Part shown: positions 1 through 64,000 of the stretch, in pieces
How the letters are laid out: the number at the start of each line of letters is the position of its first letter
Position numbering within the stretch: the first letter of the stretch is position 1
IMG/VR virus record: IMGVR_UViG_2871871566_000003
Coordinates: 11,671 to 75,670 of that record
Length of the DNA: 64,000 nt
From: a virus
Taxonomy: Duplodnaviria > Caudoviricetes
Direction: 5' to 3' (one strand)
Notes under the pieces: generated by a model
What the model saw: the letters and a program-made list of their open reading frames with translations, nothing else
Database searches by the model: none
What the model was told of the DNA's origin: nothing
Position numbers and translations under genes: made by a program

Positions 1-211
1 TACAGCACCTCCTCTTCGGTCTTGGTATTAATCACGAAATGGAGGTATAGGTAATGAGTGTAGCAACACAAGTAAACTACTGTTGTCCTTTCTACGGAAG
101 AAAATGTTACCAATGCGGTTATTGGAATCGTAGAGGAAATGAATGTGAGATAATAACTCATCAAGACAGAAAAATTGGTGATTAACGCCTTCGGGCATAA
201 ATAGATAGAAT

Positions 212-427
212 ATGAATATAGACAAATTAGAAAGAGCAAATATCTTAGCCAAGAGTTTAATTCCTAAAGTAAATGAACTCTTAAATATGTCTCCAAAATC
301 AATGCGTAGTAGTCTTGCTGATGCTATTTGGGAGCTTTCAGAGTGTGATGAAGAGTTTAAAACCAAACTCAAGCAGATACTGAATGAAACAAAACAGAGA
401 TTTCAGAAAGAGTTTGACGAGCTTTAG
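212..427 (+). CDS. Hypothetical phage protein
   Basis: 71-aa ORF with AT-rich start context in a co-directional small-gene array. Confidence 0.75.
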   Translation: MNIDKLERANILAKSLIPKVNELLNMSPKSMRSSLADAIWELSECDEEFKTKLKQILNETKQRFQKEFDEL

Positions 428-464
428 TAACTAACCGTCCTTATAGGACATAAATATAAGTAAT

Positions 465-713
465 ATGATTAAAAAGTACAGAAAGAAACCAGTTACCATT
501 GAAGCTATTCAGTGGAATGGTAAGAATTTGTCTGAGATTGACAATTTTATGGGTGGAATCGTTGAAAACAAAGAAACTACCCTTGTAATTCATACCTTAG
601 AGGGAGATATGGAAGCATCTATTGGTGACTATATCATCAAAGGTGTAAACGGAGAATTCTATCCTTGTAAGCCTGATATTTTCGCCAAGACTTACGAGGA
701 AGTAATAGAGTAA
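465..713 (+). CDS. Conserved small phage protein (IGDYIIK...[11 protein letters not shown] type)
   Basis: Motif [13 protein letters not shown]...[20 protein letters not shown] is typical of a widespread phage family. Confidence 0.8.
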
Positions 714-759
714 CTAACCACTCTCTCCTGCAAAAGGGAGAGGATAAAAAGAAGAGAAT

Positions 760-1064
760 ATGGATGCAAGTAAAATAACATTAAGTAGCTATATTGCATA
801 TCTTAAAGGTATGTATAAACGATATGGCAATATAAGTATTGCGCAACTAAAGCACATAGAAAGAAACAGAAAAAAGGAGGGTAAGCAATGAGTAAAGAAA
901 AAGCTATTGAGAAAATACAATATGCTGTAATGCAAGTAGCTTCTGTATATGCCTGTTCTGCTATCTTTGATGAAAAGACAAAGATAATAGAAGGCAGACA
1001 GAAAGAACTTGAAAAAGCGATTATCAATTTGCATGATGCACTTAAAGAGTTGGAGAATGTGTAA
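760..1064 (+). CDS. Two tandem small hypothetical ORFs (MDASKITL...; MSKEKAIEK...) absent from the ORF track
   Basis: Hand-translated; ATGA-coupled; fill the gap between annotated genes. Confidence 0.55.
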
Positions 1065-1089
1065 GAAATGATATTTAATCAAAGTGATT

Positions 1090-1443
1090 ATGGATAAGAA
1101 GAAAGTTAAAGAGCTGATAGAGCAGGTATTGAATTACTGCGACCAATGTTATAACCATAATTGGCAACCAAAGTCATTTAAGGAGTTTATTAAGCTAGGC
1201 AATATCTGTAGAGAAGTCATCAAGGAAATAGATAAGTCAGACTGGGTATCTGTTAAGGATGGGTTGCCACCTTATGGAGAAGAAGTTTTTGTAACAAGCA
1301 AGATGGCTCCTGATAATGTTTTCAAAAACAGAAGAGTGGAATGCACTACCGTCCCAAAAGATGATAATGACTTCATCATCTTATGGGAAGGGAGAATGGC
1401 TCGTATCACTCATTGGAAACCTATTAAGAAATTGGAGGACTAG
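1090..1443 (+). CDS. DUF551-like phage protein
   Basis: DWVSVKDGLPP...ITHWKP motif. Confidence 0.7.
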   Translation: MDKKKVKELIEQVLNYCDQCYNHNWQPKSFKEFIKLGNICREVIKEIDKSDWVSVKDGLPPYGEEVFVTSKMAPDNVFKNRRVECTTVPKDDNDFIILWEGRMARITHWKPIKKLED

Positions 1444-1446
1444 AAT

Positions 1447-1857
1447 ATGGAGAAAATTTATAAAGGAGAAATTCAAATATTAATGCCTATCTTTCAGGCA
1501 ATGATAGATGGTAAGACCATCCAAGTCAAGAATGGCAATGGTTGGATAGATATAGATGGTGACGAAGATGGCTTAAATCTTGATTCACTCATAGACTTTC
1601 AAGATTGCTATCGCATCAAGCCTAAACCAAGGTACCGTCCATTCAAGGATGCTGAGGAGTGTTGGCTGGTGATGCAGAAACATCAGCCTTTCGGGTGGAT
1701 GAAGTTTAAAGATACAAAATGTGGGTATTATATGCTTACAAATGTTTCGGCTGGCGTAGGAGTTGGCATTAATGATTCTCTATTCAGTTATGAGAGAATT
1801 TTTAATGATTACACCTTTGCCGATGGCACTCCATTTGGCGTAAAAGTGGAGGAATAG
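1447..1857 (+). CDS. Hypothetical Bacteroidales phage protein
   Basis: YRIKPKPRYRPFKDAEECW...WMK...YTFADGTPFG pattern. Confidence 0.75.
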   Translation: MEKIYKGEIQILMPIFQAMIDGKTIQVKNGNGWIDIDGDEDGLNLDSLIDFQDCYRIKPKPRYRPFKDAEECWLVMQKHQPFGWMKFKDTKCGYYMLTNVSAGVGVGINDSLFSYERIFNDYTFADGTPFGVKVEE

Positions 1858-1860
1858 ATT

Positions 1861-2180
1861 ATGATTCAAATACACAAACACGACAAGGGCGAATTGTATT
1901 CTATATACGGTTTCTTTATTGACCCCAATAAAGATGTGTGGGTTGACAAGAAACAACTTATGGAATTATACAATGAGATTAAGAAAATAAAAGAGGAGGA
2001 ATAGTTATGGCAAGAGAATTTGAAGTAAGTATTAGAGTTACCATTGATTCTAAGTGCAAAGATAGTGACGATGGTATTATAGAAGCACTTGAGTATTGGG
2101 CAGATAAGTATTTTTATACACATTGTTGTAATAATGGACATATAGAGAATACTTATAGTATCGCACGTAAAATTAAATAA
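1861..2180 (+). CDS. Two small hypothetical ORFs (MIQIHKHDK...; MAREFEVSI...)
   Basis: Hand-translated, tightly packed between flanking genes. Confidence 0.55.
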
Positions 2181-2182
2181 AA

Positions 2183-2620
2183 ATGGAAAGTATGCACGAA
2201 GAAATTATAGGAGCAGGAGTAGCTAACTTATTTATTGAGCGAATGAAGTTAGAGGGATGGTTGCCAATTAAAGAGTATTTCAAGATGGAAAAACTTGGAA
2301 TTGAGCTTGATTGGGTATTGGTTCTTACTATGGAGAATGATGGATTTATCGCAATACCAATGGTAGCAGAATATCTTGTTCCACATAAATATAGTGGGCG
2401 AAAATCTGGTTGGTATAAAGATGATATTGATAATCCAAATAGGAGAATTGACGATTGGACTAATGTCATCATGTTCAAACTTTTAGATAAGCCTTATATT
2501 GACGAAATAAGGGATTCTATTCTTGACAAATATAAAGAGTCTGAAGGTGTTACAGATACTCATGCTTATAATTTGTCTTTCAATGAGACGGTTATTAAAC
2601 AATGTAAGGGAATTAAATGA
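2183..2620 (+). CDS. Hypothetical phage protein
   Basis: 145-aa ORF in the array. Confidence 0.75.
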   Translation: MESMHEEIIGAGVANLFIERMKLEGWLPIKEYFKMEKLGIELDWVLVLTMENDGFIAIPMVAEYLVPHKYSGRKSGWYKDDIDNPNRRIDDWTNVIMFKLLDKPYIDEIRDSILDKYKESEGVTDTHAYNLSFNETVIKQCKGIK

Positions 2621-2629
2621 TTATAGCGT

Positions 2630-3097
2630 ATGAAACAAAGAATATTAGATATGTGTTGCGGATCTCGTATGTTTTATTTCGATAAGCAAGACCCACAGGT
2701 TCTTTTTACCGACATAAGAGAATATCACGACACATTATGTGATGGACGCAAATTAGACGTACAACCCGATATGATAGCCGATTGCACTAATTTGCCATTC
2801 GAAGATGAAACATTCAATATGGTTGTATTCGACCCTCCTCATCTGCTAAAAGTAGGACAGAACTCATGGTTATGCAAGAAATATGGTAAGCTGCCCGAAA
2901 ATTGGCAAGCATTCATCAACGATTCTATCCATGAGGGCATGAGGGTGCTGAAAACAAACGGAACACTCATTTTTAAGTGGAACGAGCAACAGATAAAGGT
3001 TAGTGATGTGCTAAAGGCAATCACCGATTACAAACCTATATTCGGGCACCGTACCACCATCAAGAACCAAACTATTTGGATGGCATTCATGAAATAA
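2630..3097 (+). CDS. Orphan SAM-dependent (amino-DNA type) methyltransferase
   Basis: ILDMCCGSRMF SAM-binding motif and VVFDPPH catalytic-type motif. Confidence 0.85.
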   Translation: MKQRILDMCCGSRMFYFDKQDPQVLFTDIREYHDTLCDGRKLDVQPDMIADCTNLPFEDETFNMVVFDPPHLLKVGQNSWLCKKYGKLPENWQAFINDSIHEGMRVLKTNGTLIFKWNEQQIKVSDVLKAITDYKPIFGHRTTIKNQTIWMAFMK

Positions 3098-3105
3098 ATA
3101 ACCCA

Positions 3106-3148
3106 CAATCCCCACCCAGCTATCACAGCCGAGTGGGGATTTCTTTTC
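3106..3148. terminator. Probable bidirectional intrinsic terminator
   Basis: ATCCCCAC...GTGGGGAT stem followed by TTCTTTT, between convergent genes. Confidence 0.65.
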
Positions 3149-3209
3149 GCAATGAAACAATCTACTTAAAACCTAATTAATACAACTAACAAAAATAAAA
3201 AAGTAAAAT

Positions 3210-3521
3210 CTATACCAATCTATCTATATATTTATCTAAATCCTTTTCGTACCAAACTAGCTCGGTCCATCCTTTCCGCTTTTTACCATTTGGCAGCCTG
3301 CCTTCTTTCACAAGGCGGTCAAAGGTAGCCCTAGAAACATGAACATATCCGCATGCCTCAGCCTTGCTGATAGGCTCGTCTTTGTTGGCTATGCGGTGCA
3401 GAAAATCTAACATGAAAGCATTTTGCTGTTTGTTAGTTAAGCATCTTCCGCTCTGAATCCGCTCATGAAATTCCATCAGGAGCGAATCAATCATCTGCAG
3501 TTCTTCGCTAATCTTCGCCAT
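3210..3521 (-). CDS. MerR/AlpA-like HTH DNA-binding protein
   Basis: ISKAEACGYVHVSRATFDRLVKEGRLP wHTH signature. Confidence 0.7.
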   Translation of the reverse strand: MAKISEELQMIDSLLMEFHERIQSGRCLTNKQQNAFMLDFLHRIANKDEPISKAEACGYVHVSRATFDRLVKEGRLPNGKKRKGWTELVWYEKDLDKYIDRLV

Positions 3522-3524
3522 AAG

Positions 3525-3965
3525 CTAGCACTTTTTGTTTCTATACCAGAGAGTGAACCCAATCGCGCAAGCCGCCAGTACGAACAGAAAGGCGATATAG
3601 CATCTGCCCAGCGACATCAGCCTTTGCTCGTTCTTCGTCAGTTGCCGCTCTATAGGATAAGGCACGGCTACAGAATCCCTCTTGATGATCGTGTCCGTCT
3701 TCACCTTATATATATTATGATACCGGTCCCGATAAACCACCTTATTATGGAAAACCGTATCACCCTTCTGAAAAACATATACCGAATCCTTCATGTAGAT
3801 ACTATCCAACTTAGCAAAAGTATCAGTTCTGCATACGTATTCAGTTCTAACAGAAGGAATCTTGATATATTCCTTCGTCTTGCATCCTGTAAATGCCAAT
3901 AGGATAATTCCAATCACCAGCCCGATGCAAGCCAATTTCCAAAACCTTATGTCATACCATTTCAT
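3525..3965 (-). CDS. Lysis-cassette lipoprotein (spanin-like)
   Basis: Lipobox LLAFTGC, C-terminal TM helix, follows the endolysin. Confidence 0.6.
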   Translation of the reverse strand: MKWYDIRFWKLACIGLVIGIILLAFTGCKTKEYIKIPSVRTEYVCRTDTFAKLDSIYMKDSVYVFQKGDTVFHNKVVYRDRYHNIYKVKTDTIIKRDSVAVPYPIERQLTKNEQRLMSLGRCYIAFLFVLAACAIGFTLWYRNKKC

Positions 3966-3968
3966 AAG

Positions 3969-4412
3969 CTATATATCTTTGTATTCAACTTTAGCGTCAA
4001 AGCAAGGGCACTCCTTGATTCTCTCCCAAGGATCCACTACGCCGTTATGGTTCCTGTCGGGCGAAATATCTCTGTGCCCCAAGATTTCAGCATCCGGATA
4101 TTTCTTCTTCAGCTGAGTGAGCAGAGTGATAAGCGATTTCTTCTGCTCCTCAGTTCTGTTGTCTACCGCCTTTCCCTTCTTGTTGATGCCGCCAACATAA
4201 GCCACATTGATAGCCGTAGCATTATATCCCTTCACACCGTTGCTAACCATTTCTACCGGCAGCATCTGGTGAATCCCACCATCAGCAGTAATCACATAAT
4301 GGTAGCCTGGGTTATTCCAACCTTTTCGCTTAAACTCATCCCAAAGCTCCTTCACGCCCCATTTCTGAGAAGAGGCACTGCAATGAACAAAAATTCTCTT
4401 AATCAGTCTCAT
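3969..4412 (-). CDS. Endolysin, N-acetylmuramoyl-L-alanine amidase (Amidase_2, T7-lysozyme-like)
   Basis: IFVHCSA, GYHY, GHRD, CPCFD zinc-amidase motifs. Confidence 0.92.
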   Translation of the reverse strand: MRLIKRIFVHCSASSQKWGVKELWDEFKRKGWNNPGYHYVITADGGIHQMLPVEMVSNGVKGYNATAINVAYVGGINKKGKAVDNRTEEQKKSLITLLTQLKKKYPDAEILGHRDISPDRNHNGVVDPWERIKECPCFDAKVEYKDI

Positions 4413-4852
4413 TTCTTCTCCTCCTTTCCCTGCTCCTTTATAATCTCAGCAAAAGCTCTGGCCAAGTCTTCTTTGTTCTCCAGAAGAATGCTTACCGTCT
4501 TCTCCTGCTTCCGTATCTCAGCCTTCTGCCAGCTCTTCTCTCTTACGCTTACAAATTCACAGAACACGCAATAGCCTGCCCAAATCATAGAGAAGACAGG
4601 GAAGGGGAGAACCGTACAGGCTATCAGGTCTATGCAGACCGTCACCATGAAGGGAGAGAAGTATTTCCTCGCCTTGTCGCAAGTCTTCTTGAATCCTGTA
4701 CTTGTCGTAGCCAGTCCGTTTTCTTTCGCTTTCTTGATGCCAAAGAACAGGTCCACGCCCATAGAAATGATAAGAGCACCCATGCAGATGGCAATAACCA
4801 ATGCCGATCTGTACAGGTGCTCTTGTAAAAATGTATGTACTATCTCTGCCAT
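4409..4852 (-). CDS. Phage holin
   Basis: 2-3 TM segments; 4-bp overlap with the endolysin. Confidence 0.75.
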   Translation of the reverse strand: MAEIVHTFLQEHLYRSALVIAICMGALIISMGVDLFFGIKKAKENGLATTSTGFKKTCDKARKYFSPFMVTVCIDLIACTVLPFPVFSMIWAGYCVFCEFVSVREKSWQKAEIRKQEKTVSILLENKEDLARAFAEIIKEQGKEEKK

Positions 4853-4878
4853 ATATCATTATTTTTGATTAATGGCTA

Positions 4879-4920
4879 CAAAGATAAAAGGCTTTTCAAT
4901 AGCTTTTGCCGTGTTCCAAC
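4879..4920 (-). promoter_or_regulatory. Putative late promoter of the lysis operon (16-bp motif + 18 bp + -7 box)
   Basis: GTTGGAACACGGCAAA (4920-4905) then TATCTTTG (4886-4879). Confidence 0.7.
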
Positions 4921-5382
4921 TTAGCTGTTCATGTACCACCAGATTTTATCTGTAGGGTGGTTTGTCGATTCGTCACAGAGGAAACTGATAGCAAGTTCCG
5001 AAATCCTTTTTCTTGTGGTGTCTTTGTTCTTCGACCATTTGCCAACCACGTCTATATGGTCAGCATACATCTTATTCATCGTTACCGCAAAATCCCAGAA
5101 GTTGTAGTCCGGTATGTTCCATGATAACCTTTCATAGTCCTCCTTCAACTCATCAAACCCGAAGTAAGGAGCATACTTTTTGTGAACATCATCATCAAAA
5201 TAATAGATGTTGGCGATGCAGGCTCTGCCCAGTTGCTCGTCAAAGTGATGCTTTCTTTCCATCCAGTAAAGAAGATTCCTCTGCACAATCCTCTCTTCTT
5301 CCTCTGTAAACCCACACTCATCGTTTCTTAGCATCCCAAAGGCAGATTCTGCTATTCGATAGAGCGATTTTGATAAATCCAT
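4921..5382 (-). CDS. Hypothetical phage protein
   Basis: 153-aa ORF, YNFWDFAVTMN motif. Confidence 0.75.
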   Translation of the reverse strand: MDLSKSLYRIAESAFGMLRNDECGFTEEEERIVQRNLLYWMERKHHFDEQLGRACIANIYYFDDDVHKKYAPYFGFDELKEDYERLSWNIPDYNFWDFAVTMNKMYADHIDVVGKWSKNKDTTRKRISELAISFLCDESTNHPTDKIWWYMNS

Positions 5383-5804
5383 AAGCGTAAAGCATTAAAG
5401 TGAATATGATAAACACATGGTGCATCTCCAGCTGCTCGGGAGTGATGAGCCAGTGCTGATAATACAATCTGATAGCGTTGATACCAAAGAAATAAAAGAA
5501 CGGAATGCGATAAATCCAGCAGTATCTGAAAAAGAAACTAACCGGAATCATGGATAAAGGCATATAGATATACGCCAGTATGTAAATCCAGATGATGCAG
5601 TTGCCGCTATAGTTGGTATCTATTATGGTAGGTCTAGGGATAATGCCCATAGTCCCATACGCCGTACCAATGACCTAACATCAATGGTATGGGTGCCCAC
5701 TTTGCTAGAAGTTCATAGAACCTCCAAATCTTCCTACTCAATAAGCCTTCCATTACTAAGGCTTCCTCCTCTTTCGAGAGAGGTGATTCCTGTTTTGTTC
5801 TCAT
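5318..5804 (-). pseudogene. Membrane protein gene split by a 1-nt frameshift
   Basis: ATG 5804 reads MRTKQESP...WDYGHYP then TAG at 5636-5634; continues in another frame (RPTIIDTN...TM helices) to 5318; total span is 3n+1. Confidence 0.6.
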
Positions 5805-6005
5805 TTTGTTATGATTTTATGGCTTAATCTTACCTTTTGTTAACTGTTTCTGAGGTTTGCATCTCATTTTGTTGCAAAGTTAAACTTTTTCTTTCGTAAC
5901 ACCATGAAAACCAACATAATATTAAACTTATTTAAATCTTTATGTGCTTATTTGGTCATATTCTAAATAATATGTATATTTGCAACATCTTAATGTAGCA
6001 TTTAT

Positions 6006-6461
6006 ATGGCAAGAGCAAATTACGAATTGATTGACAGACAGAGGGATGATCTGATGAAGGCGTATCGGGAGATAGCTCCTAATTGCCATTCCCAACAGGA
6101 GGCTTGGGAAAAGGTGGTCCATTCTCCTGCTCCCAGATACTATGTTTCTCCCAAAAGAGCTTGGGATATACTCCGCAGAATGGCAGTCGGTGATTTCTCA
6201 AAGGTGGATAGCATGAAGCCGATTCGGCAGAAGTTATACTATACTCTCTTCAATAGGATGAACGAAATGACGCAGCGCAAGGAGTTCGTAGGCAAATCTT
6301 TATGGTTTATATGCCAGTTCCTTGTTTCTGAGCCTGCCCCCGAGTTCTTTATCCAGCCAAGTAATCTCAAATTCATTTTCGCTTACTATAAGAAATATGG
6401 GAAAAATTACAGAGAAATGGACCTTCGTAAGAAGAAACTTTCGCACAAAGCTGGTGCTTAG
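6006..6461 (+). CDS. Hypothetical helical protein, possible transcription regulator
   Basis: Two SPAPRYY/EPAPEFF repeats; own TATATTTG -7 box upstream. Confidence 0.7.
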   Translation: MARANYELIDRQRDDLMKAYREIAPNCHSQQEAWEKVVHSPAPRYYVSPKRAWDILRRMAVGDFSKVDSMKPIRQKLYYTLFNRMNEMTQRKEFVGKSLWFICQFLVSEPAPEFFIQPSNLKFIFAYYKKYGKNYREMDLRKKKLSHKAGA

Positions 6462-6879
6462 CATCATCTGCATCGTTCTGTGTACTTGGCACGTCGGTTT
6501 CTATCCCGGTTGCCCTTGGCAGAATCATATCCTGTATAGCTTCTTCCACGCCAACGGCTTTCATCTTTCCGTAAACCTGCTGGTGCTTTGGCAGATAAAG
6601 AACTATATGAAACCAGTCACTTCTCTGGCTGTTGCCTCTGTCGCTAGTCTGCTGCCCATGTATGTTAGTCAGCCTACAATGGGGCTTTCCGGTTTCCTGT
6701 TCGCATCCTTTGGTTTGATGTGGGGTAAGACAGGACGATGGAAAGAGGCATTAAAGAAAGCGATGCCGTTCATCCTGTTCACAATGATACTGAGTAATGT
6801 GAACGGACTTCTCCATCTTTACTGCTTCGTATTAGGCTACATCGTAGCGTATTGCATAAATAATATCAAAAACAGATAA
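6397..6879 (+). CDS. Rhomboid-family intramembrane serine protease (minimal)
   Basis: HANGFHLSVN (HxxxN), MGLSG (catalytic Ser) and LLHLYCF (catalytic His) in hydrophobic helices; start uncertain. Confidence 0.85.
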   Translation: MGKITEKWTFVRRNFRTKLVLSIICIVLCTWHVGFYPGCPWQNHILYSFFHANGFHLSVNLLVLWQIKNYMKPVTSLAVASVASLLPMYVSQPTMGLSGFLFASFGLMWGKTGRWKEALKKAMPFILFTMILSNVNGLLHLYCFVLGYIVAYCINNIKNR

Positions 6880-6931
6880 CACACATATAAAGAGAATCAT
6901 GTTTTAAAAAATGTAATTTTAGATAATTTTA

Positions 6932-6965
6932 AAGGCGACCACTCGTGATGAGCAGCCGCCTTTTT
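6932..6965. terminator. Intrinsic terminator between convergent genes
   Basis: AAGGCG...CGCCTT stem plus T-run. Confidence 0.6.
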
Positions 6966-6997
6966 CATGTTATCATAAATTAGCGCGTATGAAAGAA

Positions 6998-9796
6998 TTA
7001 TCTCATTTTGTCTTCTCGTCTGCTTTGTACCTCTACTATACTTCCAGCAAAGGCATCAGCAGCCTTGAAGTTCTGCAGCGTGTACTTGAAAGTAAAATAT
7101 TTCCAAGGCTTGCCGCCGACGCTTGGCAGCTTGCACCAGTGCTTGCAGTCGTTGCTTCCGTATATCTCCAGCCCAATCGTACCTTCGTCCGAATCAAACA
7201 GATGCTTCACCGCTCTCAGCGATTTCAACGTCATGCTGCCGCCCAGTTTCAAAGGTCTGGTAGTAAATGATCCGCTATAGCTTTCCGTATCTTCGTTGAT
7301 GTCTGGCTTTCCTGTCAACGTGTAGATAGACATGGCAATATCCTGCACAACGTTGTCCGGATAGTCGTTTGCTATTTTGTCAATAGGCGCATCTGCTACA
7401 GACATGCCGAATGTTCCGTCTACCATATTATATATATAGTATATCTTCTCATTCTCATCAAAGTCCTGTTCTCCCGATTCATTCTCAAACCAACCTTTAC
7501 TCTTTTTGTATATTCTCAGCAGCGAATCTCTATAGTCATAAGCTATAATGCAATTCTTCAAGAAATCCAAGAAACTTTCTGTCTGTAGCTTCTTAAAGTT
7601 CTTTGGAATCTTCCCGCTCATTGACGTGCTTACGCATTTTGCGGTACCACCAGATATAGCCATAAGTCCTTTGTCAGATGTAAAGTATACAAGCCTGTCT
7701 GTTGGCGTAATACTATCCGGATTGTTACATACTTCTCTTGAAATAGGATGAACGCTTCCATAAAGACCTTCTGATGTTACGCTCATTGCGTATATTCCTT
7801 CATCAGTAAACACTAAAAGAGGATATTGACCGAACTGTCCCTGGCTCACTGCTTCCGTGTTGGCAACTATTCCTATTATCTTTCCTGTACCTATCGTATT
7901 ATCGCCCGATGCCTCGAAAACAAATGGATTGTTTACGACAGAAGTAAATATCTGTGAGTTTAAAACCTCAGGAACATTCATGTTTTTTATCTTTTCCAGA
8001 AGCTCTTCTTCTGTTATAGTTTCAAAAGTTGCATCGCCGTCTTTTGAAGGAAGGTTGGTAAAAGAATAAGCTCCGTTCAGAAAAGGGTGTTCTGTTAGAG
8101 GTATGTTCAGATACTTGCCAGAGCCGTACAATATGATTTCTTTTGCATTAGGATCCGGATAATAAAACCAGCCACGCAAGAAAGAGTCACTTATGCCTAT
8201 TACTCTCATAGTCCAGGTATCAACCCAATTTGATACAATATGCGTATACATTATATAATTATTATCGCTTGCTAAACCTTCTCTTCCGACGAGCTTTTTG
8301 AAACCGGCAAAAGGGTAGCGCTCTACATCATAAAGGTGTAGGCGGTTATTGTAAGTATAAATCTTTTTTGAGGTAAGCTTTGCCCAGCTATAGTAATCGT
8401 CTACTTTCAGTTGGCTTTGTGTAGACAGGTTGCTTACTACTCCGTCTGCAATGAATGTCGGCTGCCCGTAATGTGTTCCGTTCACAGAGTAAAGCCATTC
8501 TCCTCCTTCTCCTAACCCATTCGTATTGATTCCGACAGAGAATAATTTATAGAATTGCGTCTTACCTTTCAGCTCTTCTATTATATCTTGGTCCGTTTTG
8601 TACGTCGGCTGTATCTCGCTATGAGGAATAATTTTCGAAGGGATGTCATAATTAAATACATCTTCTTTGTATGATGAAAATCCATAGTTTGCAAATGGCT
8701 TTCTATGGGTGTCGTTAGGAGATAAAAAACGCCAGCCTTTACTGATTTCGAACGGAATAACCTGTTCTGTAGCAAAAACGACAATCTCCTTGATGATGTC
8801 TTTCCAATCTTCGCTTATCGAACCGAATTTAAATCTAAGCTCACTATATTCAATAAAGTAGAAAATGCTTTCTGTACCAGTCATTTGATTTAAATCGTTA
8901 TAGTATTTGTTTTCAAATGTTGCTCCACTAAATCGGCAATTTCTGTTTACAGTAGGATAGCAGATGATAGGAGCTGTTATTTTCGTATAACTTCCATCAT
9001 ATAGCTTGAATGCACACCTGATAAAAAAAGGAAACGCAAACATATTCTTGCTTTTTACCCAATTAATCGCCTGCATCACATGACCCTGTACGGTTTCCTG
9101 GAACTCATTGTAATATTTTGCACCATTAGTTCCATCTGACTTAATCCAAAAATAATGGAATTGACCTGTTTGGATCATGCCACTAGGTTCTGTTCCTCCT
9201 TGTTTTATAAATGCTCCGTTCGCATCATAATACATCGTCTGGTTTGCCGTATTGTCAACGCAGTTGCTTACATTCATGAGAGTTCTGTCGTACTCGTCTG
9301 GTCGAAACGAACCTGCATAACTCGGTTTCTCGAAAGAAAACTGATATGTTAGTTCAGGAAAATCTTTCAGAAACTTGTAGGTCTTAGACTTGTATACAAA
9401 ATAGTACAACCCGCCACTTGTAGTAACAACCACCGTATTACCTGAGCTATTTACATCATAGATTTCAACATCTATTTCGAATGATTGCCATGGCCCAGAC
9501 TCGATAGTTCCATCCTCTTTACTTTTAGCAAAGATAATTTCATCTTTTTCGTCTTTATTGTATTTGCTTTTTTGGTTGAGCATGACGTATGTTCTGTAAT
9601 CAGCGCCTTTGTGAATATATAATATAGGTCTGCCGTTTGTTACATATTTGGGTTTCTGTACCGCCTTCATTTCCCCATCCTTAAAGATAAATCCGTCACT
9701 CTCCAGCAGTTCAGAATCATCTGAAAGCAAGTCGCTAGGCACATTCGTCATGCCCTTGCTAAAGCTCAAAGTTTGTCTTTCTAAGTTTCTTTCCAT
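6998..9796 (-). CDS. Virion tail protein (tail tubular B / stabilisation-protein-like)
   Basis: 932 aa, beta-rich, immediately downstream of the terminase in the late operon. Confidence 0.55.
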   Translation of the reverse strand: MERNLERQTLSFSKGMTNVPSDLLSDDSELLESDGFIFKDGEMKAVQKPKYVTNGRPILYIHKGADYRTYVMLNQKSKYNKDEKDEIIFAKSKEDGTIESGPWQSFEIDVEIYDVNSSGNTVVVTTSGGLYYFVYKSKTYKFLKDFPELTYQFSFEKPSYAGSFRPDEYDRTLMNVSNCVDNTANQTMYYDANGAFIKQGGTEPSGMIQTGQFHYFWIKSDGTNGAKYYNEFQETVQGHVMQAINWVKSKNMFAFPFFIRCAFKLYDGSYTKITAPIICYPTVNRNCRFSGATFENKYYNDLNQMTGTESIFYFIEYSELRFKFGSISEDWKDIIKEIVVFATEQVIPFEISKGWRFLSPNDTHRKPFANYGFSSYKEDVFNYDIPSKIIPHSEIQPTYKTDQDIIEELKGKTQFYKLFSVGINTNGLGEGGEWLYSVNGTHYGQPTFIADGVVSNLSTQSQLKVDDYYSWAKLTSKKIYTYNNRLHLYDVERYPFAGFKKLVGREGLASDNNYIMYTHIVSNWVDTWTMRVIGISDSFLRGWFYYPDPNAKEIILYGSGKYLNIPLTEHPFLNGAYSFTNLPSKDGDATFETITEEELLEKIKNMNVPEVLNSQIFTSVVNNPFVFEASGDNTIGTGKIIGIVANTEAVSQGQFGQYPLLVFTDEGIYAMSVTSEGLYGSVHPISREVCNNPDSITPTDRLVYFTSDKGLMAISGGTAKCVSTSMSGKIPKNFKKLQTESFLDFLKNCIIAYDYRDSLLRIYKKSKGWFENESGEQDFDENEKIYYIYNMVDGTFGMSVADAPIDKIANDYPDNVVQDIAMSIYTLTGKPDINEDTESYSGSFTTRPLKLGGSMTLKSLRAVKHLFDSDEGTIGLEIYGSNDCKHWCKLPSVGGKPWKYFTFKYTLQNFKAADAFAGSIVEVQSRREDKMR

Positions 9797-9828
9797 AATA
9801 ATTCAACATTTAACATTCAACACTCCCC

Positions 9829-11946
9829 CTAAATTTTCGCCGCCGTATGAACACCATCACCACCACGGCTTATTCTTTCCGCTTTCTTCCAGCTAGGCTT
9901 CTCCATGTCCGTAAGACTTACAAAGAGACCGATACCGGTACTCATTACCACATCATCATGGTTTCCGTTACCAACGATGTTACCCAAGCTGCCATCATCA
10001 TGTCGCTCATAGATGCGCAACTCATGATACATTTCCTTGTCTGGCTCCTCATACAGGTTATCATCAATAAACTCTTCCAAGTTATCAATCACCTGTTGCT
10101 TCGTCAGCTTGTTGGTTTGGAAACCATACTTCGCCAGTACGTTGTCTTCCACATTCTCCGAACTGCTCGTTCTCTGATACAGATTATCGTAGTAGTCGGC
10201 AATCTCCTGCAGAATAGTCAGAAAGTGATCACCCTCCGTGTTATTGTTCTTCTCTCGGTCGGCCGTATTACTCTCTATCACCAGAAGCGCATCATCATAA
10301 TAATGGGCTAGGGCAGCAGCCATCCATGCCAGCTTGTCATGTCTTACATGTCCTCTGTATCTAGCTACTACCTTTGGCTTGCCCTTCACCGTAGGAATCA
10401 TACCGAATCGGTCTATCACGGTCATAACGGTATAGTCCGATGTCGTACTCTTACCGCCAATATCCACGCTCACCAAATATCTGTTCTCCACTTGCAGACA
10501 GTTTGGCACAGCCCAAATCTTCAAGTCTCCCTCTCCATCGTCTCTCAGCTTCACCTTCGAGTTCGGAATGGTATTATCATCCTTCACGCTGATGTTCACT
10601 ACGATGTCGGCAGTAAACTTAGGGTCTTGCTTATACATAGCCTGCATATCGTCTATAGAATAAGGATTGAATACCAGTCTGCCAGAGTTTCTGAACGCAT
10701 CTTCCTCATCAATAGGAGCCTCGGTAGCACATGCCGCATGGGTAGTAAACTTGTTTCTGTAGTTTCTGTACCATTCTATCGCCTCAAAGCAGGCACCCTT
10801 CTGCCACATTCGCCAGAAGAACTTGCCGGTCTCACGATAACCCTTCGGACAGGTGCTTCGGTCTCTGTTCTGCAAAAGCCACTTGGCAAATGCTCTTCTG
10901 TTCTCTACAGGAGTCATATCCTTTTCGATGAAGAAACAAGGAATAAAGAGGAACGAATAAGCATCATTATTCTTTGGGTCCATGGCCAACTGGCACTTGT
11001 CGTAGAAGAAACCAGAGTTACCTCTACCGGTACTCTCGAATATCTCCACGTTGTCTTCCAATGGGTCGATACCACCGGAGATAGATGAAATCACACCCTC
11101 AGGATCATGCTCTGGTGTCTTCTTCCAATAGGCTACCTCCGAATAGTGGGCGCAGTGGAAGTTACTACCACGCACAGAATCGAAGTTCTCGAATGATGCT
11201 ACAGTCAGCGTACTTCGTCTGATTGCCTTCACACCATCCGTTACCTGAAAGTCGTCGGGAGAATTTTCGTATGGCGAGAACTGGAGTTTTGCGCCCTGAT
11301 GCCCCACGGTCCACCCCGGCTGCCGCTCCAAAGCTTTTCGGTACATAGCCTTAATCTTCTTGGCGGTATTCTTCTGTTGGGCAAGCACAATAGCATTCCA
11401 ACCATCGCGCCTGTAGTCTTGAATCCATTTGATGTAAAGCTGTGATAGGGTAGAGCCGCCCCACTGACGTGCCTTCAGAATAACCACGAACACCGGTTTG
11501 TGGGCATTCCGCAGGTCTTCCATAATCTTCAGTAGCTTTCTCTGAGGATAGTTCAGCTTGAAAGGAATCATCTTACCGGTCTTCTTATCCTCAATCTTAT
11601 CGGTCACATATAGGGCAAACTCGGGGTCTTCCATGAACCTCACTCTGCAGATGGCAAAGGTAAGCATTTGGAAATGCTGGGCATCATCCTTCTGGTGCAG
11701 CACGTAGTTGATGTAGTCTTTCAAACTGCCCATCTTTCTCAGACCTCTGAACAGAACAGATTTGGCAGTCTTCTTCGGAACCCACATCTTGGGAATGAAG
11801 AAATCGGATAGTTCTATCAGCACACGATGCTCAAAGTTATAGCATCCTTCGCCTGTCATAGGGTCGTAGGTGCCATAAATCTCATCGTATCGCTCCTGAT
11901 TTTCCGCTACGAGATTATCTATTTCCTGTTCAGTTACTAGAGCCAT
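9829..11946 (-). CDS. terL: Terminase large subunit
   Basis: ILKARQWGGST Walker A, HYSEVAYW Walker B, ESTGRG, VDIG and HDD nuclease residues. Confidence 0.93.
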   Translation of the reverse strand: MALVTEQEIDNLVAENQERYDEIYGTYDPMTGEGCYNFEHRVLIELSDFFIPKMWVPKKTAKSVLFRGLRKMGSLKDYINYVLHQKDDAQHFQMLTFAICRVRFMEDPEFALYVTDKIEDKKTGKMIPFKLNYPQRKLLKIMEDLRNAHKPVFVVILKARQWGGSTLSQLYIKWIQDYRRDGWNAIVLAQQKNTAKKIKAMYRKALERQPGWTVGHQGAKLQFSPYENSPDDFQVTDGVKAIRRSTLTVASFENFDSVRGSNFHCAHYSEVAYWKKTPEHDPEGVISSISGGIDPLEDNVEIFESTGRGNSGFFYDKCQLAMDPKNNDAYSFLFIPCFFIEKDMTPVENRRAFAKWLLQNRDRSTCPKGYRETGKFFWRMWQKGACFEAIEWYRNYRNKFTTHAACATEAPIDEEDAFRNSGRLVFNPYSIDDMQAMYKQDPKFTADIVVNISVKDDNTIPNSKVKLRDDGEGDLKIWAVPNCLQVENRYLVSVDIGGKSTTSDYTVMTVIDRFGMIPTVKGKPKVVARYRGHVRHDKLAWMAAALAHYYDDALLVIESNTADREKNNNTEGDHFLTILQEIADYYDNLYQRTSSSENVEDNVLAKYGFQTNKLTKQQVIDNLEEFIDDNLYEEPDKEMYHELRIYERHDDGSLGNIVGNGNHDDVVMSTGIGLFVSLTDMEKPSWKKAERISRGGDGVHTAAKI

Positions 11947-12343
11947 CCGTTAAATCGTTTAGTTCTTCGAAATCTGCATCCTGTATCTCGGGTGCTTTGC
12001 TTATATCCAGCACGTCTGCCTCGTCTTCGTCCTCTACGGTTGTCATACCGAGTGCCATAAGCTGCTTGAAGTCTGCATCTATTCCGTGGGTAACGCTTAC
12101 TTCTGTCTGCTTTGGTATCATGTGCTTGGTAAGGTCTTTGTAGATGGTGACGTATGTCTTAGGATCATACTCTGCCAGTTGGTTCATACAATCCTCAAAC
12201 TGCTCTTGGCTCCTTGCCAGCCAGTCACGTATATATTCCTTTTGGGCACTCTTCCTTGCAGGGAGAAGTTTCTTTACCTTCTCCTTCTTCTCTTTCTGTA
12301 TCTCCCTTACAGACTTAAATCCATACATTTCAAAATCTTCCAT
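11930..12343 (-). CDS. Probable terminase small subunit
   Basis: Small helical protein overlapping the terL start. Confidence 0.5.
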   Translation of the reverse strand: MEDFEMYGFKSVREIQKEKKEKVKKLLPARKSAQKEYIRDWLARSQEQFEDCMNQLAEYDPKTYVTIYKDLTKHMIPKQTEVSVTHGIDADFKQLMALGMTTVEDEDEADVLDISKAPEIQDADFEELNDLTDGSSN

Positions 12344-12357
12344 ACGCTCGCTTTTTA

Positions 12358-12966
12358 TTATCCGAAGGGTTTCAGAGTATGAATCATGCTGCCCGGCTTG
12401 GTTGAGTTGGCGCAGTCTATGATGTCTATCTCCAGTTCGTCCAGTTGGTTCATCTGGTCTATCGTCAGAGGGTCCTTGCTCGTCAATGTGCGCATAAAGT
12501 ATTCGTATAGCGCACCGGTCACGATATAGTCGTGTATCAGCTTGACGAGTGCATCATATTTAGTATCATCCCAGTAGTCGGGAAATTTCAGCCATATCTC
12601 CTTCTCATCCCATTCTCTCAGGGCATTATCTCTTACCCTTCCTTCTGGTTTCATCACATAGGCAGACAGATTCGCTTCCACCTTATTAATATACTTGTCA
12701 AACCAACGGTAAAAGAGCGGACGTTCCTGATCGTTCTCGCTTGTCGGAATGTCTTCGCCTTGTGCGTCCTTCATGTTCCGTCTTGCGCGTCCTACCATGT
12801 TGGTGTTTGCATCAATATCATACCAGAGTTGTGTGGCATAGATAAAGATGTGCTTATCCCAATAGCCGTGCCCTGCTCTTCGTGGCTTCGGCAAGAAAGG
12901 ATTTGGCTCGGGCTTCCATCCTCTCTCTCGGATAAAATGTGTTGGGTGTAATTTGTTAAACTCCAT
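12358..12966 (-). CDS. Hypothetical structural protein (head completion/adaptor candidate)
   Basis: Position in the portal-terminase operon. Confidence 0.6.
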   Translation of the reverse strand: MEFNKLHPTHFIRERGWKPEPNPFLPKPRRAGHGYWDKHIFIYATQLWYDIDANTNMVGRARRNMKDAQGEDIPTSENDQERPLFYRWFDKYINKVEANLSAYVMKPEGRVRDNALREWDEKEIWLKFPDYWDDTKYDALVKLIHDYIVTGALYEYFMRTLTSKDPLTIDQMNQLDELEIDIIDCANSTKPGSMIHTLKPFG

Positions 12967-12967
12967 C

Positions 12968-13780
12968 TTATACCTCCTTTGCTACGGTTGCTTCTACTTC
13001 TACTTCCAGTTTGTCGCTGTGTCTGGAGAACAGAGTGATGATTGCTACACCTGTATTGATAGGCTTCAGCCAGAAAGCATGTGGCTCCTTACTTCTGTGT
13101 ACTTCCAGTATACTAGGGTCGCTGCTTCTTGCCTCAATATCATCAATGGTTCCTTCATCAATAGAGTAGGATAGGGTAACTTCCATATCGTCAATACGTA
13201 TGGCTACAGCTCCGTCCTCTTCGCTTCCGTCCACCTTGGCGGTCAGATGTTGTGTGTAAGGAACAGTAGGAACTGCCGGACCGCTCAGAACGAAACATCT
13301 TCTGATGCTCTGCTCGTCAATGGCGAGTGATGCTTGGTAAATCTCAGCCTGTTTCAGATTCGTGGTTCTCGTCCACCATTGGAAGGTCATGTAGTCTTCC
13401 ACATACTTTGCCACCAGTCGGGCAAGTGTATCGGTCAGCGTTCCGTTGCATCTTCGTGAAGCGTTGATGGTAAACTCTACCACATCATCCGTCTTGTTGC
13501 CGTAATAGATGATGTTGTCTCCTATGGTCTGTGCGTTCGGCACAAGATACTCGGCAAGAATCGTCTTCACAATCTCCAGCGAAGTATCGAAGTCATGCGT
13601 CAGCACTCTTTCGTGTACTTGGTCGTCGCCAGCAGCCTCGTTAAAGCCTACTTTTGCAGCATTGTTGTCTGCCGCAGTATCTATCTTTGCTTTCAGGTAG
13701 GTTGTTGCCTTTACCGCTTCAATCACTACCGATTTGATGATTTGAAATTTTATGATCATATCTTTTCCTTTTTTAGTCAA
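12968..13780 (-). CDS. Hypothetical structural protein with C-terminal Ig-like (Big_2-type) domain
   Basis: C-terminal RSSDPSILEV...GVAIITL pattern. Confidence 0.6.
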   Translation of the reverse strand: MTKKGKDMIIKFQIIKSVVIEAVKATTYLKAKIDTAADNNAAKVGFNEAAGDDQVHERVLTHDFDTSLEIVKTILAEYLVPNAQTIGDNIIYYGNKTDDVVEFTINASRRCNGTLTDTLARLVAKYVEDYMTFQWWTRTTNLKQAEIYQASLAIDEQSIRRCFVLSGPAVPTVPYTQHLTAKVDGSEEDGAVAIRIDDMEVTLSYSIDEGTIDDIEARSSDPSILEVHRSKEPHAFWLKPINTGVAIITLFSRHSDKLEVEVEATVAKEV

Positions 13781-14264
13781 TGATTACTTCTCCTGTCATG
13801 TCTGCCAGGCTCATGTTTCTACTTGCCGGTGGAGTCTTGTGATAAATCAGCTTAATGGCAGCTGCTATATGATTAGCCATGTCCTCCGCATACTTCTTGG
13901 CTAGGTCTGGTTCTGTCATTCCCAACACAGCATTCGATACATAGGCTATCAAATACCCGATGAAGTTGCCTTCAAATGGAACGGTAATACCGTCTTCTCC
14001 GTCTGCCCATCTGCTGTTTTCGAACTTAATAACCATCGCGTCTCCGTTCTTGTAATAGGTTACTTGTGGTGCCAGCTCTGCTACAAATGTTTCTGCCGCA
14101 GCGTTGATATACTGCTTCATGATACCTTTCTCTTCCGAAGATAGGGTGGTCTTGGCAAACATCGTATCGCCGTTCTTATCTTTCAGGCGTTTTCCGATGA
14201 GAGCGAAGTGTTTGTTCACCTCACTCATCACCTTCTCCATTTCTATCGTTATCTGTACTTCCAT
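13773..14264 (-). CDS. Hypothetical structural protein
   Basis: Coupled to the portal gene; resembles the helical part of 12968-13780. Confidence 0.6.
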   Translation of the reverse strand: MEVQITIEMEKVMSEVNKHFALIGKRLKDKNGDTMFAKTTLSSEEKGIMKQYINAAAETFVAELAPQVTYYKNGDAMVIKFENSRWADGEDGITVPFEGNFIGYLIAYVSNAVLGMTEPDLAKKYAEDMANHIAAAIKLIYHKTPPASRNMSLADMTGEVIID

Positions 14265-14267
14265 ACC

Positions 14268-16301
14268 TTATGCTGCTCTGTTATATCCTAATGCACTCTG
14301 TGCCTGTGCTACCGCATTCTGGTCTGCACCCTGCACAATTCCGTTCTCTACCTTACCACCACCTTGCTGCATAGCCATTGCCTGTTGCTGCTGATACATC
14401 TGTTCGAGCTGAGCCTGCTGCTCCTGTACGCTGGCAAGCAACTTGTCTGCAAATGGTGCGTTGAGGTTCTGCAGATATTGGATGATGTTGATGCCGCCCA
14501 TTTCAAGAAGCTTGTCAAGCGTATCGTTTTGCATCGTGTTGAAGGCTGCTGTAGCTGCTGCATTCTTGATGCTGATCTTGAAGTGTATATCTCTTGCCGA
14601 AAGGCGGTCGTAGTAATATATTGCATTGAAGTTCCGGTCGTAAACCTTTCTTCCGTCTTCGTAATATTGCTGGATAGTCATGCACTTCTTGGTTGCCAGC
14701 TTCTCCGTAAACACGTCCATGTCGGCAAGGATGGTATACATAGACGTGGTTGCGTTCTGGCTTTCCTGTGCATATCTCGCTGCCGAAGTTCCTGCCGATG
14801 GAGTCTTACCCTGCAAAGCACCGCTCACGTTGGTAACCTCTCGAATCAGGTTCAGCTCTATCTGCAAGAGTTCATTTGTACCGATGTTCACGGCATTCGA
14901 TGTGATAATTTCAGGTTTCGCATTCGGTGTCTTTACCGATGGCTTGTAGAATATCCATCCGTCATACTCTACCGCCTCCTCCATAAACTGCTCTGGTGTT
15001 CTGCCGTTAAGCACATTCGTAGGAATCATCTTGAATCCCTTGAAACTGCTTCTGATAGCCATGTCGTTCATAACAATCAGTCGGTTGATGTATCGCTGCT
15101 GGTCTATGATGTTGGCAAGGAACGGATGAATTTCTCCGTTGATATACGGATATAGCTTCATAGTGAAAGGATGGCTCTTATAATCGTATGGAGTTTCGCC
15201 CTGGCAGAGGATAGTTCCGTCTGGCGCCATGTAGGTATAATACCAGTACTTATCTGCAATCTCTTCGCTGGTGATATACGCCCTGTCTTCTTCCGCTATA
15301 CCCATTTCGTCATACTGCTGCTTGCGCTTCATATTGTCGTTGCGCAGCTTCTGTATCATCGCAGTATCATCCAAATCTATGCGGAAGTAAGCACCGGTTC
15401 CTGTGGTCGCAATCGGGTCAAAGCATTGCAGTCTTGGCTTGGTTTCCGTGGTCCACACCTCAATCACTCTAGAGTAATGTCTTCCCTTGTTGCTATGGTC
15501 AAAACTGAGATTCTCCAACGCCTTCTCTTCGTTAAACTCATAGCCGTAGCTGTTATCGTCCGAAGGATAAATATCAAAGATGGCGTTCAGATCTTCTTCT
15601 GTAAGCCCATATTCCTGTTTGGCAAACTTCTGATACAAGTCTTCTCGGCTCACGTCATGTAGTACACCGATAAGGCTCACGTCGTTGTGTCGTGTATCGC
15701 TGCCGCATTCAAAAAACATGTGGTCTGGTTCCATCGCGTCTGTCCATGAGTCGGGCATTTCTAGTTCCTTCGCCTCCCAACTCTCCCTGACAAACATCTG
15801 ACCGCCCATAAGATAGTCCTTAATAGCGTGGTTCAGCACATCTTGCATGTACGTTGTCTGCCAGTTGCATTGCATCGTCGCACTCATCATGTCGCTCAGT
15901 TGTCGGGAGTCGCTATCTCTTGCAAAGCAGACCGGTTCCGTTCCCTGCTTGGCATAAAGACCGGCAATAGATTCCAGTATGCTCACCATGATGTTGTTGC
16001 TCATAGGTGTCTGGTTGCGCCTCTCCATATAGGTGCGCTCTGTCATTTCCTCCCAGTAGCCATGATGGTATACTCTGATGGTGTCGCTCCATTGGTCGCC
16101 CATACAGTAGCGCATCGTTCTCGCCCTCGTTTCTCGCACACCGCTCAGGTTATTCCAAGCATTTCTGCATCGGCTGAGTAACTCCTCGTCCTTGCCGTGT
16201 TCTTGTCTTCGCTTGCGAGCCTTAACCGAGTCATACTTGTTATGTTGAGGCATCACTTTGCTAAGTGTCAGTATTCTTGCCTTTGCCATTTTCTTATACA
16301 T
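14268..16301 (-). CDS. Portal protein (P22-like)
   Basis: 677 aa; YCMGDQW near the N-terminus, DQQRYINRL, Q-rich C-terminal barrel. Confidence 0.85.
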   Translation of the reverse strand: MYKKMAKARILTLSKVMPQHNKYDSVKARKRRQEHGKDEELLSRCRNAWNNLSGVRETRARTMRYCMGDQWSDTIRVYHHGYWEEMTERTYMERRNQTPMSNNIMVSILESIAGLYAKQGTEPVCFARDSDSRQLSDMMSATMQCNWQTTYMQDVLNHAIKDYLMGGQMFVRESWEAKELEMPDSWTDAMEPDHMFFECGSDTRHNDVSLIGVLHDVSREDLYQKFAKQEYGLTEEDLNAIFDIYPSDDNSYGYEFNEEKALENLSFDHSNKGRHYSRVIEVWTTETKPRLQCFDPIATTGTGAYFRIDLDDTAMIQKLRNDNMKRKQQYDEMGIAEEDRAYITSEEIADKYWYYTYMAPDGTILCQGETPYDYKSHPFTMKLYPYINGEIHPFLANIIDQQRYINRLIVMNDMAIRSSFKGFKMIPTNVLNGRTPEQFMEEAVEYDGWIFYKPSVKTPNAKPEIITSNAVNIGTNELLQIELNLIREVTNVSGALQGKTPSAGTSAARYAQESQNATTSMYTILADMDVFTEKLATKKCMTIQQYYEDGRKVYDRNFNAIYYYDRLSARDIHFKISIKNAAATAAFNTMQNDTLDKLLEMGGINIIQYLQNLNAPFADKLLASVQEQQAQLEQMYQQQQAMAMQQGGGKVENGIVQGADQNAVAQAQSALGYNRAA

Positions 16302-16316
16302 TATTAATTATAGGCG

Positions 16317-16417
16317 CAAAAATAGGCAAAAACATGGCTTTCTTTGCCGTGTTCCAACCAACCACCAAGCGCAAGGTTGGAGCACGGCAAAACTTCTTCG
16401 AATTATTTGCATTTTTG
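16317..16417. promoter_or_regulatory. Divergent late promoter pair (portal operon / scaffold-capsid operon)
   Basis: Inverted 16-bp motifs at 16343-16358 and 16376-16391, each 18 bp from a -7-like box (TATTTTTG, CATTTTTG). Confidence 0.72.
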
Positions 16418-16447
16418 CCGAAAAGTTTCAAACAGTATTATAGAGAT

Positions 16448-17239
16448 ATGACAAAAGAAGAATTAGCACAGATGAATGAGGAAGGTGGCGCACAACAGGC
16501 TCCACCTGCTGAGGCTGCTACAGATGAAACGTCTGTAGATGAGCGCCCTAATCGTACAGCTTTCTCCAAGCGTTTCTCCAATCGTCACTCCGACATCGAC
16601 TTCGAAGACAAGGAAGCTCGTTATGCGGCAATGAATGATGATGCTGATCTGCTCGGACAGTACGAACAGAGCGGTAAGGCATTGTCTAAAGTATTCGATA
16701 AGCACAAGTGGCTCGCTGCTCTGGCGATGGATATGGATAAAAATCCGGACGACAATCCGTTTGATGCGATGGCTCGTTTGGGTATTGACGTGAAGACGTT
16801 GCTTGATGATCCTGAAGGCGGCAAGAAACTCGCTGAGATTCTCGCCAAGCATAACAAGGACGTGGCTGAACAGAACGAGGCTGCCGAGAAGGTTACTGCC
16901 AACATGCGCAAGTCGCTTGAACGTCTGATGAAGCTCTATCCCGATGATGCGCAGGATATGTGGTCCCAGATTTACGAGATTCACGACAAGGTAGAGAGTG
17001 GCGATATTTCAGATGATATTTGGAAGATGCTCCACAACGCCAACAACTACGATTCCGACATCACTTCGGCGCGCGACGAGGCGGCTATGCAAGCCCGAAA
17101 CGAGAAGATTCAGAATAAGGTGCGCTCTTCCGCAAACGAGGGTATTCCTCCTTCACTTTCTAGTTCGGGTGCAGGAAACGCACCAGCTAAGAAGAAAACT
17201 AAGAAGAGAGCATCCAGTTTCTTTGATGATATAGGTTAA
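16448..17239 (+). CDS. Probable capsid scaffolding protein
   Basis: Acidic coiled coil directly upstream of the capsid gene; ATG 16448 lies downstream of the promoter. Confidence 0.65.
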   Translation: MTKEELAQMNEEGGAQQAPPAEAATDETSVDERPNRTAFSKRFSNRHSDIDFEDKEARYAAMNDDADLLGQYEQSGKALSKVFDKHKWLAALAMDMDKNPDDNPFDAMARLGIDVKTLLDDPEGGKKLAEILAKHNKDVAEQNEAAEKVTANMRKSLERLMKLYPDDAQDMWSQIYEIHDKVESGDISDDIWKMLHNANNYDSDITSARDEAAMQARNEKIQNKVRSSANEGIPPSLSSSGAGNAPAKKKTKKRASSFFDDIG

Positions 17240-17264
17240 CACAAGATTATTAATCCATAAATAT

Positions 17265-18959
17265 ATGTATAAAATGAAGAAAATTTCAAATTATTTTTCT
17301 AATCGTCAGTTCATCTTTAAGATGATTCTGATGCTTCTTGCAGTTGCTACAGGCGGTGGCGCAATGGCTGTTGGTGATGATGTTGAACCTGATTTGAACG
17401 AGCCGGGTTCTAAGCCAGCAACAACCGAAGAGACAGCTGCCAATGAGCAGGTAGATAAGGATAAGAACGACATGCTTGCCCCTGGTGGTAAAGCTGCTGG
17501 TCAGTCTTTGACTGGTACGCAGGCTTCTGCTACACAGATGGACCGAGGCGGTCTTGAAGAGGAAGACTGGGACACGGGTGAGACCAAGTTCCGCCCATAT
17601 CATACACCTCTCCTTTCTATCGTCAAGAAGTTTACCACAACTGTTCCTTGTACTGGCTACAAGAAGAAACACGCACGCTATGGTGGTGAGACCTTGGACG
17701 GTGAGGTTACACAGCCTATTGCTACTGGTGCTTCCATCAAGCTTACCAAGACAAACTTCTCAGGCTCTTTGAAGCCATTCTACGAGGGTTCTACTGCTAT
17801 CGTTCCTACCGTAGCTGGTTACAAGCGTGGCTCTACTACAGTTCGTGAAGGTCGTTTGGTTCTCTTTGTTACCAGCGCCAATAAGTCAGGTACTGAGGTT
17901 ACCTTGCAGGCTATCAATGGTAAGGCTAATGAGGAGGGTGCCGATTGCGAGTTCTTGGAAAACATGACTTGCCCGAACATTCCTGTTGGTACAGTTATTT
18001 TGGCAGCTTCTACAGCTCTCTCTGAGTCTCAGATGAAGGTTCCTGCTGAGAACTACCAGCCACGTTCTGCTGATGTTTATCTCCAGAAGCGAGCATTCTC
18101 TATCGTCTTCACCGAGGACTTCGAGACCATGAAGAAGAAAATTCCTCATACAGTGAAGGATATGAAGGAAGATGCACTCAACAAGTACAAGATGCGTGCT
18201 GAGCGTTCTTATTGGATGGGTACCAAGGCTCGCATTCACTCTACTACCAATGACGGTGCTGATGAGTACACCTACTTCGCAGAGGGTATCTTGAATCAGC
18301 TGACTAACCAGTATGGTATCGGTGAGGTTTACAAGTACGAGGATTTGACTGCTATCAGTATGTTGATGTTCACAGACTTCTCTGAGTCTGACCACATCTA
18401 TATGTTCTGTGGCAAGAACGCAATCAAGCGCCTGATGAACATTGAGATTCCAAAGGGTCGCACAGAGGTTCTTTCTACTCACAAGGAAATCGACATTACT
18501 TTCTCTCGCTACGTTGACAACTATGGTACTATTGATTTCGTTTGGGATCAGACTCTTGACATGATGCACATGGAAGACTGCATGGTTGGTATGGACTTGA
18601 AGGGTGCTCGTCACTACGTGAAGGAGAAGGGTAAGGATAAGACCAATGACATGAGCAAGGATGGCTACGATCCACGTGAGGCTAAGCGATACATGCACAT
18701 TGAGGCAGATTGTATTGCTCTTCGTGGCTACAACTCTATCTTGGTTGGTCCAGAGGCATTCATCACTAACCTTGGTGTTACTGGCATCGTGAACAGCATC
18801 ATATCTCTGAAGACTCTCCCTGATACTGCTGCTAAGGGCATGAAGGTGGCTTTAACAGAGGATTACACCAAGGATGAGACAACCTACGAGAAGGGTAAGG
18901 TTTATGAGTACGATGGTACTAAGTGGAACTTGTATGCCGGCATGGACGTTGCTGCATAA
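17265..18959 (+). CDS. Major capsid protein
   Basis: 564 aa, strongly biased codon usage, follows the scaffold; N-terminal hydrophobic stretch. Confidence 0.8.
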   Translation: MYKMKKISNYFSNRQFIFKMILMLLAVATGGGAMAVGDDVEPDLNEPGSKPATTEETAANEQVDKDKNDMLAPGGKAAGQSLTGTQASATQMDRGGLEEEDWDTGETKFRPYHTPLLSIVKKFTTTVPCTGYKKKHARYGGETLDGEVTQPIATGASIKLTKTNFSGSLKPFYEGSTAIVPTVAGYKRGSTTVREGRLVLFVTSANKSGTEVTLQAINGKANEEGADCEFLENMTCPNIPVGTVILAASTALSESQMKVPAENYQPRSADVYLQKRAFSIVFTEDFETMKKKIPHTVKDMKEDALNKYKMRAERSYWMGTKARIHSTTNDGADEYTYFAEGILNQLTNQYGIGEVYKYEDLTAISMLMFTDFSESDHIYMFCGKNAIKRLMNIEIPKGRTEVLSTHKEIDITFSRYVDNYGTIDFVWDQTLDMMHMEDCMVGMDLKGARHYVKEKGKDKTNDMSKDGYDPREAKRYMHIEADCIALRGYNSILVGPEAFITNLGVTGIVNSIISLKTLPDTAAKGMKVALTEDYTKDETTYEKGKVYEYDGTKWNLYAGMDVAA

Positions 18960-18994
18960 GGCATCTTTTTCATCTTTAATATATAAAATCACGC

Positions 18995-19027
18995 AGAGGG
19001 GCAGGAGTTAATAGCCCTGTCCCTTTG
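18995..19027 (+). terminator. Terminator after the capsid gene
   Basis: GGGGCAGG...CCTGTCCC stem plus TTT. Confidence 0.6.
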
Positions 19028-19045
19028 TTATTAAAATACAAAATA

Positions 19046-19480
19046 ATGATTAAGACATATAGATATAACGAGCTGTGTAATAATGTAAGCCTTACGATTT
19101 CCGGTGCTGGCGGTAATTCTATGCGCTACAACTTTACTCATGGCAACACTTACATGCGCAAATGCCCAGAGCTTACTCTTCGCAACAAATATGCGCAAGA
19201 CCTTTTGGATAACCATGAATTGGTAAGGAGCGGAAAGGTTACTTGTATTCGTACAACTCTTGAAGAGTCGGATATTGTGCAGGAAGAGGAGCCTGTAAAT
19301 GAGCCGGCAAAGAATACTACAAAAAAGTCACAGAAAGAGGAGGTAACAGGTATCCGTACATCAGAAGAAATTATTAATTACATAAACAACCGTTTTGGCA
19401 AGGATTGCAGAACTCTTGAAACTGCTATGAAACATGCAGACAAGGCTGGTATTATTTTCCCTGATTACGGCAAGGAGTAA
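19046..19480 (+). CDS. Hypothetical phage structural protein
   Basis: ATG 19046; late operon. Confidence 0.65.
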   Translation: MIKTYRYNELCNNVSLTISGAGGNSMRYNFTHGNTYMRKCPELTLRNKYAQDLLDNHELVRSGKVTCIRTTLEESDIVQEEEPVNEPAKNTTKKSQKEEVTGIRTSEEIINYINNRFGKDCRTLETAMKHADKAGIIFPDYGKE

Positions 19481-19499
19481 TATATATAATAAGGTGTAA

Positions 19500-20159
19500 A
19501 TGAGTATAGAGGAAATCATAAAGGCAGTACGTTGGTGCATAGACGAGGAATCCAACAACACATCGGAAATCACCGATGAGAAGGATGATTTGTATATGGA
19601 CAACATCATCAAGTCGAAGATAAACGATGCGCTGCATTGGATAGCCATTACTGCTGCATCTTCGCCTGTTCTGTCCGATTCCAAGAGTATAGGCTCGACT
19701 TCCGACACAATTCAGGTGTCCGATTTTGATTCTAATCACAACATCGGTGTTATCACCATGCCTTCCAATATGGAGATTATTACCATCAACCGCATTCGTG
19801 GCGCTTCTTGGTATAAGGCAGTCACCCCAGTAGAGGACACCGATGATGAAGCTCTTATGATGTACGACGATACCGCCAAGGGTACCATTGATCGCCCACA
19901 GGCTGCCATCATGCGAGAGAATCCAATCAAGATCCTCATGCAGCCCAAGACTTCAACGGCGGTCATTACCTATGTGGGCGTATCTAAGTCTGTGAGCACA
20001 GACGCTTCCACAACAGATGTTTCCATTCCGGACAAACTAAAGAATGCTTTCATCTATTATATCGCCTTTCTGCTCCTCTCAGCCTACGATGATACCAAGG
20101 CTAGCCAGATGTACACCATCGCCCTGCAACAGCTAGGCGTAAATCAAACCTCAAAATAA
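19500..20159 (+). CDS. Head-tail adaptor / tail tubular A-like protein
   Basis: INDALHW...IPDKLKNAFIYYIA pattern; position. Confidence 0.55.
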   Translation: MSIEEIIKAVRWCIDEESNNTSEITDEKDDLYMDNIIKSKINDALHWIAITAASSPVLSDSKSIGSTSDTIQVSDFDSNHNIGVITMPSNMEIITINRIRGASWYKAVTPVEDTDDEALMMYDDTAKGTIDRPQAAIMRENPIKILMQPKTSTAVITYVGVSKSVSTDASTTDVSIPDKLKNAFIYYIAFLLLSAYDDTKASQMYTIALQQLGVNQTSK

Positions 20160-20166
20160 AGACGAT

Positions 20167-20445
20167 ATGGAGAATGTAACAGCCACATACGATGCCAATG
20201 AACTTGCGTGGGTAACTCCAATCCTTACTCTTCGCCGTGATATTTTTCTAAGAATCACGCTAAGGGAAAAAGGAAAGGTGGTTATCCGTCAGTCAGATGA
20301 TAAGGGGAATTTCCCTCGCGTCCCGATACGTCGCCACAAGGACACCCGGTCCTTCGAGTTCCGTATCTCGGTTATTCCCGATACCGTCCAAATTCAAATA
20401 TTCACTTCTACAGAACCAAAAGAAATAAAATATGCCTACATTTAG
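20167..20445 (+). CDS. Hypothetical beta-rich protein
   Basis: 92-aa ORF coupled to the next gene. Confidence 0.65.
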   Translation: MENVTATYDANELAWVTPILTLRRDIFLRITLREKGKVVIRQSDDKGNFPRVPIRRHKDTRSFEFRISVIPDTVQIQIFTSTEPKEIKYAYI

Positions 20446-23400
20446 ACAAGATGAAAAGCTTGGAACGAAGGTGCCGCTGATTAAGACAGCCGACTTCAAC
20501 GACAAGTCTGTCACAACAGAGAAACTTGCCGAAGGTTCTGTTACTAATTCAAAGTTAGCACCAGAATCCGTTACACAGGATAAGTTCGACAAGGAACTGC
20601 TTCAAATCTTCAAGGCGGCAGCAGGTCTTCCTGAAAATCTCATCGAGACGATACAGAATGTAGATAGCACGCTTGTAGATCATCAGCGGCAAATCTCTTC
20701 TAATGATGAAGATATTTCCGACCTGCAAACCAAGACCAAGCAAATCAAGGACACCGTAGATGGCATAGCTGTCAGTGGTGGCGCATCTGTAGGTTCGGCA
20801 GTAACCTACGACAATACTCAGAGCGGCCTTGATGCTCTAAACATTCAGAATGCCATTGATGAACTTGTTAATAATCTCGGTCACTACGAAACCAACGAGG
20901 AGTGGTTGCGTGCCTACACAGATGCAGAAAACAAGTTCCTTTGGGGTATCCGTATAGATGGCAGCATCGACTGGGCAGTCGGCATTCCTCGTCCTATCCA
21001 GAAGAAAATAGAGGAACTGATCGCTACCGATACCGCCATCCAGGAATCTATCACCCAGCTTCGCACAGAGTTGACAGAATCTCTAAATAAAAAAATTCAG
21101 TCACTCAAAGACAACGAAATCAAGAATCTTCAAGATACAAAGGTAGATAAAGAAGAAGGCAAGTCTCTCATTGAAGATGAAGTAAAGGAGTGCTTTAGAA
21201 TAATTGAGAACGAAGAGTTCCTCAAAGCTATTGTAGATTCAGATGATAAGGTTCTGTTTGGTTTCTACAGAGCAACTGGCAAGCCATACTATCCTCAAAA
21301 TGATATGTATCACATATCTCAAAGCGAGGAGTTCCTTTGGGTTATTCTTGATGCTGCAAATCATCCTCTTCTTGGTATTCAGCAAGATGGTACTTGTTGG
21401 GCAGCCAAGGCTCAGTGGCTTGATGATATTAAGGCTATCAAGGAAGCTCTTAAAACTTTCCAGCCAAAGGAAGATGGTAAGGGGTTGATAAACCTTGATG
21501 TAGCTGACAGCTTCTTCTATATTTCTAATGATGAGTATATCATTGCAGTAGTAGATGCTGAAAACAGAATCCTTGCAGGAATCAAATATGATGGAAATCC
21601 ATATTTCCCTAACCATGAAATGTACTCTGTAATAACCAACGAGGAATGGCTTTATGCTATCATAGATGCAGGTAATAAGGTTCTTGGTGGTTTCCGTGCT
21701 GATGATGGTCACATGGTTGTTGGTGGTATTGATATTAGTACCTTTATAGCCAATGCCATTATTGATATAGCAGACATTAAAGAGCGTACAGCCCATCTTT
21801 CTACAATAGTCAATGATGAATATCTTTCTGTTGAGACTGATGCCGAGGGTAAGGTGATTGGATATATTGCTCCTGATGGTAGCCATTATCTCTATAAGGT
21901 AAAGTCTGAGACTATTCCTACAGAGTTTGAGCATATTGAAGACCATGATGGTAGAACGGAAATCACAACTGATGCAGAAGATAAGATTCTCGGATATAGA
22001 GATTCTGAAGGTACACGTCATGAGCACAAGATTTCAACTAAGCACCTTGAATTATCTAACGAAGCAGCAAAAGAGGTTAATGAGGCATTCAAGTCTGCCG
22101 GCATCAAGATGGATAATCCGTCGGATTTCAGCAAGGATAGCCATATAGAATTGCCTATCCCTCGTATTGCAGCACAAGTAAGAATCTATGCTCCAAAGTT
22201 GCCTACAACCAAGACTGATGATATTGAAGCAGAGATAGAGTACAATGACAAGGATGGAAACTATTTCCGTAAGCCTGTTATTTTGAATACACAAGGACAG
22301 TCCTCGATGTACTTTTATGTCAAAAACATGGCTATAGACATTAATGATGGTAGTGATATTAAGTTTGGAGACTTCCCTGAACAGGACAGCTTCCACCTTA
22401 AAAAGTACTATGTTGATAACTTCCGTGGTCAGTGTATTGTAGGATATTGGCTGATGGAGCAGGTATACAAGTCTCACCCAATAGGTCAACAGTACCCTTA
22501 TGAAAGCATTTTGGCAAACAATAGCACTACAAATGGAATTGGTAAATCTAACAAGGACTTCTTTACTGGCGCAAAGTGTCATCCTGATGGTTTCCCGATT
22601 ATTATTACTTGGATAAATCAAAGTAACGGAGAGGAAACTTTGATGGGTGTATATGCTTGGAACTTAAAGAAATCCAAGGAAGTGTATTATGCTGACAAGA
22701 AGAAGACAGAGAATATCATCTTGGACGGAATTATTGGTAATACGGAAATTTGGGGTGGAAAGATAAATTGGACGCAGTTTGAAATACGAAACCCTAAATC
22801 CTTAAAGGATATAAATGAGAATAAATATGATGGGGACAATCCTAAAGAATTGTCAGATACAGACACTTTTAGTAAATCAGTAAAGGCTTATATTACTCAC
22901 TTGTCTGAAGCTCTGACTAACTTAAAGTCCAATCAAACAAAGGAAGAATTTGAGAAATACTTCCTTGTCAACCCATTCATCGACTACTTCCTAGTCAGTC
23001 AAGTGCTATATAACTGGGATGGATTCAACAAAAACTGGATATGGTGTACTTGGGATGGTTTACACTGGACTCCAACGCTATACGACGTAGACCTTATATT
23101 TGGTTTACATGCAAATGGTATAAGTGTAAAGGAAAATAGTGACACATCAGAGATACTTGGCATCTCTATGGATTTGCCATCAGGATATTTAAACACCCTG
23201 TATTCTACAGAGATTGCACAAAGATACAAGGAACTCCGAGATGCAAACATATTCAATGTTATCAATATAACTGATTTGCTGTCTAACTGGTTGAAACGTA
23301 TAGGATATAAAAATATCAAGGAGGAATTTAATCTATATGACCAAACTCCTTCTTATAGGGCATCAAACACATCGGATAAATGGAAATACCTATATTGGTC

Positions 23401-23638
23401 TTGGTCTCCAAATTACCCAACGTCTTTTAGTGACACAAAAACATATAGTAAAGGAGAATTGGTTTATTACTATGGAGGTGTTTATGAAGCCTTGGAGGAA
23501 ACTACAGGAGTTCCGCCAACAACGAAGTTATATACTAAATATCCAGAAGTTGGAGGCTGCTATAATTCTCTACAACGTGTAGCAAATTGGATAGAAAATA
23601 GAATTGATTTCTTAGATAAGACATATAATTACAAATAA
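20432..23638 (+). CDS. Tail-fibre-like protein with repeat region and C-terminal CotH-family kinase domain
   Basis: N-terminal VTTEKLAEGSVT repeats; seven NEEWL..D.E.K.L.G...DG repeats; DGFPI, YNWDGFNKN and LYDVDLIFG CotH motifs. Confidence 0.8.
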   Translation: MPTFRQDEKLGTKVPLIKTADFNDKSVTTEKLAEGSVTNSKLAPESVTQDKFDKELLQIFKAAAGLPENLIETIQNVDSTLVDHQRQISSNDEDISDLQTKTKQIKDTVDGIAVSGGASVGSAVTYDNTQSGLDALNIQNAIDELVNNLGHYETNEEWLRAYTDAENKFLWGIRIDGSIDWAVGIPRPIQKKIEELIATDTAIQESITQLRTELTESLNKKIQSLKDNEIKNLQDTKVDKEEGKSLIEDEVKECFRIIENEEFLKAIVDSDDKVLFGFYRATGKPYYPQNDMYHISQSEEFLWVILDAANHPLLGIQQDGTCWAAKAQWLDDIKAIKEALKTFQPKEDGKGLINLDVADSFFYISNDEYIIAVVDAENRILAGIKYDGNPYFPNHEMYSVITNEEWLYAIIDAGNKVLGGFRADDGHMVVGGIDISTFIANAIIDIADIKERTAHLSTIVNDEYLSVETDAEGKVIGYIAPDGSHYLYKVKSETIPTEFEHIEDHDGRTEITTDAEDKILGYRDSEGTRHEHKISTKHLELSNEAAKEVNEAFKSAGIKMDNPSDFSKDSHIELPIPRIAAQVRIYAPKLPTTKTDDIEAEIEYNDKDGNYFRKPVILNTQGQSSMYFYVKNMAIDINDGSDIKFGDFPEQDSFHLKKYYVDNFRGQCIVGYWLMEQVYKSHPIGQQYPYESILANNSTTNGIGKSNKDFFTGAKCHPDGFPIIITWINQSNGEETLMGVYAWNLKKSKEVYYADKKKTENIILDGIIGNTEIWGGKINWTQFEIRNPKSLKDINENKYDGDNPKELSDTDTFSKSVKAYITHLSEALTNLKSNQTKEEFEKYFLVNPFIDYFLVSQVLYNWDGFNKNWIWCTWDGLHWTPTLYDVDLIFGLHANGISVKENSDTSEILGISMDLPSGYLNTLYSTEIAQRYKELRDANIFNVINITDLLSNWLKRIGYKNIKEEFNLYDQTPSYRASNTSDKWKYLYWSWSPNYPTSFSDTKTYSKGELVYYYGGVYEALEETTGVPPTTKLYTKYPEVGGCYNSLQRVANWIENRIDFLDKTYNYK

Positions 23639-23656
23639 TAATTAAAATATATAATT

Positions 23657-24568
23657 ATGGGAAAATGTTTAATAACAAAATTGAATGGGGTAGTTGATAA
23701 CGAACTCCTTCCAAAGCTTTACGAAATTAGAATTGAAATCACCAGTGTTAGCAATCCATCTAATCTGACACAAGGTCTTTCTTTTAATTTTGCTTCTCCA
23801 GTAGATTTAAAGATAATTGGTGATGGTTACTTTACTGATGAGACTTTAACCGAAAATTTGGGCAAGGTTAAAAGTAACGTATCGAATAATATAGACATAT
23901 TCGTTTCAAATGGTGATTATTTGTTGTCTATAAGCAACAAGACTCAAATTACAACACTTCAAGCATCTAATAAAAATATTCATGGGTCCATAGAAAGTAA
24001 TAAAAAATTTGATATTAATAATCTTAAATATTCAAAACAGCTTTTCCATGTCAGTGGAGAAAATGTTATTGGTGATATAAGTGCATTTAAAGGTAAGTCC
24101 AACTTAAATTACATTTCCTTAAACAACACAAGGGTTACTGGTGATATAAGCGCCTTATCTAATCTTACGAAATTGAAGTCTGCATTTTTCAATAATACAG
24201 GTATCACAGGAGATATAAGTGCCTTAGCTAATCTTACGGCATTAAAGATAATTACTGCAGGAAATACTGGTCTGTATGGAAATTTAGGTTCTTTGCCAGA
24301 TAACATGTTAAGTTTCACCCCTAATCCAATTTGTACAGGAAAATTCTACTGGACTAATAGTACCAGAAAGTACATTTTGGCTTGTAGTGTCAAGACAGAT
24401 GATGCAGATGGGATTCTTGTGGCAATGTCAAAATTGGAAGCTAAGTTTGGAGGAGAAGAATCATGGTGGAAAACAATTACCTTATATGGTAATAGAACTG
24501 CTGCATCAGATGCAGCAGTTCAGACATTGCAGAGCAAGGGTTACACAGTCTCAATTACTCCTGCATAA
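23657..24568 (+). CDS. Leucine-rich repeat protein
   Basis: Repeats of (V/I)(T/I)GDISAL/F..L..L. Confidence 0.8.
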   Translation: MGKCLITKLNGVVDNELLPKLYEIRIEITSVSNPSNLTQGLSFNFASPVDLKIIGDGYFTDETLTENLGKVKSNVSNNIDIFVSNGDYLLSISNKTQITTLQASNKNIHGSIESNKKFDINNLKYSKQLFHVSGENVIGDISAFKGKSNLNYISLNNTRVTGDISALSNLTKLKSAFFNNTGITGDISALANLTALKIITAGNTGLYGNLGSLPDNMLSFTPNPICTGKFYWTNSTRKYILACSVKTDDADGILVAMSKLEAKFGGEESWWKTITLYGNRTAASDAAVQTLQSKGYTVSITPA

Positions 24569-24609
24569 GGTATCATAAGTTTAATATTAATAAAGAAAGG
24601 AAACAAGAT

Positions 24610-24807
24610 ATGAATAAGTTAACAAAGAAGTACAAGGTAGTACATGAGGGAACCAAGATGGTGTTCCCTCTGACAGAGAAAGGTGACAATGCTGAGGTGT
24701 TCCCAGCAGTTAATGTCACCGCAGTAGAGTTTGACACATACCCAGAAGCCAAGGCTTACGTAGATGAGCATAACTTGGTGTATGAGGAACCTAAGTATGG
24801 GGAGTAA
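24610..24807 (+). CDS. Hypothetical small protein
   Basis: 65-aa ORF with good start context. Confidence 0.65.
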   Translation: MNKLTKKYKVVHEGTKMVFPLTEKGDNAEVFPAVNVTAVEFDTYPEAKAYVDEHNLVYEEPKYGE

Positions 24808-24821
24808 ACCATATAGATAAA

Positions 24822-24856
24822 GAAGAAGGGCGAGTCGAAAGATTCACCCTTTTCTT
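24822..24856. terminator. Bidirectional terminator
   Basis: AAGAAGGGCGAGTC-GAAA-GATTCACCCTTTTCTT. Confidence 0.65.
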
Positions 24857-25100
24857 ATGCTATATCATCAGGAGTCATTTCATCAATTCTGTCTCTCAAC
24901 ATTTTAATAATATCAAGTTGTTTGTCAAAAGCATCTTGCAATATCTTAACAGATGCTTATAATGCCACACCATTAATACTACGGCTTATATCTTCATACC
25001 CAGTATCGCCTCTATCAGGACCATCTTCATTCATACCACCGCAGCTTCCAATAGCGACCAACACAATTTCTATGAGAACAACCCATTCTTCTGTTTTCAT
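24855..25100 (-). pseudogene. Small membrane/lipoprotein-like gene with an in-frame TAA at codon 48
   Basis: MKTEEWVVLIEIVLVAIGSCGG...GVAL*ASVKILQDAFDKQLDIIK...DIA*. Confidence 0.5.
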
Positions 25101-25109
25101 AACTGTCTA

Positions 25110-25388
25110 TTAATAATCATCATAATCAGCTTCCGATTCTGCATCTGAAGCAGCATCGTAAGCATCACTAAAACTTCCATCGTCTAGTGCGGCTTGAACG
25201 TCTTCCGCATAAGATCTTGCATTGTCTAACTTTTCTTGCAATTCATCTATATACTCAGACTGCTCGCTGATTTCTTTCTTTAGAATCATAATTGTATCGT
25301 TTTTAGATTCTATCTCCTCTTGTATATCTTTCTTTGATGGTCCACAAGATAGGAGAAACATACAAAATATTAATGGCAAGTATCTCAT
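25110..25388 (-). CDS. Lipoprotein (moron)
   Basis: Lipobox FLLSC, coiled coil, acidic tail. Confidence 0.75.
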   Translation of the reverse strand: MRYLPLIFCMFLLSCGPSKKDIQEEIESKNDTIMILKKEISEQSEYIDELQEKLDNARSYAEDVQAALDDGSFSDAYDAASDAESEADYDDY

Positions 25389-25603
25389 ATTTGTTTCTTT
25401 TTATAACATAATTTGCAAGCTTTTCGATTGTCCTTCTTAGCTTGCGCTAAACTAATTTCTTTAATTTCTCCAGTGCAGTGTCGAAGACCTCTACAGGTTT
25501 TTGTCTTATGATAAGCATAGGAATTTGGTCCTGTACAGATATAAACGCCATTGTTTTCTATGGAAGAAAAGAAAAGTATCGCAAAAAGTAAAAACGTTTT
25601 CAT
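25385..25603 (-). CDS. Small exported protein with H-x4-C...CxxC metal-binding motif
   Basis: Signal peptide; AYHKTKTC...ACKLC. Confidence 0.7.
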   Translation of the reverse strand: MKTFLLFAILFFSSIENNGVYICTGPNSYAYHKTKTCRGLRHCTGEIKEISLAQAKKDNRKACKLCYKKKQI

Positions 25604-25695
25604 TATTAAAAATCACTAGCCTCATTTATATAATAATGTGGACCATAATAGAGAGTAACATATATATAAGTTGATCCACCCTTGCTTTTAGATTT

Positions 25696-26145
25696 TTACA
25701 CAATTAAAGTACATGAAGGGTTTTCTTCTGGGGCAGTTCCTGGCTCTGCAAAATTATAGCACTGGTAACCTTGTTCGTTTATCCATGTATAACCTGTTGT
25801 GTATTTCTTACTTAATGTAAGTCGCAAGTTTTCCCTAAAGTTTTTTGCTTGTTGTGGAGCATTAACGGAAAAGTTCTTTTGAAATTCTGCATAATAAAAG
25901 TACGAATTGCTTCCACTATACTGAAAATCAAACTCTCCCATATTGAATATATAATCACCAACAGATATATCGAAGACCCTTAGCGTTCCTTTATCTTCCA
26001 TCACGCTCAACGTCCCATATCTATTTTCCAGGGAAGCCTTGACGGAACTATAACTGTTCCCGAAATTTATACCTAGCACTGAATCTTGTGCAAGTATAGC
26101 AATAGGTAAACATACTAAATAAAGCAAAAACAATAATTTCTTCAT
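25696..26145 (-). CDS. Secreted hypothetical protein (moron)
   Basis: Signal peptide ILA-QD; own promoter at 26177-26211. Confidence 0.7.
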   Translation of the reverse strand: MKKLLFLLYLVCLPIAILAQDSVLGINFGNSYSSVKASLENRYGTLSVMEDKGTLRVFDISVGDYIFNMGEFDFQYSGSNSYFYYAEFQKNFSVNAPQQAKNFRENLRLTLSKKYTTGYTWINEQGYQCYNFAEPGTAPEENPSCTLIV

Positions 26146-26401
26146 ATTGATAATATACTAAAACGTTATTTTCCTGCAAAAGTAGCAAAAATATCAATAG
26201 GTTGTACCGGTCAAAGCTTACTTTCTTCCTAGTTTAGAATTTTGCTAAATAATTGAGCATCATCTTACTCATCATAAATCCTTGAAAAACAGTTATCTAA
26301 ACCTCAAAAACTTTATTTTGAGCATAGTTAGGCAGAGCCTCATCTTCTTCGTAACTTTGCACCAAGTTCAATAGTGAACGAAACGAATAAACTATTTCAT
26401 T

Positions 26402-27352
26402 ATGTCAGAATCTAAGACATACATCTTTGGTGAAAACCAAAACGGATGTTCAAACGGTATGCTTGGACTTCTTGCTCCTCTGCTCCAGAAGCAGGGTGTA
26501 GATCCAAATGTGCTTCTCGCCATGAAGGGCAACAATGGCTTCGGCGGTGAAGGTGGTTGGTTCATGTGGGTTATATTCCTCTTCTTCCTGATGGGTTGGG
26601 GCGGCAATGGCTGGGGCGGCTTCGGCAATAACGGTCGTGGTGGTCTTGCTAACGAGATTAACAACGACAATGGTCGTGCCCTCTTGATGGATGCCATCGG
26701 TGGCAATCGTAATGCGCTCAGCAATTTGGCTACTCAGCTCAATTGTACCGAAGGTCAGATTCAGAATGCCATTTCTGCCTTGACTTCTCAGGTTCAGAGC
26801 GTGGGTAATCAGGTAGGTATGAGCGGCATGCAGACCATCAATGCTTTGCAGCAGGGTAACATGCAGATTGCTCAGCAGATTGCAAACTGCTGCTGCGAGA
26901 ACCGCTTGGCTATCTGCCAGCAGACTGGTACATTACAGAATGCCATCAACAACGTGGCTGTAGGTCAGGAGCGCGGCTTCTCTAACGTAGCTTACGAAAC
27001 CCAGCGCCAGACTTGCGATTTGCATAACGCCATCAAGGAAAGCACTCAGACCATCGTTGACGGTCAGAAGCAGGCTGAGATGCGCGAAATGCAGAACAAG
27101 ATTGATTCTCTGCGTGAGGAGAACAGTACCTTCAAGGCTTCCGCAATGACTTCACAAATCGTGGGTCAGGCTGTAGCACCAATCAATCAAGTTCTGGCAG
27201 GTCTGCAGAACGAGGTTGCAGGTATCAAGTGCAAGCTGCCAGAGACAGTAACCACCCCTTATAGCCCATTTACTGCGGTTCCTAACTGCGTGGCTTATCA
27301 GGCAGGTTTGTATGGTTTGAATGCTGCTAACGGTGCAGGATTCTGGGGTTAA
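26402..27352 (+). CDS. Gly/Asn/Gln-rich membrane-anchored protein with a CCC motif
   Basis: TM WFMWVIFLFFLMGW; coiled coil; IANCCCENRL; biased codon usage. Confidence 0.85.
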   Translation: MSESKTYIFGENQNGCSNGMLGLLAPLLQKQGVDPNVLLAMKGNNGFGGEGGWFMWVIFLFFLMGWGGNGWGGFGNNGRGGLANEINNDNGRALLMDAIGGNRNALSNLATQLNCTEGQIQNAISALTSQVQSVGNQVGMSGMQTINALQQGNMQIAQQIANCCCENRLAICQQTGTLQNAINNVAVGQERGFSNVAYETQRQTCDLHNAIKESTQTIVDGQKQAEMREMQNKIDSLREENSTFKASAMTSQIVGQAVAPINQVLAGLQNEVAGIKCKLPETVTTPYSPFTAVPNCVAYQAGLYGLNAANGAGFWG

Positions 27353-27367
27353 AGAAAGGAGGCTGCT

Positions 27368-27712
27368 ATGTTATGGTTAAGACCTTTTACTTGGGTGAAT
27401 CGTAACGGTTCGGCGGCTATCGCTTCAACAGGCGTGAAGGTGAATACTGCCGATGTGGTGTTCACCTTTAAAAACCACGCCTTCGTGAATGCCAACTACA
27501 GAGGAACGATCTTCGTAAATCTGAAACAGGCTATTCCGACTGGAACGACTGGTACGCTGCCTATCCTTTTCGAGACCAACGGCGTAACCCAAGCCGTAAC
27601 CAAATTCGATGGTGAGGCATTGACGGTTGCAGACGTGCCGGGAACTGGAGTGGTTCAGCTCTGGTTTGAGAGAGACACTAACACCCTTCAGCTAATGACG
27701 GGTATTGTTTAA
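27368..27712 (+). CDS. Hypothetical beta-sandwich protein
   Basis: 114 aa, alternating beta pattern. Confidence 0.75.
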   Translation: MLWLRPFTWVNRNGSAAIASTGVKVNTADVVFTFKNHAFVNANYRGTIFVNLKQAIPTGTTGTLPILFETNGVTQAVTKFDGEALTVADVPGTGVVQLWFERDTNTLQLMTGIV

Positions 27713-27742
27713 CAAACAGAATAGATAATAGGAGATTACATT

Positions 27743-28243
27743 ATGTTTCAAGGTTTAAGAACAAATTCTTTATTCTATGTCCTAGATAAGGGCGAAAACC
27801 CGAACTTGCAGATTGGTCAGGTTGTTTCGGTCAGCAACCCTCAGACGAAATATCCTACCTTCAATAATGGATTCACGCCTCAGCCTATGGAAACAGTGGT
27901 TGATGTGAAGGTGAAACTGAACGACGAGGAGGTGGATTTCAAACAGCTACCTGCTAACGGACAGATAGCAAACGACAAGAACCTTGTGGTGAGCGACAAC
28001 AAGGAAGCCATGAGTGCAGAGGTTGACACGATGCTGAGACAATCCAAGGCGATACTGGAGAGCGTAGATTACCACAAGAAAGTCGTTGATTCTTGTGAGG
28101 GAATGCTACTGCAGCTCAACCCCCAGATAGCCAAGGAGAGGGAACAGACAGAGAAGATCAGCAAGCTTGAAGGCAAGGTTTCTGGCATGGAGGGCAAGCT
28201 CGACAAGATGATGGGATTGCTCCAACAGGCGATAAACAAGTAA
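27743..28243 (+). CDS. Hypothetical protein, beta N-terminus and coiled-coil C-terminus
   Basis: 166-aa ORF in the operon. Confidence 0.8.
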   Translation: MFQGLRTNSLFYVLDKGENPNLQIGQVVSVSNPQTKYPTFNNGFTPQPMETVVDVKVKLNDEEVDFKQLPANGQIANDKNLVVSDNKEAMSAEVDTMLRQSKAILESVDYHKKVVDSCEGMLLQLNPQIAKEREQTEKISKLEGKVSGMEGKLDKMMGLLQQAINK

Positions 28244-28277
28244 TCTCCTATCTATTCACTTTTAAAATCTTAGAATT

Positions 28278-28553
28278 ATGATAATGGTTGAGATTACAGA
28301 AGACAAGTTTGATGGCTTGTATGAGAACGTGGAGAAGGGCTTGCGCTACTTGGATAAGGCGATGAACTGCCTGGGCGAAATGAAGCGTGAAGGCAGACGT
28401 GACCGATACGGCGAGCGCAACCGCATGCCCGATTACAGAGGTCGTGGAGGCAGAAGTGGTATGCGAGAGCATGAAGAGTACGACGACATGCGCCAACGTG
28501 AAGACAGAGACCGTGGAGAACGTGATTATCGAAGCTACGGCGACGAGTATTAA
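28278..28553 (+). CDS. Small R/G/D/E-rich protein
   Basis: 91 aa with a low-complexity charged C-terminus; terminator at about 28561-28602. Confidence 0.75.
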   Translation: MIMVEITEDKFDGLYENVEKGLRYLDKAMNCLGEMKREGRRDRYGERNRMPDYRGRGGRSGMREHEEYDDMRQREDRDRGERDYRSYGDEY

Positions 28554-28617
28554 CTAACTTGGGGTTTGGTAGTGAAACAGTTTTCGTTACCAAACCCTTT
28601 TTAATATCAGAAAGATT

Positions 28618-29031
28618 ATGGAAAGAAAATACAGACAATCTTTGAACGCCTACGATTATCAGCCGGAAGAAATGAGGGCTTACCTTCGCTACAATGGTTG
28701 GCACTTCAATAAGAAAATGTGTGAGTGGGCAGTAAAGCAGATGCGGAAGAACGGTAAGCCTATCCGCATGATGAGCAAGGATGATATAGAGGACATCTTA
28801 AAGAAGAATAACATCGTGCTGGAGAATAATGTGGGCTATGATGCTGTTTACATCGCACACATGTGTCTGGCTGATTTCTACGGCTCGTCTATCACAGAAG
28901 AAAAGCAGATGGCCCAGTTCATCAAAGACTACGTAGATGATGAGGATCAGCAGGACGGTTTCATCTTCAACCGCTTCTATGCAGATACATCATTTAATGG
29001 TGTGGGCATTCCTTGGGAAGAAATTCTTTAG
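28618..29031 (+). CDS. Hypothetical protein
   Basis: 137 aa; start context GAAAGATTATG. Confidence 0.8.
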   Translation: MERKYRQSLNAYDYQPEEMRAYLRYNGWHFNKKMCEWAVKQMRKNGKPIRMMSKDDIEDILKKNNIVLENNVGYDAVYIAHMCLADFYGSSITEEKQMAQFIKDYVDDEDQQDGFIFNRFYADTSFNGVGIPWEEIL

Positions 29032-29063
29032 TGATTAATTATTAGTGATTATTGATTAGTTGA

Positions 29064-29450
29064 ATGACTGAACAGGAGATATATTTGGAAAGGTATGACT
29101 GGGCAGTACATGTAATGTACGATGTTCATTCTAAGGATGCCATGAAGGTAAGAAGGCATCTTCGGGATTTGGGATGCGCCGGCATTCCTCTCGAAGATGC
29201 CTGTAATCTCGTGCTCGAAGGTCAGCCCAACAAAGGCATCACCTATTCCAACATAGACACTCGAAAAACGATAGTAGTAATAGGTTGGACCACCTCAAAA
29301 GGGGAGTACACGAATAGCCTCACCCACGAAATGCTCCATGTAGTTCAGCACATATCCGAGCAGTTCCTTATAAATATGTACACCGAAGAACCCTGCTACC
29401 TCCTAGGCTCCCTCTGCCAAGCCGCCACAAGCAAGAAAAGCCCCCTCTAG
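29064..29450 (+). CDS. Small zincin-like metallopeptidase (HExxH)
   Basis: LTHEMLH...EEPCY. Confidence 0.6.
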   Translation: MTEQEIYLERYDWAVHVMYDVHSKDAMKVRRHLRDLGCAGIPLEDACNLVLEGQPNKGITYSNIDTRKTIVVIGWTTSKGEYTNSLTHEMLHVVQHISEQFLINMYTEEPCYLLGSLCQAATSKKSPL

Positions 29451-29614
29451 CCCCCGTTCCTCAGCATTTTATGCTGAGTCCCTCCCTGCTTATTTATTTA
29501 GCAAAAGTCTAAACTATGCAGAAATTGCCCTCAAACCGATACAACCTATCAATATTATCTGTACCTTTGCACGAAAATAAGCTAAATTAAGGAAGAATTT
29601 TAATTCTATCAATT

Positions 29615-29830
29615 ATGAGCAAATATAAATTGAACATTTATCAAATTCAAGAGAAAGAGACTCTTGATGTAAACTTAATCAGTCTTAAAGACAAGATTGA
29701 GGCTATTATGAAAATTGACGAAACAGTGTCTAATGCTCCAGCAGCATGTTTTAAAGAAAATGAAGAAACCCCATTTGCTATAGCTTACAAGAAAGCTAAT
29801 GGCGAAGTGGTTTTCTATTACCCAGAGTAA
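29615..29830 (+). CDS. Small hypothetical moron protein
   Basis: Own promoter at 29535-29569; terminator at about 29836-29870. Confidence 0.65.
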   Translation: MSKYKLNIYQIQEKETLDVNLISLKDKIEAIMKIDETVSNAPAACFKENEETPFAIAYKKANGEVVFYYPE

Positions 29831-29873
29831 GTTTTAAAAAGGGAGTGAGCCTTGCGCCCACTCCTTTTTTATA

Positions 29874-32800
29874 TTATTCCAATCTATCCAGTTCATCCAC
29901 CGCATCCATCATGATCCTGTCAATATTCTGGTTAGCGAAGTTGATGCTCTCGGTATCAGAAGACTTATCTCTGAGCTTCTTCCATCGCTTCATCTGCTTC
30001 TCTGCCAGCTCGATGATTCTAACCTTGGCAGCCTCCTTGGAGTTTTGGAATTGATAATACTCACCTATATTCGTGATTCTCTTGTCAAGTGGAACGTTCT
30101 TCGATTTCAGTCGGTCTACGTTGGCCATGGTCTTCTCCATTTCGTCTTTATAGTTATACCACTTGCTCTTTGTTCGCTGCAAGCTGCTCTGCTCGCTAGG
30201 CGTATAAAGAAGGGAACGAAGGAAAGGAATGTCCTTGGTTTCAGTATCTTTACCGTTCTTTATTAAACCGCCAACTCGCTCAACGAATGTTGCAGCACCA
30301 CCAAAATAACTTCCGTAGAAGTGATGCAAGGCAGAAGGATTTGTAACCGCATCCAAGAAGTCATTGCCTTTCATATCCTCGTTGCCCGGCGCAACATCAT
30401 TTGTCAAGGCATTAACCTCCTTATTCCTATTAATCATCCACTCTGGCGTTCCCTTATATGCAAGCATCCATGATGGCTGATTCTCATCGAACTTATTTTC
30501 TCGCTGAATAGGAGCACCCTTCCAATCGCTATTATAAACCCACTCCAGGAAAGGAGAAGTTGCAGAAGGGGCTAACGCCTTGATGGTTTCCTGCCAAGGA
30601 TGCTTGCCAAATGAAGAGTTGCCAAGATAATCTGCTACTGGGACCAGCTGAGACATGCAGCCTACAGCGTCCATAAACGGATTCAGATACTTGTCAATAT
30701 CCTTATTCTCCGTAAGGTTCGGCATCTTCTGGCTTGAAATATTCTTCGAGAAAGTCATGCCGGCAGCAAAGTCACCCAAGCCATAGAAAGCTCTCTCCTC
30801 AATCGCAAGCGGAATAGTAACAAACTCTCCACCGCCAATATACACACAGAGGTTATTTCTTCTGATATAATCAGGCAGCTCGCCGTATGGGTCCTTCACG
30901 CCCTTTCTATCTTTCTCGTCCTCATTACTGATGATGAAGTTATTAAGAAGGGCCATGGCCATACCACTAATAAATGGAGCACTGGCAATATAGCCGATGG
31001 TTCCAACCTTGTTGTTCTTGAAGTTCTTAATCAGGAGATTAGTACTCTGAATACCGGCATTGAAGAACATGGAAGAATTTCTGAACCATGAAGCTGTGAA
31101 TCCATAGATATTCCTTCTTGCAGTCTTAAAAGACCCCATTTCTCCATTCTTGAAGGAGTAAACAGCATTACCAGAACCATGTCGGTTAAAGTTGGTAGAT
31201 ACTTTCTTCGCGTCATAAACAGAACGGATAATAGAACGGTTACTGTCTCGGCTAGCGCAATAGGTTGCGAAGCGAGCAAGATTCTCTGCAATTTCGTTTA
31301 CATTCTCCAAGTTTTTGAAGATAGCATTATAAAAGCCCTTTCCGACTTTTTGAACTCTGCTTCGTTCACCTTTAATGTGCATCTTGTATTCCTTGGTGAA
31401 GTCCTTCATGTTCTTGATTTGTACCCAACCGGTTTCGCCTCCGTTCTCCATGAACTCCTTGAAGTATCTATGTAATTTGTTGGTAGTATCAAGTGTACCA
31501 TTGCGATACTTGGCATAAAGACCGAAGCCGCCGGTATCTGCAAAGTCTTTCAACTTTGAATTTCTGATTCCCTCAATAATACCAACCTTTGCATAGTACT
31601 GTTCAAATCTCTTGGTATAAACAAGACCTTCATTTGCCAAGAGGTTAGTCGATGCATACTCAAAGTCCTTGATCATATTTCGCATCACGAACTCAGGATT
31701 GTATGAAGTACAGAGTTGAGCCATATTTCTTGAAATGCTAGCGGCTACTCGTCCTGCAAGTGTATCATTCTTATGCTCCAGCAATCCATTCAACGCCTGC
31801 GCTGCTCTAGGATTTCCGTTAATAATAAAAGAATGTGTCCTTCCGGCAATCTTCACATCTACGATATGCTGCGATTTGTTCTCTGCTCTTTGGAACTTAT
31901 ATCCGATACTGCCCCTGCGGTAAACCTTCGACGCCAAACCCTGTGCAGACTTCGCATTCATGTCCGTATTGAAGTCTGCAACTATCTGGTTGATTTCGTC
32001 TGGGGTAGCATCATCAGGAATATCTGGATAACGCTCATATACGATACCAGTCATAGGGTCCTTCTCGTACCATACGCTTACTTCGGTAATCAGATTATTG
32101 TTCGAGTTGTTTCTTGCGAATCTTGCAAACGCCATTTTGATGGCATTCATACCACTGTTCTTGATGGCTCTGTTGCCCATCGCACCAATCTGCGCCAGCA
32201 CGTTTGTCTCACTCAGATACTTGTGTCCTCTCGCTCTCATAATCGTGCTTCCGATGTAACTCTTCGGGTCGCCCTGCTCAGTAATGTAGCCGTAGGTATC
32301 TTCTGCAGTAGCCTCATCATACTTTCTCAAAGGCACATACCAGTTGAACATATTCGATACATGGCCGTGCAATTCCTTACTGATGATACCATTCTTGTAA
32401 TCGCTGTCAATAGAATACTGGGTAGCAGCCTTCACCTTTTCCCAATAGTCCTTCACAGCTCCCTTCTTGATGCTCTCCATCTTCGCTTCCGAATCCATCA
32501 CGCTCTGAATAGCCTCGGCATCATTGTAAGGGTCAGAAGATTTCGCCACCTCCTGAATAGCGTGCATACCCGAATAGTCGTGCTCGCCAGCATCGAAGTC
32601 TGCATCAAAGTGATTTCTGATACTCTCATCCAACTGTCTGTAGTACTCCTTCAGGTCGATGTTGCCAGCCTTCAACTCGTTATCAAGATACTCCTTATCG
32701 CTATAATAACTGTTTTCCAAGAAGTCAGCATCCTGCTTCTTCTGCTCGTCCATCCTCATCTTCTTCAGGAAGTCACGAACAAAGAACACTCTGTTTCGCT

Positions 32801-35800
32801 CCAAACCATGCTTGGTAATCATGTAGAGATTGAAGTTTCTGATCTTCTCATCATCCTTCTTGCCATCGAAAGCATCCAGTACGCCGGCCATGGCCTTATC
32901 AAGAGGCTTCATTACATTGCGCTCAAACATCTGAGCCGCATCACTCATCGCGCCCTGCATGGTGTTCTGCAACATATAAGGATTCTCCGAAGAAGCAATA
33001 TCCTCAATCTTCTTGTCAGGCACAATCGCATTCATCAGTTTCTTCAACGAAAGCATATTGTCCATATAGCTCTCGGTAAACATATAGCCATGCTCGTCAA
33101 GTGAACGATGGTATCTGTCAAGTGCCGTGCCGGCAGATGGGGTAGTACGGAAGTGAATCTCACCATCTGTAACCTCATTCCACTCAGCCTTGGTAAGATT
33201 ATCCATACTTCTAACCTTTCCGTCATTTCCGTAGAACATGCCATCGTGCGCCACGACAGCAGGCATACGCTCATGGTCGAGACGGTATTTCACCGCCTCG
33301 GCTCTAAGTTTCCAATAAGGATCATTTGGATTCTTCTGCAAGTTCTTGCTCAACCAGAGCAGATACTTCACATCTTTAGTATTAGGAGCAACACGATAAC
33401 CGATTTCATGAAGGAAATCAGATACCTTGTTTTTGATACCATTCCAGAAGCCAGCTTCACCCTTGCCATCCTCGGCGAGTCGCGCGATACCTTCCTCAAT
33501 AGCATCATAGATATTCAGAGGATTGAACTTTCTCTCCTCATCCACCAGCTTCTTCAAAGCCGCATTCTCAGGCTTATCCAAGTCGTACCACACTTCACGA
33601 AGGAACTTATCGAATCGTTCATCACCAAACAACTCTCTCATTCCCTTGTGTCCAACTACCTCATGCCAGATAGTCTTCTCGGCAGTATATCTGTCGTGGA
33701 TATTAGGCATATAAAGATGCACCTCGCCAGTCTTCTCATCATACCAGCCAGTAATCTTTCTGCCTTCCTCAATAGCAGCCTTCGCCGCCTTGTTGGTGAT
33801 TTCATCAACCGATGAAACCATGTTCACCTTTGCGCCAGTCTTCTGAGCCACCTTTTCTACATGGTTTTCAACCGATGAAGTAGGGTAGTTGCCATCGCCG
33901 TGGTCCGTGCGGAACTTAGTGCCACCGTCTTTGCCCCATTCCTTGAAGGCATCCTTTGTCATTTTCACGTTGACGAACTTAGCCTGAGGGAACTCCTGTT
34001 CCAGTTCAGCCATCTGCTTCAAGAACTTCTCCTTTGTTTCAGGGTTCTGTCTGCCTTGCTCTACGGTAGTGATAGGCACACCAAGTTTTACTAACTCTCT
34101 CAACTGGTTAGGGGTAACTACGTTCCAAGGGATAGCCAATCCTGTTCCTCTCAGTTGGTCGGCGATTTTCTCAGCAACCTCCTCGTCAGGCAATATTCTT
34201 ACTGCCTTTCTCCATCTAGAGAGCATCACGCTTCTCTGTCTGTCCTTTGGCAGAAGGCTGTTGACTGTTCCAGAAGTCCAAGGCACCAAGCCCACAGAGT
34301 TCTTTGCGCCCTCGGCGTGATAGCTGCTAGTCTTCTCGCTCTCAGGAATCTCCCATTCAACAACCTTGATGTTGCCTCTGGCGTAAGCACCAGAGAACTG
34401 GTCGTTCATCACCGAAGTGGAAGTGTGCATGTAAGGGTTATAAGCCGCTGGCACTGGTCCTTCACCTGCCCCAGGGTTCTTATCGGTCTTCACAAGTTGG
34501 AACTTGCCGTTCTTCACAAGGTCCGGCCGCTCGTCTGCGCCCATCCAAGCACCAATCTCGGTAGCATCGGTACGCTTTCCGTCAATAATAGCAGCCATAG
34601 GAGAGTACAACTTTCCGTCCACCTCCTGCATACCGCTATACATTCTGAAAGTCTTTTCCTTGTTGAGGCGGTCCAACTCGTCCTTGTCTGTAACCTTATA
34701 GGCAAATCCGTCCTGCTCAATATCATTCATGGAAATATCATCAATGGTTTCATTGAAATCATCCATGATGTCGTTGATAGCCTTATCCATCTTATCCTTC
34801 TCAGAAACCTCAAAGAGCTTCTTCCAAGCATCCTTCAAGCGTTGCAGGATAGAACGGTCGCCCTTTCTTGCAAACTCATGTGCTGCATTCACAACTTTAT
34901 CCCAGATAGACAGGCCCATCGCCTTTCTCTGTCTAGAATCTGCCATCTGAGCAGTCAGCTCGTAAGCATCAGACAGACCGTAAGGCTCTTCTTTGAAGCG
35001 TTCCTTATCGTCCTTTACCTTGTCGTAGATTTCGAGGATGGTCTTTACGCCCTCTATCTGCTTAGGAGTCAGCATGCCCTCAGCCTTGCCTTTCTTAACG
35101 AGATTGATAGCACCCATTGTTACCTCATGAATCATTTCATGCAGCATAATAGTAGGGGCAGCGTAGTCTGGAGCCTTGGTCTTTGTCAGGCCATCAATAT
35201 ACAAATCAATGTTCCTGTAGGTGTCTGCTTCTCCTGATCTCTTCTTCGGACTCTCGGCACTTACCTTGATGTTAACACCAAGACGTTTGTTTATATCGAG
35301 AACTCTTTGGAAGAGTTTAGCCTTTCCTTTATCTCTATTTGTTTCTTTAAAAATTCGTTCAACGGCTCCAAGTGTGAACGCTCCTCCTGGCTGCAATCCC
35401 CAAGTCTCTCTGAGATTCTTTGCTCTAGCGTCTCTATAGGCAAGTTCTCTGTCAGCGACGGCGAGAACGGTCTTATAATATTGCAGTAGATAAGAGCCTT
35501 TATTTCCCTTACCGTCGTTCTTACTACCAAGATGTCGTCCGGTATGCTGTCCTGATAACTTTTCAACTTTTCTTTCATAATCATTCTTGAAATATTCTAT
35601 AGTACTTCTGCCATAATCAGAAAAATCATCCAAGGCAGAGCTTACATCATTAATAATTCCAGACTTATCTCTGTCTTCTGCATGCTCTACAATGTCTTCA
35701 ATGGCAGAATCAAACTTCTTTTCAATCTGCGAAGATACGTTTTTATCTACATCTTCGGGAATGATTCTACCTTTCTTAACATCTTTTGTATCTGTTTTAG

Positions 35801-38800
35801 AATACTGCAAGCCTCGGTCCTCACGGAAGTGGGTACCTTCATCCTGAGAAGTATTGCGCTCCTCCTGTACCTTCACACCCATCTTAGACAGGCGGTCCAG
35901 TACTGGCTTCAACTGCTCAGGCTTAAACTCAGCAAGCATATTGTTGCCTCTGGTTTCGAAGTTATTGCCATTAACCAGTTTCAGCAAATCTTCATCCATG
36001 AAGTACTTGCCGCCCTTTGCCTTGCTCTTTGGCACACGAAGTTCGAAGTAGTAGCCACGATTGTTGTCTATGCGTTTCACCTTTACTTCACCATCCGATG
36101 AAGTAACCTCGTCAATACCGCCGTGCCATGATGAAAGTTCAAACTTATCTACCACGCTGTTGATAGGTGCATCCGTAGTCAAGCCCTTAGGGTCGAATCT
36201 ATCTGGCATCAAGATACCAGTCTTCACCTCGCCAGTATCAGTTGTATATTTCACCAACTGACCGCCCAAGCCCTGATCCTTGCTGTCAACCAAAGCCTGC
36301 ATCAGATTACCAGTTACAATATAGCCATTCTTGCGGCTCTCATTGCTAGTCAGTCTATCCCAGTTATCAAAGTTTTGGTTCAATACTCTGAGATGGCTGT
36401 CTCCCATACCGGCAGCCTGCTTGGTCATGCGATCGATAGAACCGATAATATCCACCTTGTTTTCACCAGAACCCACCTTGCCGGCAATAGGGAAAGTAAT
36501 CTTTCTTCTGCCATCCAAGGTGGCAAAAGATACAGAAGAGGCGTTAGGCGAGAAGTTATCCGTAATCTTAATATCAATGAGTCTTCCGTAACTGTTACCG
36601 AATCCGCTCAGTTCATTTGGATTGTTCATATCTGCAGGCAGAACGAAAGCGCTGTTAGTATCGAAGGTATCAAGCACACGCTCAAACATTTCAGCCTTAG
36701 CTTTCAGATTCTTCACCACATCGTTCAGCTTATCTTTCTCCTGCTTGTAGATGTTGTCATACTGATAGCCAGCCATCTTCTCAATCTGCTCATCGCTCAT
36801 GCCCGAATCCTTCTGACCCTTCTTGCCATCTTTGATATACTTCTCCTTAGCCTTGGTTGCAGCCTTCACGGAACGATCCTCATACTTCTGAGTCTCGTCA
36901 GCAATCTTCTGGTCGAAGTACTCTTTCACGGCAGTCTTCTTCTCGGTCTTGTATTCATCCCAAGTCTTGCCGCCAGTCAAACCATTCTGCGAAGCCTTCA
37001 CCTCAGAAGCCTTCATTGGCTTCTTCAAGATGGCCATGTTCACCTTTTCTATATAGGTGTTGTCGGCAAAGGCATTATCGCCGCCCGGCTCTGCACCCTG
37101 CTTCCAAACTTCCTTGTGGAGAGTCTTAGCCTTCAAAGGCAGCTCGGTAATCTCAAGGTCATTCTCACCCATTTCGTTGAGTCGCTGAATCTCGTTGGCA
37201 TAAAGCTCGCCAATCTCCTGCAACATCTTCTCCTGTTCAGAAACTCTCAGCAGAGCCATACGCCCAAGCAACTTGCTTGCATCGGCACCAGCTTCTTTTC
37301 CACCAAGCTTTCCTCCAGAAGTAACAATGAGTCTCTGAGGGTCAATAGTAGATAAATCTTCACCGAAAGAGCCTTCCCATCCGAATGGGTCTGCCATGCG
37401 AGCATAAAGGTCAAGATGTTCTGCCATGTATTCTCTGACAACCTTATCACCATACTTGTTGATAATATCAGAAACCTCCATGTCGTTGAACTTACTCTTC
37501 TGAGAAGAAGTTGTGTTGGCATCAAGTGACTTCAATTTAGCCTTAAACATCATCAGCAATCGCTGCTCAGATGGAATTTGAGAAACAATATACTCATATC
37601 TACCACGGTTAACCTGTCCTGTTCGATCAATACGACCACGCATCTGTACTTCCTCGTTCACATCTGGTTGTTGCTGAACAACAATCATAGTACGTGGCTT
37701 GTGCTCTACATCGTACTCCACAGAGTCATGCAACGAAATACCTGTAGAAGCACTTCGGTTAAGAATTAAGGCATCAAGCTTGTTGGTATTAAAATCAAGG
37801 GCAAGCTTCTTTTTGTCCGTATTAGTACGTTTAACTTTTGATACGGTTCCATTTTGATTCTTAACAAACATAGTTTGTCTTCCAGTTAACTCTCCTACAC
37901 GATAACCAGCTGCTTCGAGTTCGTCACGAACAACATCAATAGGAGAGAGTGAAAGACCTGTTGAGGCATTCTTTATATTATCCTCAATTTCATGATAACG
38001 AGCAACAGCATCAGGACCTAAATCTTCAAGATTAAAAGTGCCGAATGTCTTATTACCCATATCGTCTGTTTGATCATAGCGAAGGACGCCCTGCAATCCC
38101 TTCATCAAGACAACGCCCAAGTCTGGTGCTTCCATTTCTGCATTAGCCTCATACTGTTCCGTCTGGCTTTCATTTGTATTATTAAGGGCGATAACCACCT
38201 TTTCTCCATTCTTTAAATGCTCGATGGCACTTTTAGCTGCTTCTCTTGCTTTCAAAGATAGAAGTACCTGCTGAACCATATTATAGGTTCTGCTTGCAAA
38301 TGGCTGGTTATGAATACCAAGGTCTTTTGTTCCTTGTCTGTTTTTGATGGATGCTTGGATAGCAGCAAGTTCATCATTGCGCTTATCAAGATAAGCACCT
38401 ACGTAAGTTCTTTGGAAATTGATAATATCATTAAACAATCCGATGATACTATCATACTGTTCTCGCTGTTCTTCAACAACAACAGGATCGTCTATCGTTT
38501 TCCAGTCAATAGTCACGCCAGTCATATCTCGCTCACGGCGAATAAACTGACCGCTGGCAGTAAGTGCTTGCGACATGACTTCCTGCAAAGTAGCTCCACC
38601 ACGCTTGATGGCATCAATGAGTTCGGATGGTTTCATTCCTGCCTGGTTCATAGAGGTGCGCAAAGCGTAGATAGGCATATTGTCTGGTCGCTTTGCATAG
38701 GTTGCTGATAGGAAAGTGATAGCGTTGAGCTTTGGAACAACATATTGCAAATAAGCGGAACCACTACCTTGACCTCCTGCCTTGTGGCTCTCATCCATGA

Positions 38801-41800
38801 TAACGTTGGCATTCTTTGCTATAGCTTCCAAAACATCACGTTTTCTTTGTCCGTTCTTTGAACCTTTACCATTCTTTCTTACCGTTTTCTTTCCATCCTC
38901 ATAATCCATAGTTCCACTAGAGAAACTATCATACGTAGTAACGATATAGTCATATCCGTCTGGTAACTTACCATTCTTTTGAAGATAATCCATCACTCGC
39001 TCCTGCTCTTTGTCAGAAGATAATTGATAGACTAACTTGCCTTCCGAGTCTGTCATGTCGGCAGAGTGTTCCTTGTCCTTTGCAGCCCAAATAAAAGGAC
39101 GCAAGTCAGAATTACCAATACTCTTCAAATCTCTGTACATATCGCTAAATAGAGCCTTCTTGGCTGTGATAAATACAGGAATCTTACCTTGCTTATAGGC
39201 AAAGCGAATCATGGCAGCAGCCTGTCTTCCCTTACCGATACCAGTCATGTCACCGATAATGAAAGCATTTCCTTGCTTAGCTTGATGGATTGCAAGTGCA
39301 ACGGAATCTGCTTGCTCGGATGCAAGTGCATGGTGCATATCGTCTGCATCGTTATAGCCAAGTTCATCAACCAAGAAGCTATCAACATCGCCAATCTTCT
39401 CCAAGGCTTTCTTTGTCGCTCTGGCTTGGTCGGCAGGAATAACCGAGTTGAGACTGAAAGGGTTGTTGCTTTGAGGAACGTATTTCACCTTTTCGGTACT
39501 CAACTCACGCTTAGGTGATTCTTCTTTTTTTACTCCCAGTCCATTTCCCTCTCGTGTGGGAACAGTCCGCTGAACGCTGCTGCTGGAACGTCCTTGTCCT
39601 CCTTGTTGCTTTCTATCTCCTCCTGTTCCTCTTTCGTTGCTGGTCTCATTGGCATTCCTAGCAACTGAGCCTTCAGGTACTCGCCCTCCGTTGTCCAGTC
39701 TAGAACTTGCTGAGCCAGTTCCTCTATCTGCTCCAAAGTCGGAATCTCTTCCGCTTTCCAGTTCGGCGTTATCTCCCATGTGTTCAGATGGAGTTCGTTC
39801 AGTTTCTCCCATAGGTCGCTCATCACTTCCTCCGGTTCCCAAATCTGATATGAATCCATCAGGTCCAGAGCCATGCTCCTTGTTATTTGTGACTCCGTTA
39901 CCACCTCGCTCTTTTTGTCTGAGACTATCCCCGGAAACGTCAGAAACACGTTCTCTGTTGGAAAGTCCCAAGGGTTCTTTCTGCACCCCTCGTTTACGTA
40001 ATATGTCATCTTCAATTCGTTTATAAAGTTCGTCATAATCTTTCACGGCTTCCGCTCTAGCATCCTTATCAACTGGTGGGAACACCTTGTGCTCAGGATC
40101 GTAATTGCGTCTTCCGTTTATTAATATAATACGTGTAGGATAGCTGGTTCCCTGCTTTGCATAGAGACTACCATCCACATTAATCACGTCCTCCACATTA
40201 TAGTGGCTATAGAGATAACCAAGGAAAGCCTTATCCTTCGGATTCAGACTTCCGTTCTTGGCGTATTCCGTCTTGCCGCCAATAATAATAGCAGCACGAC
40301 CATCGTCCTTCATGCTCTCCAAAGCATTGATAGCCATCTGTCCTTCCAAAGAAGAAATCTTGTAGCCGTCATACTCCTTAGGGGTAGCACTACCGAATGG
40401 TGGGTTTGTTACCACCACGTCAACGTCCTTGTCTGCAAAAGGCTGGGTTCCATCCTGACTGGTCACGTTCTTGAAGCCCTGTCTTCTCAGGTTCGCCAAT
40501 CGCTGGGCATCAATATCGTTCACATGTACCTTATCCATTGGCAGACCGATGGTAAGCATACCGTTGCCGGCACTTGGCTCCAGAGCACTCTCAATCACCT
40601 TACCATTGCCCTTCACATACATGTCTGCAAGGAAGGCGTAAGGGGCAGGGGTAGAGTACTGCTGTTTCATCACTCGCTCAGAATCTCTCTGGTTGAGGCT
40701 AGGCTGATTCTCATAGAGTGTCTTGATGCGTTCAAACTTCACAGCATCGTTGGTTGATTCAGAAGAAGCGATACCTCTTGCTCGCTTAACAATAGCTGTT
40801 TCAGCAAGCTCCTGAAGGTCTGTGTCCTTAATATCCTTCAAACCAACTCTCTCAGCTATCTTTCTCAGCTCAACAATACCGTTAAACTTATGTTTGAAGC
40901 CCAACTGCAGGTTCACAACATCAATAAACCTCTTCTCAGCCATCTTTCTTTCCTCGGCAGTCTTGGAGTCGCCCACCAGATTCTCCTGATGCTTAGGCGA
41001 AGTCTTCTCGTAGTAGTCAGCCCAATCCTTCAAGCTCATGCGCTGCTCGCCATCGCGATAGCGGATATTCATCATCTGCTCATAGATAGCATCCACGTCT
41101 TCCTTCTTAAAGAGCTTGGCAGCAGGGGCAAACTCCTTGCGCATTTCCTTCACCACGTCTTCAAGATTGTGCATACCTCTCTTGATTCTCAGATAAGCAT
41201 TTTCGGCCATGGCGCTCACCAGCTTAGGCAATACTTCCAGCTGTCTAGAGTTAAGACCAACAAACGAAGCAGAAATTTCATCCTTGCCGGCATTCTTGAG
41301 CATATCCCAAAGGTCATTAACCTTCTTGTTGGAAGCTGCTACTGCTGCATCGTCAGCCTTCTGCTGAGGCTTCTTCTCTGTCTCAGCCTTAGTTTTCTTC
41401 TCCTTTCCAAAAGCTTCTGCTGCATTCTTGATTCCCTCCATAGGGTCAGCAGATGGTTCCTTTTTTGGAGCCTCAACCTTTGGTTCAGTCTTCTGCCCTC
41501 TAGTCTTGGCAAAGATGCTTTCATAGATAGCACGATGCAAATCATCTGTCACCTCACCGTTCAGATAATCAAGAGCCATATCCTTGGACAAATCATCCAC
41601 GTCTGCCTCCTTGATCTCATCCTCAGTCAGAGGATGCTCCTTCTTGAATTCCTGGGCGGCCGCCGCAATCGGGTCAAAAGTAGGGTCTGGGTTCTCTTCT
41701 TTAGGAAGGAGTGGGAGAGGTTTTTCTTTTACCTTACCGTCAACATATTCGACAACCTCATTCAGGTCACCATACTTCTTGCCATCATACTCGTAGTATG

Positions 41801-44800
41801 AGCCAGTGTATTCGCCCTTCTCGTTTGGCTCATCAACCTTGATAACCTCCTTGTCTCCATCAATCAGAATCTTCTGCTTCATGATAGGACCATTCTTTGA
41901 TGGAGTCTCGGTTTCCTCGTCAGTAACCTTAATACGACTTTCGAGTTCCTTGTTTACTAAGTCGTCTGGTTCCTCTACTCTTGTTCGTTCTGGTTCTGTT
42001 CCTGCTTCTGCTGGTTCATTTCCTCCTGATGCTTCTTGTTGAGGTTCTTCAACGCCTGAAACATCATGGCTTCCTTCTGTTTCTGAATGTCCTGTTCCAT
42101 AATCTTGCCATTTTTTAAAGTTCAAATACTCATTAATTAGCTCTTCCTTGGTAGGAGCTGCCTCAAACATATTGCCCTCGCCAGTATTTCTAGCCTTAGC
42201 GATGCGGTTGTATTCGTCAAGCAAATCTCTGAAATCAGAAACCTTGCCCTCCAAGGCTAAAGCCATCATCTGAGAGATAGAAGAGTAACGCTTAGCCGCA
42301 TCCTCACCGAACATGTCTGGTGTTCTCAGCAGCGTATCAACCTTATTGCCGCCCTGTCTTGCCTCATAGAGCAATTGGATAGCCTGATCAATTTCATCAC
42401 GAAGAGAGAACTCGCCCAGCTTCATGTTGTCCATTACCGAGCGGATAGCGTTGATAGCCTTATTCTTCACCGTAGAGTCGATGCCCAGCATTCTGATAGT
42501 CTCTGGCTTGAAGATTGAACCCAAAAGAAGGTTCTTCACATACTCCCTGCCTTGTGCAGAAAGTCGCTCAGGACTATCCATCATCTGTGCCACCTCGTTC
42601 TGTCCGATGATGCCTTTATCTACTAACGTCTTCACCAAGTCATTTATTGCCTTGGAATTGTTAAAGAAAGCATCAAGAGAACCATTTCCTTCAATCTCGG
42701 CAACAATCGCGCCTACCTCGTCAGAAGTCAAGGTCTTAGCCTTGGCAACCGCCAGTTCGGTATTGCTCTGAGTCTTCTTCTCGTTTCGGTTAAACTTAGC
42801 GAAGGTAGCTGCATCGTATGGCAATCTCTCATCCGTCACCATTACCAGACGAGGATGCTCGATTCCGCTCTGCTCAATCTGCTCTCTGGTAAAGCCGAAG
42901 TTCTCGGCATTTTCCAGAAGGTCGTTGATGTATTCGCCGTCCGTGCCTTCCTTTGCAGCCTTCTGTCCTGCCATCGTTCTGCCGTTGCCATCATAAACGA
43001 TACCTTCGTCAGATACAACCGGCACATTCTCGATAGCCATACCATTATACTTCATGGCAATCTGGTCGGTATTCTGCTGAGCCGCCTTGTCGTGCTCATA
43101 GTCACGATCGTTCACGGTTCTACCCTCAGCATCGGTAGGGAATCCCTCAGATTTCTTATAGTCGTTATTCACATCATGAGAAGGAGTAAGACTTTCTGCC
43201 GGCACAATCTCATAGTGTCCCTTAATCTTGGTCTCTCCGTCAGGCAGCATTCTTGTGCGTTTGTTGCCCACAAGTCTAGGTGCATTCACAAACTTCTGTG
43301 CAGCCACGCTACCAGCCTCATGCGCACCTTCAACCTGTTCTGTCTTACCCACGGTCTCGGCAACCTTCTTGGCAGTCATAGCCTTCTTGATATTCTGAGC
43401 GTGGGTCAACTGCTTCTTGGCAGCTTCAATAGTCTGATTCTTCAAAGTCTCCTGCTCCATGATGTCGTTAGGCTCGGCGGTATAGTCCACCTTCATCTTC
43501 TCGGCATCCTTCAAAGCCTTCTCTGCTTTCTGAATCTGTCCGTCCACTACCTTTTCAGCATTCTCCCCGAAATCCTCAGTAAGAATCTCCGCACTCTGCT
43601 CAGAAGTCATACTAGCATAGTCTGGCGTAGGTCTTCCCTTACTGTCCATAGCCATAGGAACATCAGAACCATCGGCAAACTTTCTGCTAGGCTGAGGCTG
43701 CTCTACTTGTTGAACTGAGGCATCGCCTTCGCTAGCATTTTCCTCTGCTTCTCCATCACTTCCACTATTGGCATTGTCGCCTTTTCGAATTTTTCCATCT
43801 GTTTCATTGTTACTAATCTCTTCATTTTTATTTTCTTTAGGTTGAACTTCCTGCTGTGCCTTGGCAGCATCCTGCATAGCCTGCTCCTGTGCCGCCTGAT
43901 TGTAAGGCTCAGAGTTCTTCATCTGCAATCTCTGACGATATTCTGCAGCAAACTGGTCAATAGGCTGGTTTTGAACCAGAGTAACCTCATCTGCCTTCAC
44001 ATAAACCAATTCCTTGGTATTAGGGTCCAGGCAGACAAGCATATCGCCGCTTCCTTCCTTAGCTCTGCCAGTAGTCTGGTCGAAAGCAACATCACCCGAA
44101 CCAACAAGAAGTGTTCTTCCGCTGCTGTCTTGAACATACAGAGCCTGCTCGCCATTCATCGCATGACCGTTCAATGTTCCGTGATAGCTCCAATCAGAAA
44201 TAAAGCTCTTCACGTTTTCCTCTATAGCATCAGCAGTAGCCTGCTGCATACCCTGCACTCTAGCGTTCGCATTAATATATTGGGCAAGTGGGGTCAACTC
44301 TTCTTGGGTCAATCCATTCTGAATGAGTGCATCGTAAATCTGTGCCGGCGTCAAGCCCTGCTGGTGCAATTTCTCAAAGGTTTGCTTGAACACATCGTTG
44401 CTATCCATCGCTGCATCAATGGCTTGCTCTGCGTTTCGAAGGTTGCGCAATTCATCAACTACCACGCCGCTGTCCGGGTTGTCCGTTCCCAGACTATGCT
44501 CCTCGGCAACCGTCTTACCTTGGCTGGCAGACTGGTCTGCGTGTGGTCTCCAGCTAGGGAAAAGCTCATCTTCGAGTGCTCTCTTCACATGATAGAAGAT
44601 TCTGTTCTCCTCATCGGTACGCTTCATTGGGTCCTTGCGCATGATTTTGTCAATATCAATAACAATGCTTCCTTCTTTACCAAGAAGTTCTTTGATAGAA
44701 GCCATGAAGTTATTAGTATAACCTTTGCTTTCTGATCTGAGGTAACCAAGCAAGCCGTTCTTATCCGCATACTTCTCCCAGTAAAGATAGAGTGCGCTCT

Positions 44801-47279
44801 TCGGGTTGCGCAAGTCATTAATCAGTCGGGCATTATTCGGGTCTGTAATATCCTTATTCTCGTCATATCCGTTTTCCTTAAGGAATCTAAACGCTAGATT
44901 AGTGACAGTTCCATCATCATCTATGAACTGCATATCCTTCATCCTTGCGTAGCCCATCAGCGACATCATATCGTCATTGTCACGATAAAGCTTCTGTTTG
45001 TAAAGAATAGCTCTGCGCTCATCGGCATTCTTATAAGAGGTACGTGTAAGCAGCGTTCCGTTCTTGGTGTATTCAAGAATCTGTTTGTTCTTCACGTCGT
45101 TCACGCTGCGGTAGCTTTTGCCTCTTGTCGTGTTAAACAGTCCCATGGCCGCATTCACCTTCTCCTTGGTGCTCTGAGAAACGTCTGGGTCGTTCATAAA
45201 ATCCGTGTAAGCAGTCTTATACTTCGGGTCTCTTGGGGCTGTCTTCGATGCGCGGTCCACCTTTACGAAAGCATCCATCAGATTCTTACCCGATGCAGAA
45301 GAAATCAATTCATTCTTCTCGTCAGGAGTCAGACGAATATCCACGGCAATAGGGGAACCGTTGGCATTCTTTCCGATCACGAAATGAGGGTTGGTATTAT
45401 GTGCAAGATTATACAAAGAATTTCCGATATGAGCGTAATTCTTAGGCTCTCCTGCCTTGAATGCCCCCACCATCACCACGTCTTCAAGCCAAGTGCCAAA
45501 AGAAATGTCCTTATCGCCTGTGATATTGTCTGCAACCATCATGGTTCCAGCCTCAACGCCGAGACCCGCGGCAGTAGCACCAAGCTTCTGTGTGCCATGC
45601 AGCCATTTCTCGCTTGTGCTCTTCTCCAAGCCAGTGATACCGAACTTTGATACCCAAGGAGCCATGATAGCACCCGATACTCCGAACATCGCACCAGTGG
45701 TAGCACCATGCCCGAATCCTTCCAATGCTGCATGACCCAATGCCGATAATGAAGTATCGTCACCGGTAGATGCCTGTCCCAGAGCCGCGGTAATGCTGGA
45801 GTAGCCACCCAGATTGAGCGCACTCTTCGCCGTCCCTTCCACCAAGCCAGAAGCAATCTTCTGTGCCATCGTCATGTTTGCAGCCTTGAATGCCAACTGC
45901 TGTGCAGTCAGTTTAGTTCCCATCTTCACAACTCCAGCCTTGGCGAGACCTTTCATCAGGACCTGCTTTCCCAAATCCACTGTCATATTAGATGCGCTTC
46001 CAGTCATACCGAGAATAGGGGAGTCCATCGCCATGTTCGCCGCCGTTGAAACGAAACGTGCGCCCATGCCAGACTTATATCCTTCGTTAGCCTTGTAGCC
46101 ATTAACGCTAGGCATGTCCTCCAAACCGTCTGCAATTGCCATCGCTTCCTGCTCTCTGGCAATCTGCTCTCTCGACTTGTCTTGTCCGGCAGACAAGGTT
46201 CCCAAGATAGAATCGCTGAGTCTTCTCACCACATACTCCGTGGCACTCTGAGGTAAAATCTCCTCGATATTCTTAACGCCCAGTATATTCTGGGCACGCT
46301 GCATCATATGAGGAGTAACATACTTGTCCACGTACTCCTCCACGCCCATGTTCAGCTTGTCGGCACTCTGCATGATGTGCTCCTGTAATCCCTTCTGAGA
46401 GTATATTTCCTGCAACTTGGAACTGAGGGTGTCGGCAAGTACATTCTGGCGGTTCCTGATCCTGTTGTCCTGCAAATCCTTCCACGCCTTGTTTCTCAGA
46501 TAGGCATCATTGCCAGCTTTCTGCAAATCCTGCTGATACTGAGACCAAGACAAATCATCAGCCTCCTTCATTGAAGGAGCAACAAGAGCATCAATCTCAG
46601 GCGCAATAGTACCATATTTGCCGTCATTCATCGTAAATTTGTTGCCTTCAACCTCATACTGGGCGAGATTCCTTGCATCATCCTCTCTCTGCTGCTTGGC
46701 TCTAGCTTGTTTAGCCTCAGGAGTAGAAAGCTGCTGCATCGTCTCGTTGAAATTCTTGGCAGTAGGAGTTATTCTGCTTCTGCTGATAGGGGTAGCTCTC
46801 TGCTGCTCCTGACGTGCTGACTGCTCTTGTGCTCTTTGCATGCGTGCGCGCGCATTACTAGCCTGAGCCTGCTGCAATGGAGTCATTTGGTCGTTGCGCA
46901 TGTGCATCAACCGCCAGTTCTGCATGTAGTCTGTACCAGAAGTAGTAGCCGTTCTAGGCTGCTGAGCCTTCTGCTGCCTTGGCTTCCGATACTGAGCTGC
47001 GACTTCCTGCGCTCTCTGCTTCATTGTCTTTGGCTTCTCGTAATGCTCTTTTTGGTAAGCCTTCATGGTGAACAGATTAAACCCTTCCTTCTGGGCTGCG
47101 CCAACATCCTTTACAGATACGTGACCACGATCACCTGTCTTTCGGTTTACAACTTCAAACCTCGCATCAGGATAAGCTTTTGCGAATCCTTGTGGGTCTG
47201 CGTCATAATCACTCTTCCAAACCGTGTGCTTAGCACCCGATTTGTCTCTAAATATATACTTTAATATATTATCTGGCAT
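29874..47279 (-). CDS. Giant polyvalent (DarB-like) protein: ParB-like domain, N6-adenine methyltransferase, strawberry-notch SF2 helicase, two zincin motifs, possible ART-like domain, LPD38-like C-terminus
   Basis: VYDGNGRTMA (~42980); YSTP, LEPSAGNG and NPPF (40660-40390); GDMTGIGKGRQ, DESH, STGISLH, QMRGRIDRTGQ (39260-37615); LHEMIHE (~35140); WHEVVGH (~33660). Confidence 0.9.
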   Translation of the reverse strand: MPDNILKYIFRDKSGAKHTVWKSDYDADPQGFAKAYPDARFEVVNRKTGDRGHVSVKDVGAAQKEGFNLFTMKAYQKEHYEKPKTMKQRAQEVAAQYRKPRQQKAQQPRTATTSGTDYMQNWRLMHMRNDQMTPLQQAQASNARARMQRAQEQSARQEQQRATPISRSRITPTAKNFNETMQQLSTPEAKQARAKQQREDDARNLAQYEVEGNKFTMNDGKYGTIAPEIDALVAPSMKEADDLSWSQYQQDLQKAGNDAYLRNKAWKDLQDNRIRNRQNVLADTLSSKLQEIYSQKGLQEHIMQSADKLNMGVEEYVDKYVTPHMMQRAQNILGVKNIEEILPQSATEYVVRRLSDSILGTLSAGQDKSREQIAREQEAMAIADGLEDMPSVNGYKANEGYKSGMGARFVSTAANMAMDSPILGMTGSASNMTVDLGKQVLMKGLAKAGVVKMGTKLTAQQLAFKAANMTMAQKIASGLVEGTAKSALNLGGYSSITAALGQASTGDDTSLSALGHAALEGFGHGATTGAMFGVSGAIMAPWVSKFGITGLEKSTSEKWLHGTQKLGATAAGLGVEAGTMMVADNITGDKDISFGTWLEDVVMVGAFKAGEPKNYAHIGNSLYNLAHNTNPHFVIGKNANGSPIAVDIRLTPDEKNELISSASGKNLMDAFVKVDRASKTAPRDPKYKTAYTDFMNDPDVSQSTKEKVNAAMGLFNTTRGKSYRSVNDVKNKQILEYTKNGTLLTRTSYKNADERRAILYKQKLYRDNDDMMSLMGYARMKDMQFIDDDGTVTNLAFRFLKENGYDENKDITDPNNARLINDLRNPKSALYLYWEKYADKNGLLGYLRSESKGYTNNFMASIKELLGKEGSIVIDIDKIMRKDPMKRTDEENRIFYHVKRALEDELFPSWRPHADQSASQGKTVAEEHSLGTDNPDSGVVVDELRNLRNAEQAIDAAMDSNDVFKQTFEKLHQQGLTPAQIYDALIQNGLTQEELTPLAQYINANARVQGMQQATADAIEENVKSFISDWSYHGTLNGHAMNGEQALYVQDSSGRTLLVGSGDVAFDQTTGRAKEGSGDMLVCLDPNTKELVYVKADEVTLVQNQPIDQFAAEYRQRLQMKNSEPYNQAAQEQAMQDAAKAQQEVQPKENKNEEISNNETDGKIRKGDNANSGSDGEAEENASEGDASVQQVEQPQPSRKFADGSDVPMAMDSKGRPTPDYASMTSEQSAEILTEDFGENAEKVVDGQIQKAEKALKDAEKMKVDYTAEPNDIMEQETLKNQTIEAAKKQLTHAQNIKKAMTAKKVAETVGKTEQVEGAHEAGSVAAQKFVNAPRLVGNKRTRMLPDGETKIKGHYEIVPAESLTPSHDVNNDYKKSEGFPTDAEGRTVNDRDYEHDKAAQQNTDQIAMKYNGMAIENVPVVSDEGIVYDGNGRTMAGQKAAKEGTDGEYINDLLENAENFGFTREQIEQSGIEHPRLVMVTDERLPYDAATFAKFNRNEKKTQSNTELAVAKAKTLTSDEVGAIVAEIEGNGSLDAFFNNSKAINDLVKTLVDKGIIGQNEVAQMMDSPERLSAQGREYVKNLLLGSIFKPETIRMLGIDSTVKNKAINAIRSVMDNMKLGEFSLRDEIDQAIQLLYEARQGGNKVDTLLRTPDMFGEDAAKRYSSISQMMALALEGKVSDFRDLLDEYNRIAKARNTGEGNMFEAAPTKEELINEYLNFKKWQDYGTGHSETEGSHDVSGVEEPQQEASGGNEPAEAGTEPERTRVEEPDDLVNKELESRIKVTDEETETPSKNGPIMKQKILIDGDKEVIKVDEPNEKGEYTGSYYEYDGKKYGDLNEVVEYVDGKVKEKPLPLLPKEENPDPTFDPIAAAAQEFKKEHPLTEDEIKEADVDDLSKDMALDYLNGEVTDDLHRAIYESIFAKTRGQKTEPKVEAPKKEPSADPMEGIKNAAEAFGKEKKTKAETEKKPQQKADDAAVAASNKKVNDLWDMLKNAGKDEISASFVGLNSRQLEVLPKLVSAMAENAYLRIKRGMHNLEDVVKEMRKEFAPAAKLFKKEDVDAIYEQMMNIRYRDGEQRMSLKDWADYYEKTSPKHQENLVGDSKTAEERKMAEKRFIDVVNLQLGFKHKFNGIVELRKIAERVGLKDIKDTDLQELAETAIVKRARGIASSESTNDAVKFERIKTLYENQPSLNQRDSERVMKQQYSTPAPYAFLADMYVKGNGKVIESALEPSAGNGMLTIGLPMDKVHVNDIDAQRLANLRRQGFKNVTSQDGTQPFADKDVDVVVTNPPFGSATPKEYDGYKISSLEGQMAINALESMKDDGRAAIIIGGKTEYAKNGSLNPKDKAFLGYLYSHYNVEDVINVDGSLYAKQGTSYPTRIILINGRRNYDPEHKVFPPVDKDARAEAVKDYDELYKRIEDDILRKRGVQKEPLGLSNRERVSDVSGDSLRQKERGGNGVTNNKEHGSGPDGFISDLGTGGSDERPMGETERTPSEHMGDNAELESGRDSDFGADRGTGSASSRLDNGGRVPEGSVARNANETSNERGTGGDRKQQGGQGRSSSSVQRTVPTREGNGLGVKKEESPKRELSTEKVKYVPQSNNPFSLNSVIPADQARATKKALEKIGDVDSFLVDELGYNDADDMHHALASEQADSVALAIHQAKQGNAFIIGDMTGIGKGRQAAAMIRFAYKQGKIPVFITAKKALFSDMYRDLKSIGNSDLRPFIWAAKDKEHSADMTDSEGKLVYQLSSDKEQERVMDYLQKNGKLPDGYDYIVTTYDSFSSGTMDYEDGKKTVRKNGKGSKNGQRKRDVLEAIAKNANVIMDESHKAGGQGSGSAYLQYVVPKLNAITFLSATYAKRPDNMPIYALRTSMNQAGMKPSELIDAIKRGGATLQEVMSQALTASGQFIRRERDMTGVTIDWKTIDDPVVVEEQREQYDSIIGLFNDIINFQRTYVGAYLDKRNDELAAIQASIKNRQGTKDLGIHNQPFASRTYNMVQQVLLSLKAREAAKSAIEHLKNGEKVVIALNNTNESQTEQYEANAEMEAPDLGVVLMKGLQGVLRYDQTDDMGNKTFGTFNLEDLGPDAVARYHEIEDNIKNASTGLSLSPIDVVRDELEAAGYRVGELTGRQTMFVKNQNGTVSKVKRTNTDKKKLALDFNTNKLDALILNRSASTGISLHDSVEYDVEHKPRTMIVVQQQPDVNEEVQMRGRIDRTGQVNRGRYEYIVSQIPSEQRLLMMFKAKLKSLDANTTSSQKSKFNDMEVSDIINKYGDKVVREYMAEHLDLYARMADPFGWEGSFGEDLSTIDPQRLIVTSGGKLGGKEAGADASKLLGRMALLRVSEQEKMLQEIGELYANEIQRLNEMGENDLEITELPLKAKTLHKEVWKQGAEPGGDNAFADNTYIEKVNMAILKKPMKASEVKASQNGLTGGKTWDEYKTEKKTAVKEYFDQKIADETQKYEDRSVKAATKAKEKYIKDGKKGQKDSGMSDEQIEKMAGYQYDNIYKQEKDKLNDVVKNLKAKAEMFERVLDTFDTNSAFVLPADMNNPNELSGFGNSYGRLIDIKITDNFSPNASSVSFATLDGRRKITFPIAGKVGSGENKVDIIGSIDRMTKQAAGMGDSHLRVLNQNFDNWDRLTSNESRKNGYIVTGNLMQALVDSKDQGLGGQLVKYTTDTGEVKTGILMPDRFDPKGLTTDAPINSVVDKFELSSWHGGIDEVTSSDGEVKVKRIDNNRGYYFELRVPKSKAKGGKYFMDEDLLKLVNGNNFETRGNNMLAEFKPEQLKPVLDRLSKMGVKVQEERNTSQDEGTHFREDRGLQYSKTDTKDVKKGRIIPEDVDKNVSSQIEKKFDSAIEDIVEHAEDRDKSGIINDVSSALDDFSDYGRSTIEYFKNDYERKVEKLSGQHTGRHLGSKNDGKGNKGSYLLQYYKTVLAVADRELAYRDARAKNLRETWGLQPGGAFTLGAVERIFKETNRDKGKAKLFQRVLDINKRLGVNIKVSAESPKKRSGEADTYRNIDLYIDGLTKTKAPDYAAPTIMLHEMIHEVTMGAINLVKKGKAEGMLTPKQIEGVKTILEIYDKVKDDKERFKEEPYGLSDAYELTAQMADSRQRKAMGLSIWDKVVNAAHEFARKGDRSILQRLKDAWKKLFEVSEKDKMDKAINDIMDDFNETIDDISMNDIEQDGFAYKVTDKDELDRLNKEKTFRMYSGMQEVDGKLYSPMAAIIDGKRTDATEIGAWMGADERPDLVKNGKFQLVKTDKNPGAGEGPVPAAYNPYMHTSTSVMNDQFSGAYARGNIKVVEWEIPESEKTSSYHAEGAKNSVGLVPWTSGTVNSLLPKDRQRSVMLSRWRKAVRILPDEEVAEKIADQLRGTGLAIPWNVVTPNQLRELVKLGVPITTVEQGRQNPETKEKFLKQMAELEQEFPQAKFVNVKMTKDAFKEWGKDGGTKFRTDHGDGNYPTSSVENHVEKVAQKTGAKVNMVSSVDEITNKAAKAAIEEGRKITGWYDEKTGEVHLYMPNIHDRYTAEKTIWHEVVGHKGMRELFGDERFDKFLREVWYDLDKPENAALKKLVDEERKFNPLNIYDAIEEGIARLAEDGKGEAGFWNGIKNKVSDFLHEIGYRVAPNTKDVKYLLWLSKNLQKNPNDPYWKLRAEAVKYRLDHERMPAVVAHDGMFYGNDGKVRSMDNLTKAEWNEVTDGEIHFRTTPSAGTALDRYHRSLDEHGYMFTESYMDNMLSLKKLMNAIVPDKKIEDIASSENPYMLQNTMQGAMSDAAQMFERNVMKPLDKAMAGVLDAFDGKKDDEKIRNFNLYMITKHGLERNRVFFVRDFLKKMRMDEQKKQDADFLENSYYSDKEYLDNELKAGNIDLKEYYRQLDESIRNHFDADFDAGEHDYSGMHAIQEVAKSSDPYNDAEAIQSVMDSEAKMESIKKGAVKDYWEKVKAATQYSIDSDYKNGIISKELHGHVSNMFNWYVPLRKYDEATAEDTYGYITEQGDPKSYIGSTIMRARGHKYLSETNVLAQIGAMGNRAIKNSGMNAIKMAFARFARNNSNNNLITEVSVWYEKDPMTGIVYERYPDIPDDATPDEINQIVADFNTDMNAKSAQGLASKVYRRGSIGYKFQRAENKSQHIVDVKIAGRTHSFIINGNPRAAQALNGLLEHKNDTLAGRVAASISRNMAQLCTSYNPEFVMRNMIKDFEYASTNLLANEGLVYTKRFEQYYAKVGIIEGIRNSKLKDFADTGGFGLYAKYRNGTLDTTNKLHRYFKEFMENGGETGWVQIKNMKDFTKEYKMHIKGERSRVQKVGKGFYNAIFKNLENVNEIAENLARFATYCASRDSNRSIIRSVYDAKKVSTNFNRHGSGNAVYSFKNGEMGSFKTARRNIYGFTASWFRNSSMFFNAGIQSTNLLIKNFKNNKVGTIGYIASAPFISGMAMALLNNFIISNEDEKDRKGVKDPYGELPDYIRRNNLCVYIGGGEFVTIPLAIEERAFYGLGDFAAGMTFSKNISSQKMPNLTENKDIDKYLNPFMDAVGCMSQLVPVADYLGNSSFGKHPWQETIKALAPSATSPFLEWVYNSDWKGAPIQRENKFDENQPSWMLAYKGTPEWMINRNKEVNALTNDVAPGNEDMKGNDFLDAVTNPSALHHFYGSYFGGAATFVERVGGLIKNGKDTETKDIPFLRSLLYTPSEQSSLQRTKSKWYNYKDEMEKTMANVDRLKSKNVPLDKRITNIGEYYQFQNSKEAAKVRIIELAEKQMKRWKKLRDKSSDTESINFANQNIDRIMMDAVDELDRLE
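35291..35584 (-). CDS. Nested (+1 frame) ~95-aa helical protein
   Basis: GAATGATTATG start context (ATG 35578 or 35584); helical composition. Confidence 0.4.
   Translation of the reverse strand: MIMKEKLKSYQDSIPDDILVVRTTVREIKALIYCNIIRPFSPSLTENLPIETLEQRISERLGDCSQEERSHLEPLNEFLKKQIEIKERLNSSKEFSI
39530..40036 (-). CDS. Nested (+1 frame) acidic 168-aa protein inside the giant gene
   Basis: Protein-like amphipathic sequence; start context GAAAGATTATG; outer frame is G/R/S/E low complexity across the overlap. Confidence 0.7.
   Translation of the reverse strand: MTNFINELKMTYYVNEGCRKNPWDFPTENVFLTFPGIVSDKKSEVVTESQITRSMALDLMDSYQIWEPEEVMSDLWEKLNELHLNTWEITPNWKAEEIPTLEQIEELAQQVLDWTTEGEYLKAQLLGMPMRPATKEEQEEIESNKEDKDVPAAAFSGLFPHEREMDWE
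41975..42100 (-). CDS. Nested (+1 frame) 41-aa peptide MEQDIQKQKEAMMFQALKNLNKKHQEEMNQQKQEQNQNEQE
   Basis: CAAGATTATG start context; lies in a low-complexity linker. Confidence 0.45.
   Translation of the reverse strand: MEQDIQKQKEAMMFQALKNLNKKHQEEMNQQKQEQNQNEQE
43703..43825 (-). CDS. Nested (+1 frame) 40-aa peptide MKRLVTMKQMEKFEKATMPIVEVMEKQRKMLAKAMPQFNK
   Basis: AAAATAAAAATG start context; amphipathic helix; lies in a linker. Confidence 0.5.
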   Translation of the reverse strand: MKRLVTMKQMEKFEKATMPIVEVMEKQRKMLAKAMPQFNK

Positions 47280-47289
47280 AAATTAATAA

Positions 47290-48822
47290 TTAATCTACGT
47301 GAAACTTATTCTTTGTCGTATGACTCTTTGTAGTCTTGCCCTTGTTGCCCTTCGAAGTAATAGTAACAACGCTACCTCTTGTTGCCTTTGGAGCCGATGT
47401 CGTACTTGTCTCATTATACATATAATGATTCTTCAACAAAGTTCTGAAAGAATCACCCTTCTTTCCAGGCATATTTGCAGCATAGGCAATCCAATAATTC
47501 TGCAAGTCATTGGCATTCTTTGAATCACCCGAACTTACATAGTTCTTCCAAGCATCAAGATTCGTCTTATTGATATATCCGTTCTTGATCAAGTGCTGAG
47601 TAATCTGATTCTTCTCGATAGCGTTTAGATCATACGTTCTGTTCAAGTGTCCTGTTGGAGAGGAGAGATTGGTAAGCTTGCCGCTCTTTCCACCGCCGCC
47701 ACCAGAAGCAATAGAATGAGACAACCTTGCTCTTGCTATACTATTCTTTTCCTGAGCTAGAACGATTCGAGCTGCACCTTGAGATTCAAAAACTTTATTG
47801 TGTCTTACTGTCTCATTGAACTTTTTGGTAGAAAGTTCATGGTCGAACTTGTCATTATCAAGCTGTCTTTGCAAACCTGCAGTCTTGAAGTTTCTGTTGA
47901 ACTCATCGTTCTTTGCTGCACGTTCTTCCGCTTTCTGCTTGTAACCCAACATAGTTTCCTGATAAACCTTGTCTGCCTGTGCAGCAGCACTCTTAAGGTC
48001 GAGGTTTGCCTGCTTATAGGCAGCATCCGCATCAAGGGCAGCCTGTTTCTGTCTCTGAGCCTTGCGGTCCTGATACCCCTGTTCCATCATGGCAGTAGGG
48101 TCGTTGAACACCTGCAGAGGCGCACCCTTCGAAGTGTTGACGATGTTTCCAATATGTCTGATAGCATCGGCAAAGGCAGCGATATTCTCACGGTTGGTAG
48201 TGATTCTGCGGTCATACTCATCTGGAGTCTCGCCCTCACGCATTCCCGGTCTGCTCTTCGGCATAACCTTGCCGAGCCAACTGAAAAAGCCGCCATCCCT
48301 CTGTTTAGGATCAGCCTCAAACTCTGGAACCTGCTGTTCCTGCGGCATCTGGAAACCGCTCAGAGCAGTAGAAAGCGTATCATAGCGAGGTGTTCCGTCA
48401 GCATTCCAACCGGTAGAAGGCTGCGGCATTCCCTCAAAGTTACTCTGAGGCTGAGGAGTATTCTCTGCAGCATCGCCCATATAAGGAGTCAGTACTGGTC
48501 CCAAGGCAGGGTTTGCATTACCGCTTCCCTGCGGAACGAACTCTTCCTGCTTCGGCATCTGGGTGAAGTCTGTAATAGGTGCTGCGCCAGTCTGAACAGG
48601 CTGAGCCTCAAACTTACCGGTAGCACCGCCTCCATTCCCGAAGAAGTTAACGCCTGCGGTACCGCCATTACCCCCCGCGGCTCCTCCGTTGCCTCCATTC
48701 ATCACCTGATCATAATCGGGATATTTCGCCCTCATCATATCATGCACAGCCTCAGGATAGCCGCCGATAGTTACTGGCTTCTTCCTAGGCTGCTGCGTAT
48801 TCTGATTATTGTTTACTGCCAT
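47290..48822 (-). CDS. Probable internal virion (ejection) protein
   Basis: G/N/Q/P-rich disordered N-terminus and coiled coil; directly upstream of the giant gene. Confidence 0.65.
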   Translation of the reverse strand: MAVNNNQNTQQPRKKPVTIGGYPEAVHDMMRAKYPDYDQVMNGGNGGAAGGNGGTAGVNFFGNGGGATGKFEAQPVQTGAAPITDFTQMPKQEEFVPQGSGNANPALGPVLTPYMGDAAENTPQPQSNFEGMPQPSTGWNADGTPRYDTLSTALSGFQMPQEQQVPEFEADPKQRDGGFFSWLGKVMPKSRPGMREGETPDEYDRRITTNRENIAAFADAIRHIGNIVNTSKGAPLQVFNDPTAMMEQGYQDRKAQRQKQAALDADAAYKQANLDLKSAAAQADKVYQETMLGYKQKAEERAAKNDEFNRNFKTAGLQRQLDNDKFDHELSTKKFNETVRHNKVFESQGAARIVLAQEKNSIARARLSHSIASGGGGGKSGKLTNLSSPTGHLNRTYDLNAIEKNQITQHLIKNGYINKTNLDAWKNYVSSGDSKNANDLQNYWIAYAANMPGKKGDSFRTLLKNHYMYNETSTTSAPKATRGSVVTITSKGNKGKTTKSHTTKNKFHVD

Positions 48823-48862
48823 AGCTAATCTTTATAATCTATAGTAACCGTGTGACCTTCCT

Positions 48863-50011
48863 CTAGAGCCTTACGAACAACTCCAGAATTTCATCCAACT
48901 CAACCTCCTCAGGGCTATCCTCTGTAGGATGAGTATCTTTGAAAGGAGAACAATTTTTCTGGTTCGTTACTGCTCCAACAGAATCGTCTCTGATAAGAGA
49001 AAGTTTCTTCTCCTCTTCCTCGCTAAAATCAAACAGCTGAGGGTTGAAACTGTAGCCATTCGCTAAGCGGCGATATTCTTTGAAGTCTTTTAATGATACT
49101 ACTGGTTTATAACTAACTATAACCTTTGCCATCTTCCGAATCATCTTTACAGCTTCAATACCGTATTCACGATACTCCTTAGAACCTTTACGAACATCTT
49201 CAACCAGCTTGGTCTTCTCTTCCAACTCCTTCTTGGTAGCCGCCAGTTCATTACCTAAGTCGGCAATCACCTCGTCCTTCTCTGCAATCACCTTCTCTTT
49301 GTATGCGAGAGCACTCTCGGCACTCTTTAAAGCCCGAGCATCAATCTCGTCAACAATCTTGGCTGCAAGCTTCTTCTTCAACTTCTCATTCTCCCCAACA
49401 TACTTAAGACCTAACTCGTCAAGATTCTTCTCACGAATCTTTGTAAGGCGAAGTTCCTCGTTTTTATCACATAACTCCTGTGATAAATCCAGATTCTCGC
49501 CGAACATCTTAATCTTTCCTCTTAGGTGTCTAGAACATTCCTTCCGAAACTCCTCAATCTTCATGTTCTTCTTGTGGATGATCTTGTTCAGTCGGGTAAT
49601 CTTTTCAGTGAGACGCTTAATCTTCTTCGACTGATCATCCAACAAGGCATCGTTGAACTGGGAGGCTGCTTCCTCAAGGGCAGGGTTCCCTTCATTAAGA
49701 ACATGTTTGTAGTAAAAATCATCTTTTGGAGAGGTTGAAGGGTAAATGATAACTTTATTTCCCTCTGGCTGCTCTTCAACAGGAGTCTTGGTGTTCTTTC
49801 CATACTCCTTCTTCAAGCGGGCTTCTCGCTCATCCCATTCTGTAGGAGACAAGCCAACAGTCCATCTATTTGCATTGGCAACCTTTATGGCTTCGCAAAC
49901 TTCTGGCTTCTCAAATTCTCTTATCGCACCATTCTGGTATATGACTTTCTTCGCCAAAACCAAGTGGAAACCTTCTTTCTCCAATATCTTCTTTGCTTCT
50001 TCTAATGTCAT
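48863..50011 (-). CDS. Coiled-coil hypothetical protein
   Basis: 382 aa, K/E-rich heptads. Confidence 0.75.
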   Translation of the reverse strand: MTLEEAKKILEKEGFHLVLAKKVIYQNGAIREFEKPEVCEAIKVANANRWTVGLSPTEWDEREARLKKEYGKNTKTPVEEQPEGNKVIIYPSTSPKDDFYYKHVLNEGNPALEEAASQFNDALLDDQSKKIKRLTEKITRLNKIIHKKNMKIEEFRKECSRHLRGKIKMFGENLDLSQELCDKNEELRLTKIREKNLDELGLKYVGENEKLKKKLAAKIVDEIDARALKSAESALAYKEKVIAEKDEVIADLGNELAATKKELEEKTKLVEDVRKGSKEYREYGIEAVKMIRKMAKVIVSYKPVVSLKDFKEYRRLANGYSFNPQLFDFSEEEEKKLSLIRDDSVGAVTNQKNCSPFKDTHPTEDSPEEVELDEILELFVRL

Positions 50012-50022
50012 AATCTTTTGTT

Positions 50023-50340
50023 TTAATGTTTTGAAAACTGGTTTATAATATCGTCGTATGATGCAGGAATAATGCCGTTATCTGTCTCTTTGTAATAGTA
50101 GAATTTAGGATTCCACGCCTCAGCTTCCTTCTTATTTTCTACCACTAGCACATTTCGGACTTTTCCATCCTTACGTATCAACCGAGCGTAATACTCACGT
50201 TCAGTATTTACTTTATGGTTATACTGCTCGTCCATTTCTTTTAGAAACTTCACTAAATCATCTAACGTTATCTTATTATTGCTAGACTCGAATGGCTTCT
50301 CAATCTGAGACAAAAGACCTTTTCCTATCTTTACTTCCAT
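50023..50340 (-). CDS. Hypothetical protein
   Basis: 105-aa AT-rich ORF. Confidence 0.65.
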   Translation of the reverse strand: MEVKIGKGLLSQIEKPFESSNNKITLDDLVKFLKEMDEQYNHKVNTEREYYARLIRKDGKVRNVLVVENKKEAEAWNPKFYYYKETDNGIIPASYDDIINQFSKH

Positions 50341-50574
50341 ATTATTTATGTTTAATCATTTTAACACTTCCAGAAAATTCAGGGGTGGGGAAAATCGGAA
50401 AACCGAAATCCAGAAAAAGGGGGTGGTGGGAGGCAGAATTTCTTTATTTGTATTATTCTACTATAATTTGCAACGGTGGTCAAAGGGGGTGGGGGTCTTG
50501 GGGTAGCCTGTTACGCCTCGTCCACCTTGCCTTGCCGTCCTTACCTGTAGCTCGTCCGCTCCACCTTCTAGCTG

Positions 50575-51339
50575 CTACCCAAGCCCCGACAAGCCGACTG
50601 CCTTCTTCAAGCGGTATTGGTTCTTCTCCTCGGGAGACATCATGCTCTCAGCCAAGTGGTCAGTAGCAGCAGAATGAGCGGTTCGGTCTTGTTGTGTTAC
50701 AATTGTGTTACCAATTGGCTTTCCGTTTGAGCCTAAAGTGTTGGTTTTCACCGATTTAGCCCCTTCGAGTTGTGACCCCAATTGGTTCACACCGAAATTG
50801 AACATAGCATTTGACGCATTTTGAGCCGCATCGCTAGTGTTCTGCGCCTTCTGCTGCTCGATTTGCTGACGCTCTCTAGACAACTGCTGAGTGTTCTGAA
50901 GGTGAGCATCCTCCACATGCTGCTTGCGAGCCGTGTCCTGTGCCGCTACGTTGGCTATCGTGTCGCCCATAGCCTTGTTAGCTGCTTCCTTCGCCATCGC
51001 TACACTTGCGGCAGTTCCACCGCCAACGGCAGCAGCACCATCAGCCTTGCGAACATACTCGTCCTGTACTTCCTTTGCCCTCCTCATGAGGTTCTGACCC
51101 GCTTTCGTGTCGAGGTAGTCCGTGTTGTAGTTCTTGTCGTACCATGCCTTCTCAGCGTTCGTTCTGTACTTGTTCTCGGCTGCTGCCCTTCTAGCTGCCT
51201 TCTTAGCCTTGTTAGCACCGAAGAGAGAGGATGCAACACCGCCCGCCAAGGCAGCAGCACCCAATATCCACTCCTTTTTGTCCGTGAGTACAGGGCAAGA
51301 GGTCAAATGCTTTGGGATTTTTGATAATATTTCCGTCAT
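50575..51339 (-). CDS. Probable ejection/DNA-pilot protein
   Basis: GAAALAGGVASSLFG glycine-zipper-like segment plus A/Q-rich coiled coil; ATG 51339 lies downstream of the late promoter. Confidence 0.7.
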   Translation of the reverse strand: MTEILSKIPKHLTSCPVLTDKKEWILGAAALAGGVASSLFGANKAKKAARRAAAENKYRTNAEKAWYDKNYNTDYLDTKAGQNLMRRAKEVQDEYVRKADGAAAVGGGTAASVAMAKEAANKAMGDTIANVAAQDTARKQHVEDAHLQNTQQLSRERQQIEQQKAQNTSDAAQNASNAMFNFGVNQLGSQLEGAKSVKTNTLGSNGKPIGNTIVTQQDRTAHSAATDHLAESMMSPEEKNQYRLKKAVGLSGLG

Positions 51340-51366
51340 AATTGCAATTATTTGATGTTTCGAGGG

Positions 51367-51408
51367 CAAATATATAATATTTGAAGGTTCGTTTTGCCGT
51401 GTTCCAAC
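51367..51408 (-). promoter_or_regulatory. Putative late promoter of the ejection/polyvalent operon
   Basis: GTTGGAACACGGCAAA (51408-51393), 18 bp, TATATTTG (51374-51367). Confidence 0.7.
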
Positions 51409-52086
51409 ATCGGTCAAAATCGCCCCAAATCCCACCAATTTCTTTCTCGGGGCGCAAATCACCCCTTTTCCTCCTCCCTCTTCGCCCTCTAGAAGCCCCA
51501 TTTTGTAAACATACGTGATTATTGTAAAGAAAAGACAAGTGATTAATAATAAGCAAGTTAGTTTCAATCACTCCCAAGGGAGAATAAAAGCAAGATGTAA
51601 AGAAAGTTCTTATTTCATAAAAGAAGATTATTTGCAAACAAAAAAGAGTGTTTGCATTAATAGGTACGCACGCACGCAAGGAGTTCGTTAGCAAACTTTA
51701 ACTAGCCGTATTCAGCCTTCTTGAATGATTTTCACCCACAATCAACGCTAAACTCGCTCATTTCTGAAGATTTTTGCGATTTTCTGGCAGTTGGTCGGGT
51801 TTTCTCCCAAATTCGTGAGTTTTGAGCCGTTTAAGAGCCATTTTTGGGCAGATTAGAGCCGATTTTGTGGGTTTTTCGTAGATTTCATGGTTTGGTGCAA
51901 GATAATGCGCTCATCTAGAAATGATGAGGTTGAAGGATGATTTAGGCGGTTTCTTCTCTTTTCTATTTTTCTAGTTGGAGAAATATTTTTTCCTAGTTAT
52001 GGAAATTGTTTTCTCTCCCTGTACTCTCTCTTTTCTCTCTCTGTTGGGTGTGTGTTCTTCTTGTAGGTGAGAGTGAAGAATCCTCG

Positions 52087-52132
52087 GGGGAGATAAGGGG
52101 GCAGCGCCCCCACGGGCGCAAGCGCCCTCCCC
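52087..52132. repeat. GC-rich three-way-junction repeat, copy 1
   Basis: GGGGAGATAAGGGGGCAGCGCCCCCACGGGCGCAAGCGCCCTCCCC. Confidence 0.8.
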
Positions 52133-52154
52133 ATGCCCTGTTGGGCTGACGCCC

Positions 52155-52469
52155 TCACCAACAGAAGTTGCAAGGCTTGTAACCTTCTTGCTCGGCTTGA
52201 TACAGGTACATTTCATCTGTATACAGGTCGTGCACACCTTTGCAGTTTTGGTCAAGATGATAGTACTTTGTACTGCTATCTGCCCAAACAATTGTTTCTT
52301 GATAGTCTTTTTCTTCTCTTGCGTCTAATTCTTCTTGCTTGCGCTCAAAATCTTCGTTCACGCTATGGAAGAACGTGCTTTTGAAGGAGTACACCAATAC
52401 AACTGCAACAAAGCAGAATCCAAGCACACCGCCTAAGAATGTGCCAACCTTACTTAAGAACTTTTTCAT
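52155..52469 (-). CDS. Membrane-anchored protein with H-x4-C...CxxC motif, co-transcribed with the repressor
   Basis: N-terminal TM; YYHLDQNC...GYKPCNFC; 4-bp overlap with the repressor. Confidence 0.75.
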   Translation of the reverse strand: MKKFLSKVGTFLGGVLGFCFVAVVLVYSFKSTFFHSVNEDFERKQEELDAREEKDYQETIVWADSSTKYYHLDQNCKGVHDLYTDEMYLYQAEQEGYKPCNFCW

Positions 52470-52762
52470 TTCGCTATAATCTTTAATTCGTCAACTTGTC
52501 TAAAGAACTCCTCCAATGTATCGGCAGTATAATGGATGCCCTTGTAGCGTACATAGCTAGCAAAGTCCTCGTTAGGTCTCTTTACTTCATCCTCGAAGAA
52601 CTCACTAACGTTCGCACCTATCACGTCAGCAACTTGACGCATAGTCTTATACGTTGGGTTGCCATTAATCATATTATTTAGGTTTACCCTATTAATACCG
52701 AGGGCGTCAGACACTTGCTTTTGTGTAAAGCCCTTACGTTTTATTATCTTAGCTATATCCAT
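52466..52762 (-). CDS. XRE-family HTH repressor
   Basis: FTQKQVSDALGINRVNLNNMINGNPTYKTMRQVADVIG. Confidence 0.85.
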   Translation of the reverse strand: MDIAKIIKRKGFTQKQVSDALGINRVNLNNMINGNPTYKTMRQVADVIGANVSEFFEDEVKRPNEDFASYVRYKGIHYTADTLEEFFRQVDELKIIAK

Positions 52763-52773
52763 AAATATCCAAT

Positions 52774-52964
52774 GTAATGTTATAATATTGGCTGCAAAGT
52801 TACATAAATATTTTGATACTACCAAATTTTTGAAGAAAAGTAACATTAAAGCACTAATAAACAGATTTTAGTGTAACGTTATGTTAATTGTGTTAAAAAA
52901 TAGGCTTGAAGTGTTAAAACACTACCTAAAAATTTGGTAGTGTAACAATAAAGCATTACATTTG
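52774..52964. promoter_or_regulatory. Divergent promoter switch with candidate operators
   Basis: Leftward TTTG/TAACTTTG and rightward TTTG (52933)/TACATTTG (52957-52964); TAACRTTA-like palindromes at about 52775, 52841, 52874 and 52943. Confidence 0.75.
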
Positions 52965-52969
52965 CACTC

Positions 52970-53310
52970 GAAATCAAGTTAGTTTGATTTCAAGAGGAAC
53001 GATGGCACGTTTAGCACTTCACGTTTAACTACCTCTATAAAAGTACAGATTAGTCTGGAAAGGCAGCAGAATAAACTGCTATAACAAAGCGTAGCGAACA
53101 ACGTCAGTTTCGTTTAGCATTTTTGGTCGTTAAAAAGGCAAGACAAAGAAGTCTCAAACACTCATCACGGAAGATGTAAAAACGCTAGTCGTGTTAGACT
53201 AGAGAAACATCGAAACACGTCAACCCACGGACGTTAAACGAAGGGAGTTAGGCTGCATGAGACTTGCAGACGTTGGGCGCAAACGTACACCTGCACTTTA
53301 TTGTAGAACA
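52970..53310 (+). ncRNA. Candidate structured non-coding RNA / early leader
   Basis: No ORF; starts right after the -7 box; ten or more short hairpins and a long-range helix 53109-53118/53233-53242. Confidence 0.55.
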
Positions 53311-53327
53311 TTTTAACAACAACGACA

Positions 53328-53504
53328 ATGGAACAAACAAAGATGTGTTTATTAGAATTGACAAAGGCTGATGCTATTGTATTAGCCAACATAATTAGAA
53401 GAACTGCAAACGAGAATCCATTTCATTGGAAGGATAGCAGCGTTGAGAAGACAAGAGACCTGTACGATAACGTACTCACTCAGTTGTACGACTATAAATA
53501 TTAA
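53328..53504 (+). CDS. 58-aa hypothetical early protein (MEQTKMCLLE...)
   Basis: Hand-translated; coupled to the next gene. Confidence 0.6.
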   Translation: MEQTKMCLLELTKADAIVLANIIRRTANENPFHWKDSSVEKTRDLYDNVLTQLYDYKY

Positions 53505-53509
53505 AGACT

Positions 53510-53908
53510 ATGGCAAAGTTAGCAGATTATTACATTTGTGACCTTCGATATACCGAAGAAGGTTACGTAATTTTAGACGAAGATGAGGTTCAACCTCAAG
53601 TATATGAAGACAATGATGAGTACATCAAAGAGTTTTGGGGAGAATATCCGTTTATCGGGAAGTTTCCTGTAATGTACAGAGGTAAACTTGTTGATGTACT
53701 TGTGTTCAAAGATTTCGAACAATACTTTGGAGTGTTCAAAGATGAAGGCAAGTGCATGAAGGACTACATAGTAGTGAAAGACTACATTTGCGAACCCGAC
53801 AGGAAACCCGAAGTTGTCGCACAATTCGACACAAGAGAAAAGGCAGAAGAGTACTCCTTAGAGCATGAAGGTTTATATTGGGTGTATGAAATGAGTAATG
53901 AATGGTAA
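53510..53908 (+). CDS. Acidic hypothetical early protein
   Basis: 132-aa ORF. Confidence 0.75.
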   Translation: MAKLADYYICDLRYTEEGYVILDEDEVQPQVYEDNDEYIKEFWGEYPFIGKFPVMYRGKLVDVLVFKDFEQYFGVFKDEGKCMKDYIVVKDYICEPDRKPEVVAQFDTREKAEEYSLEHEGLYWVYEMSNEW

Positions 53909-53916
53909 GTAACAAT

Positions 53917-53966
53917 GTGGGGAGATAAGGGGGCAGCGCCCCCACGGGGCGTACGCCCCTCCCCAC
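53917..53966. repeat. GC-rich three-way-junction repeat, copy 2
   Basis: GTGGGGAGATAAGGGGGCAGCGCCCCCACGGGGCGTACGCCCCTCCCCAC. Confidence 0.8.
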
Positions 53967-53987
53967 GCCTAAAATAAATGAGACAAT

Positions 53988-54221
53988 ATGGAAGTATATC
54001 TTTTTTATCGAACAGACGTTTGGAACTCTATTGAGAGCATGGAATTGATTTACATCGGGACTAGCAAGGAAACAAGTATCAAGAAGTTGATGAAGTTGGA
54101 CTGCGAACCCATTACGGAGGAGCAAGCCGAGGACATCAGACGGATGAACCAAAGCCAGTGCAACAATGTAGGGTATGAGTGGGTTGTGGAGGTTTGGACT
54201 CTGAACCATTTGAATAGATAA
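53988..54221 (+). CDS. Hypothetical early protein
   Basis: 77-aa ORF. Confidence 0.7.
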   Translation: MEVYLFYRTDVWNSIESMELIYIGTSKETSIKKLMKLDCEPITEEQAEDIRRMNQSQCNNVGYEWVVEVWTLNHLNR

Positions 54222-54396
54222 CTTTTAAAAACATATAGACTATGGCTAAAGAAGTTCATGTTATATTAAAGGGCGATTGCTATTCTATGAACACATATTG
54301 CAGCACCCTCAAAGAGTTTTTGGAAATGAGACATCTTAAGAGAAGTGACGTTTCCGATTGGTGGAAAGAGTAATAAACCATTAAACAATTAAGGCA

Positions 54397-54579
54397 ATGG
54401 ACAAGACAATAACACTTACGAGCGATGAGATTTCAAGCATCACTCTCGCTATATACGATAAGGTAATGAACCTTTCACAAGCAGTTCTTATTTGTGGTGC
54501 GGAACTCACACCGAATGCACAACAGAGAATTGAGAACTTAAAGGCAATCGCCCTTAAATTAAATGGTATAGAATCTTAA
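54397..54579 (+). CDS. Hypothetical early protein
   Basis: 60-aa ORF. Confidence 0.65.
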   Translation: MDKTITLTSDEISSITLAIYDKVMNLSQAVLICGAELTPNAQQRIENLKAIALKLNGIES

Positions 54580-54596
54580 AGATAGGAGATAAGAAT

Positions 54597-54842
54597 ATGA
54601 GAAAGAACAAAACTTACGAGCAGCAGAAGAAGTTCTATGACAAGAACAACGCCTACGAGAGTTTAGGGGCATTATTCTTCGAATGGCTTACTAGCGGTTA
54701 TATGACCGCAAAGCAGATGCAAGATGTGTACAGAGAAGGAACAAAGGAATGCAAGGAGTACATCTTTGAAGACTTGTTTCACCTTGTAGGACACAAAACC
54801 TTCTATCAGTTCGTTAGAATCTTCAACTTTGGCAAGAAGTAA
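54597..54842 (+). CDS. Hypothetical early protein
   Basis: 81-aa ORF. Confidence 0.7.
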   Translation: MRKNKTYEQQKKFYDKNNAYESLGALFFEWLTSGYMTAKQMQDVYREGTKECKEYIFEDLFHLVGHKTFYQFVRIFNFGKK

Positions 54843-54929
54843 CCATGGAGCGGTCAGCGAATAGAGGAGCACATCACGTTCAAGCCGTGAGACCGCACAA
54901 GTATAACAATTAAAAGAAAGGAAATTGAT

Positions 54930-55160
54930 ATGAAAGTACATCACATTGCACATTACGAGTATGGCAGCAGACCGCACTCGGAAATGAGAGAAAAGGAGTT
55001 TCCTACACGTTGGGAGGCTGAGAAGTTTTGTGAGGAATGGAGAAAAGAACATTGGTATTTTGGCGGTGCAGCATGGGCAGAAAGCATAACAGAGCCGAGA
55101 CCTATAACCGCTAACGATGTTCTCGCAGCCGCAGTAATCAAAAAGATTTTAAGATATTAA
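54930..55160 (+). CDS. Hypothetical early protein
   Basis: 76-aa ORF. Confidence 0.7.
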   Translation: MKVHHIAHYEYGSRPHSEMREKEFPTRWEAEKFCEEWRKEHWYFGGAAWAESITEPRPITANDVLAAAVIKKILRY

Positions 55161-55448
55161 GGAGGTTTAAGTTATGGACATCACAATTTATGTATTAATT
55201 TTCTTATTTGGCAGTCTTACAGGCTACAGACTGAGAGCAGCAAAAGATATGGAGGACGAGTAATATGGTTAAGTTAGAACTTACAGACGAGGAGTATGAC
55301 GCAATCAGAGCGTTACTCTACCAAACAACAACAGCAGCCTATGCAAAGGCAGTTGGGTGCGCAGTCTTCATGGCAGCACATTTGGAGTTGTTTCCAAAGA
55401 CATACAATACAATTAAAGAGATAAACAAGAAAATAAATCAGTAACAAT

Positions 55449-55766
55449 ATGAAAAAGAGAATTAAGATAGTTTTGATAGTGGCAACGATAGTTGCCCTAC
55501 CACTCATGGGAGCGCAGCAGAGCAAGAGCGAGGAGAAATCTTTGCTTGTAGACTTCATCGAGTATTGCAAGACATGTGAGAACCTTAGGCAAGTTGATCC
55601 TAACAAGGACTACACCCAAGCAACACTCCATGAGCTGAAGAATGCAGCACGTTTCTATGAGGGACAGGAGAACTTTGCCGACTGCACAGATTATCAGCAG
55701 CAAGCAAAGATAGACGAGATTATCGGCAGAACTTATGATGCAAGAATGATTAACAATAACAAGTAA
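55449..55766 (+). CDS. Exported hypothetical protein
   Basis: Signal-peptide-like N-terminus. Confidence 0.7.
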   Translation: MKKRIKIVLIVATIVALPLMGAQQSKSEEKSLLVDFIEYCKTCENLRQVDPNKDYTQATLHELKNAARFYEGQENFADCTDYQQQAKIDEIIGRTYDARMINNNK

Positions 55767-55793
55767 CAAATTTAAATTATAGGAGATAAAATT

Positions 55794-56294
55794 ATGAAGA
55801 CAACTAAGGCAGTTAGATTGAGTGACAATTTTGTAGGAGTTGAGATTAACACCATACAAGAAGTAGTAAAGGCGCAGGCAGCCGGACTCAAACTTGTAGA
55901 CAAGGAAGGTTGGGAATATAGTATTTACACCATCGATGATGAAGAGACCGGAGAAGAGCGAGAGCCAACAGAACAGGAAATCTTCGAGCACATCACCGAA
56001 GACCTCTCAAAAGGCAAGGAAGTGTACGCATGTATGGAATTATCGTCTGATTGGGAAGTACAGGAACGAGCAAAGACAAATCTTAAAACCAACTTCTATG
56101 TTGGCCAACAGGTTTTCCTATTGCGTGATAACAAGATAGCTGAGAAGACGATTTCTCGCATCGTTCTTGAGAAGAGAGAAGACAAAGACAAGGAGTGTTG
56201 CAAACTTTTATTAAAACATGATTATGTATACACCTATGGTACAGACGTCTTCTCCACAAAGGAAGAACTTGTAGAAAGTCTGTTGAAGGAGTAA
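55794..56294 (+). CDS. Hypothetical early protein
   Basis: 166-aa ORF. Confidence 0.75.
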   Translation: MKTTKAVRLSDNFVGVEINTIQEVVKAQAAGLKLVDKEGWEYSIYTIDDEETGEEREPTEQEIFEHITEDLSKGKEVYACMELSSDWEVQERAKTNLKTNFYVGQQVFLLRDNKIAEKTISRIVLEKREDKDKECCKLLLKHDYVYTYGTDVFSTKEELVESLLKE

Positions 56295-56333
56295 GTTTAA
56301 CCCGAGGGAGAGAAATCTCCCTCACAAACCATT

Positions 56334-56582
56334 TTGAGTATGATTAATTCTGTTGTTAAAAATCTGTTGGATAAAAAGGATTGGAGCAGAATCATTTTCC
56401 GATTTCCTACATCAAGCTATACTCTGTTCAATAGCGACAGATACGAGATAGATAGTTTCTGTATATATATCCATGACGATACGTCCAGAGAGTACGAGGA
56501 AACGAAAGTCTTAGACATAGCAAGTCTGATTTCCATGGAGATTAAGAAGAAGAGTTTTGAAGATATTGTAGAGGAGATGTAA
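56334..56582 (+). CDS. Hypothetical early protein
   Basis: 82-aa ORF. Confidence 0.6.
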   Translation: MSMINSVVKNLLDKKDWSRIIFRFPTSSYTLFNSDRYEIDSFCIYIHDDTSREYEETKVLDIASLISMEIKKKSFEDIVEEM

Positions 56583-56730
56583 GCGTGGACAAGAGCACTT
56601 GTCTTGAGAAGATAAAATAGAAGTTGTTGTTGTTTTATATATAGGGCGAATGCGGTATTCAAGCCGCTACAGATGGTTGCAACGTACCATCCGTCCACCA
56701 AGTATTAATTTTTAAAGAAAGGATTTGATT

Positions 56731-56904
56731 ATGAAAAGGTATGTAGTAGAAATCGTTGAGAAAATTACCTACAAGGTAACGCTAGACGCTGCATCATCCG
56801 AAGACGCAGAGAATACCGCAAGACGTTTGTACGATTTGGGTTGTTTGGAGAATGGCGAGTTGGAAAGTGTTATATTTGATGTAGAAGAGAAGGAGGGCGA
56901 GTAA
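56731..56904 (+). CDS. DpnD/PcfM-like small protein
   Basis: MKRYVVEIVEKITYKVTLDAASSEDA pattern. Confidence 0.55.
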   Translation: MKRYVVEIVEKITYKVTLDAASSEDAENTARRLYDLGCLENGELESVIFDVEEKEGE

Positions 56905-56905
56905 G

Positions 56906-57175
56906 ATGAAGAAACAGAAAGTATTTGTGTTGATTAAGCACGGAGCAGACAATCAAGATTATTCGGGCGTTAATGTTATCGGAGTTTACTCCACCAAGAC
57001 CGCAGCCAAGGAGCGGATGGCAGAAGAGGAGGATAATATCCTAGACTTCTACAAGGAGGAATATCCCGATAACTATGAAGTGTCCGAAGACAAGGACGAA
57101 TCATCATGGAGCTGCTCATGCAAGGATAGTATTATGTTTGATGAGTTGTTGATAACAGAAAGTGAATTAGATTAA
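56906..57175 (+). CDS. Acidic hypothetical protein
   Basis: 89-aa ORF; VIGVYSTKTAAKE. Confidence 0.7.
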   Translation: MKKQKVFVLIKHGADNQDYSGVNVIGVYSTKTAAKERMAEEEDNILDFYKEEYPDNYEVSEDKDESSWSCSCKDSIMFDELLITESELD

Positions 57176-57176
57176 T

Positions 57177-57542
57177 ATGGCAAGAAACAAATTAGAATTG
57201 ATTGATGAGGGAACGATGGAAGTTGCCCTCTCACGTATCTTCGGCAAGAATTGTGCAAGCAATATTAGCGAGGAAAAACAGAACTATTGTGGTTATGTTG
57301 ATGGTGAAGTAACAGAAGTAGTTTTCTTAGGAACCTGTATCGTAATAGAACGCAAAGAGCAGTTTGCCCATACGTACAAGTGGAGTGATACCATTTGCAA
57401 CGCCCTTATGCAGACTAATGGCGTGAAGTACAGGAAAGAAGGTTGGGTCAGCTTTAACGAGCAGAAAGACGCCTACTTCGATGTAGACACACGCAGCATA
57501 TTCATCAGATTTCAAACAAGACAAAAACAGATAGCAGTATGA
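57177..57542 (+). CDS. Hypothetical protein
   Basis: 121-aa ORF. Confidence 0.7.
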   Translation: MARNKLELIDEGTMEVALSRIFGKNCASNISEEKQNYCGYVDGEVTEVVFLGTCIVIERKEQFAHTYKWSDTICNALMQTNGVKYRKEGWVSFNEQKDAYFDVDTRSIFIRFQTRQKQIAV

Positions 57543-57811
57543 AAAAACAAGAATTTATCTTCGTCTTCCCTCAGTCGGGGGAGATGTTTACAAAGAAAAT
57601 GAATCCTTTGGTGGTGAAGGATGCAGCCGTGAAGTATCTGAAAATGCAGAACGAGGTAAGAGGAGACATCTGTATCATCAAGAACGCGCATGAAGATGTT
57701 GTGGCCATGGCCTACGTGAGCGACACGATGAAGGTTTCCTTCTTCACCGAGGATGAAAGTGTGAACGACATCAAACCGATAGGAGTAATCGAGGAAGGAG
57801 GGGAGAAATGA
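57539..57811 (+). CDS. Hypothetical protein
   Basis: 90 aa; ATGA-coupled. Confidence 0.7.
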   Translation: MKKQEFIFVFPQSGEMFTKKMNPLVVKDAAVKYLKMQNEVRGDICIIKNAHEDVVAMAYVSDTMKVSFFTEDESVNDIKPIGVIEEGGEK

Positions 57812-58044
57812 AAGTAAGACTAGCAAAGAAGATACTTCTAGGTTCAGAAAAGAAGAAACGATATTGGACGAAACGAGTGATTAAAGCTTCTTTTGGTTGG
57901 AAAGAAGACCACAGAGTTGTGAAAGCACTTCAAATTTATCATCGCAAGAGAAGAAGAAAGGAGGTTAAGCTATGAGCAAACAGGAATGGTTCGTGCTCTT
58001 TATCTTCTTATTCACGATACTGATGGCAATATTAGGTTGAGGAT

Positions 58045-58461
58045 ATGGAAAGGGCAAGAATCATAATCTACGATGATTGGGCGATACTCGATGAGACAGA
58101 GATCTTCTTCAAGGATAAATCCTATCTTATCGGCATAGCCAAATCTACCCTTCAGCAGACGCCCGATGCGGTAATTGCTGAAGTTTGGGTAAATGACCGG
58201 CTGAAAATGAAGTTCCGCATCAATAGCAAGGGCAAGGTTCAGCAATGCAAGGTCAGTCAGCATCCAGGGTGGGGTGGCCGTAGAGAGCGAGCCGGAGCAC
58301 CGAGCAAGGGCGCAGCTGCCCTCATCTATAGGGTTGTGACGCATGTAAACGAAGAAACGTTTGAGTTTTGCGAATCCCTAAGACGCAACAAAGGCGAATG
58401 GATCAGACAGGCTATAGCCGAGAAACGAGAACGTGAAGATAAGGGAAAAGCAGAGCACTAG
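58045..58461 (+). CDS. Probable DNA-binding protein (GWGGxR motif plus ribbon-helix-helix-like tail)
   Basis: PGWGGRRERAGAP...KGEWIRQAIAEK. Confidence 0.6.
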   Translation: MERARIIIYDDWAILDETEIFFKDKSYLIGIAKSTLQQTPDAVIAEVWVNDRLKMKFRINSKGKVQQCKVSQHPGWGGRRERAGAPSKGAAALIYRVVTHVNEETFEFCESLRRNKGEWIRQAIAEKREREDKGKAEH

Positions 58462-58766
58462 GCTCTGCTTTTTCGTTTGATAAGTCTGTCTAATCTTCTT
58501 TGGAATTTATCTTTGACAACTTCCATTTCTGCCCTCATTTGGACTTCGAGGGATGAAAGGCGATTATTCGTACCATACTCACCATCGTAAAATGGTTCGT
58601 CTATATATGGAACTTTTACTTCTATGTATAGGATTGGTGATAATTCCCACCACAAGAATTTTCTCGTTTCCACGTACAACAATCCTGTGATATTGGCAGT
58701 ATAGTATCTGCTATAACACCAAAGACGTTCCACCTTATACACTTTCTTACAGAGTAGTCTTCTCAT
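58458..58766 (-). CDS. Hypothetical protein
   Basis: Likely start MRRLLCKK at 58766. Confidence 0.6.
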   Translation of the reverse strand: MRRLLCKKVYKVERLWCYSRYYTANITGLLYVETRKFLWWELSPILYIEVKVPYIDEPFYDGEYGTNNRLSSLEVQMRAEMEVVKDKFQRRLDRLIKRKSRA

Positions 58767-58992
58767 GCTTACCTCGCTTTCTTCTTGACTTTGTCCGGAT
58801 AGGAAAGTAATTTTGTATTCGCCCATCCATATTAACAAAGCAGTAGTATATCCATTTAGTGCTATAACCACCAAGAAAAGACTTCAACGAATACCTGATT
58901 ATCTTAGCCTTGCGCCTAAACCTGTAACCTTGACTTTCCCAATACGGACGAGCCTTCTTCATTTGCTTTTTAGCTTTTCTAATACTAGTCAT
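58747..58992 (-). CDS. Basic hypothetical protein
   Basis: 81-aa ORF. Confidence 0.6.
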   Translation of the reverse strand: MTSIRKAKKQMKKARPYWESQGYRFRRKAKIIRYSLKSFLGGYSTKWIYYCFVNMDGRIQNYFPIRTKSRRKRGKHEKTTL

Positions 58993-59677
58993 ACGCTACT
59001 TCTTTTTTGTTCTGTAAATATTTCAAGCACTCCTTGGCGATAGTGCTTACCGCCTTGGAATATTCATCATCGTATAACGATTCGTTACCATCATACCTAG
59101 AAAGGTATTTCTTTCGTTTCGTGTCTGCATCAGACATTATTTTAAGCTTTGCGACAATCACTTCATTACTGGTTACCTTATCAAGAAACCACAACAGATT
59201 AGTTAACGCTAACTTGTTTGGTTCATAATCGTCAACATCGGATAATTCTGACAGCCTTCCTTGAATGTATTTCGTAAGTCTATCTTTGTAATTTATACAT
59301 TCCTCAAAATAGAATACGATAGGCTTATCGAAAGAAGGAGTAAGCAGACCATAAGCGATACTCATACTTACTTGGAACTTTGCAGCACCTCTAAGCAAAC
59401 CTTCAGCCTGTTCTCTTATAGATTCACGGAATTGTTCGATATTCATATCCCGCTTTCTAAAGTTACAGGCTCGGCAAGAAGGCATGTAATTCTCCATACT
59501 ATCCTCACCATGAGAAACGATATACTTACCTTCCTTATCACTCCAACGAGGGTAACCGCCACGATTCTTAGGAACGAAATGGTCTACTTGCATATCTTCG
59601 AACTTTATTTCTTTTCCGCAGTATGCGCAATGATGGCCGTACTTCTCCCAAACCTTGATTCTATCTTCCTTTTTCAT
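58985..59677 (-). CDS. HNH endonuclease with C-terminal extension
   Basis: HCAYCG...VDHFVP...NYMPSCRACNFRK. Confidence 0.85.
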   Translation of the reverse strand: MKKEDRIKVWEKYGHHCAYCGKEIKFEDMQVDHFVPKNRGGYPRWSDKEGKYIVSHGEDSMENYMPSCRACNFRKRDMNIEQFRESIREQAEGLLRGAAKFQVSMSIAYGLLTPSFDKPIVFYFEECINYKDRLTKYIQGRLSELSDVDDYEPNKLALTNLLWFLDKVTSNEVIVAKLKIMSDADTKRKKYLSRYDGNESLYDDEYSKAVSTIAKECLKYLQNKKEVAYD

Positions 59678-59679
59678 AA

Positions 59680-59913
59680 CTATTGTTCTATTACTTTCAA
59701 ATACTTCAACTTTGCGAATCGGTATGATTTATATGTTTTACCAAGCGTTTTATACACCTTAGATGTGAAGTACAGAATGCAGCCTGTATAATCATCAAAA
59801 CCTAAGATGATATACTTTTCTTCTACATACCCTGCCACGTATGCCACAATATCCTTACCTTTATAAAGAACTCGCTCACCTAGATGAGCATAGAAAAATT
59901 CCTCATTTGTCAT
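59680..59913 (-). CDS. Hypothetical protein
   Basis: 77-aa ORF. Confidence 0.7.
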   Translation of the reverse strand: MTNEEFFYAHLGERVLYKGKDIVAYVAGYVEEKYIILGFDDYTGCILYFTSKVYKTLGKTYKSYRFAKLKYLKVIEQ

Positions 59914-59916
59914 ACG

Positions 59917-60324
59917 CTACTTGAATCTAATGATAAAAAACTCAGTATCAAGCCATTTGTCGGGGCATAAGCCTTTCTGAGGCTTTCCGATGGTGATACT
60001 CTCAATCTCCTTTTCGATACGTGGACTATCCTTGCGGTAGCCGTTGCTGAATAGAACGTGGGTGAATGGCTTGTATTCCGGCTCACCTATCACACAACAA
60101 TAACCGCCGTACTCATCAAAAAGCACTTCGCCGCCTTCGGCTTGCTGGTTTACAAGTCGGGATGCCCAATACGGCTTAATCTCCCGATATTCTTCGGTCT
60201 TTTCGCCCGATACTATCATATCGAACCATTCCTTGCTGACAACGAGGGTCAGAACTGACTTCTTATCCCAATCAGCGACAGCTTCCTTCAAGTACTTATC
60301 CATTACCTTTGTCAACCTTTCCAT
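59917..60324 (-). CDS. ASCH/PUA-like domain protein
   Basis: LTLVVSKEWFDMIVSGEKTEEYREIKPYW. Confidence 0.8.
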   Translation of the reverse strand: MERLTKVMDKYLKEAVADWDKKSVLTLVVSKEWFDMIVSGEKTEEYREIKPYWASRLVNQQAEGGEVLFDEYGGYCCVIGEPEYKPFTHVLFSNGYRKDSPRIEKEIESITIGKPQKGLCPDKWLDTEFFIIRFK

Positions 60325-60586
60325 TCTTCTCTTTCATCTTAGCGATGCGTTCATTATAAGCATCATAGTCCTGTTTACTAATTTCAATAACACTCTGAAT
60401 GACTACTGTTCCGCTAACAATATCATCCTTGAACTTCTCTTCCACGTCCGTGAGGATGTTCATGAGAGGATAGAACTTAGTATCCTTTTCTTCCCCTCTA
60501 ACGCTACACGTAACCGAACTAACGCTAATCTTGTCATCCTTGCGCATGAAGGATGCTACTGCATAATAATATCTTTCAACTTCCAT
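60296..60586 (-). CDS. Hypothetical protein
   Basis: 96-aa ORF. Confidence 0.7.
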   Translation of the reverse strand: MEVERYYYAVASFMRKDDKISVSSVTCSVRGEEKDTKFYPLMNILTDVEEKFKDDIVSGTVVIQSVIEISKQDYDAYNERIAKMKEKNGKVDKGNG

Positions 60587-60598
60587 AAGCTATAAATT

Positions 60599-60811
60599 TT
60601 AACGTCGAACTCTTTTTCTGAACTCAGCAAGCGTAGTTGGATATTTCGCTTTTGCCTTGTGATAATGCCTGTAGCGGTGTATCTTCCAAAAAGAATTTAC
60701 GAAGTCCTTACATTTCTTGAAGGTGCAAACACAAGTGCAATCCTTACATCTACCTGTCGAATGCGTCCAGCAGTATGCATAAATAAGACGTTCTTTTATA
60801 AAACTTCCCAT
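60599..60811 (-). CDS. Cys-rich small protein
   Basis: CKDC...C motif. Confidence 0.6.
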   Translation of the reverse strand: MGSFIKERLIYAYCWTHSTGRCKDCTCVCTFKKCKDFVNSFWKIHRYRHYHKAKAKYPTTLAEFRKRVRR

Positions 60812-60815
60812 AAGC

Positions 60816-61067
60816 CTACAACTTTTCTAATTGTTCCTGTAAGTCATTAATTCTCCCCTCGATGTTGGCGATAACCATCGCTTTCAGTCCTTCGATAATA
60901 TTATCACCGAGAAGGTATTCTATGTTAAGAATACGTCCGTGGTCGCACCTTTCTTCAAGATTAACTCTTAAATCCACAGACGGGTGATTTGCGAACTTCA
61001 AGAGTTCTCTTTCACTATCAAGTAGTGCCTTCAGCTGAATAGCTTTCGTTAAATCTTCTTCTTTCAT
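60816..61067 (-). CDS. Hypothetical protein
   Basis: 83-aa ORF. Confidence 0.7.
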   Translation of the reverse strand: MKEEDLTKAIQLKALLDSERELLKFANHPSVDLRVNLEERCDHGRILNIEYLLGDNIIEGLKAMVIANIEGRINDLQEQLEKL

Positions 61068-61079
61068 ACGCTATAAATT

Positions 61080-61403
61080 TTAGTTCGACGACTTCTTTTT
61101 ACGTTTCTCAAATGCTGCCTGTTTCTTCTGCATTATCTTGATGATGGTGTTTTGTACCTTCTCAAGAACAAACTTAGGAGTTTCACTATCACGGATGAAG
61201 ATAGGATGCACACCTATGTGGTGGGTTTTATAGAACAACTCATCATCTTCACCTTGAAGTTTGATGTAGATTCTGAATGAAGGCAGAAATAAGTCACTAT
61301 GACCTTTCTTTCCGGCATTCTTAGGAGTAACGTACTTGATATTGTTTCCATCAAGAAACTCCTTTACTCTGTTTAATTTTGTTTCATTCTTCATAACTTT
61401 CAA
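61080..61403 (-). CDS. Hypothetical protein, possible PD-(D/E)xK-like fold
   Basis: HSDLFLPSFRIYIKL. Confidence 0.6.
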   Translation of the reverse strand: MKVMKNETKLNRVKEFLDGNNIKYVTPKNAGKKGHSDLFLPSFRIYIKLQGEDDELFYKTHHIGVHPIFIRDSETPKFVLEKVQNTIIKIMQKKQAAFEKRKKKSSN

Positions 61404-61457
61404 TTATTATAATTTTCTTTCTTTCAATGTAGGTTCCACAAATGAACACAGAAGAGT

Positions 61458-62270
61458 TTAACAGAAGAATCCATCAGGAATTCCTCCAAAACTCATGTCC
61501 TTCTGTATCACCTTTTCATTTTGCTTGCCGTAGATAAGATGTCTGAATCCATCAGAAACCATTCTGTCGGTAATTGAGTAAGAACATGCAAGGACTATGA
61601 AACCGAGCGTGCCAACAATAAAGTCGGCTTTCTTCTTGCCAGTCCTCTTTAATGTCCTTTTCGTCTCTTCTTCGTTTCTAACATCAAAGGAGTGCTTTTC
61701 TGCAAGAGTGGAACTTATTTTCCCTTCTCCTATCAGTTTCTTCTTCAACTTAGAAACAGCACCACTACTCATATTGATCGCCTTTTTAAACTGCCCTATC
61801 GTGATAGCCTTACCTTTGGCACCGACTTTTCCATCATCAGATGCTTTCATGCAACAGTCCTTGTGCTCGGCAGCACAAATCGGATAGACAAAAAGTTTCT
61901 CGTTAATGAGATTGTAGAGTTCCTTCATCGTGTACTCCTTCACTTCGAACTTGCAGACCATTGCTCCATGATACTCTTTGTTCTTCCGAGTCCACTTTGT
62001 TGTATGGTCACGGAAAGAGGAGACAACAACCTTATTGCCATCTATGGTAAACAGGTCGCTATCTTTCATGTCTCGAATAAGTCTTTCAGCTTTTACCTTT
62101 CCAATACGTAATCCTTTGCGCAATTTGTATTCTGTTACGTTCCAAATCACGGAATTGCTATGCTGCATTTTGAACCATATCGCCAGCGCAAGAAGTTCCT
62201 TCATCCTCTTGCTCGAAGAGTATGTCTTAAGGAGTTCTATGGTGGCGTTTATATACTGCATAGCAAACAA
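61458..62270 (-). CDS. Probable phage replication initiator / wHTH protein
   Basis: Two HTH-like regions; first gene behind a leftward promoter (TACTTTTG at about 62405-62412). Confidence 0.5.
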   Translation of the reverse strand: MFAMQYINATIELLKTYSSSKRMKELLALAIWFKMQHSNSVIWNVTEYKLRKGLRIGKVKAERLIRDMKDSDLFTIDGNKVVVSSFRDHTTKWTRKNKEYHGAMVCKFEVKEYTMKELYNLINEKLFVYPICAAEHKDCCMKASDDGKVGAKGKAITIGQFKKAINMSSGAVSKLKKKLIGEGKISSTLAEKHSFDVRNEEETKRTLKRTGKKKADFIVGTLGFIVLACSYSITDRMVSDGFRHLIYGKQNEKVIQKDMSFGGIPDGFFC

Positions 62271-62562
62271 AAATTGGGGAAAGAAAAAACCGACCCTCTT
62301 CTAACGGCTTAATCAATCCCCTATATTGTAATACCTATTGAAAGTATTGAAGTTTCACAAATGTTGTATCAACAAGATAGAGGGCGAAAATCTGTATTGA
62401 CGAGTGCAAAAGTAAGAAAAGTATTTGAAACCGCCAAATTTCAACTTTTGCAAAATATAGTTAAAAAGTAATTAAAAATTTGTGTTATAAAAATGTTATC
62501 ACTATCTTTGCACCTGAAAGATAAGTGGCTGATATAGACAGATTTGTGAGAAATTGGTTGTG

Positions 62563-62578
62563 ACCCCAACGGAATCAC
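62563..62578 (+). repeat. Candidate att core (3' end of a tRNA, probably tRNA-Arg)
   Basis: ACCCCAACGGAATCAC matches my recollection of the Bacteroidetes tRNA-Arg(UCU) 3' end; lies at the phage/host transition; not checked by search. Confidence 0.5.
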
Positions 62579-62837
62579 TATAATAAGCAAAATGAAACTT
62601 ATTTGTACAAAATAGCGTGAGAGAACAATAGTAGTAAGTTGCTTATTCATAGGTACTTATCTCTGTTGTTCTTTTTGTTTTTAAATATATTTTATCACTT
62701 ATTCCTCTTTTATGTACTCTTTTTGTAAATAGCTGTTAATCAATATGTTATGAATTTGACGTATTGAGAAATCATCCATGTGTATTACAAATGTGTTATC
62801 AAAAAGCGCTAATGTGTTATCAGAATAGAGAAGTTAA

Positions 62838-62875
62838 AATCCTTAATGACCTTAATGACCGTGACCTTAATGACC
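62838..62875. repeat. Short imperfect repeat CCTTAATGAC x3
   Basis: Seen directly in the sequence, downstream of the RNase H-like stop. Confidence 0.7.
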
Positions 62876-62894
62876 GGAAAACGCCCCTAAACAT

Positions 62895-63335
62895 TTATTT
62901 GTTTTTCTGATGAAACTCTTTTCTTGTCTTAGCCATTGCTGCCGTAGCCATGTCATGGGTTTCTATCAGCAAAGGGCTTTTGTGATATTGCACAATCTTG
63001 ACTCCTACTGAGTTGTGTCTTTTCTTTTCCTCGATGCATTGAATGATCAAGTCTGGATTTGCCGATTTAGCCGTTGGAGTCTTGTCAAAGTTCTGAATAT
63101 AGGCGGCATTGGTCAGGAAGAGAATGTCGGAACCTTCCGGTATTTCCTGCATTACCTTCACCATGAGGGTAAGCATCATGCGGAACTCAGTGGTGTGTAG
63201 GTCGCTGATTACATCACGGCTGATGATGTTGCTGTTATGCTCAATTACTACGGCAGCACCACCAGCTCGCTCTTTATGGCCATAATCACATGAGCCACCT
63301 ATCCAAACGTAATATGTAGATGTATTTTGTGTCAT
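62895..63335 (-). CDS. RNase H-fold protein (host), catalytic residues degenerate
   Basis: YYVWIGGS...TEFRMM...FLTNAAY...THDMA alignment to the RNase HI pattern. Confidence 0.7.
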   Translation of the reverse strand: MTQNTSTYYVWIGGSCDYGHKERAGGAAVVIEHNSNIISRDVISDLHTTEFRMMLTLMVKVMQEIPEGSDILFLTNAAYIQNFDKTPTAKSANPDLIIQCIEEKKRHNSVGVKIVQYHKSPLLIETHDMATAAMAKTRKEFHQKNK

Positions 63336-63337
63336 AA

Positions 63338-63988
63338 TTATTTTATCTTCAATGTCCGCAGATATTTCTTCTGCTCGGGCGTGATTCTGTAGCTCTCGAT
63401 GGCCTTCTGGATGGTCTTGTTGTGCGTCCAGGGAGCAAGGCGATTTTGCTCGATGTAGGGAATCGCCTGGTCCCATTGCTTGGCAAGGGCGGTAGCGAAG
63501 AACCAGGCTACCATCATCTTTACGTAATACTCTTCGCTCCTTACTGATGCAGGAATTTCAAGATATTCTGCCTTGAAGTCTTTATCCAGGTAATGAGACA
63601 TAAGTATCTCTATACCAAAGCGACAAGTATAGATGTGTAATGATTTACTCCAAGCCGTAATCTTCGCCAACAGTTCCTTCTTGTGTTTGGCAAACACCTT
63701 CGGAGACATGATGTCGCACACTGCCCAGTTGTCCACGAAAGGCAGGAAACTGTCTGTAAGACGAATGCATTCCTCGTAGTCCTTCACCTCTGAAATGAGG
63801 AGACCGTGAAGCATGTTCTCGTCGTAGTATTCGTGAGGAAGCTGATGAAGGAAATCTTTGCATTCTGACTCATTTGTAAATTCTTTTGCGAACTTCCGGA
63901 GCATAGGAATACGAATGCCTATGAAACTTTCCAAAGGCACTCCCGGTGTCAGTTTGGCTTGGAAAGCAGCATACTGCTTATCCTGCAT
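63338..63988 (-). CDS. DNA alkylation repair protein (AlkD-like HEAT-repeat glycosylase), probably 5'-partial
   Basis: FIGIRIPMLRK, VDNWAVCD, EEYYVKMMVAWFFA, WTHNKTIQKA motifs. Confidence 0.85.
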   Translation of the reverse strand: MQDKQYAAFQAKLTPGVPLESFIGIRIPMLRKFAKEFTNESECKDFLHQLPHEYYDENMLHGLLISEVKDYEECIRLTDSFLPFVDNWAVCDIMSPKVFAKHKKELLAKITAWSKSLHIYTCRFGIEILMSHYLDKDFKAEYLEIPASVRSEEYYVKMMVAWFFATALAKQWDQAIPYIEQNRLAPWTHNKTIQKAIESYRITPEQKKYLRTLKIK

Positions 63989-64000
63989 GGCGAACAGTCT

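Follow-up and report, generated by a model that had tools for sequence, protein, structure and literature searches.

The giant gene of this phage very probably codes in two frames at one of its inter-domain linkers and probably does so at a second, as judged by comparing its sequence with those of homologs. At the first of these sites, beneath the linker between a methyltransferase (MTase) and a helicase, the +1 frame would encode an independent acidic α/β protein of about 145–160 residues (ORF3). Selection appears to act on this inner-frame protein, the outer 480 nucleotides being a putative polar, low-complexity tether that is free to vary. The second site, ORF2, gives a similar signal. Two other candidates, ORF1 and ORF4, simply follow from the composition of the linkers.

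The giant gene and its reading frames

The source is a human-gut Segatella/Prevotella phage with a dsDNA genome of about 70 kb. In the window, the whole stretch of 64,000 nucleotides that was analysed, the outer gene is a single ORF of 17.4 kb (29874–47279, minus strand, as for all features described here) encoding a polyvalent protein of 5801 residues. Pfam assigns ddrB-ParB, N6-MTase-like, Strawberry-notch-type helicase and LPD38 domains. The methyltransferase core (residues 2237–2339, positions 40263–40571) matches MTS and UPF0020 with scores that are both under the curated cut-off, and the domain ends near residue 2425 with a conserved motif, KDYDELYKRIEDDIL, immediately at the start of ORF3. 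The helicase (37146–39278) consists of AAA_34 (residues 2668–2883, E = 1.5e-11) and Helicase_C_4 (residues 3127–3378, E = 6.4e-21). The comparison set was about 90 homologous giant genes; the 80 homologs from IMG/VR span 2899–6127 residues, mostly 5000–6100, with three running off the 5′ end and one off the 3′ end of their contigs.

The first-pass annotation described four ORFs inside this gene. The gene and the ORFs lie at the coordinates it gave, and every start is at an offset of 3n+1 from the outer ATG. That all four share the +1 frame is true but uninformative about gene status. Just 11 ATG ORFs occur in the +2 frame, with a maximum of 17 codons, and with that frame practically closed +1 is the only one left for a further ORF on the sense strand. 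The coincidence of ORF starts with linker starts, also remarked upon, is expected from the genetic code. A +1 stop (xTA|A, xTA|G or xTG|A) requires an outer Leu, Ile, Met or Val codon, with T at the second position, so that polar linkers open automatically; these four residues make up 7–14% of the linkers against 21% gene-wide. The ATG contexts quoted for the four ORFs are present, although their order was wrong; GAATGATTATG, given for ORF4, is the context of that ORF's second ATG. At three of the four proposed ATGs the outer frame reads Asp-Tyr-(G..), encoded by GAT TAT G.

In 1000 synonymous shuffles of the window's giant gene the longest +1 ORF was 127 ± 27 residues, with a probability of 0.09 of reaching at least 168, and there were 21.8 +1 ORFs of at least 40 residues as against 19 observed. 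Within the single genome nothing exceeds chance. The figures are fully compatible with all four ORFs being compositional accidents, stop-poor polar linkers whose conservation reflects simple descent, and the closed +2 frame leaves only +1 for such accidents to occupy. Close relatives also retain chance +1 ORFs at other places, and two divergent relatives (L169, L170) show unrelated +1 ORFs of 47–50 residues under other linkers. This explanation holds for ORF1 and ORF4. As an account of all four it is extremely improbable, for reasons that emerge from the homologs of ORF3 and ORF2.

ORF3 and its overlap with the outer frame

ORF3 (39530–40009, 159 residues) runs from an invariant ATG at 40009 to a stop codon at 39532–39530. 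A +1 ORF of 144–168 residues is open at this site in nearly all of 84 homologous loci, among them 76 of 80 homologs less than 70% identical at the DNA level, and likewise in nested lineages that are further removed (L165, L167, L169 and L170). There are 65 distinct inner proteins, which share 27–36% identity with that of the window, save one at 75%.

Among the 5801 codons of the outer gene, diversity at the third position falls below that at the first only at residues 2401–2580, where the ratio is 0.5–0.8 as against 1.1–9 elsewhere. Read in the inner frame, diversity follows the order 3 > 1 > 2 (0.227, 0.150 and 0.106 respectively), as expected of a +1 frame on the sense strand but not of an antisense frame. 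Values of dN/dS (NG86, 1987 pairs) are 0.17 for the inner and 2.49 for the outer frame. The common variants comprise 48 that are outer-silent and inner-changing versus 103 that are inner-silent and outer-changing, compared to 84:27 in the flanks (Fisher P = 1e-12). The probability that the inner frame is open given the outer protein is 2–17% per lineage; given the inner protein the outer frame was open in none of 3000 shuffles in each of eight lineages. Together these low values indicate that both frames are maintained. By these comparisons the outer frame is held open by selection and, with dN/dS above 1, its peptide seems to retain openness only. A strictly open outer frame means that the MTase and helicase remain on one polypeptide. 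A compositional accident is excluded at ORF3 by the openness at this level of divergence, the opposed dN/dS values and the unique inversion of codon-position diversity, together with a confident fold and non-overlapped homologs.

The product is strongly acidic, with a pI of about 4.3 (4.05–4.4 in the family) and 29–36 Asp and Glu residues versus 8–16 Lys and Arg. It carries no signal peptide or lipobox, and has the character of a folded, cytoplasmic-type protein. The AF2 model derived from a diverse alignment (pTM 0.79, mean pLDDT 79.8, 63 residues at 90 or above) is a compact domain of predicted α/β fold. Searches of Pfam, PHROGs and NCBIfam gave no match, there is no PDB sequence match, and fold comparison was likewise negative with a best VIA-align Z of 2.9–3.2. 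Judged by these searches, the product belongs to a new protein family.

The start had been placed nine codons upstream, at ATG 40036 (GAAAGATTATG), which is not the conserved one. A TAA separates the two ATGs in L085, L153, L154, L160 and L169, and ATG 40036 is absent from L170 and L004. Met10, the start at 40009, is invariant, with GATG in 81 of 81 sequences. The intervening stretch (40010–40036) is conserved because it encodes the outer motif KDYDELYKRIEDD, and its codons are probably not translated within the nested protein. The position of the TAA also bears on a programmed +1 frameshift, which would yield a truncated fusion of the N-terminal 2424 residues with an acidic tail. The two frames do overlap in the same direction and every nucleotide of the junction (..GAA GAT GAC..) is conserved. 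However, in the five lineages just named and in L170 the +1 TAA lies two codons before ATG 40009, leaving scarcely any room for a shift, homologs that are free-standing or only partly overlapped share this initial Met (M[TAI]YY), and the protein recovered by gene callers starts at profile position 10. We find a frameshift hardly credible.

Internal initiation at the invariant AUG 40009 is the route we infer for the inner protein. The sequence around this AUG is A-rich and ranks with the least structured stretches of the transcript, the folding energy being −2.5 kcal/mol compared to −11.1 ± 3.8 kcal/mol for the gene. Such a patch would suit initiation without a Shine-Dalgarno sequence, as is usual in Bacteroidota, and the protein could be translated from the giant mRNA or from an internal transcript. 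Upstream of ORF3 on the coding strand there is no canonical sigma-70-like promoter and none of Bacteroidota type was seen by eye; the RNA-library data for the locus are assembled contigs only, and mute on starts, strand and level.

Members of the family also occur outside the overlap. In one locus (L166) a homolog, P0022, shares 50% identity with a nested member (E = 3e-44), and stops abound in the frame equivalent to the outer gene. P0023, present on five contigs from independent sources, is an ordinary gene of 388 residues whose C-terminal domain belongs to the ORF3 family. The outer frame of L168 terminates within the overlap. The family is thus nested at most loci, overlapped in L168 and separate in L166 and P0023. 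The free-standing homologs, which sit on short metagenome contigs of 0.95–2 kb, branch within the nested clade.

The shorter ORFs

ORF2 (41975–42100), a Q/E/K-rich ORF of 41 residues under the linker that follows the ParB-like region, displays a signature like that of ORF3 but weaker, and on balance these data favour its being a second nested coding ORF. The +1 frame has a pN/pS of 0.27 versus 0.85 for the outer frame. This is the lowest +1 value of 377 windows (background minimum 0.66), and third-position diversity is the second lowest within the giant gene. The outer pS is 0.098 compared to about 0.3 in the flanks. An accident of composition leaves unexplained both this reduction of outer synonymous diversity to one-third and the gene-lowest +1 pN/pS. 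An ORF of 33–47 residues with the core KEAMM(F/L).A.KNL occupies the site in all aligned homologs, and TATG marks the start in 76 of 76.

The same conservation might reflect a nucleotide element (structured RNA, a regulatory site or a junction left by recombination) or a functional short linear motif of the outer linker, a reading that we consider possible if doubtful. The peptide is of low complexity, the signal comes from some 19 common variants across the 41 codons, and it stands out only marginally from other relaxed linkers (Fisher P = 0.056). A 60-nucleotide block near ORF2 and in the same gene (40173–40235) is strongly conserved at the nucleotide level without any ORF. Such an element fits poorly with variants that gather at +1 third positions (11 inner-silent versus 4 outer-silent), with a +1 pS of 0.24, a normal synonymous level, alongside a pN of 0.064, or with an ATG and frame that survive even in divergent versions with indels. 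The match to phage codon usage is +0.72 in the +1 frame versus −0.10 in the outer frame.

ORF1 (43703–43825, 40 residues) lies in a hypervariable polar linker, and its stop-to-stop frame has an ATG further upstream at 43870 (55 residues). One to three +1 stops interrupt it in 71 of the 76 homologs, neither frame is constrained (pN/pS 0.82 in +1, 0.87 outer), and diversities of 0.27/0.24/0.32 at positions 1/2/3 are those of a relaxed linker. ORF4 (35291–35584, 97 residues) sits in a hypervariable region formed by a swappable cassette, and most homologs carry another cassette in its place. Its +1 pN/pS is 1.00 over all homologs and 0.73 among 22 with the same cassette, where the outer value is 0.35. 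Retention in 21 of 21 close relatives is matched at equal divergence by control chance ORFs (9/9, 60/68 and 24/27). Neither is supported as a nested gene. The gene-within-gene proposal stands for ORF3 and probably for ORF2, fails for ORF1 and lacks support for ORF4. The related idea that linkers are by-products of overprinting fits the ORF3 linker, where outer dN/dS exceeds 1, but not those of ORF1 and residues 811–900, which are ordinary relaxed linkers.

Cassette exchange, precedents and a possible role

ORF3 and the helicase motor are swapped together as a recombination cassette (outer residues about 2425–3200, positions 37680–40007) between otherwise nearly identical phages. Compared in windows of 100 residues, the outer proteins of the window and L086 are at least 87% identical over residues 101–2400, mostly 93–100%, with three exceptions (two hypervariable linkers at 53–59% and one window at 80%). 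Identity is 34–72% over residues 2401–3200, then mostly 78–100% from 3201 to about 5200. Across the exchange the MTase retains 94–98% identity, the inner protein 22–33% and the helicase 52–60%. Contigs X7 and X8 break at 39995. Co-inheritance may alternatively reflect plain physical linkage, and in L168, L166 and P0023 the ORF3-family protein has no adjacent helicase.

This co-inheritance is one of several observations in accord with the suggestion that all four ORFs are expressed, each supplying the adjacent effector domain with a small cognate inhibitor or chaperone. The coding signatures of ORF3 and ORF2, the unusually unstructured RNA around the ATGs of ORF1, ORF2 and ORF3, and the ability of nested Rz/Rz1 partners in phage lambda to interact (PMC6139136) also agree with it. 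The stops in ORF1 and its want of constraint in either frame, the +1 pN/pS of 0.73–1.0 and cassette replacement of ORF4, and the occurrence of the ORF3 family away from both MTase and helicase make it very unlikely as a general scheme.

For dual coding at ORF3 itself, lambda Rz/Rz1 provides the closest precedent: an inner phage gene wholly embedded, in the +1 frame of the same strand, and missed by gene callers. The spanin family has embedded, partly overlapped and separate arrangements (PMC6139136), as does that of ORF3. Rz1 is a proline-rich lipoprotein of 40–60 residues, whereas ORF3 would encode a folded protein of about 150 residues and is not a lysis gene. Here the outer gene is a polyvalent enzyme of 5801 residues that is overlapped at an inter-domain linker, with the inner product folded and constrained and the outer segment disordered. 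Small viruses offer further parallels in phiX174 B/K/E and tombusvirus p19 within p22 (PMC8227390), with long same-strand dual coding, asymmetric constraint between frames and one ordered product set against another rich in disorder-promoting residues. A dsDNA phage of about 70 kb is under no obvious genome-size pressure, in contrast to those viruses, and here the overlap falls in a tether between enzymatic domains.

Polyvalent proteins with a DNA methylase-helicase dyad, including a named Strawberry-notch-like variant, have been described by Iyer, Burroughs, Anand, de Souza and Aravind (2017, PMC5512222). The outer gene fits this type, with many domains, an MTase followed by an SF2 helicase, ParB-like and LPD. 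A word search of that article turned up nothing on overlapping or frameshifted coding, or on a gene nested inside another, for polyvalent genes and, unlike the dyads as described, the linker here would double as a separate gene.

The ORF3 protein resembles T7 Ocr and ArdA in being small and strongly net negative, in lying on a mobile element beside counter-restriction enzymes and in diverging fast between strains. It differs in being predicted as a compact α/β domain and not an elongated B-DNA-like dimer, and in having no Pfam, NCBIfam, PDB sequence or fold match. DNA mimicry would be a guess by analogy. We infer that the protein acts in trans, and our best guess is that it plays an accessory role in the polyvalent counter-defence module, as either a cognate partner of the co-inherited helicase motor or a free-acting anti-defence protein.

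The giant gene and its +1 frame

On the minus strand a single open reading frame (ORF) runs from 47279 to 29874 and encodes 5801 residues, in the same window as portal and terminase genes. All four small ORFs discussed here lie inside it at an offset of 3n+1. Pfam comparisons place a ddrB-like ParB domain at residues 1350-1477, an N6-MTase-like domain, with weak signal, at 2237-2339, the AAA_34 and Helicase_C_4 components of a Strawberry-notch-type helicase at 2668-2883 and 3127-3378, and LPD38 at 5463-5686. On these assignments the outer gene encodes a polyvalent protein with an MTase-helicase dyad and an LPD domain. The dyad has been described in polyvalent proteins by Iyer et al. (PMC5512222); a word search of that paper turns up nothing on overlapping or frameshifted coding within polyvalent genes.

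A set of 84 homologous loci around the MTase-helicase junction was retrieved; 80 have flanks of up to 10 kb per side and in 76 the giant gene is complete, with most products 5000-6100 residues long. Related loci derive from Segatella and Tannerellaceae MAGs and gut viromes. Relative to the majority type, identity of the window is at least 87% (mostly 93-100%) across residues 101-2400, except for three 100-residue windows, then 34-72% at residues 2401-3200, and mostly 78-100% from there to about residue 5200. Pairwise comparisons of residues 1-5801 with loci L085-L164 reveal a strong mosaic, in which 100-residue windows alternate between approximately 95-100% and 30-60% identity with breakpoints that coincide with domain boundaries. 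Since identity switches at these boundaries, frequent exchange of domain cassettes among co-circulating phages is suggested.

The first-pass annotation took the shared +1 frame of the four ORFs as a meaningful sign. The +2 frame, however, is nearly closed, with just 11 ORFs starting at ATG and the longest of these only 17 codons, and a placement of all four in +1 is therefore forced. Their beginning at linkers carries no more weight as evidence. A +1 stop can form only where the outer codon has TA or TG as its last two bases, which restricts it to Leu, Ile, Met and Val. These residues account for 7-14% of the linkers as opposed to 21% of the whole protein, and polar linkers are thus inherently open in +1. 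Synonymous-codon shuffles that keep the protein give a longest +1 ORF of 127 +/- 27 residues, with a probability of 0.09 for 168 residues or more, and 21.8 +1 ORFs of at least 40 residues compared to 19 observed. Divergent relatives have unrelated +1 ORFs of 47-50 residues beneath other linkers. The GATTATG context shared by three of the four ORF start codons is without significance; it represents Asp-Tyr-G.. codons of the outer frame and is not at the real ORF3 start. The within-genome pattern of +1 ORFs proves nothing by itself.

ORF3 and selection in two frames

Comparative evidence establishes one nested gene, ORF3 (39530-40036, minus strand). The suggestion that a +1 ORF is kept open at its linker is borne out for this ORF, which is open in 76 of 80 homologues, all less than 70% identical in DNA sequence to the window in that region. 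There are 65 distinct inner proteins, 27-36% identical to that of the window with one exception at 75%. Shuffles that preserve the outer protein and the codon usage leave the inner frame open by chance in 2-17% of cases per lineage, and the product over seven lineages is about 2e-9.

Along the giant gene, codon-position diversity follows the usual order, the third position being far more diverse than the first two (pi3/pi1 1.1-9). The sole exception is residues 2401-2580, where the ratio is 0.5-0.8, and this segment is exactly ORF3. Within it the inner positions rank 3 > 1 > 2 (0.227, 0.150 and 0.106, respectively), an order characteristic of a gene that is read in the sense +1 frame. A gene on the opposite strand does not fit as the source of this signal, since a codon-aligned antisense frame would put the lowest diversity at outer position 2. 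Constraint is also seen when the two frames are compared directly: the NG86 method gives an inner dN/dS of 0.17 versus an outer 'dN/dS' of 2.49, the latter with a pS of 0.059. Of the common variants, 48 leave the outer protein unaltered and change the inner one, against 103 of the reverse kind, whilst the flanking domains display 84:27 (P = 1e-12). In a codon-usage test of which frame is older, both frames over ORF3 take intermediate scores, -0.07 for the outer and -0.06 for the inner, where normal coding sequence scores +0.47 and normal +1 frames -0.59.

The outer peptide over ORF3 consists of about 80% G/S/R/E/D/T/P/N/Q/K. When each of eight lineages was shuffled 3000 times with the inner protein preserved, the outer frame never stayed open, so that the outer peptide is free in sequence yet actively kept in frame. 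It follows that MTase and helicase must stay covalently joined and that this link is itself under strong selection.

The start of translation first assigned to ORF3, ATG 40036, falls within the conserved sequence that closes the MTase domain. This assignment has to be abandoned, with TAA following the codon in L085, L153, L154, L160 and L169 and the ATG itself absent in L004 and L170. ATG 40009, on the other hand, is invariant (Met10 and Met1 of inner-protein alignments A1 and A3, respectively), occurs as GATG in 81 of 81 sequences and is present in all distant ORF3 members; the database proteins of the family begin at the equivalent position. The 60 nt around it score -2.5 kcal/mol, compared to a gene mean of -11.1 +/- 3.8 and a mean of -6.7 for real gene starts of the window, which places the region in the top 1% of least structured 60-nt windows. 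Such a structure-poor, A-rich context fits Shine-Dalgarno-independent initiation, a mode established for Bacteroidota. A +1 stop two codons upstream of the ATG, present in several lineages, argues against a frameshift-fusion product. A promoter scan of the coding strand upstream of ORF3 gave no sigma-70-like site. Metatranscriptomic libraries contain related sequence as assembled contigs only, some 30 kb and possibly DNA, from which expression and transcript ends are not readable.

We note a block of approximately 60 nt at 40173-40235 (minus strand, MTase-coding, outer residues 2349-2369), about 165-225 nt upstream of the ORF3 start, that is almost devoid of synonymous variation in 80 homologues (pi3 0.01-0.03 versus about 0.22 nearby). 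It contains TTGGTT and TATAAT separated by 14 nt, together with a CCAC-TATAAT-GTGG mini-hairpin, and it varies in the more distant lineages L169 and L170. The block could serve as a promoter inside the gene or as some other DNA or RNA site, or it could mark a recombination junction.

ORF2 and the remaining overlapping frames

The four nested genes originally proposed reduce to ORF3, on the comparative evidence, and a probable ORF2; ORF1 and ORF4 are discarded on the basis of +1 stops or lack of constraint.

The 41-codon region of ORF2 (41975-42100) has the second-lowest third-position diversity in the giant gene, and the bounds of the ORF match this dip (pi3 approximately 0.3 before residue 1720, 0.04-0.12 inside and 0.26 after residue 1768). 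In the +1 frame pN/pS is 0.27 (pS 0.24) and in the outer frame 0.85 (pS 0.098); the region ranks first of 377 41-codon windows for low +1 pN/pS (0.25), the lowest of 362 background windows being 0.66. An ORF of 33-47 residues with the core KEAMM(F/L).A.KNL is kept in every aligned homologue, its ATG in 76 of 76, and codon usage in the +1 frame is closer to that of the phage than is the outer frame. We caution that the sample is small, about 19 common variants in a low-complexity peptide, and that the contrast with other relaxed linkers is only marginal (P = 0.056). On balance these patterns favour ORF2 as a second nested coding ORF.

The linker that carries ORF1 (43703-43825) is hypervariable, with several unrelated versions. 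One to three +1 stops are present in 71 of 76 homologues and both frames are near neutral (pN/pS 0.87 outer, 0.82 in +1); ORF1 is rejected as a nested gene on both counts. ORF4 (35291-35584) is located in a hypervariable, cassette-like segment at about 33960-35760 (outer residues about 3840-4440), which is replaced by unrelated cassettes in many homologues, with at least ten unrelated versions of differing lengths among them, each with its own +1 ORF of 75-145 residues and none displaying constraint in that frame. The +1 pN/pS of ORF4 is 1.0 overall; in 22 homologues with the same cassette there is constraint on the outer frame (0.35) but no clear constraint on +1 (0.73). Although ORF4 is retained in 21 of 21 close relatives, the chance ORFs used as controls are retained just as well, and it too is rejected.

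Two further +1 ORFs lie under the helicase domain. One of 54 residues (38648-38812, outer residues 2823-2877) is open in 68 of 79 homologues of less than 70% DNA identity, the other of 41 residues (38253-38378, outer residues 2968-3009) in 51 of 74. Neither is among the windows with low +1 pN/pS, and both probably arise incidentally from conservation of the outer residues. On the plus strand, many long antisense ORFs (184-443 residues) are found opposite the giant gene at 31773-44735. One of the antisense ORFs, 39637-40026, has its third codon positions in common with the outer gene, a frame usually left open by codon bias.

The ORF3 protein family and its possible role

A profile search of 1.8 billion representative proteins identified 22 members of the ORF3 family, most called on short contigs. 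Four distant lineages (L165, L167, L169 and L170) have an identical nested layout. In L168 (1-1173) the MTase frame stops inside the overlap, and the ORF3 homologue is followed by a different ORF of 138 residues with no helicase; this arrangement is 'overlapped' rather than 'nested'. In L166 the homologue P0022, 50% identical to the nested P0016 (E = 3e-44), stands alone, the outer-equivalent frame being riddled with stops and the neighbours unrelated. P0023 (L171:336-1502, also L172 and L173) is an ordinary gene of 388 residues, of which the C-terminal 125 belong to the ORF3 family and the N-terminal region, about 260 residues, is coiled-coil-like and of no known family. It occurs on five short contigs from three independent data sources (JGI, ENA and NCBI), and scans of viral and metagenome contigs with P0023 for further free-standing members returned just the same short contig. 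In a maximum-likelihood tree, with midpoint rooting only, both free forms fall inside a clade of nested forms (support 98/97), with P0023 sister to the nested P0017 (100/99). With the rooting limited in this way, the topology suggests that the free forms escaped from a nested arrangement, as opposed to a capture.

The inner protein, 159 residues from ATG 40009, is acidic (pI 4.05-4.4). An AF2 model from a diverse 31-sequence alignment (mean pLDDT 79.8, pTM 0.79) comprises five or six helices and a small sheet. Searches for relatives were fruitless. Four family members have no Pfam or NCBIfam match at E of 0.1-1 or better, PHROGs offers no family match, with a 'Mu Gam-like' hit rejected as chance (E = 0.17), and a PDB sequence profile search gave chance matches only (E of 0.4 or worse). 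Two models find no fold match in Foldseek searches of PDB and BFVD or in a wide VIA-align search (best Z 3.2 and 2.9), the ESM Atlas yields only sub-threshold eukaryotic matches, and GenBank phages have no DNA or protein match. On these sequence and model data ORF3 encodes a real, new protein family, with a confident predicted fold and no detectable relatives.

The closest parallel is lambda Rz/Rz1, where one gene likewise sits within another in the +1 frame and a single family includes embedded, overlapped and separate variants (PMC6139136). Three things differ here: the host gene encodes a polyvalent enzyme, the two genes overlap at an inter-domain tether, and it is the inner product that is folded and constrained. 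In an embedded spanin the inner product is an outer-membrane lipoprotein, with signal peptide and lipobox Cys, and the outer an inner-membrane i-spanin in a lysis cassette. The inner N-terminus in this case is M-T-Y-Y-V-N-E..., without hydrophobic signal or lipobox, and with a polyvalent enzyme as outer product the two-component spanin is rejected. The strongly acidic charge brings to mind the DNA mimics Ocr and ArdA. Foldseek and VIA-align give no structural match in the PDB. Membership of the Ocr and ArdA sequence families is rejected given the Pfam, NCBIfam and PDB profile results.

The divergent block of the giant gene, which contains the helicase motor in addition to ORF3, starts where ORF3 starts, and 39995 is the point at which contigs from other samples break. 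Comparison of allele types gives identities of 94-98% for the MTase, 52-60% for the helicase and 22-33% for the ORF3 protein; among members of one type, purifying selection acts on ORF3. Its acidity, its rapid divergence from type to type, its exchange as a cassette and the free copies seen now and then match expectations for a conflict-related protein. We favour a role for the ORF3 protein as an accessory of a counter-defence module, in which it may either pair with the helicase as a cognate partner or act on its own as an anti-defence factor. The link to the helicase may be mere adjacency, since L166, L168 and P0023 have no neighbouring helicase.

Nested genes are known in phages, yet rarely demonstrated. 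The comparative evidence here is unusually clean, with the two frames under opposite selective regimes along 480 nt of overlap, and it provides a worked example of how real nested genes are told from the +1 ORFs that polar linkers generate free. No annotation pipeline detects this new protein family, which lies within a class of genes presumed to be front-line counter-defence, and the ORF3 gene is carried by at least about 110 related gut-phage contigs. As a candidate for a new protein of Bacteroidales phages that counters defence or regulates a helicase, its product is concrete and testable, and a knockout of the inner frame that is silent for the outer frame is feasible. More tentatively, polyvalent linkers might serve as a protected nursery and carrier for small genes acting in trans. 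ORF3 would then encode a partner or counter-defence factor that has a new fold, evolves fast in step with the Strawberry-notch helicase motor, is swapped together with that motor as a cassette and has escaped at least twice, to an ordinary gene or domain; ORF2 would be a second such gene. If that reading is true, polyvalent loci encode more products than the single giant ORF suggests.

Follow-up and report, generated by a model that had tools for sequence, protein, structure and literature searches.

Small genes lying in a shifted frame within a larger gene are known from phages, bacteria and animal viruses. In phage lambda, the complete small gene Rz1 lies wholly within Rz, in the +1 frame of the same strand; both genes are translated and their products cooperate. 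The Rz1 product is a lysis-system lipoprotein, and functional sequence is encoded in each frame of the pair. In Bacillus subtilis, comS specifies a 46-aa regulatory peptide that is out of frame in the NRPS gene srfAB and is independently translated. In hepatitis B virus, the spacer of the polymerase overlaps preS/S, in a compact genome in which the overlap saves space. Among the anti-restriction systems of phages, P1 packages the small proteins DdrA and Ulx along with DarB (PMC12810830). DdrA is an acidic protein of 121 aa (22 D+E against 7 K+R).

We analysed a window of 64,000 nucleotides (positions 11,671 to 75,670 of the IMG/VR virus record IMGVR_UViG_2871871566_000003; all coordinates below are those of the window) from a phage whose host appears to be Segatella or another member of the Bacteroidales. 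Within a giant gene of the DarB type, between its methyltransferase and helicase domains, lies a second reading frame which is very probably a genuine overprinted gene, so that this stretch of a virion-type gene would be read in both frames.

The nested reading frame and its giant host gene

The features of the locus, with the evidence for each in brackets, are as follows.

29874..47279, minus strand: outer gene, a 5,801-aa polyvalent (DarB-like) protein with ddrB-ParB, methyltransferase, Strawberry-notch helicase and LPD38 domains (ORF list, Pfam)
40011..40832, minus strand: methyltransferase domain of the outer gene, ending at the start of the nested gene (alignment A2, outer-frame dN/dS)
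39533..39995, minus strand: outer-frame linker, low-complexity, G/S/R/D/E/T-rich and hypervariable (outer alignment, dN/dS, recoding)
38430..39530, minus strand: N-terminal lobe of the Strawberry-notch-type helicase (alignment A3, Pfam AAA_34, outer-frame dN/dS)
39530..40036, minus strand: nested ORF in the +1 frame, 168 codons from the first ATG, with a TAA stop at 39530-39532 (ORF list, translation)
39533..40009, minus strand: conserved core of the nested coding sequence (159 aa, pI 4.26), beginning at the second ATG, which is invariant (alignment, dN/dS, AlphaFold2)
40010..40049, minus strand: putative translation-initiation region of the nested gene, A/T-rich (per-site entropies, GC content)

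The Pfam matches in the outer gene comprise PF18763, PF05175 (weak), PF13872, PF13871 and PF18857. With its many effector domains and a methyltransferase fused to a Strawberry-notch helicase, the outer gene is a polyvalent, DarB-like gene, and its architecture agrees with that of the polyvalent proteins described earlier (PMC5512222). A weak MTS match just upstream of the nested ORF and matches to AAA_34 and Helicase_C_4 just downstream bear out the initial annotation, which had placed the ORF between the methyltransferase and helicase domains. The mean column identity of the methyltransferase alignment was 94%, and the conserved helicase sequence picks up again right at the stop codon of the nested gene.

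The ORF list and the translation confirmed the nested ORF in the frame that had been claimed for it, +1 relative to the 5,801-aa ORF, and the giant gene holds no other same-strand ORF of at least 150 aa in an alternative frame. A recount of the residues of the 168-aa product (D+E 36, K+R 14, W 7) was identical to the count made by hand in the initial annotation, and the peptides cited there for the inner and the outer frame were both recovered. The product had also been called acidic and Trp-rich, and only the former is a property of the family as a whole: all 64 family members are acidic (pI 4.05-4.37, net charge about -18 to -24, D+E 29-37 against K+R 7-16), and at about 20 alignment columns 80% or more of them have an acidic residue, but the richness in Trp is confined to this lineage and most relatives have 3-4 Trp.

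The second Met, at window position 40009, is invariant in 64/64 aligned sequences, and in seven relatives a stop codon falls between the first and the second ATG; the conserved nested protein therefore comprises 159 aa (39533-40009), and the length of 168 aa given at first is exact for the ORF but not for the conserved protein. The gene probably starts at this second ATG, which is formed in the window by the outer-frame codons GAT-GAC (Asp-Asp), behind an A/T-rich leader (40010..40049; 35% GC against 46% across the giant gene). Within the leader, the outer-frame synonymous sites are nearly invariant: between about 40049 and 40001 the entropy of outer third positions is close to 0, and just upstream it is 0.7-1.9. 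A Shine-Dalgarno site is absent upstream of the inner ATG of the window, and the other genes of the window likewise have A/T-rich leaders without Shine-Dalgarno sites, as is usual in Bacteroidota. It is from the sequence that we infer both the translation of the nested gene and its exact start.

Conservation and selection in both frames

Both frames are open at all 80 related viral loci, and the nested ORF keeps the same start and end in 81/81 sequences (the window and 80 relatives), although the identity of the nested protein among relatives falls to ~27-30%. We estimated dN/dS over 200 sequence pairs, with the flanks as controls. Within the overlap, the values were 0.20 (inner frame) and 2.45 (outer frame); in the flanks, the outer frame gave 0.07 on the methyltransferase side and 0.04 on the helicase side, and the +1 frame gave 2.7-4.5. 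The pairwise values are phylogenetically non-independent, and the family of the window consists of only ~4-6 deep lineages. The comparison of the window with its closest relative gave a similar picture (inner 0.16, outer 2.64). Codon-position entropy switches to the inner-frame pattern in six consecutive bins (40052-39513) and in only one other bin among 93 (8.4 kb); the borders of the switch coincide exactly with those of the nested ORF, and the switch persists with an alignment built on the outer protein. A natural variant with 97% identity differs at 14 sites inside the ORF, 12 of them inner third positions, and at 14 sites outside it, of which 11 are outer third positions.

When the inner protein was recoded at random with synonymous codons, 12-14 stops arose in the outer frame and none of 5,000 samples left it open; therefore, the codon choice of the inner frame is selected for a readable giant frame. 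By these measures the outer linker appears to be constrained solely to stay stop-free and hydrophilic, its amino-acid sequence being immaterial. Among 36 segments along the giant gene, the overlap had the lowest codon-usage score for the outer frame and the highest for the +1 frame; coming from a single genome, this is only suggestive. The nested stretch is found in contigs from RNA libraries, which attests its presence only and says nothing on transcription, strand, transcript ends or translation.

The same layout recurs in other clades. In the clade of Bacteroides phage BS-TP4, the overlap dN/dS was 0.27 for the inner and 1.25 for the outer frame, the outer frame is unbroken in all 24 unique loci, and alignment of the nested family with that of the window by hhalign gave an E value of 8.5e-6 over 105 columns. 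In a third clade of ~78 phages with a proteobacterial-type methylase, dN/dS was 0.44 (inner) and 1.49 (outer); the outer frame is uninterrupted at 78/78 loci, and the +1 frame is open at 78/78 loci against 12/78 for the +2 frame. Of the 62 unique sequences of this clade, 49 have a Shine-Dalgarno core ahead of the inner ATG (background 12%), a clear signal of this kind being confined to this clade, and in 45/78 loci an inner-frame stop stands directly before the ATG. The nested family of this clade (A6) showed no convincing homology to the Bacteroidota-type families A1 and A4 by hhalign, and as the E values were only 0.078 and 0.26, the wider layout could be convergent. The layout extends to a cyanobacterial plasmid and to phages from different phyla. 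Where homologues lack the nested gene, the outer frame itself encodes an acidic linker, and in four distant homologues (L128, L130, L134 and L135) methylase and helicase are separate genes.

Predicted fold, rival readings and possible role

The 159-aa nested protein was predicted by AlphaFold2 to adopt a confident alpha/beta fold (pLDDT 74.8, pTM 0.74), and the family of the BS-TP4 clade gave a model with pLDDT 88.0 and pTM 0.83 and an identical order of strands and helices. Together with a conserved hydrophobic pattern, the conservation, dN/dS and structure prediction strongly support the initial proposal of a real folded protein over a low-complexity outer frame. The fold would have no known relative: searches with both models, using Foldseek (PDB, BFVD) and VIA-align (48,161 chains), gave nothing above Z 3.5, and no known DNA mimic was among the matches (best Z 3.3-3.5). 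The Foldseek comparison with Ocr, ArdA and Gam that had been proposed thus gave no match, which by itself does not speak against a mimic fold. No match to the nested protein was obtained in Pfam, PHROGs and NCBIfam, the best PHROG hit, to a Gam-like family, being at chance level (E 0.15 over 31 residues), and a profile search of PDB sequences with the nested families gave nothing significant. The best ESM Atlas score was 0.88, with low recognition.

A word-indexed protein search retrieved only near-identical fragments from contigs of 524-701 bp, and phmmer against 1.84 billion representatives added one family member (P0005), from a 524-bp contig in which both frames are open; the remaining phmmer matches, to long repetitive proteins, were rejected as spurious. 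No match came from scanning a single genome of each species with the inner alignment or from a blastn search of a cultured-phage collection, and tblastn against cultured phages found only BS-TP4 and an Acinetobacter phage. We found no publication describing a gene nested in a linker in this manner.

Three readings would deprive the nested ORF, or the frame around it, of its status as a gene. A hydrophilic linker is poor in codons with T at the second position, so stops in the +1 frame are rare, and the ORF might then be a by-product of composition from which no protein is made; the +1 frame did stay open in 2-16% of synonymous recodings of the outer protein, and long ORFs in alternative frames of the opposite strand are common in the giant gene. 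This account is hardly credible, as it fails on the low inner dN/dS, the sharp entropy borders, the invariant start Met, the hydrophobic pattern, the confident folds and the Shine-Dalgarno sites of the third clade, and the acidic outer linkers of other homologues do carry +1 stops. Phage structural genes commonly yield frameshift products, and the shared strand, the +1 frame and the lack of a Shine-Dalgarno site in the window would fit a programmed +1 frameshift, whose product would be an N-terminal-plus-methylase protein that is truncated and ends in an acidic tail. We regard such a frameshift as very improbable: in the window an inner-frame stop lies three codons before the first ATG, the stop of the seven relatives lies two codons before the second, no conserved slippery site was seen downstream of these stops, and the stops and Shine-Dalgarno cores that precede the ATG in the third clade speak for internal initiation. 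Equally remote as the by-product is the notion that the small gene is the sole real gene here, with methylase and helicase expressed separately and the 5,801-codon frame a fusion scar that is untranslated through the linker. It draws on the missing amino-acid constraint in the outer frame of the linker and on the four distant homologues with separate genes, but the outer frame is uninterrupted in all loci of the three clades, none of the inner-protein recodings retained it, and no start signal was seen that would serve an independent helicase gene.

We thus favour an overprinted gene, contained entirely in the disordered linker that connects the methyltransferase and helicase modules, with both frames read. 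Ribosomes translating the giant gene would produce a linker whose amino-acid sequence is free as long as it remains open and hydrophilic, and ribosomes starting at the internal ATG would produce a strongly acidic alpha/beta protein of ~159 aa. What this protein does is less clear-cut. The proposal that it is a DNA mimic of the Ocr/ArdA kind, taking the place of DNA on host type I restriction enzymes or on other defence proteins that bind DNA, is consistent with its small size, with an acidity conserved in every member and with the location of the gene inside a DarB-like anti-restriction gene (PMC5512222); its long co-inheritance with the methylase-helicase pair would suit a mimic as well as an inhibitor of the phage's own enzyme. 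We nevertheless consider a mimic unlikely, for no solved mimic matched the protein in the sequence or fold searches, selection on the inner frame is purifying and not diversifying, the mRNA of a virion-type gene would come late for an inhibitor of DNA-entry defences unless the protein is also packaged, and the layout spans very different hosts and a plasmid, in contrast to the phyletically narrow mimics of the Ocr type (PMC5512222). Because the layout persists across phyla and on a plasmid, under purifying selection, and because the outer linker is itself acidic where the nested gene is absent, we prefer a dedicated partner of the methylase-helicase to a free-standing inhibitor of the defence system of one host. 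Tentatively, then, the nested protein may be an acidic accessory sitting on a basic DNA-binding surface of the module or of its target, a reading that we put somewhat short of even chances.

A broader and distinctly more speculative extension is that the disordered linker of DarB-like giant genes is a recurrent birthplace or docking site for such proteins; at least three mutually dissimilar +1 families (A1/A4, A6 and TnpV), from phages and plasmids of several phyla, would then be obligate trans-acting subunits or regulators of an injected anti-restriction machine, and the A1/A4 fold would have arisen de novo through overprinting. The large proteins to which the outer gene belongs are thought to be sent into cells with phage or plasmid DNA, and if they have a conserved hidden partner, our view of these anti-restriction machines, and the way they are tested, could change. 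Annotation pipelines do not call genes inside genes, which is why the annotated record of BS-TP4 lacks the nested protein; in the public protein collection that was searched, it is present only where a short contig had isolated its ORF. BS-TP4, a cultured phage reported from 31% of the Chinese gut viromes in one set (PMC12694917), offers together with its host a cultured system for the study of the nested gene.

Comparison with known systems

Ocr (T7 gp0.3) and ArdA are likewise small, strongly acidic and carried by mobile elements that face type I restriction, but the searches found no similarity of the nested protein to either in sequence, profile or fold. TnpV (PF14198) shares with it the location in the +1 frame of a giant-gene linker, and in three Bacilli genomes the TnpV ORFs are enclosed by larger ones that span 870-905 or more codons. 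The window protein is not TnpV: PF14198 found nothing in its genome (E up to 10) or in ten related records and genomes, and alignment of A1, A4 and A6 with seven TnpV sequences by hhalign gave a probability of at most 0.1%. In P1, the acidic nested +1 ORF is absent from darB, the archetype, whose alternative-frame ORFs are only basic and chance-like. DdrA and Ulx resemble the nested protein in being small and in cooperating with a methylase-helicase anti-restriction protein; they are, however, encoded by separate, non-nested genes, and hhalign detected no similarity of either to the nested families (E 0.39-0.5).

With comS, the locus has in common a small protein gene in a shifted frame within a giant multi-module gene, although comS sits in a bacterial NRPS gene, outside any phage or anti-restriction setting and without a disordered linker. 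As in hepatitis B virus, one stretch of DNA encodes both a tolerant spacer within a multidomain protein and a gene that bears the selective constraint, but the genome of this phage, at 75 kb, is not under comparable pressure on size. Rz1 provides the parallel of a complete gene in the +1 frame of the same strand; its lipoprotein product differs from the nested protein, which is cytoplasmic-looking, acidic and globular, and both of its frames carry functional sequence, whereas here the outer frame would serve a 5,801-aa protein as a passenger spacer. In essence, the locus is a clean natural case of dual coding, the linker of one protein very probably carrying a second gene.

The giant gene and its nested reading frame

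The window derives from a 75.7-kb IMG/VR provirus record, and Pfam matches on the product of its giant gene comprised ddrB-type ParB, methyltransferase (a weak match), AAA_34 and Helicase_C_4 (which together make up a Strawberry-notch-type helicase), and LPD38. Iyer et al. (PMC5512222) described this domain architecture for 'polyvalent proteins' that contain a DarB-like methylase-helicase pair. The nested ORF claimed in the initial annotation is present in this gene, and the residue counts given there for its product (36 D+E, 14 K+R, and 7 W) are exact.

47279 to 29874, minus strand: giant ORF, a single reading frame of 5,801 codons
39530-40036, minus strand: nested ORF as reported, in the +1 frame of the giant gene, exactly between methylase and helicase

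No other same-strand alternative-frame ORF of at least 150 aa was found within the giant gene. A hydrophilic linker is nevertheless prone to an open +1 frame, since stops in that frame require T at the second position of outer codons. When synonymous codons were resampled with the outer protein fixed, 2-16% of trials, varying by lineage, retained an open +1 frame; a single genome is therefore no proof, and comparison was needed to settle the question.

Conservation and selection on the two frames

From a scan of viral contigs we obtained 80 loci, 53-79% identical across the methylase-helicase region, and both the giant frame and the +1 ORF are uninterrupted in all 80, so that the lack of conservation in related phages envisaged as a refutation was not what we found. 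The outer-frame linker, already described as low-complexity, is hypervariable and rich in indels across the relatives, between flanks that are 78-94% conserved. Although identity between clades is only 27-30%, the inner products can be aligned like any ordinary protein family and share conserved hydrophobic positions and motifs. The searched protein collection contains the nested protein solely because gene callers picked the inner frame on short contigs of 524-701 bp (P0002, P0003, and P0005; locus L085) that cover only the overlap region.

Per-site entropy in the overlap follows the inner-frame codon pattern (position 2 < 1 < 3), even with an alignment built on the outer protein. Among 93 bins of 30 codons spanning 8.4 kb, the outer third position is the most variable in all except six consecutive bins (40052-39513) and one further bin (42122-42033). 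The latter coincides with a second +1-frame ORF of about 41 codons in another linker (41975-42100, minus strand), and is the only other bin in which the outer third position is less variable than the first; 72 of 73 distinct relatives keep this ORF open from a Met start (31-47 aa) and, judged by eye, its peptide seems better conserved than the outer linker.

Estimates of dN/dS (Nei-Gojobori, 200 pairs, which share ancestry and represent only about 4-6 deep lineages) were 0.20 for the inner and 2.45 for the outer frame in the overlap, against 0.04-0.07 for the outer and 2.7-4.5 for the +1 frame in the flanks. Within the linker, the giant frame thus evolves as an off-frame would in a coding gene. 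In a 97%-identical variant from a metatranscriptome-library contig, 12 of 14 differences within the ORF fall at inner third positions and 11 of 14 outside it at outer third positions. Reverse resampling with the inner protein fixed introduced 12-14 outer-frame stops and left the outer frame open in none of 5,000 trials, from which it follows that the giant frame is actively kept readable. Both frames are maintained, while the sequence is dictated by the inner frame only, and we conclude with high confidence that the nested gene is real.

The reported ORF is interrupted by a stop after codon 7 in seven loci. None of the 64 distinct sequences lacks the second Met (residue 10, window 40009), and products counted from there are 137-159 aa long. 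Outer synonymous sites hardly vary between about 40049 and 40001 (35% GC against 46% for the giant gene) but are variable immediately upstream. As the inner frame is closed by a stop three codons ahead of the first ATG and, in the seven relatives, two codons ahead of the second, the sequence argues for internal initiation rather than frameshifting. Other genes of the window likewise have A/T-rich leaders without Shine-Dalgarno sequences, consistent with a host from the Bacteroidota. Among genomes, the methylase domain is matched most closely by MAGs of Segatella copri and Candidatus Segatella violae.

Nested genes in other clades

The cultured temperate Bacteroides phage BS-TP4, whose flanks are 45% identical to those of the window, carries an acidic +1 ORF at the same place, as do 30 related viral contigs (103-144 aa); its giant CDS (1511..17686) is annotated merely as 'hypothetical protein'. 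The entropy flip is present in this clade, with dN/dS of 0.27 for the inner and 1.25 for the outer frame. Profile-profile alignment with the window's nested family (E 8.5e-6, 105 collinear columns) suggests that the two are probably homologous. BS-TP4 is a prevalent cultured gut phage and offers a tractable experimental system for the nested gene.

PQ571277.1, 3833-4192: BS-TP4 nested ORF, 119 aa, acidic, unannotated, in the methylase-helicase linker of the giant CDS
AP017962.1 (Synechococcus sp. NIES-970 plasmid3), 1097-1597: nested ORF, 167 aa, acidic, +1 frame, in the linker of a 'putative helicase' gene

More distant methylase homologues with a G/S/R/P-rich linker, from genomes of Bacteroidota, Alpha- and Betaproteobacteria, and Acidobacteria, have a +1 ORF of 91-172 aa right after the methylase domain; of the 15 pairs with any detectable similarity, 14 are better conserved in the product of the inner frame (e.g., 40 against 17 bits between Burkholderiales and Acidobacteria). 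Among 78 viral contigs of a proteobacterial-type clade, at least 90 codons are open in the +1 frame in all 78 and in the +2 frame in 12; 49 of 62 distinct sequences have a Shine-Dalgarno core upstream of the inner ATG (background 12%), an inner-frame stop lies directly ahead of this ATG in 45 of 78, and dN/dS is 0.44 (inner) against 1.49 (outer). In L159-L238, about 25 nt before the inner ATG, the conserved '...L-K-E-K-L' end of the outer methylase domain is encoded as TTGAAGGAGAAnCTAAATG, so that the same bases provide Shine-Dalgarno site, inner stop, and nested start codon. Homology of this nested family to that of the window was not demonstrable by comparison of families. The mobilisable Synechococcus plasmid carries one of its members (E 9e-7 against the family profile), and hence the layout is not confined to phages.

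Homologues without the nested ORF have structured or Lys/Glu-rich linkers, split genes, or a strongly acidic outer-frame linker, the last in Acinetobacter phage MD-2021a and in Yersinia, Pseudomonas, and Xanthomonas plasmids. Conceivably, an acidic element beside the methylase-helicase pair may be supplied in cis or in trans. We found no nested ORF in P1 darB; the P1 record (NC_005856) annotates, within ddrB and on its opposite strand, the 132-aa ORF iddB (26577-26975), another gene within a gene of the Dar system.

Possible function and comparison with known systems

AlphaFold2 (64-sequence alignment) modelled the window's nested family with an N-terminal strand, five to six helices, and a second strand (pLDDT 74.8, pTM 0.74), in agreement with the proposed helical protein; in the model of the BS-TP4 clade the elements follow in the same order, and confidence is very high (pLDDT 88.0, pTM 0.83). 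The structural comparison suggested in the initial annotation gave no match among solved structures, nor was there one among family models, PDB sequences, or predicted viral structures. Of the 'acidic, Trp-rich' character, acidity holds for the family (pI 4.05-4.37), but the number of Trp residues varies.

A DNA-like decoy is a plausible role in view of the conserved acidity and the anti-restriction context. The nested protein could be a dedicated partner of the methylase-helicase module, a reading that we favour tentatively; that it would instead be a host-specific restriction inhibitor seems rather unlikely. Three observations weigh for the partner over the inhibitor: the arrangement is retained in widely differing hosts as well as on a plasmid, selection on the nested gene is purifying, and acidic in-frame linkers occur where it is absent.

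The searchable literature yielded no report of a gene nested within a methylase-helicase or polyvalent gene. TnpV was rejected as an identity: PF14198 had no match in the window's genome or ten related records/genomes, and hhalign of the three nested families against seven Bacilli TnpV sequences gave probabilities of at most 0.1%. TnpV ORFs of Bacilli (113-115 aa; L245, L247, and L250) are themselves nested out of frame within longer ORFs (at least 870-905 codons), so the layout recurs with inner proteins that share no detectable similarity. P1 needs the small accessory proteins DdrA and Ulx alongside DarB (PMC12810830); these differ from the nested families in showing no sequence similarity, but they are a functional precedent for a small partner of a methylase-helicase protein.

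Follow-up and report, generated by a model that had tools for sequence, protein, structure and literature searches.

An RNA leader of ~330 nt that heads the early rightward operon of a human-gut phage is a new, uncatalogued RNA family, confined to one abundant group of gut phages. The element occupies positions 52966-53296 (+ strand) of the window, the 64,000-nt stretch of DNA analyzed here. The window corresponds to bases 11671-75670 of an IMG/VR virus record that is 75,670 bp long, carries the label provirus and has a completeness rating of 100%. Covariation among homologues makes both the existence of this structured RNA and its structure highly probable. Concerning its role, the reading that we prefer, with a probability of roughly 40%, is that the leader may control in cis the elongation of the early transcript past a GC-rich barrier, as suggested by the arrangement of the locus.

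Relatives of the window were gathered independently of the RNA, by means of the repressor gene (80 loci) and of a downstream 132-aa ORF (33 loci), and 66 distinct homologues from this collection were aligned (alignment A1). A structure model of 47 pairs in 9 helices was built by hand. When the model was applied to A1, 98.7% of cells were paired, compared with 92.8% in shuffles and 27-41% when partners were slid by 1-3 columns. Fifteen of the 47 pairs have changed on both sides (207 cells, with alleles recurring in many mosaic combinations and independent events far fewer than changed cells), and the covariation score is 0.201, against 0.097 in shuffles (0 of 500 reached 0.201) and at most 0.051 with slid partners. 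Alignment A2, made of the 3' domain of 52 sequences including one distant relative, gave 98.2% paired cells and compensatory changes in 11 of 28 pairs. Further loci came from scans of viral, genome and metagenome collections with the conserved block described below; covariance model R1 matched 80 of 80 metagenome loci, and across 152 distinct full-length sequences each helix is 94-100% paired. A scan with a shorter pattern added merely two chance matches, L211 and L212, in unrelated sequence. The original prediction of a structured + strand RNA, placed after a conserved host-type promoter and opposite an HTH regulator gene, is thus supported by covariation: structure in the homologues, the test set beforehand for that prediction, covaries decisively.

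Folding energy alone was a weak guide, blind to strand (z = -2.29 for the + strand and -2.32 for the - strand). One-sided changes yield G:U far more often than A:C pairs (114 vs 11, or 52 vs 11 if one invariant G:U pair is excluded; 314 vs 52 in the set of 152 sequences). Hence, the selected structure is that of a + strand RNA rather than a DNA palindrome or a - strand RNA. No family had been recognized by inspection, and a search of Rfam 15 agrees: at gathering scores there were 0 matches in the 64-kb window, and at E values up to 10 only a spurious match to a yeast snoRNA, upstream of the element, and a match to U7 were returned.

The leader is preceded by a promoter of the Bacteroidota type (52931-52964, + strand), with TTTG at 52931-52934 and a -7 box, TACATTTG, at 52957-52964. 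The T-A-n-n-T-T-T-G box is invariant in 66 of the 66 homologues of A1, amid flanks that have diverged: both n positions and all the sequence upstream vary with the type of repressor. From the known Bacteroides promoter consensus we infer a transcript start at ~52968-52972; the leader begins ~5 nt past the invariant box. In blastn comparisons, similarity to the window starts at ~52925-52961, around the promoter box itself or within ~35 nt upstream, and ends at the first start codon. Conservation from the promoter onward persists even where the repressor is just 37-48% identical.

That the region right after TACATTTG is free of ORFs, as had been noted from the sequence, was confirmed, the first ORF lying at 53328. 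A coding explanation was rejected: no ORF is conserved, and two small frames that open with ATG in the window, at 53003 and 53258, are interrupted in other alleles. With all frames considered, the maximum length of a complete ORF (ATG to stop) is 8-68 aa per homologue (median, 24; 88 homologues), and leader homologues differ by indels of 1, 2 and 4 nt, which are not multiples of three. Behind the leader, an AU-rich unstructured spacer leads to the first early start codon (53297-53330, + strand, with the ATG at 53328). The distance from the tail of the RNA to the start codon is ~28-41 nt regardless of the gene family found downstream. The element is present in a single copy, according to blastn in the window and to covariance model R1 in the window and five genomes, and blastn found neither a second copy nor internal complementary target sites in the window. 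The invariant promoter box amid diverged flanks, the constrained spacing to the start codon and the single copy support a role as a leader.

From 5' to 3', the leader consists of hairpins spaced by A-rich linkers. The 5'-terminal hairpin, P1 (52970-52991, + strand), pairs GAAAUCAAG with UUUGAUUUC in 9 pairs around a UUAG loop and is 98.5% paired. It corresponds to the predicted stem GAAATCAA/TTGATTTC, which wobble changes confirm: the only variants of P1 are G:U wobbles, with GU replacing GC in 10 sequences and UG replacing UA in 17. Such wobbles would be mismatches on the other strand or break a DNA palindrome. P1 is also constant across repressor types, which argues against an immunity operator. 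The P2 domain follows (52993-53036, + strand), closed by the outer stem AGAGG/CCUCU (52993-52997/53032-53036). Two pairs of this stem are compensatory: one is C:G in 38 sequences and A:U in 27, the other G:C in 37 and U:A in 28. The interior of P2 is variable, with three alleles, and carries the conserved motif AUGGCAC(A/G)UUUAG.

Next comes a variable cassette (53040-53138, + strand), for which three unrelated classes exist, found in 42, 21 and 3 of the 66 sequences; the window carries the rare class. The first cassette hairpin (AGCAG/CUGCU, 53065-53069/53076-53080 in the window) has differing stems and retains pairing in all classes. The window lacks an H-type pseudoknot, GAGU-UA-GUUGC-N-ACUC-UCAAA-GCAAC, that could arise in the 3' part of both common cassettes. 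Scored on A3, stem 1 of this pseudoknot is 99% paired and stem 2 is 75% paired, its variants pairing only after manual re-registering; its proportions are those of a textbook H-type pseudoknot, and it is considered a candidate. The rarity of the cassette in the window bears on several features that had been proposed from the window sequence alone. The hairpin CAGA-TTAG-TCTG (53046-53057), the 10-bp long-range helix 53109-53118/53233-53242, thought to close a multibranch domain, and the TGCA/TGTA pairing are peculiar to the cassette or allele of the window (3-4 of 66 sequences) and are not conserved features of the family. TTAG is indeed enriched (6 copies vs 1.75 expected, P ~0.003), but homologues preserve just part of these copies.

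Downstream of the cassette lie the hairpins H5 (AGAC-AAAGAA-GUCU, 53141-53154, + strand) and H6 (CAUC-ACGGAA-GAUG, 53163-53176, + strand), 97.3% and 99.2% paired, respectively, in the 152 sequences. H5 has changed from A:U to G:C in 10 sequences and from A:U to C:G in 4, and 3 of the 4 pairs of H6 are compensatory. A conserved 3' core of ~125 nt then starts with H7 (CUAGUC-GUGUUA-GACUAG, 53185-53202, + strand), a hairpin in which 6 of 6 pairs show compensatory types among the 152 sequences. H8 (53210-53241, + strand) is formed by ACGUC-AACCCACG-GACGU (53217-53234) with a 3-bp extension, UCG/CGA (53210-53212/53239-53241). Of 52 sequences, 25 close H8 with C:G and 27 with U:A, and in the extension G:C has become G:U in 22 sequences, a change that is specific to the + strand. 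Stems AGAGG/CCTCT, GCAG/CTGC, AGAC/GTCT, CATC/GATG, CTAGTC/GACTAG, CGTC/GACG and CTGCA/TGCAG, all of which had been read from the window, are borne out by compensatory or wobble changes.

The most conserved block of the leader is its 3' end (53270-53296, + strand), made of hairpin H9, ACGUU-GGGCGCA-AACGU (53270-53286), and the tail ACACCUGCAC (53287-53296). In A1, which was gathered independently of this block, H9 and the tail are invariant except for one C/A base in the loop. The stem ACGTT/AACGT never varies and hence gives no covariation signal. Positions 53200-53299 are the best-conserved 100 nt within 5 kb, in a comparison set that was partly chosen on this block. Behind the tail, UUU is found in at least 90% of close homologues.

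Two distant relatives retain the 3' core: L119, from a genome whose portal homologue is 36% identical, and L266, found on a contig from a metagenome. Each retains H7, whose stem has an entirely different sequence and is still paired, along with H8, the two stems described below as A and B, and H9 with its tail. Within the 30-nt block of H9 and tail, L119 differs only at the C/A loop base, where it has A, and L266 has the C of the window. Conservation of the core far exceeds that of the neighboring genes. In both relatives the core is found in a non-coding gap of ~350-375 nt between early ORFs of the same strand, no divergent repressor lies upstream and no U tract follows the tail. The non-coding region of L119 opens with a tRNA-like minihelix, made of a 7-bp acceptor-like stem, a UUCGAUU T-loop and CCA.

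Invariance of the H9 block might also reflect a function at the DNA level or on the opposite strand. The - strand reads TACGTTTG at 53287-53280, a perfect -7 box within the most conserved block and, judged by its sequence, a possible antisense promoter; an RNA started there could end at the H7 hairpin, which on the - strand (53202-53178) is terminator-like and followed by UUUUU. A replication origin or RNA primer is another conceivable DNA-level function: RNA-primed prophage origins occur in mycobacteriophages (PMC7157519), and the presence of a repressor in a record devoid of integrase allows an episomal lifestyle. We regard explanations of this kind as highly improbable. The excess of G:U over A:C places the selected structure on the + strand, an 8-nt box cannot account for 30 near-invariant bases, a correctly spaced -33 TTTG is absent, and a box of this sort is estimated to occur by chance in ~18% of 330-nt stretches. 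L119 and L266, moreover, have no upstream divergent repressor for an antisense promoter to serve, and the weak matches to replication genes lie ~8 kb away from the leader.

Between H8 and H9, the segment 53245-53269 (+ strand) contains two stems: A, (G)AGUU/GACU(U), at 53246-53249/53261-53264, and B, CUGCA/UGCAG, at 53253-53257/53265-53269. Stem B has three compensatory pairs and is 100% paired, with two common alleles (31 vs 21 of 52 sequences). Four alleles, CUGCA/UGCAG, UCACA/UGUGA, CUACA/UGUAG and UCGCA/UGCGG, are perfectly paired; the third is that of L119 and the fourth that of L266. Stem A shows compensatory changes at two pairs on A1 and at three on A2. The 3' strands of the two stems abut with zero nucleotides between them, and from the known geometry of pseudoknots we judge that both full helices cannot exist at once; a classical H-type pseudoknot of A and B was accordingly discarded as sterically implausible. 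The stems are either alternative conformers or a strained pseudoknot, and they were treated as alternative conformers. Computed energies of a state with B and H9 and of a state with A and an extended H9, in which the 3' strand of stem B pairs with the invariant tail, lie within ~1-2 kcal/mol for both common alleles: the CUGCA allele gives -10.0 vs -9.3 to -11.1 kcal/mol, and the UCACA allele, with a GUG:CAC extension, -8.0 vs -7.6 to -10.0 kcal/mol. The pattern suggests that the A/B region may be a conformational switch.

A switch with two exclusive states could by itself be the function of the leader. According to this explanation, the RNA would be a self-contained attenuator, similar to a riboswitch, that sets early transcription or translation inside the leader: when stem A forms, the 3' strand of B and the tail would extend H9 into a terminator-like hairpin before the U-rich run, and a ligand, a protein or temperature would pick the state. 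Mutually exclusive helices are indeed found, both of them covarying without a linker between their 3' strands, and the states are near-isoenergetic. The 3' strand of B can pair with CUGCA of the tail in 4 of 4 alleles, in some by wobbles, but compatibility by wobbles is what transitions alone would be expected to produce. The UUU behind the tail of close homologues and the fixed spacing to the start codon are also consistent with an attenuator. A conserved terminator hairpin with a U tract was, however, not found. Sequences with the UCACA/UGUGA allele, 39 of the 66 in A1, have a weak tail helix (-1.5 to -3.9 kcal/mol) and an alternative hairpin that stops 6 nt short of the U run, and the tail of L119 and L266 is not followed by a U tract, observations that weaken the case for an intrinsic terminator made of the 3' strand of B and the tail. 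Furthermore, conservation peaks at the 3' end rather than in a 5' aptamer-like core, and no Rfam riboswitch was matched. We therefore consider a self-contained attenuator unlikely.

The near invariance of the H9 loop and the tail fits recognition by a conserved host macromolecule, and a different explanation is a stable RNA that acts in trans: the whole leader, or just the 3' core, would be excised from the mRNA and serve, for instance, as a decoy or sponge for a host RNA-binding protein, a nuclease or a defense sensor. Such an RNA would be transcribed before anything else; its A-rich linkers and enrichment in TTAG are in keeping with that role, and the tRNA-like minihelix of L119 could direct processing by RNase P, as in the P1 c4 and P4 CI RNAs. 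On the other hand, the 3' boundary in the window has neither a terminator nor a known processing signal, the narrow range of distances to the start codon points to a tie with the downstream gene, and complementarity to a target was not found in the window. Mimicry of a host RNA by the invariant block was rejected, as no near match exists in two Segatella genomes. A trans-acting RNA is for us quite unlikely.

The 565-nt gap that holds the leader adjoins the gene for an HTH_3 (Cro/CI-type) repressor of 98 aa (52466-52762, leftward) and contains no conserved ORF. To the right, ~15 small rightward ORFs with unassigned function extend from 53328 to ~57.8 kb. Pfam, PHROG and atlas comparisons gave no assignment for the ORFs downstream of the leader, and the ESM Atlas gave no function for two ORFs 3' of it. 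The product of the 132-aa ORF looks acidic by eye. The record encodes a portal, a terminase-like protein and a giant protein of 5,801 aa, and no tyrosine or serine integrase is present in its 75.7 kb. Given that absence, a "lysogeny switch" is an assumption and not a finding. The closest cultured phages are distant Bacteroides phages that share a 564-aa protein without known function (window 17265-18959) at ~22% identity, and a blastn search with the leader region against 50,697 records of isolated phages gave zero matches.

The element was seen only in one group of ~74-kb human-gut phages. The metagenome contigs that carry it come from the human gut; their lengths cluster at 72-78 kb, and their coverage reaches 774x. 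Among 151 genomes of the genus Segatella, one carries the element, on a phage-like contig; a host chromosomal element was thus rejected. Two of the five contigs from genome collections that carry the element are in Segatella bins. We infer from these bins and from the Bacteroidota type of the promoter that the host is Segatella/Prevotella; the assignment of element-bearing contigs to Bacillota bins is probably mis-binning.

A GC-rich element that can fold as a three-way junction is located after the second ORF (53919-53964, + strand) and is a candidate transcription barrier; a twin is found at 52087-52132. Among leader-bearing loci with sufficient flanking sequence, 77 of 84 have the rightward element, placed 127-1006 nt downstream of the leader, compared with just 3 of 15 related loci with another or a short leader, an association that may be mere inheritance of leader and barrier as one module in few independent events. 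The leftward element is present whatever the leader type. Neither a canonical terminator nor followed by a U tract, the GC-rich element is lacking in ~7 leader-bearing loci as well as in L119 and L266. Pairing between GGGCGC of the H9 loop and a downstream GCGCCC was considered and discarded, as the C/A polymorphism of the loop has no matching change in the GC-rich element.

Co-occurrence with the GC-rich element lends indirect support to the antiterminator leader offered in the original prediction and favors our preferred reading, and so does the layout of the locus (a promoter, an RNA, small ORFs, a barrier and more early genes), which resembles that of lambda/HK022 and conAn2. Transcription of the early rightward operon by host RNA polymerase would start at the TAnnTTTG promoter, and the RNA made first, ~330 nt, forms a conserved array of P1, the P2 domain, the exchangeable cassette, the core with H5-H9 and the invariant tail. 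The 3' core would then act in cis, either on the transcription complex or on the growing RNA, and would set whether polymerase passes the three-way-junction barrier after the first one to three small ORFs; passage would open the ~15 delayed small genes. The leader would thus be an RNA-based device for read-through, of the antitermination type, in which the A/B alternative might serve as an on/off element; a conserved host partner, for example RNA polymerase, would recognize the near-invariant hairpin loop and tail. This reading is weakened by the lack of a U tract in the GC-rich element, by its absence from ~7 leader loci and both distant relatives, by the lack of covariation between the H9 loop and the GC-rich element, and by the fact that a processive antiterminator needs no A/B switch. 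A doubtful speculation goes further: the core may be the first RNA-only device for control of read-through or elongation by a Bacteroidota RNA polymerase, in which ~125 nt would toggle between A and B and bind the host elongation complex directly, or else it may be set free as an RNA and inactivate some host factor ahead of the first phage proteins.

Natural variants of the leader bear on what it is needed for. The 80 loci found through the repressor include 64 with the long leader, 6 with a different leader of ~190 nt, 7 with one of ~55 nt, 2 with another type and 1 truncated locus; the presence of a ~55-nt or ~190-nt leader on the same promoter in some relatives indicates that the long leader is dispensable for this type of phage. 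A P1-like hairpin persists in relatives with other leaders, and one may envisage that P1 and the remaining structure simply shield the leader from nucleases and Rho, with the 3' core serving the first cistron as a ribosome standby site, an enhancer or an operator in a host whose translation does without Shine-Dalgarno pairing. The constant AU-rich spacer of ~30-40 nt between core and start codon would suit such an element of mRNA stability or translation, and the leader lacks the C-over-G skew expected of a Rho loading site. Against it, a promoter, a P1-like hairpin and a spacer suffice to head the operon in the relatives with ~55-nt leaders, and stabilization would not require exchangeable cassettes, a covarying two-state region or a 30-nt block that hardly varies. 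We hold it to be improbable that stability or translation explains the leader.

Large covarying RNAs without an assigned family are rare and have repeatedly been a source of new biochemistry. The one described here opens the early program of abundant human-gut phages that appear to infect Segatella/Prevotella, a major and poorly tractable genus. The Bacteroidota have distinct promoters, make scant use of Shine-Dalgarno sequences and have few described RNA regulators. If either control of elongation or an early decoy proved true, the leader would be a new regulatory tool for the Bacteroidota and a candidate part for engineering. Its covarying, mutually exclusive helices make the switch hypothesis directly testable, and the natural variants (long, ~190-nt and ~55-nt leaders, with or without the GC barrier) provide a set for comparison.

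Among known systems, the P1/P7 c4 and P4 CI RNAs are small and structured; RNase P releases them from the leader transcripts of early or immunity operons, and they act on the transcript from which they derive. The likeness is confined to the CCA-ending, tRNA-like minihelix of L119: in the window there is no Rfam C4 match, no tRNA-like element and no complementary target, and membership was rejected. A leader dependent on a NusG paralogue (UpxY/LoaP) is not indicated either, PF02357 being absent from the complete 75.7-kb record. The lambda nut site, ~30 nt long, consists of boxA and one boxB hairpin and needs N. Like nut, the leader lies between the early promoter and the first barrier, beside a Cro/CI-type HTH gene; unlike nut, it has no recognizable N-like protein among the ORFs downstream, although these unassigned ORFs may include a novel partner.

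In lambda and HK022, nut or put sites are found between PL/PR and the first terminators (PMC9378689). The put RNAs of HK022, an enterobacterial lambdoid phage, are ~70 nt long with two stem-loops, occur twice per genome and act in cis on RNA polymerase, through the zinc-binding domain of beta', without protein factors; putR is ~270 nt downstream of the PR start (PMC9378689). The leader is likewise an RNA found right after an early phage promoter and upstream of a barrier, if the GC-rich element, which is a candidate terminator only, is taken as such; no dedicated protein partner is evident, and the cores of L119 and L266 lie between early ORFs of the same strand, as putR does. However, the leader measures ~330 nt, has at least 9-10 helices, is present in one copy, contains an apparent two-state region, belongs to a phage of a Bacteroidota host and has no similarity to put by sequence or model. 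Membership in the put family, which had been raised in the original prediction, thus failed on copy number, size, helix count and similarity.

Another known system is conAn2 of pLS20, a large RNA near the start of a very long operon that lets polymerase pass an internal terminator (PMC8191782). The conAn system, found in conjugative plasmids of Bacillota, is bipartite and needs the ConAn1 protein for processivity (PMC8191782). The phage leader is also large and heads a long operon, with an internal barrier that is a candidate only; it differs in having no homology to conAn and no identified ConAn1-like partner. Finally, screens of IMG/VR and of the human microbiome have reported thousands of candidate structured RNAs, with a mean length of 67 nt and no functional description (PMC10690425, PMC8040213). 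These candidates share with the leader the type of data and of evidence, namely intergenic covariation in uncultivated phages, and pieces of the leader may be among them.

The leaders of these phages behave as interchangeable modules. In place of the long leader (window 52966-53296, + strand), an unrelated alternative of ~190 nt is found at loci L013, L014, L016, L017, L020 and L047, and a short leader of ~55 nt at L021, L022, L034, L052-L054 and L064. Both types are placed ahead of the first early gene, and their carriers have in common the TAnnTTTGCA promoter and a first hairpin resembling P1, the 5'-terminal hairpin of the long leader.

The repressor gene, the leader and the first ORFs are flanked on either side by twin GC-rich three-way-junction elements, one leftward (window 52087-52132) and one rightward (window 53919-53964), both with the layout GGGGA..GGGGGC-AGC-GCCCCC..second hairpin..UCCCC. 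Covariation in the second hairpin is seen between the two copies as well as from phage to phage. The rightward element goes together with the long leader; the leftward one is found with every leader type. No U tract accompanies either element, on the plus or the minus strand.

A promoter-like box, TATCTTTGCACCTGAAAG, is located at window 62503 (+ strand) in a ~620-nt intergenic gap (62271-62894) whose neighboring genes lie on the opposite, minus strand. Related phages have early promoter variants that are very like this box (TTATCTTTGCAC). On the minus strand of the leader itself, a perfect Bacteroidota −7 box, TACGTTTG (window 53280-53287), lies inside the invariant 3' block; ~75 nt downstream, hairpin H7 is followed by UUUUU (window 53178-53202). 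Judging from the sequence, these two features could give rise to a small antisense RNA.

The 75.7-kb record as a whole bears a provirus label, is rated complete and contains a Cro/CI-type HTH gene; no tyrosine or serine recombinase was found in it. Related contigs group at 72-78 kb and have very high coverage. The phage lifestyle may be lytic or episomal, not integrative.

Two distant relatives that keep the 3' core of the leader carry other elements nearer the 5' end of the homologous non-coding region. In L266, two direct repeats of ~40 nt (2540-2650) read TTATTCGG[G/A][A/T]GCCTCCAC[T/C]TAAAAAAA(A)GAC[A/G]TGCGAAGA, the first being one A longer; each includes a small hairpin of the GGAG/CUCC type with a run of A after it. 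The L119 homologue has a tRNA-like minihelix (L214:1266-1316, minus strand) that combines an acceptor-like stem of 7 bp (UUCCGUG/CACGGAA), one short hairpin and a 5-bp stem carrying a UUCGAUU T-loop, with CCA at the end. ARAGORN made no call for this minihelix, and the sole cmscan match was a weak tmRNA T-arm (E = 0.13). The minihelix may serve as a signal for RNase P processing.

The majority cassette, the commonest class of the exchangeable leader segment, contains GAGU-UA-GUUGC-N-ACUC-UCAAA-GCAAC (e.g., L002:2627-2661, minus strand), which is missing from the window's own cassette. Among majority-cassette homologues, stem 1 of this candidate shows one compensatory change, and the variants of stem 2 (GUG..CAC, GCG..CGC and UGUC..GACA) pair only once they have been re-registered manually. 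The proportions of the segment match those of a classical H-type pseudoknot.
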